Source: a virus (Duplodnaviria > Heunggongvirae > Uroviricota > Caudoviricetes). From it: a stretch of DNA of 51,763 bases. Where the stretch lies: positions 1-51,763 of the IMG/VR virus record IMGVR_UViG_3300045923_000005. One strand, given 5' to 3'. The notes beneath the pieces were generated by a model that was not told the origin of the DNA, made no database searches, and was given only the letters and a program-made list of their open reading frames with translations. The position numbers were made by a program, and so were the translations under genes. Numbering within the stretch: position 1 is the stretch's first letter; each line of letters begins with the position of its first letter. Shown here piece after piece: positions 1 through 51,763 of this stretch.

Positions 1-303
1 GTTCGCCAGATTCTTGTAGATCAGCGACTTGTACGGACCACCAACGCGCAGACCCACAACTTCGAAGCTGTCGTGGTTGAACTTGGTGTGGAGCGGCGGC
101 AGACGCAGGAACGGCGCATACCGGTTGTAGGTGACCTCTTCCTTGGTAGGTCCACCGGCTGTCTGCAATTGCAGGCGCATGTCAAACATGGCACCGTAGG
201 AGAGGGAGCTCTTGACGCGCGTCAGTCCGTGGTCCTTACAAACCGCGTCGATAGCGGCCAGGAGGTCCCTGTGGACGAGTTGCGCATGCTGTTTGCTGAT
301 CAT
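1..303 (-). CDS. hypothetical protein, runs off left edge (MISKQHAQLVHRDLLAA...)
   Basis: Manual translation; ATG overlaps the TAA of the 303..521 ORF (TAATG); open to position 1. Confidence 0.7.
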   Translation of the reverse strand, partial: MISKQHAQLVHRDLLAAIDAVCKDHGLTRVKSSLSYGAMFDMRLQLQTAGGPTKEEVTYNRYAPFLRLPPLHTKFNHDSFEVVGLRVGGPYKSLIYKNLAN

Positions 304-521
304 TACGACAGATCCTTTTCGACTTGAAGGGACAGGAGGTATTTGGCCGCGTTCAGAATCTTGCGGGCACCCTCCGTCTGACCGTGGACCATCATTTCCT
401 GGGCGTCGCTGAGGAAACCGGAAACGTAGACCAATTTGTGACCGAGCGCCTGCTCGTATCCGGCCTTAAGATCGGCGAAGGTTTCACCGCACATTTCAAT
501 CTGTTGTTTAGTAGTTAGCAT
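303..521 (-). CDS. hypothetical early protein (72 aa)
   Basis: ORF; ATG lies 7 nt after a TATAAT box. Confidence 0.7.
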   Translation of the reverse strand: MLTTKQQIEMCGETFADLKAGYEQALGHKLVYVSGFLSDAQEMMVHGQTEGARKILNAAKYLLSLQVEKDLS

Positions 522-603
522 ACAGAGTATTATACGCTTAATCGGTCACTTAGGGTGCTGATTTAACTTATTTTCGAACAACATTTACGAAACGTTAACT
601 AGT
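522..603 (-). promoter_or_regulatory. repeated promoter copy 1: GTTAAC site, AAGTTAAATCAGCA box, gcgTATAAT; no canonical -35
   Basis: -10 at 529-534, box at 556-569, GTTAAC at 594-599; near-identical spacing in copies at 1422 and 2032. Confidence 0.75.
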
Positions 604-608
604 ACCGT

Positions 609-809
609 TTACTGGATCACTTTGAAGTCAGGATCATGGCGGTGATGCACCCAGCGGCTCTTGTCCGGCCGACCGGGAGGTTGAACCAGCAGCCATGGGC
701 CGCGCTCCGGATTGAATTGAACAGAATCGGCCACCCGCACCAACTGCCATTCCGAGCCTAGCTCGTTGACGCGGTTCCGGCCTTTCTGTGTAATGCCTTC
801 GAGTATCAC
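609..809 (-). CDS. hypothetical protein (66 aa)
   Basis: ORF with GTG start overlapping an upstream TGA. Confidence 0.65.
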   Translation of the reverse strand: MILEGITQKGRNRVNELGSEWQLVRVADSVQFNPERGPWLLVQPPGRPDKSRWVHHRHDPDFKVIQ

Positions 810-1179
810 TTGACTTGTTCCTTGGGCAACCAGTCAGGATTCTTGGTGTAGAACGCCAGCACGGCAGCCTTCACATCATCCATGTTCTGAAAACGAGCCT
901 TCAACTGCTTCCAGACGAAGGAGGCGTTGGGTTGAGAGGATCACCATGGTAGTCAGCGATCTTCACGATCAACTCAGCGGGACCCCAACCAGAAGAGCAG
1001 TCCTTGGCCAGACGCGCTTTGTAGTCAGCGAAGAGGGCACCCTGATCACCGGTGAACTTGCAGACCACATAGGCGACCTGCTTGTCGTTCACAGACGCAG
1101 ACGGCCAGGAGCGGCTCTGAAAAGAACGATACCGGCCAGTCGGCGCATCGGCAACCTTCCACTTGATCTTGAGAGTCAT
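806..1179 (-). pseudogene. hypothetical protein apparently split by a 1-nt frameshift near 930
   Basis: ORF 901..1179 ends abruptly; the -1 frame continues FVWKQLKARFQNMDDVKAAVLAFYTKNPDWLPKEQVK to a TGA at 806-808 that overlaps the next start. Confidence 0.55.
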
Positions 1180-1421
1180 TACTTTACCTCAATCCCAGAA
1201 ATCTCAGTCGTGTCGAAGTACTCGTAACCGGCTTCCGTCGAATGCGACGCAAACTCGATCTCAATGTGCGCGCCAGTGTAACCTTCCCAGCCGCGACCAG
1301 ACTCCATGTGCACCGCAAACTCGGTGACTTCATGAGCCTTCATCACAGCCTGGACAGCGGCGATGAACGCAGCGGCCTTGGCCTGGGTGGCTTCCTTGCG
1401 CTTTTCAGTTTCTGTAGTCAT
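1179..1421 (-). CDS. hypothetical early protein (80 aa)
   Basis: ORF; ATG 7 nt after TATAAT. Confidence 0.7.
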   Translation of the reverse strand: MTTETEKRKEATQAKAAAFIAAVQAVMKAHEVTEFAVHMESGRGWEGYTGAHIEIEFASHSTEAGYEYFDTTEISGIEVK

Positions 1422-1503
1422 GGGAAGTATTATACGCTTAATCTGTCACTTAGGGTGCTAATTTAACTTAATAGCGAACAATATTTCCAGAACGTTAACT
1501 AGT
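1422..1503 (-). promoter_or_regulatory. repeated promoter copy 2
   Basis: -10 at 1429-1434, box at 1456-1469, GTTAAC at 1494-1499. Confidence 0.75.
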
Positions 1504-1564
1504 ACCGGTTTAGCACACGATGACGGTGTCGTACAGTGCACGTCGTGCACGCTCTTCATCTTCG

Positions 1565-1807
1565 TCAGCGGTACGCTTCAGCCGCGTCCTGTTGATCGCG
1601 GGCAAGATCATACGCCTGCTGAGCTTTCTCATCCAAGATCAGAGCGTAGTGGGAAGCGAGAGGGAAAAGGTAGATGTTGTCGAAGCAAAGAGCGACCATC
1701 TTGCCGGTCTCATCGCGGACGATCCAGTAGTTCTTGCCGAGGGTAGGCTGGATCTCACGGAGCTCGTACTTCATTCCAGAAATACGCTTGTCGAAGACTT
1801 TGTACAT
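1565..1807 (-). CDS. hypothetical protein (80 aa)
   Basis: ORF translationally coupled (TAATG) to the upstream ORF. Confidence 0.65.
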   Translation of the reverse strand: MYKVFDKRISGMKYELREIQPTLGKNYWIVRDETGKMVALCFDNIYLFPLASHYALILDEKAQQAYDLARDQQDAAEAYR

Positions 1808-2031
1808 TAGGCGCGCACCAAGCCGGAGGGAGATTCAATCAGGACGTTACCGTCGAAATCCACAGGACCAAACCACTCAGGCTCATCACCGTCAACGTGA
1901 ACCAGATAGCCGAAGTCAGTGACTTCAACGACGGTGGACATAGCAGCCGGAGTACCGAGGAACTCACTAGCATTCACTAGGAGACGATCACCGACGCGGC
2001 CGACGAAACGAGCAGGTATTTCTTTATTCAT
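1807..2031 (-). CDS. hypothetical early protein (74 aa)
   Basis: ORF; ATG 7 nt after TATAAT. Confidence 0.7.
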   Translation of the reverse strand: MNKEIPARFVGRVGDRLLVNASEFLGTPAAMSTVVEVTDFGYLVHVDGDEPEWFGPVDFDGNVLIESPSGLVRA

Positions 2032-2110
2032 GTGGACTATTATACGCCTAATTCTTATGAATAGTTGCTGATTTAACTTATTCTTAAGATATTTTCGAGC
2101 GCTAGTTAAC
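2032..2110 (-). promoter_or_regulatory. repeated promoter copy 3
   Basis: -10 at 2039-2044, box at 2066-2079, GTTAAC at 2105-2110. Confidence 0.7.
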
Positions 2111-2313
2111 GGTTCTGAACTTCTTCAATGTTCGGGTAGACCTTCAGAACGGCGCGCCATAGCTCGATGGCCTGTAGAAAGGAATCTCTCCTCGTCTCTA
2201 GGAGCCGGATGGCAGAGAGGTGGCCTTGTGACTGAGTCATTTTACTTAATGCCCGAAGGGAGGAGATCTCCTCCGACAGTTCGTCTATCCGGTTCTGTAA
2301 GAACAGAATCTGG

Positions 2314-2766
2314 TCAAAACAAGCACGGTTCTGGCAGATGCTCGGTGTACTTGATACCGGCTTGCTGAGGGAGAGCCTTGCTGGCGATGAAACGGGTCTT
2401 CATCTTCTCGTACTTGTCCTTTGGAATCCCGTGGATGGATCCAAACTCGCCCAGGCAAGTGATGATCTCTACCTGGTAGCCGTGCTTGTGACCCAATTCC
2501 ACATAGTCACGGAAGGCGCGCCAGCGGGTGTAGCAACCAACGGCTATCACAGACTTGCCGTCGTTGATCTTGGACAAAACCTGATCATAGCAAAGGTCAA
2601 TAGCTCGGCCCAGCCGTTCCTCTGACCATTCATAGACACCAGCATCGTTGTAGAGGAATTGGTCGGTCTCATGGTAGGTGATACCCTTCTCCTCGGCCAT
2701 TTGGGCCGCAAGAGTAGACTTACCAGAACCTGGCAGGCCTCGGACGATGTAGAGAGTCTTGTTCAT
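2314..2766 (-). CDS. P-loop kinase / AAA_33-like protein
   Basis: Walker A GLPGSGKST near N-terminus; start moved to MNKTLY because a promoter sits in the longer N-terminal extension. Confidence 0.75.
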   Translation of the reverse strand: MNKTLYIVRGLPGSGKSTLAAQMAEEKGITYHETDQFLYNDAGVYEWSEERLGRAIDLCYDQVLSKINDGKSVIAVGCYTRWRAFRDYVELGHKHGYQVEIITCLGEFGSIHGIPKDKYEKMKTRFIASKALPQQAGIKYTEHLPEPCLF

Positions 2767-2775
2767 ATGACGACT

Positions 2776-2804
2776 ATTATACTCGAACACAGCACAGAAG
2801 TAAA
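2776..2804 (-). promoter_or_regulatory. sigma70-type promoter TTTACT-17-TATAAT
   Basis: Direct reading; 9 nt upstream of ATG at 2766. Confidence 0.7.
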
Positions 2805-2863
2805 GTGTGACCAAAATACCAGCAGAAATGGTGATTAAGGTGAGCATGGAGCTCCTGGAAGGT

Positions 2864-3178
2864 TTAGAGTTTGATCGTTCGATTTCCTATCGCTAGACCA
2901 ATATTGCCACCTGTGATGTGGATCACAGTTCCCATCTTGAAGAAGACCTTGACTAGCTTGCCGTTATTTAGCGCGTTGGTGAAAACAAGTTCCAAGCGAC
3001 TGTTTTTAGTGGCTTCCAAACTTTCATCAAAGTGAATCAATGCGCCACCAATTGAAAGGTTGAGAACTTTCCCCCAAAGACGTTTGCCATCTTTGATGAC
3101 CATGACGGCTACGTGATTGTGTAGGGTCATGTTGCGCTGCCGGGAGCGCTTCTCCGTCCACTTGATCATCGGAAGCAT
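2864..3178 (-). CDS. PilZ-domain protein (putative c-di-GMP binder)
   Basis: RSRQR (RxxxR) and NLSIGG (N/DxSxxG) motifs in the canonical order in a ~100-aa beta-rich protein. Confidence 0.7.
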   Translation of the reverse strand: MLPMIKWTEKRSRQRNMTLHNHVAVMVIKDGKRLWGKVLNLSIGGALIHFDESLEATKNSRLELVFTNALNNGKLVKVFFKMGTVIHITGGNIGLAIGNRTIKL

Positions 3179-3192
3179 GCGGATCCTTGAAG

Positions 3193-3267
3193 TGGTGCTC
3201 TGTTAGGGAGTCGAACCCTAGCCTGTTGCTTACGAAACAACTGTGCTACCGGTAACACTTACAGAGC
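3193..3267 (-). tRNA. tRNA-Thr(CGT)
   Basis: Cloverleaf, loop TTCGTAA, GGTTCGACTCC, encoded CCA. Confidence 0.85.
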
Positions 3268-3282
3268 GTTATCAGATATTTA

Positions 3283-3807
3283 TTAGATCTGTCGGATGAA
3301 CTCTTTGAGACCCATGTTCACTGGATAGATCCGGTTCCGCTGCAAAGTTGTGCGCCGAGTGTATGGTTCATAGACGTGGTGGAAGTTCTTCATCACTTCC
3401 ACCTGCTTAGCATTATACAGATCGGTGGCAACCTTGTGCGCTGCCTGGCGTTCAGCATTCTCTTTGTTCTGTTCATCAGTCAGACGAACTCTGCTCAGCC
3501 ATTGCACATGGTGTAGTGTGGGATACTCAGGACGTGGACCGGTAGCCGGTTCGATGTGTTTCTCCCAGTCGAGCTCCTCATTGGTTTCCTTGTGACGGAG
3601 AACCCTGCGCTCTTCATCTACCATCACGACACAACCAGATTCGTAATCGCTGTCCTTGTCGTCGCGGATCTTGCCCAGGTAGGTGCCCATGCGTACCGAG
3701 ACGCTGTGACTGTAGCCGGTAGTTACGATCAAGACCTTATCACCAACATTGATGATGTGACCTAGATCATTCTCATAGGGAAGTTCAACTGGTTTGCGCA
3801 ATGCCAT
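3283..3807 (-). CDS. hypothetical protein (174 aa)
   Basis: ORF with GGAG RBS. Confidence 0.7.
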   Translation of the reverse strand: MALRKPVELPYENDLGHIINVGDKVLIVTTGYSHSVSVRMGTYLGKIRDDKDSDYESGCVVMVDEERRVLRHKETNEELDWEKHIEPATGPRPEYPTLHHVQWLSRVRLTDEQNKENAERQAAHKVATDLYNAKQVEVMKNFHHVYEPYTRRTTLQRNRIYPVNMGLKEFIRQI

Positions 3808-3830
3808 ATTAACTCCATCTTAATAAATTA

Positions 3831-4071
3831 TCAACAAGTCCGTAGCCGCGATTCTGTTCTATCCTAACATTTGCCTAAAGACCTTTCGATCAATCCCACT
3901 CCGTTGAGTGGGTGCTCTAACCCGAACCAATAAGCAAAGGATTCCCTGGTTCTGTTTAGATTGCTGGCTGTATCACGGTAGTTTGTCGCTTTCGCTCCTA
4001 CTCGTCCTCTGCGCCAGTCGCGAACTTCCTCGACAAACATCCTTATCTGCCGCGTTAGGTCGACTTGTTGA
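3831..4071 (-). ncRNA. rnpB: compact RNase P RNA
   Basis: P1 UCAACAAGUC/GACUUGUUGA; P2 CCUAAC/GUUAGG; P3; GAGGAAGUUCGCGA with AACAGAAUCGCGGCUAC forming P4 with bulged U; P5 CUGG/CCAG; P15 UCUA/UAGA with L15 GGGU. Confidence 0.85.
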
Positions 4072-4154
4072 ATCAGTGCCACATTTCCTGCACCCTTAAC
4101 CGGTCTTGGGCTCTCAGACGGTGTGGCGTCCGTTTGGCTGCTAATCCAGCCGCG

Positions 4155-4622
4155 TTAATCTGTCTGCGTCGGTTGGATCTTGTAAACCCGCATCTGTGTG
4201 AATGACTGTCGGCGGATCTCTTGCTTCTTGATTCTGGAGTAAGAGATGCTGTAGTTCCTACGTCCATCAACCAGAGGATATCGCTTGTGAAGCTTACCAT
4301 CGGTTGTCTGGTAGTAATAGACTTCCTTCATGATGTTCAGACTGACTGAAGTGACCTTGCCACCACGTTCTCTGAATCCTGCAAAGGTACCAACCGTGAC
4401 TTTGGCTCCTCGGTTAGCCGTGACACCAACACAAAGATCTCCAGTCGTGATGATCTGGCCTATGCCATTCACCCAGCTACCAGCCGTCAATGTGCTCTTC
4501 TTGGCTTGGCGCTTCAAGCGCTCGGAAGCCCAGTAGAGCTTAGTTTGTTCATCTTGAAGGTCGCGCTTCTTGCGTTCGATCTCTTGAAGTTCTTTTGCGA
4601 TTGTTTGTGCGTCACGTGTCAT
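4155..4622 (-). CDS. hypothetical protein (155 aa)
   Basis: ORF with N-terminal coiled coil. Confidence 0.65.
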   Translation of the reverse strand: MTRDAQTIAKELQEIERKKRDLQDEQTKLYWASERLKRQAKKSTLTAGSWVNGIGQIITTGDLCVGVTANRGAKVTVGTFAGFRERGGKVTSVSLNIMKEVYYYQTTDGKLHKRYPLVDGRRNYSISYSRIKKQEIRRQSFTQMRVYKIQPTQTD

Positions 4623-4940
4623 AATGTATCACCAGTTCACGAATATAGTTGCGGTACTCAATCGGCTTGAGAAGGAACTCGTTGTACCGGGCAAGGAGCT
4701 CTCCCTGGAGTAGTGGAACAAGATTCCTTATCTCCATCATGACGAAGCAACGATCGGCCCATACCTCTTCTTTACTCGTCATATCAAATGTATCCTCGGA
4801 GTTTGTTATGCCCTATCCACTTAGCAACGGCGGGAGTGACATTATTTGTCCCAAGGCTTATCACAGGTTGCAATACCTGAACATTGAGCCTCTATACTCA
4901 ACGAACCGATTGGGCCTCTTACGAGGTTAACCGGAAACTC

Positions 4941-5030
4941 TGGCAGAAGGTAAGGGATTTGAACCCTTGTGCCCCTTTCGGAACCATCAGTTTAGCAAAC
5001 TGCGCCATTAGACCACTCTGGCAACCTTCT
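4941..5030 (-). tRNA. tRNA-Ser(GCT)
   Basis: Cloverleaf with long variable arm, loop TTGCTAA, G discriminator, CCA. Confidence 0.9.
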
Positions 5031-5033
5031 ATA

Positions 5034-5639
5034 TCAATTACGCAAATGTTGAACGTTCTGGTGAATCCTTGAAGTCTTCGGAATGACAGACAACAAGTAA
5101 TCCATCTGATCGGCCTTCACCTTGCGGTTCTTCAGAAGTAGCTTCTCCTGAAGGTTAGGTGCGTAAGGAACATACAGAAGCTGCATTCCTGCTTCCTCCG
5201 GAGTCCTGTCTGCCTTACCGTGGTTACAAGCAGCGCACGACGTTACCGTATTCGTCCAAGTGTGATCACCACCGCGTGAGCGAGGCATCACATGATCAAT
5301 GGTCAAATGAAGATCAATTGACTTCGTGTCCTTATGGACGATACCACAGTAAGCGCACATGTAGCAGTCACGAGCGTACAGAATAGGACGCTCAGCGAAC
5401 TTGGTTACACGGAACTTGAACTTCTCACCAAGCACTGGGCCGGTGACCATAACAATAGATGAGATCTCAATCTTAGAGAGCTTGCCAGTTGAATTGCGGC
5501 CACCGACATAAGTGCGCACGTGAGATCCTAGGTTACAAATAACCCTATCCTCTGCGTAAGCCTTAACGGTGTCCTGGTAGTTCAACCAGTCCCGAGGGTT
5601 TCCACCCTTATCGACAACCAACACATCCATCGCTGACAT
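5034..5639 (-). CDS. HNH endonuclease
   Basis: CAYCG...TIDHVMPRSRGG...NTVTSCAACNHGK. Confidence 0.9.
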   Translation of the reverse strand: MSAMDVLVVDKGGNPRDWLNYQDTVKAYAEDRVICNLGSHVRTYVGGRNSTGKLSKIEISSIVMVTGPVLGEKFKFRVTKFAERPILYARDCYMCAYCGIVHKDTKSIDLHLTIDHVMPRSRGGDHTWTNTVTSCAACNHGKADRTPEEAGMQLLYVPYAPNLQEKLLLKNRKVKADQMDYLLSVIPKTSRIHQNVQHLRN

Positions 5640-5691
5640 AAATCACCTATCAATGTAACATCATGATATTATTTAGCACGCAGCGCGAATT

Positions 5692-5769
5692 TGGAGTTGT
5701 GGATCGGATTTGAACCGATGGTGTTACTGTTTTGCAGACAGATGCTTTGGGCCGCTCAGCCACCACAAC
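5692..5769 (-). tRNA. tRNA-Cys(GCA)
   Basis: Cloverleaf, loop CTGCAAA, U discriminator, CCA. Confidence 0.85.
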
Positions 5770-5775
5770 ATAAAC

Positions 5776-6105
5776 TTATCTCTTGCTTGGACCTTGTCCT
5801 GGGATCAACAGTCCCTTGGAAGGCAATTCCACCATACCATGAATTTTACGATACAGTGCTTCAAGTTCGGCCGGAGCCTCTAGTCCATAGACCAGCTTCG
5901 TATCATCGAACGTGAAGATAAAATCAGAACCTGCCAGCACTCCCCACGGCATTGGTACGAAACCAATCTTACCGGATTGAGGATCCTGCTGCATCAATAG
6001 CTGAACGCAATGCTGAACCTTCAGCGGTGCTACGTTCGGCTCGGAAACTCGTTGTGCGACCAAATCAACGTCGCTGATCAATTTCAATAGTACAATGTTG
6101 CTCAA
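5776..6105 (-). CDS. conserved T4-like hypothetical protein (possibly Sm-like fold)
   Basis: NIVLLKLISDVDLVA...IGFVPMPW...LEALYRKIHG pattern recalled from T4-like phage proteins; fold is inference. Confidence 0.5.
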   Translation of the reverse strand: MSNIVLLKLISDVDLVAQRVSEPNVAPLKVQHCVQLLMQQDPQSGKIGFVPMPWGVLAGSDFIFTFDDTKLVYGLEAPAELEALYRKIHGMVELPSKGLLIPGQGPSKR

Positions 6106-6113
6106 GTCACACC

Positions 6114-6269
6114 TCAGAATTTATAGCCAAAACCAATCATATGTTGTTTGTCGCAATGATAATGTGTCTTCTGGTCCTTGTCGATACGTTTATCACAAAA
6201 CGCATAGATACGGGCATTGGCGCAGCCCGTTAAGGCTGCGAACACAATCACCATAGCGACCGTCTTCAT
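6114..6269 (-). CDS. small lipoprotein (51 aa)
   Basis: Manual translation MKTVAMVIVFAALTGC..., lipobox LTGC; promoter directly upstream. Confidence 0.65.
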   Translation of the reverse strand: MKTVAMVIVFAALTGCANARIYAFCDKRIDKDQKTHYHCDKQHMIGFGYKF

Positions 6270-6276
6270 GTATACT

Positions 6277-6305
6277 ATCATACTCTATCTAACTGTAAGA
6301 GTAAA
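6277..6305 (-). promoter_or_regulatory. promoter TTTACT-17-TATGAT (leaderless)
   Basis: -10 is 7 nt from ATG at 6269. Confidence 0.7.
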
Positions 6306-6392
6306 CAATTGAGATCGATGGCTTGTTTGGTCTCGAGAATCCTCGTTAGAAGACACTCCTACGAAATATGGGACTTGACAAATCATCGAAAC

Positions 6393-6423
6393 TGGAGCCC
6401 CAACACAGAATCGAACTGTGAGG
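6393..6423 (-). pseudogene. tRNA 3' fragment (T arm, acceptor 3' strand, CCA)
   Basis: CACAG-TTCGATT-CTGTG-TTGGGGC-T-CCA with no 5' half. Confidence 0.7.
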
Positions 6424-6432
6424 AACGAATAA

Positions 6433-6506
6433 TGGTGCCCTAGTTTAGAATCGAACTAAATACTGTTTCTTACCAAGAAACTGTCTTACCATTAGACTAC
6501 AAGGGC
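6433..6506 (-). tRNA. tRNA-Thr(GGT)
   Basis: Cloverleaf, loop TTGGTAA, CCA. Confidence 0.85.
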
Positions 6507-6508
6507 AT

Positions 6509-7036
6509 ATGAACAAATCAGAAGCGGGAAAATTGGGAGGCGCTGCCTCCATAGCAACATCCAACGCAAAACGAGCAGCGAATATAAAACACTATCTAGA
6601 AAATCCCACACTATGTAAGTGGTGTGGGAAGGTGATAGATTATGACCGTAGGAAATACACTTTCTGTTCTCATTCTTGTGCTATCAAATTGACCAATAAC
6701 AGATTAGGAACAGGCAAGCCTAAATCAGACAAACTCACCCTTGAAAAGATACGTGATAATCGAGAGCAAAAAATACTTTCTGGCAGCTACACCGATAGAT
6801 ATTATCTGAAAAGATATCTCATAGATTTGAGAGGACATAAATGTGAAGACTGTCTTCTAACAGATTGGAAAGTATCACCCATTCCACTTGAACTGGATCA
6901 TATCGATGGGAATGCTGGGAATAATCTCCCATCAAACCTTAGATTGTTGTGTCCTAATTGCCACGCGATGACTCCTACTGCTCATGGTAGGAATAGGGGC
7001 AACGGTCGTAAGTCAAGAGGATTGCCTTTGAATTGA
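6509..7036 (+). CDS. HNH homing endonuclease (only convincing plus-strand gene)
   Basis: CEDC...LELDHIDGNAGNNLPSNLRLLCPNCH; N-terminal CKWCG/CSHSC zinc finger. Confidence 0.9.
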   Translation: MNKSEAGKLGGAASIATSNAKRAANIKHYLENPTLCKWCGKVIDYDRRKYTFCSHSCAIKLTNNRLGTGKPKSDKLTLEKIRDNREQKILSGSYTDRYYLKRYLIDLRGHKCEDCLLTDWKVSPIPLELDHIDGNAGNNLPSNLRLLCPNCHAMTPTAHGRNRGNGRKSRGLPLN

Positions 7037-7038
7037 TA

Positions 7039-7112
7039 TGGTGACCGTACAAGGAATCGAGCCTTGGTCTTCGCCGTGTCGTGGCGTTGCTCTACCATTG
7101 AGCTATACAGTC
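7039..7112 (-). tRNA. tRNA-Val(GAC), atypical
   Basis: Cloverleaf and CCA; loop ACGACAC lacks U33; T loop CTCGATT. Confidence 0.7.
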
Positions 7113-7124
7113 GAAGAAGATGAT

Positions 7125-7335
7125 TGATGCGGATTGGACTACCGCTCGTGGTGCTTTAGACAACAGTTCAGGATTTGTATCCCAGCGTATCAAAGACCCT
7201 GTCTTCGCTGGTAGTTGTCATCGACTCTTTAGAAGCATGTGCTGTACTCAGCTGACCCGATCTTACAGGCTTACACTCACTCTCGCTCTCGGCTTTCGCC
7301 GACCCGAATCTTCACCCGGCACATCCCGGGAGATC
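7125..7335 (-). ncRNA. manA-like structured RNA
   Basis: ORF-free, hairpin-rich (CGGC-GAAA-GCCG); segments GAGUACAGCACAUGCUUCUAAAGAGUC, CAGCGAAGAC and CAAAUCCUGAACUGUUG resemble the manA motif from recall only. Confidence 0.5.
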
Positions 7336-7342
7336 AATCAAA

Positions 7343-7420
7343 TGGTGCCTCAGGAGGGAGTCGAACCCACAATGGAGCGGATTTTAAGTTCGCCGCGTTT
7401 GCCAGTTTCGCCACAGAGGC
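7343..7420 (-). tRNA. tRNA-Leu(TAA)
   Basis: Cloverleaf, loop CTTAAAA, short variable arm, CCA. Confidence 0.85.
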
Positions 7421-7424
7421 ATGA

Positions 7425-7519
7425 TGGTACTCCATACAGGACTCGAACCTGCCCGTTGCAGCCAGTCCGGCCACTCTCGCGCGCTTATAAAACGCACCCG
7501 CTCACCTGAGCTATGGAGC
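7425..7519 (-). tRNA. tRNA-Ile(TAT) with ~24-nt extra arm
   Basis: Acceptor, D and T arms intact; loop TTTATAA; CCA. Confidence 0.7.
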
Positions 7520-7529
7520 ATATAAAGAT

Positions 7530-7626
7530 TGGACGCTAATGGGGTTCGTTACCGACTGATGATTGCTCATCAAGAACCGATTGCGGTTCTTAGCGGTTCC
7601 TTTGGTGTTAGCGATTACTGCGTCCC
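7530..7626 (-). ncRNA. structured small RNA
   Basis: Terminal GGACGC/GCGUCC stem; hairpins AAGAACCG/CGGUUCUU and UGAUGA-GCAA-UCAUCA. Confidence 0.5.
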
Positions 7627-7671
7627 ATGTCAACCAGATAGAGACCTTACGGTCTAACGCAGACCTAAACT

Positions 7672-13790: not shown

Positions 13791-14121
13791 TTTTCGGCGG
13801 TGGTCGTTGCCCACCCATATGTATTGAAGAATATGTTCCGGTTACGTAATCCGGAGTCATCGATGGCTTTACAACCAAACGCTAGTCCATGTTGAGAGGA
13901 CGCTGACCGTATCAAAAGAAATCTTGTTCCAGCGGTTCTGTGGTAGAGTGACCGCGTGCCTGGCATGGGAGAGGGCCCATGAGTTGCGTCGTCAACGTCA
14001 CCTTGTTGGTGACTCCCGGTTTCGACTATCGAACATCCTGTTCGACCTTCTAGTGCGGTTCTCTGACGACCCCATCGAAGGTTCAGGTGCGGTTTGTGCC
14101 GCTACCTCAACCATGAAGACT

Positions 14122-14149
14122 ATTATACTCTAGTTTTCTCAGAAGTAAA
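14122..14149 (-). promoter_or_regulatory. probable main promoter of the RNA operon, TTTACT-16-TATAAT
   Basis: Direct reading; immediately upstream of the non-coding tract. Confidence 0.7.
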
Positions 14150-14263
14150 GTCTAAGAATTGATCTTAATCAATTCGTAATGTTCTGAGGTCTTAAGTTAA
14201 GTACTTCAAGTATCCTATATAGTAGAATCAGGTCAATTCAGTCTTAAGTAATTGATCTAACTC

Positions 14264-14446
14264 TTAAAATTCGTCATCATCCATCAAGTCAATCGCGCGG
14301 CGAGTGTCGAACCGTTCACGGTGATAGGCTTCCGAGCGCCGATGCGGTGCAGCAGCCTGCTTCTTTTCCGTCTTCCTGACATTCCGGTTAATCCTTGTGG
14401 GCTTCCGGTAGTCGATCTCTTTCTCAGTGTTTCGTGGGTCCGCCAT
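14264..14446 (-). CDS. small basic hypothetical protein
   Basis: ORF with GGTGG RBS-like sequence. Confidence 0.55.
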   Translation of the reverse strand: MADPRNTEKEIDYRKPTRINRNVRKTEKKQAAAPHRRSEAYHRERFDTRRAIDLMDDDEF

Positions 14447-14648
14447 ATGTCTCGGCCAGATAGGCCTCTCGTTCAGCTACAGAATGGATGATAGCCTCGT
14501 ATTGCATTTCTGGCATACCGGCTAGCTCTTTGACCGTGAAGTACATGCCACCATAATCGAAATACACCGCGTGTAAATTCAATTTGCCTTCCCAGCGGTA
14601 GATGCCACCCGCTGAGTTAGCTATTTCTATGGCAGTATTTACGTCCAT
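14424..14648 (-). CDS. hypothetical protein (74 aa)
   Basis: ORF; ATG 7 nt after TATAAT. Confidence 0.65.
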   Translation of the reverse strand: MDVNTAIEIANSAGGIYRWEGKLNLHAVYFDYGGMYFTVKELAGMPEMQYEAIIHSVAEREAYLAETYGGPTKH

Positions 14649-14655
14649 GGCTTAT

Positions 14656-14684
14656 ATTATACCGTGGTCAGTCTTAGAAGTAAA
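14656..14684 (-). promoter_or_regulatory. promoter TTTACT-17-TATAAT (leaderless)
   Basis: Direct reading. Confidence 0.75.
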
Positions 14685-14828
14685 GTCTGGGCAGGTGTGA
14701 TGGACATGAATGCGGGGATCGTCTTTGTGTTGGAGCAACCACGTCTCACCTATGGCAAATATGCCTAGTATAAAGATGAGTAGAATGATCGATCCTAGTC
14801 GCAACGTCAACTCCAGGTTGCCCTGGAG

Positions 14829-15209
14829 TTATTTAGCCTTTCGTGCGTATTTCTTCTTGGCGTAACGCTTTGTGAGTTTATCTACGTTGACATTGATGAT
14901 GTCTTGAGCCTTGATATCACTCTTATGAGCAACGGCCAGTAGATAGTAGAGAGCGTCGCCCAACTCTTTCGTAAGTTCTTTCTTCTCTAGCTTCCGCTCG
15001 TCCCGGACGTCCTTCTTGGATCGTTCAGTAACCTTACCTATCGCCACCACGAACTTCAGGACAGCCTCGACAACCTCGGCGGTCTCGCCAGCCAAGCCGG
15101 TCGTCATGACGTAGTTGTCCTTGAGAGTATACTCGCGCTTGCCGGCCTTAAGAGGACGGCTGCTGGACCACATCTTGGCAACCCAGGCTTGGTATTCGGT
15201 GATGTTCAT
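14829..15209 (-). CDS. mazG: MazG-like nucleotide pyrophosphohydrolase
   Basis: GLAGETAEV...ELGDALYYL...NVDKLTKRY. Confidence 0.8.
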   Translation of the reverse strand: MNITEYQAWVAKMWSSSRPLKAGKREYTLKDNYVMTTGLAGETAEVVEAVLKFVVAIGKVTERSKKDVRDERKLEKKELTKELGDALYYLLAVAHKSDIKAQDIINVNVDKLTKRYAKKKYARKAK

Positions 15210-15469
15210 ACCGGCTCCCGCTTGAACGTCATAATGCCGTCCAGCTTCACTATCTTGGCCTCGGCATTCTCACAGACCTTGTCATCGCTGACGTAACCTT
15301 CCATAAGGAGAAGCTTGATGACACCTGCTAGGTCGCCCATCTCCAATTCAAGATGATCTTGGTTGCGTGTATTGACACCGAACCTTACCTGCTTGGAGGC
15401 TGCCTGGATGACCTCGGCCGCTTCTTCTTGGAGGATCTGTAGGAGTTCTTCGCGACGGTTAGCTGGCAT
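15206..15469 (-). CDS. second MazG-like protein
   Basis: LQEEAAEVIQAASK..RFG...EMGDL. Confidence 0.7.
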   Translation of the reverse strand: MPANRREELLQILQEEAAEVIQAASKQVRFGVNTRNQDHLELEMGDLAGVIKLLLMEGYVSDDKVCENAEAKIVKLDGIMTFKREPV

Positions 15470-15972
15470 TAGTGATTCTCGATTGGTGTGCCGTAAGTGG
15501 GCACAAGCACTTCTTTGGTTCGTACCGGCTGGTTATCCAGGGCACGCTGTAACTGGTTCAGTTGGTCTTGCTTTTGTGCCAACTGGCTCTTTAATGTTCG
15601 GTTCTCTTCCCGGAGATTGACTAGTTCGTCAGCGTCCTTCATGGATTGGAGAATGTTATCGTAGCCCACTACAAGGCAACGCTCATAGTAGATCTGGAAT
15701 GCGTCCGTGGGTCGCATGTTAGATGCGTATACCTGATGCCGGATAAGTGTAATAGGGAACGATTGGATAATCGGTTGTGAAATGTAATGTTCAAAATCAG
15801 ACTCGGCAACTCCGGTAGCCTTGATTGTGGCAATCGCCTGAGCGAACTTGCCTACCTTAGTGCACTGCTCGCTCAATTGGCGACTAGCTTCGGTAGAGTC
15901 ATCGTGAATGGCAGGACCGGCTAATGCCAGCCCTGCCACCATGACGCCCATCATTACGAATAGGCTCTTCAT
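15469..15972 (-). CDS. exported protein with coiled coil
   Basis: Signal peptide; C-terminal heptad-like stretch. Confidence 0.65.
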   Translation of the reverse strand: MKSLFVMMGVMVAGLALAGPAIHDDSTEASRQLSEQCTKVGKFAQAIATIKATGVAESDFEHYISQPIIQSFPITLIRHQVYASNMRPTDAFQIYYERCLVVGYDNILQSMKDADELVNLREENRTLKSQLAQKQDQLNQLQRALDNQPVRTKEVLVPTYGTPIENH

Positions 15973-15973
15973 A

Positions 15974-16900
15974 TTACTTGCTCAGCACCTTCGTGGTGAT
16001 GCGGTCTTCTACAACGCGGAGCTCTTGATGAGTCACAGCATCGACCGGAGCAGCGGCTACAGGAGCCTCTACCGGAGTAGGAGCGGCCAGCGGAGGGCAA
16101 TCCTCACCAGCTTCTGCCATGGCTTCCTTGATGTCCGCACCTTCGGCATGCATCTGCATACGCTTACAGGCTGAACGCTCAAGACCGGCCTCACGCAGTA
16201 GTTTGGTCTGCTTGATCAGGACGCAATTCTTGTCAACGTAAGTCTTACCAAACGTCAAGCCAAGGATTTGAGTCTGAGCACCGGCAGAAGCCGAACCCAA
16301 GCAGGTGTCCATACCACTCGTCAGTGACGCACTATAAGCAGTGGCTACCGGCTGACGATAGGTCTTCGCAGCTTCATAGGTCACATTGGTGTTATTGGAA
16401 CCGTTACCATTGCCATCAGCAGAGGCACTGGATGTGCCACCGGATACGTTGCCTACAGATGAAGTAGATCCAACAGCACCAATGCTAGTGGTTTGAGTAT
16501 TAGTATTCTTAACAGCACCAGAGGCAATAGAGCTAGAAGCAGAACCGCCGGCACCACCAGTCCCACCATTTGCAACGTTGGAAACATTGTTGGTGTTGGC
16601 ATTGCTGACTTTGTTCGTGTTCGTGCCACCGGTAGCGCTCACATTGTTGGTGTTTGAACTGTTGCCCGAATTATTTAGGGATTGCTGTTGCTGCTGATTG
16701 GCATTGCCGCCAGTAGCAGAAGCATTCCCACCAGTTGCCTTAGAAGAAGAGCTCGCACCGGCTGATGCCGATACATTCACTTCCCATTGGCCAGTGCTCT
16801 GGTTGCAGTTACAGTTCGGCGGTTGCGGGCCATTACAAGCCTGCGCTGCCGTTGCGCCCAAGAGCGCTAGAGCCAGGAAGGCTCCTAGAAAAGATTTCAT
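15974..16900 (-). CDS. exported G/S/N/T-rich low-complexity protein with Cys-containing C-terminal domain
   Basis: Signal peptide; N-V-S/T repeats; four Cys in the C-terminal region. Confidence 0.7.
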   Translation of the reverse strand: MKSFLGAFLALALLGATAAQACNGPQPPNCNCNQSTGQWEVNVSASAGASSSSKATGGNASATGGNANQQQQQSLNNSGNSSNTNNVSATGGTNTNKVSNANTNNVSNVANGGTGGAGGSASSSIASGAVKNTNTQTTSIGAVGSTSSVGNVSGGTSSASADGNGNGSNNTNVTYEAAKTYRQPVATAYSASLTSGMDTCLGSASAGAQTQILGLTFGKTYVDKNCVLIKQTKLLREAGLERSACKRMQMHAEGADIKEAMAEAGEDCPPLAAPTPVEAPVAAAPVDAVTHQELRVVEDRITTKVLSK

Positions 16901-16947
16901 GATATCTCCATTGATGTAAAGTCAATTCAAATCAAACGTCACGTTCA

Positions 16948-16976
16948 ATTATACTCTAACAAACTTTAAGAGTAAA
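16948..16976 (-). promoter_or_regulatory. promoter TTTACT-17-TATAAT (leadered)
   Basis: Direct reading; GGAG RBS before ATG at 16900. Confidence 0.7.
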
Positions 16977-17286
16977 AGACTTGGAAGAGTATTTTGTCCG
17001 ACCATATTAAGTTAACCAACATCAGTACATCGATGATGGCTATGGCCCAGAACAAAATCTTGTAGCGGCGATCCGCAATGGCTAGGATGCCACCGGCGAG
17101 AAGGATCAACCAGAAGAGTTTTACGAACAGAATCCCATTAATGCCGAACTGGGCTATAATATAGGCCATGGATGGGTTGGCTTCCATACCTGACTCAAAG
17201 GTAAGGATGGTCTTGGTTATTAGGAAGTCAACCACACTCAGGGCAGCAAGTATCCAATACACAATCCAAATCTGCTTCTTAACCAT
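16966..17286 (-). CDS. membrane protein (DUF5658-like)
   Basis: LSVVDFLIT...G.EANP.M motif and 3 hydrophobic helices; start set at MVKKQIW. Confidence 0.6.
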   Translation of the reverse strand: MVKKQIWIVYWILAALSVVDFLITKTILTFESGMEANPSMAYIIAQFGINGILFVKLFWLILLAGGILAIADRRYKILFWAIAIIDVLMLVNLIWSDKILFQVFYS

Positions 17287-17488
17287 ACGCGGCTGCGCAG
17301 TTGGCTGAGCAGAATGCACCGATGGTCTTGTTTGGATGACCGAGTGACTTCCAGTATCTGGAAGCAGGCATAAAGATAGGAGGGTATGGTTGGACTTGTT
17401 CGCAACCAACGGTGGCGTTACACTTCAAACAGAACCACGGCATTGGGACCGGAGTATAGACGTCTAGATTTTCTGCGCTACTCGCCAT
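17279..17488 (-). CDS. small Cys-rich hypothetical protein
   Basis: CxxC and FCSxxC motifs; coupled to neighbours. Confidence 0.45.
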   Translation of the reverse strand: MASSAENLDVYTPVPMPWFCLKCNATVGCEQVQPYPPIFMPASRYWKSLGHPNKTIGAFCSANCAAAYG

Positions 17489-18024
17489 GGCTTGCCGTGC
17501 TCATCATAAAACATGTTGTAGAGACCTTCGGTTCGACCGTAGGCTTCAAGTTCCCAAGGGGAATCATAGTAAGCCCACTCGGCCGCGAATGGACCGGCTG
17601 CTTTCTTTGGCTTGGGTTCAAAATATTCAACACCATGGAACATCGTTCCAATGATGTTTTCACCTTTATATAGATCCTTCATCTCACCCAGGACGTACTG
17701 CTTGACGTGTACTAGCTCATGGGCAAGATACTGAAGGGTCTTCTTGTATTTCGTGAGCGGCTTGGTTGCCTTTTTGCTGATGGCGAACTTAGCTAGAGTG
17801 ACGAAGTAATGATCCTTGGTGTCAGATGAAGGATTCATCCAGGCTTCATACTTGTTGAGATCGTCTCGTTCGTCAGGGTCAACTTCATTGCGGTCAACGA
17901 AGTCAATTTGAATGGTTAGCTTTTTGATGCGATACGGTGTAAGGAATCGACCGAGACAATAGCGTGCAAACTGTTTTACAAGCTTGACATCGCGAGGGTT
18001 ATCTAATCCCTTGACTATCAGCAT
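17464..18024 (-). CDS. HExxH metallopeptidase-like protein
   Basis: LAHELVHVKQY...PWELEAY. Confidence 0.75.
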   Translation of the reverse strand: MLIVKGLDNPRDVKLVKQFARYCLGRFLTPYRIKKLTIQIDFVDRNEVDPDERDDLNKYEAWMNPSSDTKDHYFVTLAKFAISKKATKPLTKYKKTLQYLAHELVHVKQYVLGEMKDLYKGENIIGTMFHGVEYFEPKPKKAAGPFAAEWAYYDSPWELEAYGRTEGLYNMFYDEHGKPWRVAQKI

Positions 18025-18065
18025 CGGGTGGCTCCAAGAGGGTTGGCTACCCTCTATTTAGAGGA

Positions 18066-18440
18066 TCACTCAGAAAGCATTGAAACCGAAGAAGAAACAG
18101 AGATACCGTTGATTTCCTTAAGAGAATCGAGGCGGAAGGCTCTCCAACCCTTGGCTTCGACATCCCATACTGAGATTGCAGTGGAATCTGTCTCGGTCAG
18201 GGTGCTTCGTCCACGATTTTCCTCGGGAAGGAAAGCATCGTTGAGTGTGGCCTTCATGGCGCGTTCCTGGCCATTTGCCTTGGTGAACACGACATGTACG
18301 ACGCCTCGACGAAGAGCGGCATGTAACTGTGAAATATCCATCTTCATTTCCTCGGCATGATGTTTGCAAATTTCTCTGTACGAAGGTTCACAACCACCGG
18401 TTTTTTCCAGTGCGCAACCGGTAAATGGACATTTTGACAT
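18066..18440 (-). CDS. WYL_2/DUF2693-like SH3-fold protein
   Basis: VVFTKANGQERAMKATL...VWDVEAKGWRAFRLD. Confidence 0.7.
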   Translation of the reverse strand: MSKCPFTGCALEKTGGCEPSYREICKHHAEEMKMDISQLHAALRRGVVHVVFTKANGQERAMKATLNDAFLPEENRGRSTLTETDSTAISVWDVEAKGWRAFRLDSLKEINGISVSSSVSMLSE

Positions 18441-18479
18441 CGCTCAATCCTCAGAGGGTTTATCCGACTGTAGGATTCT

Positions 18480-18508
18480 ATTATACTCTATGGATGTGTA
18501 AGAGTATA
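18480..18508 (-). promoter_or_regulatory. promoter TATACT-17-TATAAT
   Basis: Direct reading; same spacing as other copies. Confidence 0.55.
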
Positions 18509-19039
18509 GCCGTACTGGGCGATGAAGTAGGCGTCAACGATGTCTGAGACAGGAGAGCCGATGTTCTTACCGGAACCCATGGTCTGGAGTTTGATGCCGG
18601 TCTGCTTGACGAAGGCTTCGTACATCTGTTCCTTCTTGGCATTACCCTTACCGGTTGCCACCTTCTTGATGACGGTAGGAGGGATGGTCGTAATACCGTA
18701 GTTGAGCGCCCACAGTTTGTGCTTTAGCAAACCGGTATTCTCGGCGATATGAAAGACGCGTCCTTTACTACCCATGGAGTAATCTTCAATGTAGACTGGA
18801 GTGTTTGGAGACACCCTTAAACGCTCTAGTTGTTTGATGAAGTAATCAGATATCTGATGGAATCGCTCTTCCTGGGTCTTGTATTCAGAATGTAACTGAC
18901 CATTGACTTGCCCTAGGAAGTGGGGTCCTTCATATTTCTTCACGTCCGTAAGAAAATAGAACTCGCTGTTGTTCCAGTCCGGTTTGAACTGGATACACAT
19001 ACAAGGGCAAGACATACTATAGTCAAATGATACAATCAC
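18488..19039 (-). CDS. RuvC-like (RNase H fold) nuclease
   Basis: SFDYS...IEDYS...KKVATGKGNAKKEQM...DIVDAY. Confidence 0.8.
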   Translation of the reverse strand: MIVSFDYSMSCPCMCIQFKPDWNNSEFYFLTDVKKYEGPHFLGQVNGQLHSEYKTQEERFHQISDYFIKQLERLRVSPNTPVYIEDYSMGSKGRVFHIAENTGLLKHKLWALNYGITTIPPTVIKKVATGKGNAKKEQMYEAFVKQTGIKLQTMGSGKNIGSPVSDIVDAYFIAQYGYTLTHP

Positions 19040-19042
19040 AAA

Positions 19043-19237
19043 TTAACCCCAGTTGGTGTCTTCGTCCTCGTCGGTATCAGAGTCATCGTCTACGTCATGC
19101 TCTTCGGTATCCAGGTCAATTGGATTACCACAGAAGCAGCACATATCCGGCATGCCGTCGGTCATAGCGGTGTCGAATGTGACTTTATATTCAGAGTCAC
19201 AGCCTTCACATACGATTTGGATAGTTTCCTTGCTCAT
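19043..19237 (-). CDS. zinc-ribbon protein with acidic tail
   Basis: CEGC...CCFCG; D/E-rich C-terminus. Confidence 0.65.
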   Translation of the reverse strand: MSKETIQIVCEGCDSEYKVTFDTAMTDGMPDMCCFCGNPIDLDTEEHDVDDDSDTDEDEDTNWG

Positions 19238-19246
19238 CGTCTCCCC

Positions 19247-21163
19247 TTACAATTCACAGACACCGGCGCTGCATGCCAATTCTTTGGCAGCCGTCGTGGT
19301 ATCTGTTTCTTCTTTGAACTTTGTCCAGTCAATTGAAACATTCTGAGTCTTCAGTATCTCATTATACTTAGTCTCATCAATTTCTTCATATGGTGCCTGA
19401 CGATAAGAGCCTGTGTCCCGAGGGAGGAAGCTGACGCCAGAGATGCCGTCCATGTTCTTGTAAACCCAGGATCCTACTTCCATCCACTCGTCGTCGCCGA
19501 CGTAGACGGTAATAGAAGGCTTGTGCTCGCAGTAATGCTCTTGGTATACCTTCCATAACTCCAATTGGGTGATAGCTGAAACGTCCTTGACTAGTACGCT
19601 ACCGGCTGGTGCCTTCATAGGGAAGGCGAACACCCAATTGTTCTTGTTGTGGACGTCTTCTTCGGCAAGGTAGCCGTTCGTCATCATAAACTGACCTAGT
19701 GGGTCGGTTTTGGCGAGACGTACTCTACGAATGTAATACTGGGCATAACGAGGGTGTATGCCAGACGCACTATCCACGAGTTGGCTAACAGTTCCGCTTG
19801 GCTTAACACAGGTGATTGCTGCACTTGGCTCAACTCCTATCAATTTAGCGTATTCTTTGTTGACGGCGACGGCCTCTTCACGAAGCATACTCAAAGCAAC
19901 CTTAAGTGCTTCTTCACCTGAACCGAATCCAACCTTGCCGGTACGACCGTTGGTGACTTTACAATCCATGATGCCCGTAAGACTAACGCCCAGTAATCGT
20001 TCTTCCTCTGTATTGGTCTTCCACTTCTTGTTCAGATAACGGAAGTCAGATAGAGTAGATTGTAGGGTGCCCAGAATGGTGGCCAAGCGAACCTTGCGCT
20101 TCAATTCCTTAAGGCTATCATCGGCGCGGACCACCACTTCCGTTAGATTACAGAACTGATATGGGCGTAGAATGATCTCTGAGCAAGGATTGGTGCCGTA
20201 GTCGATGTCCGCGGAACGACGCTCGTACTTGGCGGCAGCCTTCTGGCTAGCCTCTCGTGAGAAGATACCTCGTTCGCCGGAGCGGGAAGCATGTAGGGCG
20301 AACCATTCACGCATGAAGGTTTCCATGTCAGGCTTGTTCTCATACACGGCAGATATGTTGGCTAATGCGCGTTGGTTGTTTTCGAGCCACCAGTTACCAG
20401 ACTTGGCGTGACGTAGCTTGTCATCGTTTAAGTCAGTCAAGGAGATCAAGGCAGAGCGACGGACGCCTCCTGATACTACAATGTCAGCAATCTTACAAAC
20501 GATATCGTGACACTCTAGGGTGCTCAGCTTGCGACCGTGCGCCTTCTGGAATACATTGATGGTGAACTGTAACAAGTCAATCAAAGGCTCTGGACCGCTA
20601 GCACGACCGCCGAAGGTCATCAGGCGAGCACCGGATGGGCGCAACTTAGAGACGTCCCACTGAGGAATCTTGCCAGAGTAAAGGAGCGAGATGAATTCAC
20701 GATAACCACTGGCCCAACCCAGCTTGGAGTCTTTGAAAACGATCTTGGTGTCTGTTGGGTGAAGTTCATCAGGAACTTCGGGCAACTTGTTGACGTATTT
20801 ACTTTCAACAGAGAAGCCGACGCCTGTACCACACATGCTAATGTACATCAACTCATCGAAGGACTTGACTGAGTCAATTGGAAGATATGAGCAGTTGTAA
20901 CCAGCCACGTTGTCTTTGTCGAGCGCCTCACCGGCAGTCATTAGTGCGCGCATAGAAGGCATGATCTCTAAGCCAAGAATGGCGGCCTTCAATTCATCGA
21001 ATGGAATCTTGCTTTTGTTCTTTCCTGAACGTCCCTTGAAGAAGGTAATGTAGCGGTCAACGGTTTCCTCAAACGTTTCCCTACGACCCAAGTCATCACA
21101 GAAGCGCGCATATCTGCTTACGTGAATGAACTGTTGATAAATAGTAGGTAACATGTTGGACAT
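19247..21163 (-). CDS. nrdJ: class II (adenosylcobalamin) ribonucleotide reductase
   Basis: YNCSY, TNPCSEI, CNLTEV, VKPSGTVS, C-terminal CSAGVC; no beta subunit adjacent. Confidence 0.9.
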   Translation of the reverse strand: MSNMLPTIYQQFIHVSRYARFCDDLGRRETFEETVDRYITFFKGRSGKNKSKIPFDELKAAILGLEIMPSMRALMTAGEALDKDNVAGYNCSYLPIDSVKSFDELMYISMCGTGVGFSVESKYVNKLPEVPDELHPTDTKIVFKDSKLGWASGYREFISLLYSGKIPQWDVSKLRPSGARLMTFGGRASGPEPLIDLLQFTINVFQKAHGRKLSTLECHDIVCKIADIVVSGGVRRSALISLTDLNDDKLRHAKSGNWWLENNQRALANISAVYENKPDMETFMREWFALHASRSGERGIFSREASQKAAAKYERRSADIDYGTNPCSEIILRPYQFCNLTEVVVRADDSLKELKRKVRLATILGTLQSTLSDFRYLNKKWKTNTEEERLLGVSLTGIMDCKVTNGRTGKVGFGSGEEALKVALSMLREEAVAVNKEYAKLIGVEPSAAITCVKPSGTVSQLVDSASGIHPRYAQYYIRRVRLAKTDPLGQFMMTNGYLAEEDVHNKNNWVFAFPMKAPAGSVLVKDVSAITQLELWKVYQEHYCEHKPSITVYVGDDEWMEVGSWVYKNMDGISGVSFLPRDTGSYRQAPYEEIDETKYNEILKTQNVSIDWTKFKEETDTTTAAKELACSAGVCEL

Positions 21164-21285
21164 TATTTCATACCCATGTGTTTAGGAACAATATGATGGA
21201 AATGCGTTGACCGCATAATACTCTTCTTGATTTATTTGTATTGAGTCGTATATAGTTTCGACGACTCTTAAGTCAGAAGACGTTG

Positions 21286-21483
21286 TTATTTGTATCGTTC
21301 TGGGAACAGAACTTTCAAGTCATCCATCACGAAAGGTTTACGGTCTACACGACGCGTAATGATGGTGCTAGCAGTGATACCTTCACACTCACAAGGTTGA
21401 TCCTTACCGCAAACTGCGCATGCCTGAACTTCCTCATAAGCTTCAGGTAGGACACGACCAAATTGTTGTTGATATGCTGACAT
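21286..21483 (-). CDS. small Cys-containing hypothetical protein
   Basis: ORF, CAVC...CEC. Confidence 0.5.
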   Translation of the reverse strand: MSAYQQQFGRVLPEAYEEVQACAVCGKDQPCECEGITASTIITRRVDRKPFVMDDLKVLFPERYK

Positions 21484-22298
21484 TATTTTTCTCCGCGTAG
21501 TTCGTTAAAGTTCTTGATGGTGACCGGCACGATTGGCTCGATCAATTGAAGGATTGCTTCGGCATACACCCTGATCTCTTTCTGGGAATGAGTGTGCGCA
21601 CGTAGCGTCAGGAAGTGTAGTAGGTTGTGCAGATTCACCGTGGCGAACATCTTAGAGTACATGGCCACTGGTAGAACAATGCGGGCGAGCTCACGAGCCG
21701 TTCCCTTGTTCAATAGACGCAGATAGGTCTTATATGAGCGCATGATGCTGGAGTACATCTGGGTCTGTATCCACTGAGCCTCTGGATGTTGCTCGTCAGT
21801 GCGCATCTGCTTGTTGCTGGCGTGCTGCTGATTGATGTCAGCCAGAGCCGGAATATAGAAGCCCATATCCAGTTCAGTGTAACGAGCACTGACTTCGTTG
21901 TATGCCCAGGTACGATGGCGATGCCACTGGCGGTAGACAAAGATTGGAGCCTTGACTTCAAATGTGAAGGTCACGGACTCGAATGGTGATGTGTGTTTGT
22001 TCTTCAGCAAGTAGGCAATCAGCTTGGCGTCCTTGCCGATGACTTCATCCAGTTCCGGTTCGCGCCAACCGGCATCATAGGAGACGCGGGCTGAACGTAC
22101 AACTGAAAGATCTCCGCCCATATGGTCGACCAAACGAATATAACCACCATTCAACACTTCAATTTTATCTGTCATTATTTTCTCTTCTTGTTTTTTGGGT
22201 TCCTTGCAAGCTGGACAACGTTGATCCAGGTTTCCAGAGAACCACATGTGAGTATTACCGCAACCAGGTGTTGGGCAACCGATAGCATACATCCCCAT
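21483..22298 (-). CDS. thyX: flavin-dependent thymidylate synthase
   Basis: HTSPFE, RHR...YNEVSARY, ELARIVLP; in-frame N-terminal CxxxxC..CxxC extension (core start ~22175). Confidence 0.92.
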   Translation of the reverse strand: MGMYAIGCPTPGCGNTHMWFSGNLDQRCPACKEPKKQEEKIMTDKIEVLNGGYIRLVDHMGGDLSVVRSARVSYDAGWREPELDEVIGKDAKLIAYLLKNKHTSPFESVTFTFEVKAPIFVYRQWHRHRTWAYNEVSARYTELDMGFYIPALADINQQHASNKQMRTDEQHPEAQWIQTQMYSSIMRSYKTYLRLLNKGTARELARIVLPVAMYSKMFATVNLHNLLHFLTLRAHTHSQKEIRVYAEAILQLIEPIVPVTIKNFNELRGEK

Positions 22299-23335
22299 TA
22301 GACTTTACTCCAAGACGAAAGCTTCAGTTGAGCGGTTAGGCCGCTGAACGTGTTAGATTCAATCACCTTCATCAATTCTTTCTGTGTCGTGCCAGCCAGG
22401 ACTGCTTCATTGATGTCCTTGCCTGGGAAACTATTTGGAAGAATACAGACGTCCCAATTGTCTTCCACAATCGAATTTCTTATGGTTTGAACGATCTGAC
22501 GGTTGCGCGGTTCGTTATCAAAGATCAGAACAGGATTGATCCCGAGGGTATCGAACAACCAACCAGCGGCCTTGTTAAGAGCAGAGTCACCTGCTGCGAC
22601 TGCGTTGGACACAAACATGCTGTCGAACTGCCCTTCGGTGACGTAGACGCGGTCCTTGAGGTTGAGGCGATGTAGGCCATACAGCTTACGTCCCTCTCCC
22701 ACCTTGACCACTATATAACGCAACTTCTGATCGGCGAGTGTAAGACTTCGACCACTGACGTTGGTGACCTCTCCCTTAAGATTAGTGAAGCATAAGACCA
22801 ACCGAGGATCGTCTTCCAAAAGAGTATCCTTGCCATGATCAGGGAATTGGTCATCCAGGAATTTCTTGTAGTCGGCCGCAAAGAATATCTCATCCCAGTA
22901 TTCAGTCGGGATTAATCGCTTGGTGACGTATTGACGCGCGTAATGACTATCAGGCAGGCTGCTGATTTTGGGTAGGTCCAACTCGCTAACATGAATACCG
23001 GTACGCTTGGATTCAGGCTCAGGGACTTTCACTGTTGGTTCGACATGCTTCTTCATGTCTTTGAACTTTTCCATGAAATATTCTTTGTGTTTATCAGTAT
23101 CCAAGTGCTTCAGAAACGAATCGAAGTTCGTACTGACGTTACAGTTATGGCACGTGAAGATATAGCCATTGAACTTCTTGCTCTTGGATATGTAGCCACG
23201 AGCCTTTAGCCGGTTCTTCTCCGAGTCACCACAAAAAGGGCAACTGAAGTTGAAGAGATCCTCATTTTTTTGCTTAAAATTACGAAGACGCGCTGATGTC
23301 AGCAATAAATACTTTCTATCCAAATACAAACTCAT
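22298..23335 (-). CDS. gp61: DNA primase (T4 gp61-like)
   Basis: CPFCGDS...CHNC zinc finger; TOPRIM VTEGQFDSMF, FDNEPRN. Confidence 0.93.
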   Translation of the reverse strand: MSLYLDRKYLLLTSARLRNFKQKNEDLFNFSCPFCGDSEKNRLKARGYISKSKKFNGYIFTCHNCNVSTNFDSFLKHLDTDKHKEYFMEKFKDMKKHVEPTVKVPEPESKRTGIHVSELDLPKISSLPDSHYARQYVTKRLIPTEYWDEIFFAADYKKFLDDQFPDHGKDTLLEDDPRLVLCFTNLKGEVTNVSGRSLTLADQKLRYIVVKVGEGRKLYGLHRLNLKDRVYVTEGQFDSMFVSNAVAAGDSALNKAAGWLFDTLGINPVLIFDNEPRNRQIVQTIRNSIVEDNWDVCILPNSFPGKDINEAVLAGTTQKELMKVIESNTFSGLTAQLKLSSWSKV

Positions 23336-23811
23336 AGTATACCTAATCTTCGTTGATTACCCATCATTCTTTCACTTTGGGCTTTCCTCAATTCAATTCG
23401 CTTCATAGGGTTTAATGAACCCTTCTTCGTCTTTGCTATATTTTCTCGGTGACTGTCGCTCTTCTTAACACCTGTTATAGTCTTTGAATGTTTGAGATTC
23501 GTTTCTGCGCTTCTCTTGTATCCTCTCATTCCACCCTTACCACCGTCGTTCAAATTCAATAACGGACCGGTGTTCAAATCTTTGCGACCTATTTCTATTA
23601 TGAGTAGATTCTCAAACTCATACGCTTCAAGTTCAATATCAAAGGCTATCAGGCCAACTTGTGGCTCTGTTCCTTCCCTTATGAGTTTCTGTAGTTTCTG
23701 CACGAAAGGATGTTTGTCTTTGCGACGTCTGTGATACGCCACTCGATCCGCAGAACCTTTGCCCACGTAGAACGGGGAATTGTTATGGGAATAGATATAG
23801 ACGTAGAACAT
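23332..23811 (-). CDS. GIY-YIG homing endonuclease with NUMOD3-like tail
   Basis: FYVYIY...FYVGKG...LNLNDGG; start MFYVY set by leaderless promoter. Confidence 0.85.
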   Translation of the reverse strand: MFYVYIYSHNNSPFYVGKGSADRVAYHRRRKDKHPFVQKLQKLIREGTEPQVGLIAFDIELEAYEFENLLIIEIGRKDLNTGPLLNLNDGGKGGMRGYKRSAETNLKHSKTITGVKKSDSHRENIAKTKKGSLNPMKRIELRKAQSERMMGNQRRLGIL

Positions 23812-23818
23812 TACCTCT

Positions 23819-23847
23819 ATTATACGCGGGTTTTGTATAAGAGTAAG
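23819..23847 (-). promoter_or_regulatory. promoter CTTACT-17-TATAAT (leaderless)
   Basis: -10 is 7 nt from ATG at 23811. Confidence 0.7.
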
Positions 23848-24000
23848 GTATGAGTGGGTGAGTATGAGTGCGCCGGTCATGAACGGAACGGAACTTACAG
23901 ACGCATTTTATACAAACTGAAGAGGCTAAATGGAGTGTTCAGACCCTGGTATCACGTGCCACCAAAGTCCCACCATACACATGTATATAGTCTTTTGACC

Positions 24001-24477
24001 TTAAGAGTTAAACAGAGTAGCGAATATACCCCATTTGTGGGTAATGATGCCTGCGGCAAAGGCGAAAGCGAATGCGATGATCTTCCAATAGTTCACAAGC
24101 CAATCAACAATAGCCCCAAAGCCCACCTTGTGTGGTTTGGATTCAGTTGGGTTCATCAGATTGGTCTTCAAGTCTTCCACTGCCTTGACTACGTCGTCGA
24201 TTTTCTCGACGGCCTGTCTCATAGCTTCTTTGGTTTCGTTGCGACGTTCTTCGATCAATAGCTCGACGCGGTCGTTGGTCTCGGCTTGTGTGGCAAACTT
24301 CTCCTCATGGATTGAAACCATGCGGTGCATAGATTGCGCAAGCTCGTGGATACCGTCAACGGTCCTATCAAGCTTATCCAAGATCTTGGTCTGAATTTCA
24401 TTGTCCCTTTTTAGAACACTGACATCCAGATCAATACCATGAATCTTTTCGTTGAGTGCGTCGTTATCCAGTGGCAT
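24001..24477 (-). CDS. coiled-coil protein with C-terminal TM helix (lysis-region accessory)
   Basis: Heptad-rich N-terminal part, hydrophobic C-terminus. Confidence 0.6.
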   Translation of the reverse strand: MPLDNDALNEKIHGIDLDVSVLKRDNEIQTKILDKLDRTVDGIHELAQSMHRMVSIHEEKFATQAETNDRVELLIEERRNETKEAMRQAVEKIDDVVKAVEDLKTNLMNPTESKPHKVGFGAIVDWLVNYWKIIAFAFAFAAGIITHKWGIFATLFNS

Positions 24478-24646
24478 TCTTTGTCTCAGTTACCGGCTTC
24501 TTAACCGGGATGGTCGTCAAGTCTTGAGTAGGAACTAAGAGTTGGGCTGGCGCATCTGGCATAACCATAACTGGGACGATCTGCGTGGTAGCGCAGCCGC
24601 CTAGCATAACAAGCAGACTGACTGCTATGACTTTTATCGCGTTCAT
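24464..24646 (-). CDS. o-spanin (Rz1-like lipoprotein)
   Basis: Lipobox LGGC, Pro-rich, 60 aa, downstream of i-spanin. Confidence 0.75.
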   Translation of the reverse strand: MNAIKVIAVSLLVMLGGCATTQIVPVMVMPDAPAQLLVPTQDLTTIPVKKPVTETKNATG

Positions 24647-25083
24647 TTCTTTCTCGCATTCTGGTTACCAATCTTAGACAAACTCATTTTGGTTCTCGCT
24701 GCTAATGATTTGCAAGGCATATTATCACCCATAGCAAGTCTGGCTAAACTTACTCTCTTCCTTGCCTCTGGTCTTTTTGTTGGATGGGTATCTCCTCTAT
24801 GAACAGGAGGATAACCGCCACCAGGAACTATATTATATGTATCTTCACTACTGATAAACTCTTCATCAACTATTACTGCTTCAGCGATCGATGCTTCTTG
24901 TAAACAATTGTAAACAAGAACCGTCTCTCGCTTAAAGTTATCACGACCATATTTCTTTATAGCAAGCACCAATGCTTTTCCACTTCCAAAATATCCATCA
25001 AACTCGAACGGTTGTTCTTGTTCATGAATGCCAACGTAAAAACGACCGTTGGTTAAATTGGTTGTCTTGTAAAGAATAAACAT
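24643..25083 (-). CDS. GIY-YIG (Seg-like) homing endonuclease
   Basis: FILYKTTNLTNGRFYVGIH...YFGSG...YNIVPGG. Confidence 0.85.
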   Translation of the reverse strand: MFILYKTTNLTNGRFYVGIHEQEQPFEFDGYFGSGKALVLAIKKYGRDNFKRETVLVYNCLQEASIAEAVIVDEEFISSEDTYNIVPGGGYPPVHRGDTHPTKRPEARKRVSLARLAMGDNMPCKSLAARTKMSLSKIGNQNARKK

Positions 25084-25652
25084 TATCTTTTATCCTTCTT
25101 GTTCTGAGCAGCGATAGCAGCCTTCTGGGTTGTGTACCAAGCCTGCCAACCGTCCACTTCAGCTTTCCATTGTAAACAAATACCGTTGTTGGTATTTACC
25201 ACGTCAAGTGCCTGATCTGCATTTACTCCTGATGGAGTCTTGTCAGACGCAGCTGTCGGATCAATAGGTTGAGCCTTGGCTGAGAAGTTAAAAGCTGACA
25301 CCCAACCTGTGCTCAGGATGGTGTTAATATCAGGGACTTTGGTATCAATGATTGTTTGGTTGTCGTGTACCACCTTCGTGATAACTTGGACACGATCAAC
25401 GTATTGAATCTGGATCTTAGTATTGTTCTTAGTCACAATGGTGGCTAAGTCTGTCTCGTCTTTCTTCAGGTTGGCTACGTACTGAGCGATGCGGGCATCA
25501 GCTGCCTTGGTGACTGAATGGTCCCAATAGATACGCAGGCCGACGACCGCTGCCAATACGGCTGCTGCACCACCTGCCCATAGATAGATAGATGGGAGGC
25601 CACCAATAGCGGCCTTCAGACCATCTCCAAACAAGGTTGAAATTATACTCAT
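25083..25652 (-). CDS. i-spanin (Rz-like)
   Basis: N-terminal TM helix, helical periplasmic domain with one Cys, position after holin. Confidence 0.7.
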   Translation of the reverse strand: MSIISTLFGDGLKAAIGGLPSIYLWAGGAAAVLAAVVGLRIYWDHSVTKAADARIAQYVANLKKDETDLATIVTKNNTKIQIQYVDRVQVITKVVHDNQTIIDTKVPDINTILSTGWVSAFNFSAKAQPIDPTAASDKTPSGVNADQALDVVNTNNGICLQWKAEVDGWQAWYTTQKAAIAAQNKKDKR

Positions 25653-25894
25653 GACTGTGGTGGCTCCATTTTAGCTCTTGCTCCTACACCGATGCCACCA
25701 CCAGCTAGAACGGCAGCAAGACCCGCTCCAAAGTTCATAAAATCAAGTGGCTGATGATTCTTTACTACTGCCCAGATTGCTAGAGCAAGGAACACTATTG
25801 ATCCTGCGATCCAAAGCAAACGCGCGATATCAAAAGATTCACCATCTGCCTCGGTTACGATGTCCTTACATAATTTTTTGATGAACGGTGGCAT
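25649..25894 (-). CDS. holin-like 2-TM protein
   Basis: Two hydrophobic helices, directly after the endolysin. Confidence 0.65.
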   Translation of the reverse strand: MPPFIKKLCKDIVTEADGESFDIARLLWIAGSIVFLALAIWAVVKNHQPLDFMNFGAGLAAVLAGGGIGVGARAKMEPPQS

Positions 25895-25897
25895 AAA

Positions 25898-26377
25898 TTA
25901 CTGACCCAATACGAATTTCTTATATTTAGCCATAAAAGTGTCGTGCGTTGCTGCTCCTTGCGGAGTGTTGTAATGAGCCTTGTAATACGCCCAGATTGCT
26001 TCGATGTCAGCTGAATCTGGAAGAGCGCCTGGAGCGCGAGAGTAATGAACACGAGCCATAGCGATAGCGTAAGGATCGTTGTTGACTAGGTCCTCAACTG
26101 TACCGGACTGGCCATTGTTAAGAGCTTCACAAGCTGACGCAAGAGTGCTGTGATACTTCAGATAGTTAGCCCAGATGTCGACGAAGTCTTCACCCTCCAT
26201 CTGGAAGATGCCGCGAGCGGGACCATGAGGAGCCTGGGTGCGGTATTCACCGAAGTTGGATTCATTAGCACAGGTGGCCATTAGAAGCTCTTCTGCGTTC
26301 AAACTATAGACTCCCATAGGAGTCAATGTATTTTGGATCAGCGTCCTAAGTGCGGCCGCATTCAACGGAGTCAACAT
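25898..26377 (-). CDS. lysozyme-fold endolysin
   Basis: LLMATCANES...ARGIFQME...YYKAHYNT; lysis cassette context. Confidence 0.7.
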   Translation of the reverse strand: MLTPLNAAALRTLIQNTLTPMGVYSLNAEELLMATCANESNFGEYRTQAPHGPARGIFQMEGEDFVDIWANYLKYHSTLASACEALNNGQSGTVEDLVNNDPYAIAMARVHYSRAPGALPDSADIEAIWAYYKAHYNTPQGAATHDTFMAKYKKFVLGQ

Positions 26378-26379
26378 AA

Positions 26380-27465
26380 TTACTCACCCTTTGGCGCTTT
26401 CCTCTTAGCCATCGCCATTTGTTTAATTTTCTTCAACTTCTGTGCGGCATAGTCTACCGTTGCGTCTGGTGGAGCCACACCGGCTACTGAGCCATTGGCT
26501 ACAGACATTGCTGGAGCGTCTTCATTCACGCTTTGTGCTTCCCTTAGAGCATACTTCTTCAATAGAGACTTGTGAACCCAGACTTGACCGCCAGTTGCTA
26601 GCTTGACTTGATGATAGTCGCCATCACACTTGACAACCTTACCCTTGACACCACTCTTAGGAGTGTTGCCACCGAACTTGACGTGATCACCGGCTTCGAC
26701 CTGTTCTACTAGAACGTCATCACCAATCTCTAGTTCTTCTTTGACAGAGGTAGCCTTGGCGTTGTGAGCATAATAGTCATTCATTCCACCAGCCGTATGC
26801 TTTGGTTTGTAGTAAGCCTTGATCAGTTTCATACGGGAGGTCTGACCCAGCAACTGGTTGGCTGTGTGCTCTGACTCTTTGCCCTCGGTTATTCCTGATC
26901 CTTTCAAGCGATCTACCACACCATGAAGTCCGGCGTTCTCAAGTGCCTTGAGACTACCATGCTGCTTATGAAGATCGTGGTCTGCCTGAGTGGCCGGAGA
27001 TGGTCCTATGGGTTTAGACATATCAACCTTCTTGTGAAGTGAGCCGCCCTGTTGTGCTCTCTGTATATCTTCCCAGTCGTGACCGACAATCTTGCCTTCA
27101 TACACTTGACCGGCACCGGCCTGGTGATGATAGACGCCAACATTATACATCTTACCATCGCCACCTTTCTTCTTGGCGGTTGAAACGTGCTTCTCTGAGG
27201 TAGAATCTATGTGGCTGAGATCATGAGGAAGTTCTTTCTTCCAATCATCGTATGAACCATAGACAGTTCGCTCTTCACCAAAAGTCGTTGGACCGGTGTG
27301 GTGGGCCGTGACGATAGATGGCTTGCGAGAGGACGTAGGACGCTTCGGAGTCGTGGCGGCACCAACACCCTGAACACCGCCCATGGTGGGACCACCGGGC
27401 TGCTTCGCGGACGTGTTGCGTGCTTTGGTGACGCTGTTCTTGATGATGCTGACGTTATTTGCCAT
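26380..27465 (-). CDS. probable capsid-internal modular protein with KOW/SH3-like module
   Basis: His/Lys-rich modules separated by [ILV]xE sites; GDHVKF...GVKGKVVK. Confidence 0.55.
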   Translation of the reverse strand: MANNVSIIKNSVTKARNTSAKQPGGPTMGGVQGVGAATTPKRPTSSRKPSIVTAHHTGPTTFGEERTVYGSYDDWKKELPHDLSHIDSTSEKHVSTAKKKGGDGKMYNVGVYHHQAGAGQVYEGKIVGHDWEDIQRAQQGGSLHKKVDMSKPIGPSPATQADHDLHKQHGSLKALENAGLHGVVDRLKGSGITEGKESEHTANQLLGQTSRMKLIKAYYKPKHTAGGMNDYYAHNAKATSVKEELEIGDDVLVEQVEAGDHVKFGGNTPKSGVKGKVVKCDGDYHQVKLATGGQVWVHKSLLKKYALREAQSVNEDAPAMSVANGSVAGVAPPDATVDYAAQKLKKIKQMAMAKRKAPKGE

Positions 27466-27886
27466 TATTGATCTGCCTTAGTGCCTCAATCGCCTTCTTG
27501 TCGAGAGGGATGACATCTGTTGGGATGTCCTTCCCTCGTATATTCTCTATGACAGGTGGCAGGCTTTCAATAAACACTAGAAAGGGTTTAATGACAGTCC
27601 AATCCGTCTTATCTAACTTTAGGAACAGCAACCGGTTGCCCGGTACGATCCCAAACACATTTAAGAAGATGACCAGATGATTCAGAAGCAATCGCTCCTT
27701 CAGGTGGCCGCTGGAATAATACTTCGACAACAATCTCTTGATGTACGAGATACGATTCAAGTCTTCTTCAAATTCAGACTGTACAGCACTTGGCTTTTCA
27801 TAAGCTTTGGCGGCATACAGAATATAGTTTTCGTCAGTCAATTCAACAATCATGTATTCAACCTTATCCTTGCGGAGGAGCCTCAT
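27455..27886 (-). CDS. conserved T4-like hypothetical protein
   Basis: ELTDENYILYAAKAY...EFEEDLNRISYIKRL pattern typical of T4-like phages (recall). Confidence 0.7.
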   Translation of the reverse strand: MRLLRKDKVEYMIVELTDENYILYAAKAYEKPSAVQSEFEEDLNRISYIKRLLSKYYSSGHLKERLLLNHLVIFLNVFGIVPGNRLLFLKLDKTDWTVIKPFLVFIESLPPVIENIRGKDIPTDVIPLDKKAIEALRQINNGK

Positions 27887-28433
27887 CTACGTCGCGAGCA
27901 CCACCATTCAGATGACGTTGCTGTTTGAGCCAATCGGTCTCGCCAGCAATATCACCCACCAATTCTGGGAACTCATCATCCAATGGATCTGAGCTCATCA
28001 ATTCTTCTAGCTCGTCGCCGTTGACTAACTGTGCATAGCAGGCATACACTCCATCTTCCTCACGCTCGGCTAGCATATACAGATAGATGTCGCTAGGACC
28101 ATCAGTATCGTGTATATCCTTGACGTTGAAGATAAATTCACCGTCTACTGGAGGAGCATACATGTCAACGTTAGAACCGTCCGTAATACCGGCCTGGACA
28201 AACTTACCATCCTCAACAGAGGCACCCGTTTTATCGTAACCATGGGCACCCTCAACATCTAGCATTGGTAGAGTGATACCATGAAGATCTAATGCGCCGC
28301 GAACGGCCGCAACGAATACGTTGACAGTAATGAATCGTTTCTCTGTCAAATCGTCCAACAATTGATTCAAGCGAAAGACGTCAGTCGTTTCGTCATGAAA
28401 TATTGCTTCATCGTTGTGCAGAAAATCTGTCAT
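27864..28433 (-). CDS. acidic hypothetical protein
   Basis: ORF; start MTDFLH overlaps the upstream TGA. Confidence 0.65.
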   Translation of the reverse strand: MTDFLHNDEAIFHDETTDVFRLNQLLDDLTEKRFITVNVFVAAVRGALDLHGITLPMLDVEGAHGYDKTGASVEDGKFVQAGITDGSNVDMYAPPVDGEFIFNVKDIHDTDGPSDIYLYMLAEREEDGVYACYAQLVNGDELEELMSSDPLDDEFPELVGDIAGETDWLKQQRHLNGGARDVDEAPPQG

Positions 28434-28948
28434 TTCGTAAACCCTAATCTCTTTAACTGTATGATGGTAGAAACCGCACTCGTATGCAGGATTCCTGTTC
28501 CACCTGCGTGATCCCATTCCATGATGTTCCTATGATCATCATCGATAAGAATGTTCGGCACACCATTATTTATTGCCCAATGTTTCTTATCTTCCCTCTT
28601 GCATAAATGGAACCTGCTATCAGGAACCATCGTATATTTCTTATTCCAATCCATCTTACCCTTGCGGGCGACGCTCTCAGCTATCCTACTCCACTGAGGG
28701 TAAGCTGTAATGACTCCTGGCTGCCAGAACTTAATGTATCCCCAGTATGAGTGAAAGTCTGACATCGGTTCTAGGTTAGCCCAGAAACCAACTGAGTCAC
28801 AACACTCGGCGTAGAGTTTGTTCCTAGGACCCATCGCCATAGCGTCCCATGATGCTCTATCTCTAGACTGAGGAATCTTTGCCTCTACTGCCTTCCTGAA
28901 GTTCGCGCAAACACCGTCATAATCTGAATATATCATCCCGTACTTCAT
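28430..28948 (-). CDS. 5'(3')-deoxyribonucleotidase (HAD family)
   Basis: YSDYDGV motif I, ILIDD motif. Confidence 0.8.
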   Translation of the reverse strand: MKYGMIYSDYDGVCANFRKAVEAKIPQSRDRASWDAMAMGPRNKLYAECCDSVGFWANLEPMSDFHSYWGYIKFWQPGVITAYPQWSRIAESVARKGKMDWNKKYTMVPDSRFHLCKREDKKHWAINNGVPNILIDDDHRNIMEWDHAGGTGILHTSAVSTIIQLKRLGFTK

Positions 28949-28950
28949 AA

Positions 28951-30936
28951 TTAAGTTCTCTTCAATGGACTCCCTGGAGTCGTCTTATTCACATTCTTGT
29001 CTGGACGAGCTAACACTGGCATTACTTCAATAGCGTGTGCTGGCTTACCGGTAGCCGTTCGACCGCGCTTGGTGCCCAGATATTTACGCTTGACGCGGTT
29101 TTGATCTGGACCATCAACGCCTTCGCCGACCTTCAATTCTTCACCAACCATCTGGTGTAAGAAACCCTTCTTTGGAGTGTCACGACGTTCGCGTTCTTTC
29201 TTACCTTGCTCAATACCCTTGTAATAGTTTTGAGCGGTTCTGCCGAATTTGGTCGTGACGGTCACCTTTGGAAGCTCATGGCCGCGCAGACCATGGATAG
29301 CTCCCAACTCTAATGCGCTTTCTTCTTTGACGACCTTCTTAGCATCTCGGACACCCTCATGGTATCGTTGAGAGTAATCGCCAAACCGTTCTTTGCTACC
29401 GGCACGATCAAGAGGGTTGTTTTCTTTGCCATGTTTCAAACCTTCACGGTAAGCATATGCCCAGCCGACGCGGTTGTCATCTTTCATACCTTCTAAGATA
29501 CCAGCATCATCTGCCATTCCCTTGGCAGCCGTAGGAGTTGGTCTCTTACCCTTCTTGTATGCTTCGAAAATTGGTTCTAGTTCTTTGACAGATACTATGA
29601 TCGCTTCGTTAGTCTTTCTTCGACTATCAAAGAAATGGTTGTAGTCTTTTTGAGAAGGTACTTTCAAGTGCTTGTTTGGTATTCTATGTAGATCAACGTT
29701 ATGTGTACTAGTGTGTACAAATACATCGCTATGACCCTTATCAGAAGGTCCAGCTTTGTACATACGCTTGCCTATCAGATGAGGATATTCATGTTGGTGA
29801 TCAGGATGGATTATGACTAATCCGCCCTTGGCTTCGTGAATTAATTCTTCGTTGGTCCAGGCTGCCATCTTCTTCCTCGCTTCCTCACCATGCTTACCTG
29901 CAAGCACTGCCTTGACGTGTGAGTGTGAATAGCTATCAACCGGCTTCTCGTCCTTGTGTGCCGTTGTAACGTAGTCCCAACCAGTCTTAGTGTGATGCGG
30001 TCTAGTCTTGTACTTAACTTCACCATGCTTGGCTGCAATGTCTTGCTTCCATTTCAGATATTCTGGAGATGCTTTAGAGGCTTCTAGTATCAGAGATGTA
30101 TCAAATGCAGTAAATTCATCATTGATGCTGTCTTCTGAGCGCGCGAACTTACCGGAAGCATATCCTTCGTGATAGTGATCAGCATGATGCTTAGGTGGAA
30201 GATACGTGCCACCATTGTAACCATGGCTGTGACCCAGCGCATAGGCATCATCCTGTGCGTCTGTCTCTTTTTCCTTGAATGCGCCTTCTTTAAGACCACT
30301 CAGCGGAGTCGTATCAGACTGCTGAGTGACTTTTGGCACTCGCTTATGAACTTGCTTAATTGCTTTGTTTTGATCAGTTGTACCAGTGCCTGAAGGCAGA
30401 GAGACAGCGTAATTACCATTGCCAGTTGAAGGAGCCGCATAACCTAATCCACCTGCATCCTCAGGGATATATTTTGTTCGCAAATATCCATTTGGCTTTA
30501 GTCCTGGAATATGGCTATTGTGCCAGAAGATGCCGCGCCAACGTTGACCAGGAACATGATTCAATTCACGTTGTGGGTCAAGACGTTCTTGTTTGTGAGC
30601 AACATGTACGTGCTCATCTGGATTGGCCGTCTTAATTTTGCTAACATGGTAGCCAGCTTTTGTGGCATGGGCCTTCCAAGTCTCAAAGTTCCTATGAGGA
30701 ACTTCGATGTGCTTATTGGTAGAACCTGCTTCGGTAATAGTCTCTTCGGCTTGAGGCATCAATAATATATTCCCATTGGCTTGCTTGCGACGGCGAGCCA
30801 AATCCTTTAGTTTCATCTTCATAGAGGTAGTCAACAATGCTTCAGGAGTTGCGCGAGTCTTAGGCATAAGACTAGGTATGACCTCGTTCTTGCCGTGGCC
30901 ATTGCGCTTCTGAAGTGTTGACTTAACTCTACCCAT
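28951..30936 (-). CDS. probable capsid-internal polyprotein (661 aa)
   Basis: About 10 [ILV]xE-[AGDE] sites bounding 20-75-aa His/Lys-rich modules. Confidence 0.6.
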   Translation of the reverse strand: MGRVKSTLQKRNGHGKNEVIPSLMPKTRATPEALLTTSMKMKLKDLARRRKQANGNILLMPQAEETITEAGSTNKHIEVPHRNFETWKAHATKAGYHVSKIKTANPDEHVHVAHKQERLDPQRELNHVPGQRWRGIFWHNSHIPGLKPNGYLRTKYIPEDAGGLGYAAPSTGNGNYAVSLPSGTGTTDQNKAIKQVHKRVPKVTQQSDTTPLSGLKEGAFKEKETDAQDDAYALGHSHGYNGGTYLPPKHHADHYHEGYASGKFARSEDSINDEFTAFDTSLILEASKASPEYLKWKQDIAAKHGEVKYKTRPHHTKTGWDYVTTAHKDEKPVDSYSHSHVKAVLAGKHGEEARKKMAAWTNEELIHEAKGGLVIIHPDHQHEYPHLIGKRMYKAGPSDKGHSDVFVHTSTHNVDLHRIPNKHLKVPSQKDYNHFFDSRRKTNEAIIVSVKELEPIFEAYKKGKRPTPTAAKGMADDAGILEGMKDDNRVGWAYAYREGLKHGKENNPLDRAGSKERFGDYSQRYHEGVRDAKKVVKEESALELGAIHGLRGHELPKVTVTTKFGRTAQNYYKGIEQGKKERERRDTPKKGFLHQMVGEELKVGEGVDGPDQNRVKRKYLGTKRGRTATGKPAHAIEVMPVLARPDKNVNKTTPGSPLKRT

Positions 30937-30941
30937 GGAGA

Positions 30942-31118
30942 TTACTTCTTGTTGAAATCTGGATGATTTCTGATCTGCTCTTCATTGGCGCGCAAGTTGC
31001 GTACCAACGGACTTGCATTCGTCAATCCATCTGGATCAATACGACGACTGCGGCGAACGTCTGTCTCCAAACGATCGTGAAGCGCCATTAGTTCGGATAG
31101 TTTCTGTTGCTCTGACAT
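30942..31118 (-). CDS. hypothetical protein (58 aa)
   Basis: Manual translation MSEQQKLSELMALHDRL...; fills the gap between two genes. Confidence 0.55.
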   Translation of the reverse strand: MSEQQKLSELMALHDRLETDVRRSRRIDPDGLTNASPLVRNLRANEEQIRNHPDFNKK

Positions 31119-31120
31119 GA

Positions 31121-32998
31121 TTATTTACCTTTCTGCTTTTGACGAAATTGCTTGAAGCTCACTGCCTCACCAATTGATGTTGACAAACCTACACCGCCAG
31201 ATGGAACCTGACCGATGTTTGAGTTGTATGGACCGGCTGGAGGGACGGCTCCCTTTGCTGGATTCTTTTTACTGTATTTGACACCAGCTGCCTGCGTCTG
31301 GGGAACAGAGACTTCCTGGGTGCCGCGAACCTTGTTAGGGTTGATGGTATCCAGATCTTCACCCATCGTGGCAGGACCGTGCTTCTTAAAGTGGTGCGCG
31401 GGTAGGCGTACAGATTGCAGACGACCGTCTTCATCCTTTATGTGCTGATGGTGCTGACTATAGTCAATGACATACTCTTTGCCTCCACCCAACTTACGAT
31501 GAACTTCGCCGACTGATCCCACTTTACCCTTTAGAGCGCCGTGAGTGATCTGAACCAAGTTGCCTGGACGATGCATCTCATCCAATTCTGACTCTTGAAC
31601 AACGCGCTCGTTGTCTTTGGCACCGGCTACAGCGATCCCGTTGTGCTTGTACTTATCACCCTGCTTAGTCTGCTTGGTATCTTCCTTCTTAGCCATCATA
31701 TCGATGACAGAGCGAGACTCTACTTCATCAATCTGGTCAAAGGCATTGTTCAATTCTGCAACTAGCTTGCGCTCACCGAACAGGTCCTTACCGGTTTCTT
31801 CAACGGCAGGATGATTCTTGTAGCGATGATCGTCCACATCAACGAGCTTGTTGAAACTACCATCCTTGATGCGCTTCATACCCTTTGGAACCGGATGCGG
31901 CGTCTTTGGGGCAGCGACAGCTGGAGTAGGACGTGCCACATTGAAGCCCATCCTAGTCATGTTCTTGTAATAGTTCTCGATCAGAGTAGGAAGTTCAATC
32001 AACCAACTCGCGATCGTGTCCTTGGTCTCTTCATTTACTAGACGTAGGTCCTGACTGTTGTCGAACAGGAAGAAGCCTTCAGAGAAGAGGTCCTTGAATT
32101 GATGCATGGCATTGATAGAGGCGTCGTAACGAGCCGCTCTCTTTGCTTCGTTGATCTTTGTACGCTTACAAGAAGTGATGTTGTCTGTGTAAACGAATAC
32201 CATCGTTGTCTGGTAGGACATAGCCTCCATGACTGCCTTGGCAGTGGCGATATCCTCGTCATCGGCCTGACCATTAAGAATTAGCGGACGACCGTCAATC
32301 TCTGGTATGTTCTCGTTAGAATGGATAGCCTCGACCAACTTGTCTAGGCTGATCTCCATGGCGCCATATAGAGCCTCACGTAGAACGAAATCCTTTCCGG
32401 AGCCTGGGCCACCGACCAAGAAGACCGCTTGATAATTTTCGAGTTTCATACCTTTCCTAACAGCGCGATACAATTCCTTCGCGTGTTCCTTTTTGATTAC
32501 ACCCTTGCTGAACTCCTTGAAGTTCTTCTTGGTGGCATGCTCACGCATCTTGGATGCTGACATACCTTCAACGCCTTCAGCGTCAGGGTCGCGCTCTCCG
32601 GCGCTCTTGACTTCCAATTTGTGGAAGTGGTAATCCTTGCCATTGTATTTATGGACAAGATTGCTCATCTCTTGATGACGATCACCGCCGACTACGACAG
32701 TGACGTGCTTATAACCTTTCTTGTGGAGATGCTTCAGAGCATCAATAGGAGTCTTGACTCCTTCTTCCTCATGGACGTTTAGGTGAGGAACCATCTTGTG
32801 GATAAACTCGCGCTTCTGCTTATGAGATAGCGGATTCTTCTTCGCGTCTTGTGAATGGGACAGGAAGATGTGGTGATCAGCACCTTCTTTACGAGCGTGA
32901 TCTTGGATATGCTTGAAGAGTTTTGCGTGGCCAGTGGTTGGCGGATTCGCTCTGGCGAACGTCATTACAGCATGATCAGAATGTTTTTCTATACTCAT
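31121..32998 (-). CDS. cytidylyltransferase-like domain fused to P-loop kinase and KOW-like modules
   Basis: TFARANPPTTGH (HIGH-like), VVGGDR, MSASKMR; GGPGSGKD Walker A. Confidence 0.8.
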   Translation of the reverse strand: MSIEKHSDHAVMTFARANPPTTGHAKLFKHIQDHARKEGADHHIFLSHSQDAKKNPLSHKQKREFIHKMVPHLNVHEEEGVKTPIDALKHLHKKGYKHVTVVVGGDRHQEMSNLVHKYNGKDYHFHKLEVKSAGERDPDAEGVEGMSASKMREHATKKNFKEFSKGVIKKEHAKELYRAVRKGMKLENYQAVFLVGGPGSGKDFVLREALYGAMEISLDKLVEAIHSNENIPEIDGRPLILNGQADDEDIATAKAVMEAMSYQTTMVFVYTDNITSCKRTKINEAKRAARYDASINAMHQFKDLFSEGFFLFDNSQDLRLVNEETKDTIASWLIELPTLIENYYKNMTRMGFNVARPTPAVAAPKTPHPVPKGMKRIKDGSFNKLVDVDDHRYKNHPAVEETGKDLFGERKLVAELNNAFDQIDEVESRSVIDMMAKKEDTKQTKQGDKYKHNGIAVAGAKDNERVVQESELDEMHRPGNLVQITHGALKGKVGSVGEVHRKLGGGKEYVIDYSQHHQHIKDEDGRLQSVRLPAHHFKKHGPATMGEDLDTINPNKVRGTQEVSVPQTQAAGVKYSKKNPAKGAVPPAGPYNSNIGQVPSGGVGLSTSIGEAVSFKQFRQKQKGK

Positions 32999-32999
32999 C

Positions 33000-33350
33000 T
33001 TATCTTGAACTCTGTGTCAAGGTTGTAGTGTCTTTATTTAGGTAAGTCTTAAGCCTATGACAATTGGCGCAAAGTGTCTGTAGATTGCCCGGATCGTTAT
33101 TCTTATGATCACCATCTATATGGTCGACATCCAATTGGCAGAAATTTACTGCAACAAAACCGCATTCTTCACAATATGTCTTCTTGTGAAGTCTGTAGGA
33201 TTTCTCTTCGTTCCAACCAGCTTCGTGACAAATCTCACATATCCTTCCGTACCGGATGAAGCCTAGTTTGGTTCGTTCAGATAGTATCCTAGACGGTCGT
33301 TGATTGCAACATTTGCAAATGGGTCTGGACTTTTGGAACTTCACTGTCAT
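33000..33350 (-). CDS. HNH endonuclease
   Basis: CEECG...LDVDHIDGDHKNNDPGNLQTLCANCH. Confidence 0.88.
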   Translation of the reverse strand: MTVKFQKSRPICKCCNQRPSRILSERTKLGFIRYGRICEICHEAGWNEEKSYRLHKKTYCEECGFVAVNFCQLDVDHIDGDHKNNDPGNLQTLCANCHRLKTYLNKDTTTLTQSSR

Positions 33351-33353
33351 AAT

Positions 33354-33377
33354 AAAATGGCCGCCCGAAGGCGGCCC
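33354..33377 (-). terminator. Rho-independent terminator
   Basis: GGCCGCC-UUCG-GGCGGCC followed by AUUUU. Confidence 0.8.
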
Positions 33378-33403
33378 AATATTATTGTTATCTTACGTTG
33401 AAA

Positions 33404-33595
33404 TTACAGCTTAGAAACTACTGTGTTTGCTACAGCGGCTGCGGCGGCGCCAGCGACCTTAGTTGCTTCTGCTTTTGCATCAGCTTCAACAGCTGATGCT
33501 ACGGTTCCGGCTGTTACGACCTTTCCGGCAGACTTTAGTTTCCAAACGACTACACCGACAACTACGACGGCTGCGAGAATTAATAGACCTAGCAT
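33404..33595 (-). CDS. small Ala/Val-rich membrane-anchored protein
   Basis: N-terminal TM helix, start MLGLLI. Confidence 0.6.
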   Translation of the reverse strand: MLGLLILAAVVVVGVVVWKLKSAGKVVTAGTVASAVEADAKAEATKVAGAAAAAVANTVVSKL

Positions 33596-33645
33596 GTATA
33601 TACCCTCTGGGTTGTTTTCACTCACCAGTATTTAGGTGTTTCGGG

Positions 33646-34170
33646 TTACGGGGTTAGAGACCAGACTATCAACCATACACAAAGGAACAAAACTGCTGTC
33701 TTTTCAGCAGCCGGACCTGCCACAACGCCAAGTTTTTTCCATACAGTTAGCATACCAGCAACAAGGATAGGAGCCGCTAAACCAGCAGCGGACAACCACC
33801 AAAATTTACCTGAATCTGATACTGCTTGGACGCCTAGCATAGATACAAACATACCTAGAGAGAAATAGGTGTGAATCTTGTTGTGAAGTCCTTTGGTAAC
33901 TTTATCCACCCACACAGAGAACGTGTTGGAGATAGCCGTAATCATAAGAGAACCGGCTGCCGCCCAGGCTAGAACTTCAGCCAACCCATGGCCCTTGAAT
34001 GCCATAACGAGCGCTGTGGCTAGGACAACGTAGGCGCCATCTAGCATCCAAAAGGTTGGGACCTCTTGATACAGACCATCGCTGATAGTCAGTTGACGTA
34101 ACTGAGGTGTGCTATAGTTCTGATAAGCAATTACAGCAAGGAGTAATAGACTGGCTATGATTAGGAACAT
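33646..34170 (-). CDS. multi-pass membrane protein
   Basis: 5-6 hydrophobic helices. Confidence 0.65.
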   Translation of the reverse strand: MFLIIASLLLLAVIAYQNYSTPQLRQLTISDGLYQEVPTFWMLDGAYVVLATALVMAFKGHGLAEVLAWAAAGSLMITAISNTFSVWVDKVTKGLHNKIHTYFSLGMFVSMLGVQAVSDSGKFWWLSAAGLAAPILVAGMLTVWKKLGVVAGPAAEKTAVLFLCVWLIVWSLTP

Positions 34171-34171
34171 A

Positions 34172-35335
34172 TTATTTCCTCTGTTTGTTTAGATTGTGGA
34201 AGCTGAACTCGGAGCGGTCCACTAATTTGATAGGGTGACCATTCTTGACGGCCACGAAGCCTTCTGGCTTGGTCTCTTTTCCGTCTACAGAGTGCTCATA
34301 CTTACTAGTCTTGGCTAGACTCTTGACAAGCTCGTTCTTAGCAGCCTGAAGATGGTGATGCATGGCAAATAATGAATCGTAATGTTCTTCATGGTCTTCA
34401 ACGTGTTTTAGATGTCCCAGCATGTCATCCATATGCTTCTGCTTGGCCTTAGCTGTAGACACCTTGGCTGCATTCTTCTCACCCTGCTCCATCATGTGAC
34501 GACGGAACCCGGCTGTGGTGGGTGTCGTCTTTTCACGAACGTTCTTGTTGATGAACGTCTTCAAATGAGTCGCGTGATGTTGGGTTTGATCGAATACATC
34601 GGCCGGAGCTTCATTGTATTCTTTCTCTGCACGCTTGATGTGGTGCTCGAATGTGGTAGAAGCATTTGCCTTTGGTGGCTCTACTTCTGGGCTGATCAAG
34701 TGAACGTCTTTGTGTTCCTTGAAGTCAGAAAGGTTTGGTTCAAAGCCAACGTGCATCTTTTCTAGGGAAGGACCATGATACTTAGAGTGGACCACGACGC
34801 CTACTTTACTGTCCTTGATCTTCTTACCTTCAGGAGAACCTTTTGGAGTAGAATACATGATAGTATTAGGAGTGAAGTGATATTCACCGCCATGCTCATG
34901 AACCATCTCCGGTGTATGCATCAAGTCGCCTTGAAAGACACCTGCCTTTGGAGCAACCTTTGGAAGATGATGAAGAGCGGCCTTTAGTTTCTCGACTAGA
35001 CCAGGAGCATGTCCATGGTTCTTCTCGATGTCGGCATCTGTGTAATTGATCTTTGGGTCTTTGTTGAACGCGGACTTGGTAGCCACGAAGAACTTCTTGG
35101 TCTTTGGATCGGTGCCGAATACGATGCTTGGAGAGCCGTCATACTTCTCTGTGACACGAGTACCATTGAAGCCACCGGTTAACTTCTCGTTGACATCTTT
35201 TAGTGCATCTACAGCATGCTTGTATCCTGTCTTACCGTGATCAATCATCAGGTCTTCTGGATGTTCTAGATGTGTAAGGTGCTGAGCCATGGGGACGGCT
35301 GCGCCTTCAGTTAGGAACTCTTTGAATGCAATCAT
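34172..35335 (-). CDS. probable internal head protein with capsid-targeting sequence
   Basis: N-terminus MIAFKEFLTE-GA resembles the T4 IP leader MKTYQEFIAE; body (HLEHPED, EKYDGSPSI, EGFVA, KLVDR) conserved in T4-like phages (recall). Confidence 0.65.
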   Translation of the reverse strand: MIAFKEFLTEGAAVPMAQHLTHLEHPEDLMIDHGKTGYKHAVDALKDVNEKLTGGFNGTRVTEKYDGSPSIVFGTDPKTKKFFVATKSAFNKDPKINYTDADIEKNHGHAPGLVEKLKAALHHLPKVAPKAGVFQGDLMHTPEMVHEHGGEYHFTPNTIMYSTPKGSPEGKKIKDSKVGVVVHSKYHGPSLEKMHVGFEPNLSDFKEHKDVHLISPEVEPPKANASTTFEHHIKRAEKEYNEAPADVFDQTQHHATHLKTFINKNVREKTTPTTAGFRRHMMEQGEKNAAKVSTAKAKQKHMDDMLGHLKHVEDHEEHYDSLFAMHHHLQAAKNELVKSLAKTSKYEHSVDGKETKPEGFVAVKNGHPIKLVDRSEFSFHNLNKQRK

Positions 35336-35544
35336 TTAGCGAAACCAGGTGGAATAGGGTTGGTTACAGTTTCTTTCTCTATCATCTTGATTATGTCTTC
35401 GGTGAGTTTAAGTTCTGCTCGGAGGATCTTGAGTTTTACCTCAAGCTCTTTCTTGCGTTCACCGTATCTTTTCAATTCCTCAATTTGACGCTTGCGCATT
35501 TCGCGCGCGCTACTCAGGAGGATGATAGTTACTTGATTCTCCAT
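35332..35544 (-). CDS. small coiled-coil protein
   Basis: ORF coupled to the downstream gene. Confidence 0.55.
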   Translation of the reverse strand: MENQVTIILLSSAREMRKRQIEELKRYGERKKELEVKLKILRAELKLTEDIIKMIEKETVTNPIPPGFAK

Positions 35545-35551
35545 CCTTTAT

Positions 35552-36997
35552 TTAGCTGAAGCGATTGATGGGTCCTGAATCCTCCGGTGCACCTAGATTA
35601 CGGAACTTGTCAAAGGTAGACTTCCCTCGGAACACACTCCCATTAAGTCCGCTCTGTGCTTCATCAGCATCACGATCCAATTGGTTGGCATCAACCAAGG
35701 TCTGCTCTTCTGGGCCCACATCATATAGACGCATCTTGTGGCGATTGACGCCTAAGACGAACCGACGATTCTCATTGACATCATTGTCGCGGTTCTTGAT
35801 CTGTTTGATCACAATCTGCTTGAGCTTGGCTAGTTCCTCGCTCGTGATGATTGCCCACATGTTGTCCACGGTAGCCGGTAGACCGAAACTCTCGCTCGTA
35901 TCTGTCATATCAGGATCAGAGTTAGTAGCACCAGAACGGGTTGTCTGAGTCGCTGTGATGATAGGAAGATTGAACTCCATCGCCAACCCTCGCATTTCTT
36001 CCGCTATGCTCTTGATCAGAGTGTAGCTGTTAACGCTATTGCCTAACTTCAACCGGCTGCTAGAGCAGATGTTGATGTAGTCGATGATCACGATGTCCGG
36101 CCGGAACTGCTTCTTCATAGCTAGTTCATTCAGGAGTGCACGGAAGTGATTACAACCGGCAGCTGCTGTAGGATATTCCTTAACAACCAGTTTACCCTTA
36201 TACTTGGACTTCATCTGTTCGACTTTACTGTCGAAGGCTTTCTTGGACATCTTCTTGATGTCCGCCATCTCCACATCCATCAGGTTCGCGTCAATACGCA
36301 TGGCGATCTTCTCTTGCGCCATTTCCATTGTGATGTATAGAACGTTGAAGTGCTGCGCCAAGAACGCGGCAGCAAAGTGACACATCATCAAACTCTTACC
36401 CGCATTTGGTGGAGCAAGAATACAGGTAAGGGTCTTTGGTTCAAGACCGCCACCGGTAATACGGTTGAAGAAGTCTAGGTCAAATGGATATTTCTTAGAC
36501 GTCCTGTGATAGAACGCATAACGCGCATCAGCATCGTCTAGATAGTCGTGGCCGACGTTTGGGTCGAAGGTGACGGCGAGCGCGTCCTGGAGGATCTGAG
36601 GGATGCTACCCTTATCCTTCTTGGACTTACCCTCCATGATCTGGATTGACTCAGAGACGCCATTATAGAGAGCCTTCTCTTGACAGAACTTCTCTGTTGC
36701 GTCAGCTAGCCATGCTTGGTCGGTTTCTTGCTCGTCATTTGTGATGACGTCAATCAGTTCATGGATGCCCGCGAGCTCGGTGTCGAAAACATCATTGCGG
36801 TTATCAACGTTGATATTGATAGCCGCAGGGTCAGGGACCACATTGTACTTATTGACGTATTCAAGGATCTCCTCGAAAACAACCTTGTCGGCTTTTTCGT
36901 GGAAGTAGTCAGGCTTAAGGTACGGGAGAGCCTTTCGAAGAAATGGTTCTTTCTTCAGTAGGTTCTTGAGGATTATCTGTTCCATCTTCTGCATCAT
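35552..36997 (-). CDS. gp41: replicative DNA helicase (T4 gp41)
   Basis: LAPPNAGKS, YITMEM, IDYINI, TATQTTRSG, TSESFGLPAT. Confidence 0.95.
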   Translation of the reverse strand: MMQKMEQIILKNLLKKEPFLRKALPYLKPDYFHEKADKVVFEEILEYVNKYNVVPDPAAININVDNRNDVFDTELAGIHELIDVITNDEQETDQAWLADATEKFCQEKALYNGVSESIQIMEGKSKKDKGSIPQILQDALAVTFDPNVGHDYLDDADARYAFYHRTSKKYPFDLDFFNRITGGGLEPKTLTCILAPPNAGKSLMMCHFAAAFLAQHFNVLYITMEMAQEKIAMRIDANLMDVEMADIKKMSKKAFDSKVEQMKSKYKGKLVVKEYPTAAAGCNHFRALLNELAMKKQFRPDIVIIDYINICSSSRLKLGNSVNSYTLIKSIAEEMRGLAMEFNLPIITATQTTRSGATNSDPDMTDTSESFGLPATVDNMWAIITSEELAKLKQIVIKQIKNRDNDVNENRRFVLGVNRHKMRLYDVGPEEQTLVDANQLDRDADEAQSGLNGSVFRGKSTFDKFRNLGAPEDSGPINRFS

Positions 36998-37527
36998 GAT
37001 CTTCTCTTTGCTGCTTCTGATAGCCGGTGACGGTGCTCTGCGCTAAACCGGCGACCCTTCAGAGCGTTGGATATGGCAATTTTGGTCTCATCAGATTGCT
37101 TCTGACCAAAACGTGGATTCAGTTCACCTGAACGATTTACACCATACATCGGGTTACCTCCACCCTTATACTTTATGCTTATATGCGCCCTGGTAGAAGC
37201 CGCTACGATTCTTCCCACCGCGCCGTTGCCACCCGATGTTCTATTCATCAAGGTGCCGGAGCCTTTATCCAATCTACCAAAAGCTGATATCAACATACGT
37301 TCCATCCAGAACGATGCTGATTCGTTTACAGTCATGATTATTTCAACGTCGGTTTCACCCGTCAAACGAGGATTTGTCTTCAGGTGATCCAAGAAGCGGA
37401 GCCCGGTTCCTTTACCCACGTAAAATGGCGTTTCGTCTGAAAATATGTAAACATAGGAACTATTCTTTAGTTCGCTCTTCAACTGGTTCTTCAACGATAC
37501 CAGCGTCTCCATCTTCTGCATCATCAC
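36994..37527 (-). CDS. GIY-YIG homing endonuclease with NUMOD3 repeats
   Basis: YVYIF...FYVGKGTG.R...LMNRTSGG; NPMYG/NPRFG repeats. Confidence 0.85.
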   Translation of the reverse strand: MMMQKMETLVSLKNQLKSELKNSSYVYIFSDETPFYVGKGTGLRFLDHLKTNPRLTGETDVEIIMTVNESASFWMERMLISAFGRLDKGSGTLMNRTSGGNGAVGRIVAASTRAHISIKYKGGGNPMYGVNRSGELNPRFGQKQSDETKIAISNALKGRRFSAEHRHRLSEAAKRRS

Positions 37528-37879
37528 TCAACTCCTCATTATTCAATCCACCAACGTAGTTTGGAGTCACTTGGCCCAATACGACCATTATGATCTCTCC
37601 TACTATATCTGTGAACTGATGCCTCGCATAATATGAATCGTGTACACCCGGCTGCTTGCGTAGAATCTTGTGCTCGAACTCACATCGCCCATAGTCATCT
37701 AGAATCTTAAACTCTGTGATGGTGAATATCGTTCCAGCGAACGGTCCTTGAAGTATCTCAATCGGCAGCAACCCTTCTGAGTGGTCGTCTGCCGGCTTGA
37801 AATAGACGTTCTTAGAATATTTCTTCTCACGTCTTCCCTTCAGGAACTTTTCAATTACACCATACAGCCAATTAATCAT
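37460..37879 (-). CDS. gp40-like head vertex assembly chaperone (positional)
   Basis: Between uvsX and gene 41 as in T4; ILQGPFAGTIF...FTDIVGEII. Confidence 0.5.
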   Translation of the reverse strand: MINWLYGVIEKFLKGRREKKYSKNVYFKPADDHSEGLLPIEILQGPFAGTIFTITEFKILDDYGRCEFEHKILRKQPGVHDSYYARHQFTDIVGEIIMVVLGQVTPNYVGGLNNEELSDDAEDGDAGIVEEPVEERTKE

Positions 37880-38945
37880 TGTCTTCGACCACCGGAGGAG
37901 TATCCTCGGAGTAGATGCTCTTGTTGCCAATGCTGTAGGTATCCTTGACCCACTGCTGGAACGTTGCATCTTTCACTACCTCGGCCAAATGTTCCTGCGC
38001 GTCTTTCTTGAGGAACTTCTTCGTGCCGATGACTTTCATCTCTCCTGTCGTCTTGTCAAGTTGCGCCAGCTGATACCAAGTACCACCGGTCTGCACAACA
38101 TGCCCAGACTCCAGGGCCATATCTAGTATACCTGAGTATTTGTTAATACCATCCTGAAAATTTACTGAGACTGGAATACGACTCTTTTCACGGACATATC
38201 GACTCTTCTCGACATTGATGATGAAATCGTAGCCTAAGAGTTCAGTCTCTTTCTTGTTCTGTTGACGACCAACGATGAAGATATTGTCAGCAGAGTAGTA
38301 AGGTCCTGTGCCACCAGAGACGATTGCCTTGGGGAACATACCCTGCTCCATATAGATGTGGTTGACCACAACCATAGGGATGTCCTTGATGTTCAGGTGA
38401 GGAGTAACCATGCGGAACAAACTCTTGATCTGCTTGGCGCGCGTCATATCAGCAACGCTCTTACCGGCTTCGGCGTCCTCTACTTCTTTCTTGGAAGCAA
38501 GGTTGCCGATGGAGTCAACCGCGATGAAGAGCTTGTCTCCGCGGTTTACTTCCTTTAGCTGAGCCATGATGTCGAACTTAAGTTGTTCAAGATCCGTGAT
38601 AGGACTGTGAACAACACGCTTCATGTCGACACCAAAGTTCTCGAAGTAGCTCTTTGGTGTGCCGAACTCAGAATCGTAGAATAGGACGATGGCGTCCTTA
38701 TACATCTGCTGGTAGGCGCGCATTTGGATCAGTGTGAAAGCAGTTTTGAAGTGCTTGGATGGACCTGCCCACATCGTCAGACCGGGAGCGAATCCACCTG
38801 TGAGGTCGGCGCTCAGAGCGATGTCTAGAGCATATATGCCGGTAGAAACTAGGTCCTTCTTGTTGAAGAACTTTGATCCTGACAGCGTATCGCTTTCTTC
38901 GATGGTGCTGTTCTTGCGTATCTTTTCTAGGAGTTTGTTAGCCAT
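37872..38945 (-). CDS. uvsX: RecA-like recombinase
   Basis: AGPSKHFKT, FYDSEFG, DSIGNLASKKEVED, EKSRYVREK. Confidence 0.95.
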   Translation of the reverse strand: MANKLLEKIRKNSTIEESDTLSGSKFFNKKDLVSTGIYALDIALSADLTGGFAPGLTMWAGPSKHFKTAFTLIQMRAYQQMYKDAIVLFYDSEFGTPKSYFENFGVDMKRVVHSPITDLEQLKFDIMAQLKEVNRGDKLFIAVDSIGNLASKKEVEDAEAGKSVADMTRAKQIKSLFRMVTPHLNIKDIPMVVVNHIYMEQGMFPKAIVSGGTGPYYSADNIFIVGRQQNKKETELLGYDFIINVEKSRYVREKSRIPVSVNFQDGINKYSGILDMALESGHVVQTGGTWYQLAQLDKTTGEMKVIGTKKFLKKDAQEHLAEVVKDATFQQWVKDTYSIGNKSIYSEDTPPVVEDND

Positions 38946-38972
38946 GTTATGTTATCCTTTATGTTGTATCGT

Positions 38973-41564
38973 TTATCCGAATAGACCTTCCAAACTACTA
39001 ACTTCTTCAAGTTTCCAGCCGATGACCTCAGTCACGCGCTCGATTTGGTTTGTAAAGGTTTTTTCGAACATTGTATTGTAGTCAATATATTTATCCAGCC
39101 CGAATTCCTTCGGTAGTGTGGTAGAGAAAGATACAACAGCACTCTGTAACGGGTTAGGCTCACGTAGATAAATGTACTTCAACTTCTCACCGTCCTTGAG
39201 TGTCTCGTACTTCTTAGTCAGAGACAATTTCTCAAGCCAGTGATTGTAAATAAGTGCACCCTTAACGGCGATGGGTGTCTTGTTCTTATAGATAGCCTCT
39301 CCACCATCATAGTCTTCTAATCCATTCATCCCTCGCGGGAACGCTATGTCATAGAGTGGAGCGGACATGAACTCATCACGGAACTTTTGTACGAACTGCC
39401 GCAGTCCGACTTCGTCTTCTGTGTTGATGATGTGTTCAAATACTTCTTTGATCTTCTTACGGCACAGACCGGGAGTGGAAGACTTGATAGCCTCCATACC
39501 CACGATCTTCAACTTAGGTTTGGCATATTCCAGACCTTCGTTGTTCCAGACGTTGATCATATAATGCTTCTTCTTCGTCCAGATGGCTTTGTCGGCTATA
39601 GCTTCACGCTTCATGTCGAGTTTGGAACCATCATAGGCATTAACGTAGTCAGCCACGTCCGCACAGAACTTCTTAATCTGAGGACCGATGACGGTCTCAC
39701 AGAGTTTGTCCAACTGGCGGATAACATCAATGGTAGCCTTACCCTTCGCCGTCTTGTTAACGATGGCTTCAAAGGTGACGTAGACAGAATCTGTATCAGA
39801 GGCAATAACGTAGTCGCCATTCTTCTGACCGGTAGCCTGGTTGATCAGAGCATTCAGGTGCTTCTGGATCCAACGGACGGCCAGCTGGGCCGACAGGGTG
39901 ATCGCTTCCGCGATGCGCACGTCAAAGAACCGGAAGTATTGTGATCCAATGACACCGAAGGCTGAGTTCAAGCAGATCTTCATTGTCTGCTGGAGATTAT
40001 TGTAGCGTGTGATCGCTTGCTCAATCTGACCCTTCTTGGTCATATCCACAAGAGTCTCTAGCTCACGCTTGGCCGCATTCATCTGCTTCTTGAAAGCGGC
40101 GCGGTCCTTGTACATCTTCTCCATCAGTTCAGGGAGGAAGCCTTGCTTGTCTTTACGGAACACTTGACCATTAGGAGTCAGCACAAGATTCTTGCGCTTA
40201 AAGATTTCAGTATCTACCTTCTTCTCGAGAAGGTTGTCCACGTTGATCAGATGACGGTTCTCATCGAACCAGGCATCTAGCTCTTCATCATAGTCAGCCG
40301 GTTCGACCAGTGTCTCTGGTGATAGATTGAACATCATGATCAAGTGAGGGTATAGGGATGTGAAGTCGAAGCTGGCCACCCAACGGTACATACCCGGCTT
40401 CGGGTTCTTAACGTAAGCACCCTCAAACTGTGTGCTCTTGTGAGTGTCCTTCTTTGGAGGAAGGATGATACCCTTAGACTTCAGATGATTATAGATGAGC
40501 GCGTCCCACATACGAGTCTGTGAGAAGACGTCCTCGTAATTCACCTTGGCGTTGTAAGCTAGGGTCAGCGCAACCTCGAGCAGACGGTGCTTGGCCTCTA
40601 GCTTCAGAACGATTTCGACGTCACGGAGGTTGTACTCAATGTACTTCTGATAATTGTTACGACGGAGATCATCTAAGTTCTCGTACTCGTCATAATTGAT
40701 CTTATCCATACCGCATTCGACGTGACCGATATGACCAAGCTTGTAGCTCTCTTGATTTACACCAGAGAACTTCTTGTACAGATCATAGTAGTCCAACATA
40801 GCGACACCGGCGATCTCGTAGAAGTTGGTTTCCTTCTTCTTGTTCTTACCGGTAGAGAAGCTGCGCTCTTTGATCCAGCGCCATGGGGATAGATGCTTGA
40901 CCAAATCCTCACCGTCACTACCCATGAACAATCTCTTCATGCGGTTGATCAGATACGGGAAGTCAAACATGTTACTATTCCAGCCAGACACTACGTCCGG
41001 TTGAAACTCAATCCAAATTTTCATGAAGCGATGTAAGAGGTCGCTCTCGTCAGCGCACTTGTGATAGACTACGTCCGGCCTGTTACTCTTAAAGTCACCT
41101 GTGCCAAAGACCCAGAACTTACCATTACAATGTAGAGTGATCGCGGTCACCGGTGATGATGCCTCATCCGGCTCCGGAAAGCCGCTATCTGAGGCGACTT
41201 CAATGTCAATGTAGGCTACGACCAACAGAGACGGATCCCAGGCTACGTCTCCTCTATATGCCTCAGAGACGAACGCATAGTCATGGCGATATTCACCATA
41301 GAGTTGGAAGTTGTCAACGCCTTTGTAAGAGTCTTTGAACTCTTTGAAATCGTCAATTGAACCTAATTGGATCTCTTCCAAATACTCGTTGAACAGAGTC
41401 TTAAACTTGGTGACCTGATTGAATGCCTTACCCTTCTGTTTGGCCGGAACATACAATTTGGGTTTGAATGGCACGCGCGCCTTCTTGCGTTCACCGTTCT
41501 CCACGTAGCGCACGAGAATGTTGTTTCCAACACAAGTCACATTAGTATAGAAATCTGCGCTCAC
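38973..41564 (-). CDS. gp43: family B DNA polymerase (T4 gp43)
   Basis: DIEV exonuclease, SFDFTSLYP, KICLNSAFG, SDTDS, KKHY. Confidence 0.97.
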   Translation of the reverse strand: MSADFYTNVTCVGNNILVRYVENGERKKARVPFKPKLYVPAKQKGKAFNQVTKFKTLFNEYLEEIQLGSIDDFKEFKDSYKGVDNFQLYGEYRHDYAFVSEAYRGDVAWDPSLLVVAYIDIEVASDSGFPEPDEASSPVTAITLHCNGKFWVFGTGDFKSNRPDVVYHKCADESDLLHRFMKIWIEFQPDVVSGWNSNMFDFPYLINRMKRLFMGSDGEDLVKHLSPWRWIKERSFSTGKNKKKETNFYEIAGVAMLDYYDLYKKFSGVNQESYKLGHIGHVECGMDKINYDEYENLDDLRRNNYQKYIEYNLRDVEIVLKLEAKHRLLEVALTLAYNAKVNYEDVFSQTRMWDALIYNHLKSKGIILPPKKDTHKSTQFEGAYVKNPKPGMYRWVASFDFTSLYPHLIMMFNLSPETLVEPADYDEELDAWFDENRHLINVDNLLEKKVDTEIFKRKNLVLTPNGQVFRKDKQGFLPELMEKMYKDRAAFKKQMNAAKRELETLVDMTKKGQIEQAITRYNNLQQTMKICLNSAFGVIGSQYFRFFDVRIAEAITLSAQLAVRWIQKHLNALINQATGQKNGDYVIASDTDSVYVTFEAIVNKTAKGKATIDVIRQLDKLCETVIGPQIKKFCADVADYVNAYDGSKLDMKREAIADKAIWTKKKHYMINVWNNEGLEYAKPKLKIVGMEAIKSSTPGLCRKKIKEVFEHIINTEDEVGLRQFVQKFRDEFMSAPLYDIAFPRGMNGLEDYDGGEAIYKNKTPIAVKGALIYNHWLEKLSLTKKYETLKDGEKLKYIYLREPNPLQSAVVSFSTTLPKEFGLDKYIDYNTMFEKTFTNQIERVTEVIGWKLEEVSSLEGLFG

Positions 41565-41965
41565 TTCTTGTCCTTACATTTATCGAAGTGCCATCGCTTC
41601 ATACCGATGACTCCTCCACTCTTACCGCAATGTGGGCAAGTTATCTCTGGTCCTTGCGCCCGGACGATGGGCTTCTTGACTTCGATCGGTTTAGCTACAG
41701 GCGCAGCAATGACCACCGGTGTTGGTTTCAACACGGTGATCTCTGGCTTGAATGATACTGACGTGCCCTTGACTTTGGCGGACATAAGAGCCTTGCGGTA
41801 GACTTTCCAGTCGAGTGGTGCAATCTCTACACCATCAGCGACTGGATTCTCGAAAGCCACACCCCAGACTATACCGTCTGACTTGAACTCGTAACCGATA
41901 AAGTCGGTCACCTTCTTGCCCACGCTCTCAAAGAACGTGCGCAATTCGCCCAAAGAGTTCATCAA
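41561..41965 (-). CDS. hypothetical protein ending in a homing-endonuclease-type zinc knuckle
   Basis: C-terminal CPHCGKSGG...RWHFDKCK. Confidence 0.55.
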   Translation of the reverse strand: MMNSLGELRTFFESVGKKVTDFIGYEFKSDGIVWGVAFENPVADGVEIAPLDWKVYRKALMSAKVKGTSVSFKPEITVLKPTPVVIAAPVAKPIEVKKPIVRAQGPEITCPHCGKSGGVIGMKRWHFDKCKDKK

Positions 41966-42276
41966 GCAGCTTCCGTGGCCGCCGTGGTCTCTTCTGCTGC
42001 GGTTGGAACCAACTCGCGAGCTAGACGTTTGTTCTTGAAACCACGATGCTGCGCATGAGCCTCAGCAAACAACAACCGTAGTTGGCGGTCGTAGTCAGGT
42101 AGAATCTGATAGACCAGTTTCTGCTTCCCATCACCATCAAGACGAGGAGCCTTGGTGATAGGGTCAACTGCGCCGACCTGTTGACGCTTCTCATAATGAG
42201 TAGGCGTCTTCGACAACGCACACAACTTGGTTAAGTCACGTGGTAGGTCTCTGCCGAATGTAGAACGGTTAGCCAT
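41962..42276 (-). CDS. hypothetical protein (104 aa)
   Basis: ORF coupled to neighbours. Confidence 0.6.
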   Translation of the reverse strand: MANRSTFGRDLPRDLTKLCALSKTPTHYEKRQQVGAVDPITKAPRLDGDGKQKLVYQILPDYDRQLRLLFAEAHAQHRGFKNKRLARELVPTAAEETTAATEAA

Positions 42277-42277
42277 T

Positions 42278-43069
42278 TCAATCCTTCAATACTGTTGCAC
42301 ACTTTGCCAAGAATCTTTCATGTTGGCCCGCGAACCGCATCTGGAAATTGTGCCAGAATGTTTCCACTCCGGTAGGTTTCCACTCAATGTCATCAGCACT
42401 GATTGCTTTGGTAGAGTCAAGGAGGTTTCCCTCTTTGGGTGTAGGTACGCTTTCGCCGAAAGTCGTTCCTAATCCGTACCTTGGCATTCCGTCCGCAAGA
42501 GCCCAACCATTTGGTGCTTCCTGAGGAGCCGCGTCATAACGTAGTGGCATGTAGAACCGCACTGGGACGCCTGCTTTTTGCGCCAACCAAGTGTACTCCT
42601 CCGCTACATCAGACCGGCCTGTTTCTAGAGCCGATGGCTTGTTGATCGTCCAGAACTGCTCGATGCTTAGAGCCATCGCGCTGGGTGCCACAAATACGTG
42701 TTGCCCATTCTGGATGTGATTCGTTCGCTGGATATTTCCAACCAGAGTACCATTATACGCCTGTTCCACGTAAGAGTCAATTGCATCCTCATTCAAGGGG
42801 ATAGCGTCGATGTCTAGGAACATCACAACGTCGAAGTCGAACTGTTGTTTCAAATGGCGGAAGTCTTTACGAACCTGACAACCATTCCAATGCCAGCACG
42901 CATCCATGGATAGTCCATGACGAGTGTTGGTAAGCACCTGGAAGAATCCGTGTTTGCTCTTGTTGAACTTTTCAACGACAGCCTTCTGAGCCGCGAGCGC
43001 CTCGGCTGGGATGTTGTCCATATAGAATGAGAAAATACCGGCTTTTATACTCACGCAGGCTTCCTCCAA
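42278..43069 (-). CDS. GT-A fold glycosyltransferase-like protein
   Basis: VMFLDIDAIPL (DxD), PSAMA, DVAEE. Confidence 0.6.
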   Translation of the reverse strand: MEEACVSIKAGIFSFYMDNIPAEALAAQKAVVEKFNKSKHGFFQVLTNTRHGLSMDACWHWNGCQVRKDFRHLKQQFDFDVVMFLDIDAIPLNEDAIDSYVEQAYNGTLVGNIQRTNHIQNGQHVFVAPSAMALSIEQFWTINKPSALETGRSDVAEEYTWLAQKAGVPVRFYMPLRYDAAPQEAPNGWALADGMPRYGLGTTFGESVPTPKEGNLLDSTKAISADDIEWKPTGVETFWHNFQMRFAGQHERFLAKCATVLKD

Positions 43070-43701
43070 ATGAATTTCTTGTCATCTTTAGCATGAACAC
43101 CTTTGCCTGACATGATGATAGTATCAGCAACGGCGCGGCGGACATCATCATACCATAGGTCATCGATGATCATACAGGCATTCGCTTTCATGACACCAAC
43201 CCACTGCTCGATGTCGCGCTTGGCGGAGTTGTAATCATGGGAGCCATCGATGTAGACCAAGTCTGGTTTGATACCTAGACGACGGAATACCCGGTTGCCA
43301 CTGTTAGCGTCAATACGGAACGGAGTAATGCGACCGTCGGTCTTTGTATGGATACAGTTACTAAGGAACTGTTCATACAGATCGTGACGACGATACTGTT
43401 CCTTGAGCTCGGGCTGGGCCCAATGTTCTTCTGAACCACACCAAGTATCGATACAGACGATTTCAAAGTCACTGTCATGCTTGATGCGGGCATCGTGCAT
43501 AAACCGGGCAGACTTACCCAGATAGCTACCAACTTCAACTATCAGCTTGGGTTTGTCCAGGTTGATGATGTCGGTGAAATACTTGTGTTCGCTGAACCAA
43601 CCGAAATCATCCATAGGACGCTGCAAGTCTTTGTGTTCACCGGTGACCCATGAATATGGATCGTAATCTCCATACAGCTTTCTTCTTACTTCTTGCGCCA
43701 C
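43051..43701 (-). CDS. class I SAM-dependent methyltransferase (Methyltransf_24-like)
   Basis: VEVGSYLGKS, IDTW, LVYIDGSHDY, IIDD. Confidence 0.85.
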   Translation of the reverse strand: MAQEVRRKLYGDYDPYSWVTGEHKDLQRPMDDFGWFSEHKYFTDIINLDKPKLIVEVGSYLGKSARFMHDARIKHDSDFEIVCIDTWCGSEEHWAQPELKEQYRRHDLYEQFLSNCIHTKTDGRITPFRIDANSGNRVFRRLGIKPDLVYIDGSHDYNSAKRDIEQWVGVMKANACMIIDDLWYDDVRRAVADTIIMSGKGVHAKDDKKFIWRKPA

Positions 43702-44435
43702 GGAAAGTTCCCCTTATATGCTTCGGCCATTTTCTTATTACCATGAATGAAAAACCCTGGAGATACACTCAGAGCATTTCCACCCACGGCATAGTTCACG
43801 GTGTATTGACCAGTCTCTACACCAGGTACTTTGTTCTGTAATAGAACATTGATCAGGGCTCTATCTACTTCCATCACACCCGGCTCACGAGCCTTACGAT
43901 ACCAGACAGGTGTTAGTTGGACGGCCAACCCTTTGGATAGGAAATAGCAATTGACGTCAACCAGAAAATCGTTCACGTCCATAACGGTGTGATGTCTACC
44001 CAGACTCTCACAGTCATCATTACAGAGGAAGTTGCCTTGTTGATCTACAATCTTACGGAGAGAGTATGCCCAGGCAGCGCCACTTTCTTTGATGGCGGCC
44101 AGGCATTCTTGAATATGGTTGGTGTCGATGAAATTGTCATCGTCTAGATACATCACGTAGTCAGTATCAACCAGAAAGGTCCCGGCTGCATACATCCTAT
44201 GCCCATTCCAGCGATCCTTGCCTACAGCATAGGGTAACTGTACTACATCCACATAGGAAGGGAACTCATAATAGGCAAACAGATTCCTAGCCATCGAATA
44301 GGCTTCCGGTCCATCTGGAATGATCAGGTGTTTGACCTGACAAACCTCTGGACCAGTCTGATCAGCAACTGACTGAACACATTTTAACAGTGAAGCACGT
44401 CCTGTGGTGGACGTGATCACCGTCACTGATGACAT
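43686..44435 (-). CDS. GT2-family glycosyltransferase
   Basis: VTVITST...LLKCVQSV, VMYLDDDN, VDVNCY. Confidence 0.85.
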   Translation of the reverse strand: MSSVTVITSTTGRASLLKCVQSVADQTGPEVCQVKHLIIPDGPEAYSMARNLFAYYEFPSYVDVVQLPYAVGKDRWNGHRMYAAGTFLVDTDYVMYLDDDNFIDTNHIQECLAAIKESGAAWAYSLRKIVDQQGNFLCNDDCESLGRHHTVMDVNDFLVDVNCYFLSKGLAVQLTPVWYRKAREPGVMEVDRALINVLLQNKVPGVETGQYTVNYAVGGNALSVSPGFFIHGNKKMAEAYKGNFPWRKK

Positions 44436-44542
44436 TAAGACTTGCCCTTGATACTACGCTGATGCGCGGCCCAGCGCTTATTGCGCTTCTTAGAACCACG
44501 CTTTGCGCGACCTCGACCAGTCCTACCTATACCTTTGCTCAT
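44435..44542 (-). CDS. very basic 35-aa peptide
   Basis: MSKGIGRTGRGRAKRGSKKRNKRWAAHQRSIKGKS; GAGGT RBS; TAATG coupling. Confidence 0.65.
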   Translation of the reverse strand: MSKGIGRTGRGRAKRGSKKRNKRWAAHQRSIKGKS

Positions 44543-44556
44543 AATATACCTCTTTC

Positions 44557-44778
44557 TTACTTGACTTCAGCGTCGCCCATTGCGAATGGCGCAATTCCAC
44601 CACCACCATAGACAACGTTGTCTTCCTTGAACTCATATAGAGACCACGTCAACTTGCCGGGTTGCTCTACCTGTTCCTTCTTGAACTGATTGTAACCAGC
44701 AATCGTGCGCTCGGCAACACCGGCCATAGAGCCAGAATTATCTAGGACGACTGTGATGTGTGTATAACCTTTCTTCAT
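44557..44778 (-). pseudogene. truncated vWA-domain gene
   Basis: VVLDNSGSM MIDAS motif but only 73 aa. Confidence 0.55.
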
Positions 44779-45611
44779 TACTTTACCTCAAAACTAAAAC
44801 TTGGATTGAACTCCGGATTCTCCGGAGGGACATGTTCATAACGAGTATACCCGCGAGGGTTACACATAACACGGCACTCACCAATCATGTAATCAAATCC
44901 CGTGTGTGTATGACCATGTACCCAATTTTTAATTTGAGTATGGTCTAGGATCCAACGATCCAATTCGCTGCTGTAAGCATAATTCATCCAGTCGCCTTGG
45001 TAGCGAGGATGGATGCTCTGATAACTAGGGCAATGGTGACCCATTACCAAGAATTCGTTGCTTGGCCAGATTTTCAATTCGCTGGCGAGCGCGGTCAACG
45101 CCCACTCATGCTGATTCACAGACTCTTCTGGAGTATAACGAGGATTCATCCCGGTCTTTGGATCCTTGCGATGACGGATCTGACCGGCGAAGTCGTTCAT
45201 TCCCATTCTGGCTGCATTCAAAGCCATTGGATTCATCTTGGCCATATCCGTCCAAAGAGTTGCACCGAATAGACGAGTTGTCGGAGTCAAAGGCACAGAT
45301 GTACCATTCAACAACGTGATGTTGATATCCTTGGTGAACTCTGCCAGAATGTCGAACGTGTCTTCGAAGATGCCATGGTAGTGTTCATGGTTGCCCATGA
45401 TGTAATAGACACCCTTATACTTTGCTACGACGTCATCAAAGAACTTCTTGGTACGGTCCTGAAGCCGGAGACCTTCCTTGTCAGTACGACCCTGACGTAG
45501 AGCCGCCGCTGGAATGATGTCGCCAGACAATAGGAGAATAGCCTCCGCATCCCCAGGGAGGGTGATGGGACAAAATTCAAGATGGAGATCGCTAACCAGG
45601 ATTACTTTCAT
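44778..45611 (-). CDS. calcineurin-like metallophosphoesterase
   Basis: SDLH, SGDI, GNHE, GHHCP, HGHTH. Confidence 0.9.
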   Translation of the reverse strand: MKVILVSDLHLEFCPITLPGDAEAILLLSGDIIPAAALRQGRTDKEGLRLQDRTKKFFDDVVAKYKGVYYIMGNHEHYHGIFEDTFDILAEFTKDINITLLNGTSVPLTPTTRLFGATLWTDMAKMNPMALNAARMGMNDFAGQIRHRKDPKTGMNPRYTPEESVNQHEWALTALASELKIWPSNEFLVMGHHCPSYQSIHPRYQGDWMNYAYSSELDRWILDHTQIKNWVHGHTHTGFDYMIGECRVMCNPRGYTRYEHVPPENPEFNPSFSFEVK

Positions 45612-45813
45612 GATATTTCTTTTTGCGTGCTTCAATATTCTCTAAGACTTCGCGCTGCTCACCTTCACTCAATGTACCACTGTGCCAGTCAGATATTTCT
45701 TTGAGGGTCATGAAGCAACCACGGCAAAAGCCTAGACTGCTGCTAACTCCACAGCGACGAACACAAGGGTCTTTGATGGGTGGGACAGGTTTGTCCCAAA
45801 CGTCTTCAAGCAT
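45592..45813 (-). CDS. DUF1289-like Cys-rich protein
   Basis: PCVRRC...CRGCFMTLKEISDW. Confidence 0.7.
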   Translation of the reverse strand: MLEDVWDKPVPPIKDPCVRRCGVSSSLGFCRGCFMTLKEISDWHSGTLSEGEQREVLENIEARKKKYHESNPG

Positions 45814-46312
45814 CTAATTCAACTAACTCCACACCACAGTCACGCGCATATTGACGCACCTTATCAAATGCAGCACCCCAGCGGACTAGCTGATCTTCGG
45901 TGGCCTTTGGCGCCACGAATCGGGTGATACCCTTCTGAACCATTTGCACGAAGCAACGATCGCACGGCATGAATGGTGTAGTATATAGCGTGTATCCTAC
46001 AAGTGACTGGTCTCGGCAGAAAGACACTGCGTTGATCTCACCGTGCACAACCCGACTGTACTTCTCTTCACGGTTCTCATACCACTCCGGCCGATCTTCC
46101 ATCTTCTGAGGGAAGCCATTGAAGCCCACCGAAGCGACGCTCCAGTCTGGACGAACAACCACGGCACCCACCTTGGTGCTTGGGTCTTTGCTGGCGGTAG
46201 CCATGTAGCGGCACAGGCCGATGTAGAACACGTCCCACTTACGCTGAGTGTCCTCGTAAGTCTTGATGTGATTTTCTGTTCCGATAAATCCAGATATTGC
46301 GCTTCCGCTCAT
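45806..46312 (-). CDS. cd: dCMP deaminase
   Basis: SKDPSTKVGA, GFNG, HGEINA, PCDRC. Confidence 0.9.
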   Translation of the reverse strand: MSGSAISGFIGTENHIKTYEDTQRKWDVFYIGLCRYMATASKDPSTKVGAVVVRPDWSVASVGFNGFPQKMEDRPEWYENREEKYSRVVHGEINAVSFCRDQSLVGYTLYTTPFMPCDRCFVQMVQKGITRFVAPKATEDQLVRWGAAFDKVRQYARDCGVELVELDA

Positions 46313-46313
46313 T

Positions 46314-46895
46314 TTAGTCCCACAAGTTGCTGTAATACTTACCAAACAACCGGAAACCATTCTTCATACGGTTCCAGTGCTTGTCCCTTCCAATGCGGTC
46401 GATCTTGTAGGTGTCGTTTGGACCTTTGACCATGCGCCAGCTTACGGCACCCTCTGGTTCTTTACGTTTGTCTGATAATTTGACCGGCTTACCGATCTCC
46501 TTACCATCCTTGTCCATAGGAATAAACCTATGATCACTCTTACCGGAAGAAAACTCCATCTCCCAGTCAGTGTTGACTTGACTGAATGCCCAGATCATTT
46601 CGTCCAGGATCCAATTCCATCGTTCGAAGAACTTAGGATCAGTCTCACCCTTCTCTTTGTAGATCTCTACCTGTTTGGGTGTTGGGCGGAGGTTCTTTGG
46701 TGAGTCCTCGACGTCCGTATCTGGCGCACCATGGGTCGTCTTCTTCAGCTGCTTGAGCATAGGAACTATGATCATGGCGAGCGTAGAATCCATTGACCAG
46801 GTGTCCCATTTATCAATGCGGACGCTGATCTTGCGCTTCAATTGTGTCTTGGTGCGCTTGTTGTAGTTCCGGTATGGTCCAATAATTACACGCAT
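46314..46895 (-). CDS. conserved T4-like hypothetical protein
   Basis: RIDKWDTWSMD...LDEMIWAF...YSNLWD pattern (recall). Confidence 0.7.
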   Translation of the reverse strand: MRVIIGPYRNYNKRTKTQLKRKISVRIDKWDTWSMDSTLAMIIVPMLKQLKKTTHGAPDTDVEDSPKNLRPTPKQVEIYKEKGETDPKFFERWNWILDEMIWAFSQVNTDWEMEFSSGKSDHRFIPMDKDGKEIGKPVKLSDKRKEPEGAVSWRMVKGPNDTYKIDRIGRDKHWNRMKNGFRLFGKYYSNLWD

Positions 46896-47278
46896 AATAT
46901 ACTCTTACAATTATTGAAATGCCATCTAAACATAGCAGATTTACCACCCGATTTGTCACAGTTAGGACACGTGACTACCGGTTTGGGTCTACCTCTATTT
47001 GATGCGCCAATCTTAGCTCTAGTTTCTTTAGTTTGATGTTTTGGTCCATGAACCCAACCTTTTCGATTCATTGACCATTTTAATTTCGTTTCTTCTGTGA
47101 TTACTTGTTTTGCTCTGGCCTTTCTGATAAGTTCAAGTGATTCTGGAGTATGTTTCTTACCCTGAAATCCGTTGATCTTTCTATGATTCTGTGATGTGGG
47201 TTTAGAGTCATTAGAAGATACAACATCCATCTCTGGACGCCATTCCAAACCTAATGCCTCTGCTAATCCTCTACTCAC
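46886..47278 (-). CDS. NUMOD3-repeat protein, homing endonuclease remnant
   Basis: GKKHTPES, TEETK, TKETRAKI repeats and CPNC...RWHFNNCK; no nuclease motif. Confidence 0.65.
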   Translation of the reverse strand: MSRGLAEALGLEWRPEMDVVSSNDSKPTSQNHRKINGFQGKKHTPESLELIRKARAKQVITEETKLKWSMNRKGWVHGPKHQTKETRAKIGASNRGRPKPVVTCPNCDKSGGKSAMFRWHFNNCKSILCV

Positions 47279-47760
47279 ATTTGGCCTGCTATCTTGTAAT
47301 GGTCATTTACACTGACCTTGGACTTGCGTGCAAGGTAATCTTCCCAGTATTCCCACTGACCAAATTCGTTGATAAAACCCCAATCACGTGAGGTCTTACC
47401 GCGTATAAACAATGTCCAGGTCTTTCCTGACTCGGGGATCTCTACCCAATGAGTCACATTACGACCGAACCGGATGCTACCTGGACCGCGCCAGACCTTC
47501 TTATCACCGGGTAGATGCTCCCAGTATCCACCCTTCAAAATCAGAGTAAAGTACCACCATGGATGTGTATGAAGAACAGGGTCGTCGCTTTGTATGAACT
47601 GATGGATCAGAACGTTGAAGGGAATATCTTTCCGTTCACGCTGAACCGAATCAGGGAACAACGCATAGTACCGAACCAAGTAAGGTTTCAATCCGTCACG
47701 ATCCATTATGATCGACTTACGTCCGGCTTTCTCGAGCCGATCCAACAACCACTGAAACAT
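47275..47760 (-). CDS. cupin-like protein
   Basis: LHTHPWWYFTLILKGGYWEH...HWVEI. Confidence 0.7.
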   Translation of the reverse strand: MFQWLLDRLEKAGRKSIIMDRDGLKPYLVRYYALFPDSVQRERKDIPFNVLIHQFIQSDDPVLHTHPWWYFTLILKGGYWEHLPGDKKVWRGPGSIRFGRNVTHWVEIPESGKTWTLFIRGKTSRDWGFINEFGQWEYWEDYLARKSKVSVNDHYKIAGQM

Positions 47761-47914
47761 CAATCCTCCAGTAATACCTTCAACAACGCAATTTCGTCGA
47801 GCATGTGTTGCCACAAGTCAACGTCCCGGTCATTATCCTTCAGACAAACACCAAGCGCTCGCTCAGCTGTTCGTCGTAGATTCTCAACCGTTTCTTTCGC
47901 TGCTGGTAGATCCA

Positions 47915-48142
47915 TTATTCCTTGACTATGCTGAAGTCTTCTCGCTTGGCAACAATGATGTGACCACGACGGTTCAACACTTGGATGTAGAACGTGTCTG
48001 GATCATTGTGCGGAATACCTATAACACGACCGGTCGTTCCCGCGCTCAACTCTGCTGTATAGGCTGCTGCGTGGAATGGAGAATTTGGATATTCTTTGGT
48101 CGCGTTCAGGGATACTAGACAACCCAACTTTACTTGGAACAT
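47915..48142 (-). CDS. hypothetical protein (75 aa)
   Basis: ORF; ATG 6 nt after TATAAT. Confidence 0.6.
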   Translation of the reverse strand: MFQVKLGCLVSLNATKEYPNSPFHAAAYTAELSAGTTGRVIGIPHNDPDTFYIQVLNRRGHIIVAKREDFSIVKE

Positions 48143-48148
48143 GCTTCT

Positions 48149-48177
48149 ATTATACTCTGTTTTACTGTAAGAGTTTA
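48149..48177 (-). promoter_or_regulatory. promoter TAAACT-17-TATAAT (leaderless)
   Basis: Direct reading. Confidence 0.6.
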
Positions 48178-48181
48178 GCCC

Positions 48182-49645
48182 TTAGAGGGAGCGGCATTCT
48201 TGGGTGTATTCTTCGTCTTTCTTGACGTAATCGGGCAACAGTTGCATTACCCGATGCTGTGTACAGATGGTATTCTTTAGATCCTTGAAGACCTGGAGAA
48301 GATTCTCATCACTCAATTGGCTGAGCTCGTCGGTGATGTCGAAGTAATGATCAACCAACTCAACAGCCTTGTGGATCGGGTTGTGGATCGCCCAAACCAA
48401 TTTCTTGTCTAGCTCTGGTTCAACAAAGGTAGCAATTGGAAAACCATTCTTGATCTCTAGTTTATCTAGCCGACCGTGATCACCGCAGTTGAAGATTTCC
48501 AACAGAATGTTGCTTGGGCCCACTTCACTGTTAGTAGTCAGCGAACTGAACGTAGAAGGAAGGACCGGCTTCGTAGCACTGTAGTGATACTGATCGCTGT
48601 GGATGACAACGAGAACTTCGTGGCGCGCGTATCCGGCATTAGCAAGCTTCTCCCAGGTGCGCCCAGTGCTGCTGATATCAACGAACAGACTAAACCGAGG
48701 AGCCTGAGTCTTGAGATAGAAGCTCGCACTCTCTGGATTCTCCAAGGCCACCTTCCGTGAGAATGGTAGATAGTAAGAATTGCGGAAGTAGGTGTTGAAG
48801 ATACGATACATCAATTGACAGTCGCGCCCAAGGAATGTAACTGGCTGTGTATTGAAAGTATTGAGTGAGACCTTGCGCTGAATCATCTCACATACAACGA
48901 ACAACCAGGGAAGGTTGAGTTGTGTGGCGATAGTCTGAGCAGCCGCGTAGACTGCCTGGTCGCTGCTCTGGGTGATCTCATGAATCAATCGACCCAATGT
49001 TGGCAACTTTCTGTCTTTCAGATACACTTCGATATCGGTGATCTTAGCGTGCCGGTTATAATGTATAGCCTTGAAACCATGTTGGACGGCGCGATTAAAA
49101 TCAGAAGTTGCATTATCACCGATGTGGTATTCCGGTTCGATACCAGCATCCTTCAGACCTTTCCAAAAAGCACCAGAAGCTTTGTCTCCACCAGACTGAT
49201 AGATCGTTACTTGCTTGGTAAGACCGCAGGCACGTACCATGGCGAGAATATATGGACCAGGGATGTACATATCAGATACAAGGATGTCGCCATCCTCTAC
49301 CTTATCCATGTTCTCTTTGATTGGATAAAGGTTGCGCGTCTCTAGGCCGATCTCATCTTCCATCAACCGCTGTGGAGTGGCTTTGATAGTATAGTTTGGG
49401 ATCTGGCCTTGCTCTTCCATGTGCTGGTAGATTTCAAGGAGGTCGCGCTGACCGTTGTCGGCAGCCTTACGGTTGCGGACAAAGTCGTCACCCATTTCCA
49501 TACATTCAAGGAGGGTATCGGTGGGCAGACGGCGCGCCACCAAAGTATCAAATACGTCAAAGCTGCGAATGTTCCTTCTCCCGATCAGTCCATACACGTT
49601 TGTTTGTGATGGAATCAATATACCACGTTCTACCTTTATGTACAC
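48182..49645 (-). CDS. HAD-superfamily hydrolase fused to an uncharacterised domain
   Basis: SFDVFDTL, LVSDMY, HIGDN..SD; start uncertain. Confidence 0.75.
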   Translation of the reverse strand: MYIKVERGILIPSQTNVYGLIGRRNIRSFDVFDTLVARRLPTDTLLECMEMGDDFVRNRKAADNGQRDLLEIYQHMEEQGQIPNYTIKATPQRLMEDEIGLETRNLYPIKENMDKVEDGDILVSDMYIPGPYILAMVRACGLTKQVTIYQSGGDKASGAFWKGLKDAGIEPEYHIGDNATSDFNRAVQHGFKAIHYNRHAKITDIEVYLKDRKLPTLGRLIHEITQSSDQAVYAAAQTIATQLNLPWLFVVCEMIQRKVSLNTFNTQPVTFLGRDCQLMYRIFNTYFRNSYYLPFSRKVALENPESASFYLKTQAPRFSLFVDISSTGRTWEKLANAGYARHEVLVVIHSDQYHYSATKPVLPSTFSSLTTNSEVGPSNILLEIFNCGDHGRLDKLEIKNGFPIATFVEPELDKKLVWAIHNPIHKAVELVDHYFDITDELSQLSDENLLQVFKDLKNTICTQHRVMQLLPDYVKKDEEYTQECRSL

Positions 49646-49678
49646 CCAACATATTAGGCTTGGGTTTGCCTCTTGTCC

Positions 49679-50092
49679 TTAAGGCTTTTTCTTGTTTCCG
49701 ATGCTGTACTTTGCTACCAACTGCCACTCGTTCTTGTTTTTGAAAGAGATGATTTTGATCTGGCTTAGAGGAGCCATCACCAATGCTGGTTCGGCGTTGA
49801 CACACTTCAATAGTTCCCATTGCTCAAGTAGCTTGGCGATGGTATTGCGGCGCTGGTAGTCGTTGTCTGTGATGCTTGAAGGCTTGCCGTCCAGAGCGAA
49901 GAGCTCTTTGAAGTGGACGATGGCATAATGCCCCTGCTTGTGGAGGATGTGAGCAGACTGATAGAGGATGTTCTCGTTCTTAGCAGCAACACCGATGCGA
50001 GTCAAAGACTCACGGATAATGTTGAAGCTGTCGGGTTTGGTAAGAGTTACTTCGACTCCTACACCCTTAAATACGTCACTCATGTTATACAC
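49679..50092 (-). CDS. regA: translational repressor RegA
   Basis: RESLTRIG...LYQSAHILHKQG.Y.IVHFKELFALDGK. Confidence 0.95.
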   Translation of the reverse strand: MYNMSDVFKGVGVEVTLTKPDSFNIIRESLTRIGVAAKNENILYQSAHILHKQGHYAIVHFKELFALDGKPSSITDNDYQRRNTIAKLLEQWELLKCVNAEPALVMAPLSQIKIISFKNKNEWQLVAKYSIGNKKKP

Positions 50093-50567
50093 CCACTGTA
50101 GTTTGTTCTCTAATGATCTTGAGTTGATCCTCAGTGAGTATATTTAGGGAAGTCTTAGCCTTGGCATCAGAGTAGCCGAAGTACAGTTTGACGGCTGCTA
50201 AGTCGTCCTCTTTGATTGGCTTGATCCATTTGGCCCAACCACGGCGCTTAGCCCGGATTCCATGATAATAGAAATCGTACTGCAACCGTTCATCCAACTG
50301 ATGAGCCATGTTCATCTCGTTGGATAGGTACAATGTATCATCGTGATAAGATAGCATACGATTCACTAGGAATGCGTTGTACTCTTTCTCACGTTCTAGG
50401 ATGTATTTCTTGCGCTCAAGAATAGACGGTAGGATGTCTTTGAAGACATCCAACTTGGTCATCTTCAAATCTACTTCTTCGTCTTGTAATTTTTGAGCGG
50501 CGACGATTTGGTCAAAACGCTCTTCATCGATCTTCTCATCGATGGCGTCTAGGAGGTTGTTCAACAT
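50085..50567 (-). CDS. gp62: clamp loader small subunit (gp62)
   Basis: YNAFLVNRMLS...QYDFY...YFGYSDAKA; synteny. Confidence 0.88.
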   Translation of the reverse strand: MLNNLLDAIDEKIDEERFDQIVAAQKLQDEEVDLKMTKLDVFKDILPSILERKKYILEREKEYNAFLVNRMLSYHDDTLYLSNEMNMAHQLDERLQYDFYYHGIRAKRRGWAKWIKPIKEDDLAAVKLYFGYSDAKAKTSLNILTEDQLKIIREQTTVGV

Positions 50568-50576
50568 AAGACCTCC

Positions 50577-50846
50577 TTATGAACGGAGTTTGGTATCGTA
50601 GATGATCAGTTCGATCTTCTCGCGGATAACGTTGATGCCGGCTTGACGGAGTGCCGTAGCTGTATCACGCAACTTGTCCTGCATCCGGATCAGATCGCGT
50701 TCATGTGTAGTCAAATAGAAATATGTGGCTTCACCCAGAGTAATATCTCTGGCGATCTGACTCGTCTTCCATCCTCTGTTCATCGCGATGAGCTCGCATG
50801 CCAAGGCATCTTTGATATCACAGGTAATGTGGCTTTCGTACAACAT
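50577..50846 (-). CDS. hypothetical protein (89 aa)
   Basis: ORF inserted between genes 44 and 62. Confidence 0.6.
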   Translation of the reverse strand: MLYESHITCDIKDALACELIAMNRGWKTSQIARDITLGEATYFYLTTHERDLIRMQDKLRDTATALRQAGINVIREKIELIIYDTKLRS

Positions 50847-51763
50847 TACTTTACCTCACACTCTACCATCACTTCGACTAGGTAGGCCGCCAGGTTGATC
50901 TCCTGGTCTGCTACGAAGGATGATTGGTAGAGATACTTACCGGTAAGAACCACTAGAACTGGTAGAGTCTGTGGTGTGAATACTTCCGTCATCTTGTCGT
51001 ACAGATTGCGCATGATGACAGTTGAGTCATTATCTGAATTGAGACCAACCCATTTACGAATACCTTTGAAGTCCTTGGCTTTCAAGAAACCAATCAGTTC
51101 ATCCAACTTAACATCAGATACCTGTGCCAATATGCCGGTATCGATGGAACCGTTGATGCCGTAACGTTGAAGTTCGTTCAGGATACGACGATAGTCGGGG
51201 AAGAACTTCTGGATGAGCTCGGCTACTACTTTGCGATCAAATTCTACCTGCTCAAGTTCAAGGATCTCGGCTACTCGCTTGAAGAAGGCAATAGCCATCA
51301 GTTGCTTGTCTTTGCTCTGAAGCTTGAAGTCAATCACGGCACAGCGGCTGTGTAGAGGCTCGATCAGACGGTTGACGAAGTTACAAGTGAATACGAAAGA
51401 GCAGTTCTGAATGAACTCCTCGATGACGCCACGGAAGGCTGCCTGTACGAGAGGGTTTAGGTAGTCAGCCTCGTCAATGATGACGACTTTACGACCACCT
51501 GACAAGGAAACGCTAGAGGCATATCCCTTGACTTTGACACGCAGAGTTTCTATATTGCGCTCATCAGAACCGTTGATCAAAATGTAGTCGCATCCAATCT
51601 CGTCGCACATTGCGCGCGCCACGGTCGTCTTACCGGTACCAGGACCGCCGCAGAGGATCATGTTAGGGATCTCTTTGCGGTCAACGTATGACTGAAGTGA
51701 GCTCTTCAGTGCTTCAGGAATAATACAATCAGCAATTCGACGTGGGCGATATTTCTCGACCCA
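50846..51763 (-). CDS. gp44: clamp loader large subunit (gp44), 5' end beyond window
   Basis: WVEKYRP, GGPGTGKTT, IIDEAD, LHSRC, FPDYRR. Confidence 0.95.
   Translation of the reverse strand, partial: WVEKYRPRRIADCIIPEALKSSLQSYVDRKEIPNMILCGGPGTGKTTVARAMCDEIGCDYILINGSDERNIETLRVKVKGYASSVSLSGGRKVVIIDEADYLNPLVQAAFRGVIEEFIQNCSFVFTCNFVNRLIEPLHSRCAVIDFKLQSKDKQLMAIAFFKRVAEILELEQVEFDRKVVAELIQKFFPDYRRILNELQRYGINGSIDTGILAQVSDVKLDELIGFLKAKDFKGIRKWVGLNSDNDSTVIMRNLYDKMTEVFTPQTLPVLVVLTGKYLYQSSFVADQEINLAAYLVEVMVECEVK

Follow-up and report, generated by a model that had tools for sequence, protein, structure and literature searches.

Does a large phage carry a gene for its own, drastically shortened RNase P RNA? 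RNase P RNA is considered a ribozyme universal to cells, and a full-text literature search revealed no description of a phage- or virus-encoded one. The question was raised by a sequence-only reading of a 51,763-nt stretch of viral DNA (hereafter, the window), which proposed a phage-borne RNase P RNA, reduced in size, within a 241-nt segment. The window comes from a 115.8-kb IMG/VR viral contig, ~64% complete, and the stretch was found in peat metagenomes, in one DNA run and one RNA run. The contig encodes a T4-type gp43 DNA polymerase, ribonucleotide reductase, and a DnaB-like helicase; its gp43 polymerase is at most 44% identical to the polymerases of cyanophages and other T4-like phages. 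The window contains 36 tRNA genes, all on the minus strand, spanning positions 3193–13256.

The contig contains a single copy of the RNA gene, which sits within a 347-nt gap separating two minus-strand ORFs, with the closest tRNA genes 564 nt downstream and 870 nt upstream. The arrangement is as follows.

4155–4622, minus strand: upstream neighbour, a 155-aa ORF ending at 4155
3831–4071, minus strand: the whole RNA gene, 241 nt (full-model match to the family covariance model R1 described below, 146.6 bits, E 2e-42)
3283–3807, minus strand: downstream neighbour, a 174-aa ORF starting at 3807

A promoter and terminator scan of positions 3200–5100 revealed no credible site for the 241-nt RNA, the counts being at the level of shuffled sequences; the one promoter-like match coincides in part with the start codon of the following ORF. 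Contigs from the peat metatranscriptome cover all of positions 1–20000 at flat depth, as does the DNA run, which may be the source sample; this pattern is uninformative on transcription, RNA ends, or level.

Anatomy of the 241-nt RNA

RNA position i corresponds to window coordinate 4072 − i. The elements of the RNA, in 5′ to 3′ order, are listed below.

4062–4071, minus strand: P1 5′ strand (RNA 1–10), 10 perfect pairs with 3831–3840
4054–4059, minus strand: P2 5′ strand CCUAAC (RNA 13–18), pairing with 3863–3868
4031–4052, minus strand: P3 hairpin (RNA 20–41), from the single-sequence fold, with covarying basal pairs
4018–4031, minus strand: CR-I and P4 5′ strand GAGGAAGUUCGCGA (RNA 41–54), ungapped alignment to E. 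coli G61–G74
4023, minus strand: bulged U of P4 (U49), placed by family covariation, invariant
4013–4017, minus strand: P5 5′ strand (RNA 55–59), pairing with RNA 104–108 (3964–3968)
4006–4012, minus strand: P6 pseudoknot 5′ strand GCAGAGG (RNA 60–66), directly after P5
3969–4005, minus strand: insert at the specificity (S)-domain position (RNA 67–103)
3961–3963, minus strand: J5/15 CAA (RNA 109–111), equivalent to E. coli C247 A248 A249
3916–3960, minus strand: P15 (RNA 112–115 with 153–156), J15/16, P16/17 hairpin (RNA 121–147), and L15 3′ side
within 3916–3960, minus strand: P16 (RNA 121–125 with 143–147), covarying, as does P15
3934–3940, minus strand: P6 3′ strand CCUUUGC (RNA 132–138), in the P16/17 loop, seven pairs
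3920–3924, minus strand: L15 3′ side CGGGU (RNA 148–152)
3880–3912, minus strand: two hairpins at the P18 position (RNA 160–177 and 181–192, the latter with a GAAA loop), from the fold
3863–3879, minus strand: CR-IV-like J18/2 UUUAGGCAAAUG (RNA 193–204), running into the P2 3′ strand
3863–3868, minus strand: P2 3′ strand GUUAGG (RNA 204–209)
3844–3857, minus strand: CR-V ACAGAA (RNA 215–220) and P4 3′ strand UCGCGGCU (RNA 221–228)
3831–3840, minus strand: P1 3′ strand (RNA 232–241), pairing with RNA 1–10

The sequence-only reading had described P1–P3, both halves of P4 with a bulged U, P5, and P15/P16, and all of these were recovered on the minus strand where it had placed them. The perfect 10-bp P1 that it reported joins RNA 1–10 with 232–241, and the L15 GGU lies within CGGGU at RNA 148–152. 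Three elements go beyond that reading: the P6 pseudoknot, a covarying stem-loop at the S-domain position, and the two extra hairpins at the P18 position.

P1, P2, P3, and P5 follow each other in the canonical type A order. The geometry of P4 (three pairs, the bulged U, five pairs) aligns without gaps with positions 61–75 and 347–361 of E. coli M1 RNA; five of the eight pairs differ between the two RNAs yet stay paired, four of them being changed on both sides. Numbered directly along the E. coli gene, the counterpart of U49 is U69. A110 is the equivalent of A248, and G150, G151, and U152 of L15 are the equivalents of G292, G293, and U294. J15/16 has the sequence AACAG. The CR-IV-like segment of the window, AGGCAAAUG, aligns to E. 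coli CR-IV, AGAUGAAUG, and its AG..AAUG is kept in the family. Compared with shuffled sequences, the single-sequence fold had a z value of −2.97.

Helices P7–P14 of the specificity domain, with CR-II and CR-III, have given way in the window RNA to one small stem-loop. Between the P5 strands there are 44 nt when P5 is drawn with five pairs and 46 nt with the four-pair P5 usual in the family, which bears out the original estimate of about 46 nt; in E. coli M1 RNA, 164 nt are found there. The insert that occupies this position consists of a 29-nt stem-loop (RNA 68–96) with a GAAA-capped inner hairpin, followed by UGAUACA. In the family, double changes occur at four of the four modelled stem pairs and 81% of cells pair. 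Because it covaries and keeps a GG-GAG ... ACC core across the family, the small stem-loop is, as judged by comparison of the relatives, under selection.

A family of phage RNAs and its relation to RNase P RNA

A homologue of 245 nt, at about 105774–106018, was revealed by blastn in an unannotated 258-nt gap in the tRNA cluster of Stenotrophomonas phage DLP6 (KU682439.2); RNase P is unmentioned in the DLP6 genome paper. The P1 strands of the DLP6 homologue are unlike those of the window in sequence and are still complementary, and its P6 is formed by GUGAGAA with UUCUCAC. At the P18 position, DLP6 also has two hairpins, with sequences unlike the window's, while most relatives have none there. 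Two pattern scans of IMG/VR viral contigs, one anchored on CR-I/P4 and the other on CR-IV/CR-V, extended the family to at least 42 loci and at least 41 distinct relatives of 154–408 nt. The covariance model R1 was built from 17 compact members; its matches comprise 42 listed loci, 41 of them distinct, with scores of 33–189 bits. A further match to the family model in the window, at 23490–23561 on the minus strand, is weak (11 bits, E about 0.03–0.05) and is most likely noise.

In the R1 alignment of the 41 distinct relatives listed, 90.2% of cells pair, compared with 33–44% when partners are slid by one to three columns; double changes are seen in 32 of 34 pairs, and none of 500 shuffles reached the observed values. 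Since these sequences were fitted to the model, the alignment leans toward the structure; P2, P5, and P15 covaried already in plain MAFFT alignments. Among the 41 listed relatives, each of helices 1–5 pairs in 85–100% of cells and contains double changes. P1 has double changes at all eight modelled pairs, and in P2 98.3% of cells pair and six of six pairs covary. Pairs 2–4 of P5 covary as well (UA/AU in a 22:19 ratio, then GC/CG/UA/AU). P4 was outside the model structure, and it pairs in 327 of 328 cells, with double changes in six of eight pairs and an invariant bulged U.

The P6 pseudoknot was evaluated by matching the 8 nt that follow P5 with each sequence's own P16/17 loop, the control being segments cross-matched between sequences. 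At least five contiguous Watson–Crick pairs were formed by 37 of the 40 distinct relatives listed, compared with 7.6% of the cross-matched controls. A per-sequence test of the longest helix against a shuffled loop did not discriminate, and column-based counts on the model alignment gave no usable result for P6, its columns not being structurally aligned.

GAGGAA and ACAGAA served as search filters, and their invariance in the 41 sequences is therefore by construction. Outside any search pattern, the L15 GGU and both adenines of J5/15 show no variation in any of the 41 relatives listed, and the GC after P15 is invariant or nearly so. A third scan, for which L15, the P15 3′ strand, and CR-IV were the sole anchors, yielded 11 matches. 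Within the 170 nt inspected upstream, GAGGAAGUUC was present in 10 of these; ACAGAA was present in eight, the variants being ACAGGA (one match) and ACAAAA (two). The matches add further compensatory changes in P4, and conservation of P4 with its bulged U thus holds also in sequences picked without the CR-I/P4 motif. Taken at the level of sequence comparison, the data argue that the whole catalytic domain (P1–P6, P15–P17, CR-I, CR-IV, and CR-V) is kept under purifying selection, and that the selected residues include the bulged U of P4, the A248 equivalent in J5/15, and the GGU in L15.

The search with covariance models that the sequence-only reading had recommended gave nothing for the window RNA itself, an outcome which that reading would have taken as evidence against its own proposal. 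A scan of the window at Rfam 15 gathering thresholds produced no match at the 241-nt locus; cmscan of positions 3500–4500 with all 4227 Rfam families, at E ≤ 10 and with permissive filters, returned no RNase P family; and the bacterial type A model RF00010, run on the whole contig, had no match at the locus. The type T, archaeal, and type B models (RF02357, RF00373, and RF00011) did not match positions 3500–4500 at E ≤ 10 either. Since the window RNA goes undetected by Rfam, its membership depends on a chain of family-level links. The RF00010 gathering cut-off of 100 bits, which the window does not reach, is exceeded by a 303-nt relative (L013) located among the tRNA genes of a complete 176.8-kb phage contig, which matches the full model with 178.2 bits. 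This relative has a P4 sequence identical to that of the window and keeps P7–P12, only P13/P14 being gone. Two members with the canonical GAGGAAAGUC core, L220 and L191, score 73.6 and 70.7 bits on RF00010 (E about 1e-20); in the 158-nt L220, the model aligns 158 S-domain positions to 8 nt and P18 to nothing. R1 covers the window and all three of these RF00010-scoring members.

When the whole E. coli K-12 chromosome was searched with R1, the best match fell within rnpB and on the correct strand (3270224–3270388, 16 bits, E 0.068); the alignment spans J5/15, P15, P16, GGGU, CR-IV, the P2 3′ strand, and CR-V. The E-value alone is marginal, but a top match within one 377-nt gene among 9.3 million positions is not due to chance. 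We conclude that the 241-nt RNA is almost certainly homologous to RNase P RNA. By its predicted helices it is of type A rather than type B, because P6, P16, and P17 are present. The central proposal of the sequence-only reading, i.e., a size-reduced, phage-borne RNA of bacterial type A with the catalytic core and GGU intact and most of the S-domain gone, is thus upheld as far as sequence can tell.

Compared with E. coli M1 RNA (rnpB, RF00010), the phage RNA has the same helix order, with both pseudoknots, P4 and P6; CR-I, CR-IV, CR-V, the J5/15 CAA, and P15/P16 with CGGGU are common to both. It differs in size (241 versus 377 nt) and in lacking P7–P11, P13, and P14, with which bacterial RNase P RNA reads the tRNA elbow; neither a canonical P12 nor CR-II/CR-III was seen in it. 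Where bacterial type A RNAs have a P18 hairpin with a GNRA loop, two apparently unrelated hairpins, one of them with a GAAA loop, occupy the place; in P4, AAGUUCGCGA stands instead of the usual bacterial AAAGUCCGGG, and the gene is virus-encoded with no rnpA gene alongside.

In vitro activity has been reported for engineered C-domain or ‘Micro P’ RNAs, weak for the RNA by itself and higher with protein. These RNAs consist of the same C-domain-only parts but are laboratory constructs, whereas the phage RNAs form a natural, selected series of ~400–154 nt. Natural near-total loss of the S-domain with retention of the C-domain is known from the type T RNase P RNA of Thermoproteaceae (Pyrobaculum, about 200 nt, RF02357). 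Type T RNA is archaeal and chromosomal and has archaeal proteins, while the phage RNA has the bacterial arrangement of P6, P15, P16, and L15 GGU; the two are convergent reductions, not relatives. Type T RNA is the P12-less case cited in PMC8172020. Reduced bacterial forms comprise the RNA of Mycoplasma fermentans and CPR RNAs that lack P12, P13, P14, and P18 (PMC8172020). These are RNAs of the bacterial type that have lost P12–P14 and P18, as the phage RNA appears to have done, and the detection of the CPR RNAs similarly requires score thresholds below the Rfam cut-offs (PMC8172020). They are, however, the cell's only and essential copy and keep P7–P11, whereas the phage RNA is an extra, viral copy without P7–P11. 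The closest published reductions (Mycoplasma fermentans, type T, and CPR forms) are all cellular.

Outside IMG/VR, unannotated homologues were found in published huge-phage genomes of 635 and 735 kb (LR745206.1:502103–502278; LR756501.1 and LR756503.1:181389–181509); LR745206.1 and LR756501.1 carry no annotation. The 303-nt and 158-nt relatives had no blastn match among GenBank phages. Compact forms with the P4 sequence of the window are almost absent from prokaryotic genomes, with two matches in 185,579: L239 (JAAXWV010000224.1, 3053 nt, from a Roizmanbacteria bin) and L240 (JANXME010000285.1, 2277 nt, from an Actinomycetes bin), both probably mis-binned phage DNA.

tRNA genes, CCA ends, and the putative function

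In many members of the family, the RNA gene lies close to tRNA genes. A tRNA gene lies within 500 nt of the element at 27 of the 42 loci listed, often 0–8 nt away, and every tRNA gene within 2 kb of the element at these 42 loci is on the same strand. The DLP6 element stops 7 nt short of tRNA-Arg(CCG), and 5′-end cleavage of this tRNA would free the element's own 3′ end. In three related phage contigs, complete tmRNA genes (118–124 bits) were found ~1 kb from the mini RNase P RNA and tRNAs.

L141, 7926–8314: tmRNA gene (RF00023)
L149, 9098–9482: tmRNA gene (RF00023)
L166, 5523–5903: tmRNA gene (RF00023)

The 241-nt RNA shares the neighbourhood and strand of phage tRNA arrays and tmRNA, but these are RNase P substrates, and the 241-nt RNA would be the processing enzyme.

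All 36 tRNA genes of the window encode the 3′ CCA, 35 by the ARAGORN body end and one by eye (ACCA directly follows the called end, which was read as a shifted boundary). The base at −1 is U in 28 of the 36, C in seven, and G in tRNA-His, where G is expected. Many leaders have AUUAU or GUUUAU in common, and many of the genes are only 4–10 nt apart. An unusual 95-nt tRNA-Ile(UAU) with a long extra arm (7425–7519, minus strand) was called by ARAGORN and is unreported by the Rfam tRNA model.

The earlier suggestion that the reduced ribozyme relies on CCA recognition fits the window phage and its closest relatives and fails as a description of the family. Phages that bear the element split sharply into those in which all tRNA genes encode CCA (the window, DLP6, L105, L086, and L076) and those in which almost none do (0 of 30, 1 of 21, 2 of 25, or 1 of 28 tRNA genes); the L15 GGU is invariant in both groups. 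Because relatives keep GGU though their tRNA genes are almost devoid of CCA, recognition through CCA alone would fit the clade of the window but does not generalise. In the CCA-poor phages, cleavage would require prior addition of CCA. Processing of the dimeric tRNA-Pro/Ser precursor of T4 is, according to a review, more efficient when tRNA-Ser carries the 3′ CCA.

As the sequence-only reading had noted for the window, no RnpA-like protein is encoded: a six-frame search with Pfam PF00825 found none in the contig, of which ~64% is available so that a partner gene could lie elsewhere, nor in four complete family-bearing phage genomes. If a protein cofactor is needed, it would therefore be the host's.

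Taken together, we consider it probable that the 241-nt RNA is a bacterial type A RNase P RNA in miniature, encoded by a functional gene of a T4-like phage, and that it cuts the leaders of phage pre-tRNAs. The RNA would be transcribed together with the minus-strand tRNA island, fold into a C-domain, bind host RnpA (the likely partner, because the phage encodes none), and cleave the 5′ leaders of phage pre-tRNAs. A pre-tRNA would be held mainly via its acceptor stem, the U at −1, and the encoded 3′ CCA pairing with the L15 GGU, while the P4 core, together with the bulged U and the adenines beside it, would hold catalytic Mg in place and the A248 equivalent would contact the −1 base. The phage would gain extra, or host-independent, capacity for tRNA 5′-processing during infection. 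RNase P activity persists in bacterial C-domain constructs, above all when the protein is present, and RNase P activity of the phage RNA itself is, by our estimate from its sequence, a little better than an even prospect. Several considerations weigh against this reading: the window RNA itself matches no Rfam RNase P model, no promoter-like site lies just upstream of it, and several relatives keep GGU although their tRNA genes are poor in CCA; loss of the modules that read the T-loop would be expected to lower affinity and fidelity; and host RNase P is normally stable and sufficient, which makes the benefit to the phage conjectural.

A wider version of the proposal, which we consider less likely than not, extends it to the family: large phages would carry RNase P ribozymes of their own, trimmed stepwise from ~400 nt to a 154-nt catalytic domain, and those without an S-domain, including that of the window, would work without reading the tRNA elbow, some of them perhaps without protein or with a new phage protein. 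Maturation of 5′ ends would then be independent of host RNase P and perhaps protected from attacks on it.

Other readings of the same data differ mainly in what the conserved core is for. The RNA might be an active RNase P-type ribozyme whose main substrates are not ordinary pre-tRNAs and for which, in the absence of an S-domain, any stem resembling an acceptor and ending in a 3′ CCA would serve, e.g., the putative CCA-ended non-cloverleaf RNAs of the island, tmRNA precursors, or phage or host mRNAs. A reduced S-domain combined with an invariant GGU would suit such an enzyme, as would the tmRNA genes near the element in three related contigs, but it is true tRNA genes with which the element is tightly and exclusively co-oriented, the tRNAs of the window, by their U at −1 and their encoded CCA, resemble ideal substrates of a type A enzyme, and no specific alternative substrate was identified; we regard this reading as compatible with the data but unlikely. 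Less likely still is a decoy or regulator that binds host RnpA or pre-tRNAs and thereby redirects or throttles host RNase P. P3, P4, and J18/2, which are the RnpA-binding regions of bacterial RNase P in published structures, are retained, and the phages encode no RnpA, both of which would favour a decoy. A decoy for the protein would, however, have no need for the bulged U, ACAGAA, the A248 equivalent, and GGU, residues important to chemistry and CCA binding more than to protein binding, to be invariant across 41 divergent sequences, or for P4 geometry to be preserved through compensatory changes.

The covariation also bears on two readings in which the RNA has no catalytic function, and it effectively excludes both of them. 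That the element is what remains of a captured host rnpB, decaying and without function, is strongly disfavoured and highly improbable: it is smaller than any bacterial rnpB and goes unrecognised by Rfam, as a remnant might, but there are compensatory changes in every helix across 41 sequences along with invariant core residues, the element recurs across many large phage contigs that are unrelated, as well as in the cultured phage DLP6, and the divergence of the relatives excludes recent copies of one sequence. The least credible proposal is a small protein-coding gene, or a chance resemblance. An open frame does overlap the region (a 72-codon GTG ORF, 3864–4082, minus strand), but it has no Pfam match, and P3, the S-position insert, and the P18 position vary among relatives through indels of any length, with no loss of pairing. 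Counts of stop-free stretches in the six frames are non-discriminating for such short sequences.

Should the miniaturised type A RNA prove active, the family would be the first viral RNase P and would constitute a natural deletion series, from 408 to 154 nt, that defines the minimal bacterial-type ribozyme. It would also offer a direct test of substrate recognition resting on the acceptor stem and CCA end alone, and the translation-related genes of large phages would then include an enzyme as well as substrates. Phage DLP6 with Stenotrophomonas maltophilia D1571 provides a workable experimental system. Independently of activity, there is an annotation gap, since most members, including the DLP6 copy and the copies in the 635-kb and 735-kb huge phages, are missed by Rfam 15.

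Neighbouring genes in the tRNA island

The two ORFs that flank the RNA gene match no Pfam or PHROG family. The 174-aa ORF (3283–3807) is homologous to the DLP6 gene located just upstream of the DLP6 copy of the element (L001:934–1455; 31% identity, E 1e-15), and the 155-aa ORF (4155–4622) weakly shares with it an N-terminal GHxxxxGD...VGTYLG region. A tblastn search for homologues of the neighbouring ORFs beside the element at ~50 other loci found none, and the 174-aa ORF is therefore not proposed as a protein cofactor.

Further genes were recognised in and next to the island. An ORF for an HNH endonuclease (Pfam HNH_5, E 1e-12) lies within the tRNA island at 5034–5639 on the minus strand. Just downstream of tRNA-Thr(CGU) (3193–3267), also on the minus strand, are an ORF encoding a stand-alone PilZ domain (2864–3178, E 8.5e-7) and an AAA_33 P-loop kinase-like ORF (2314–2847, E 9e-10).
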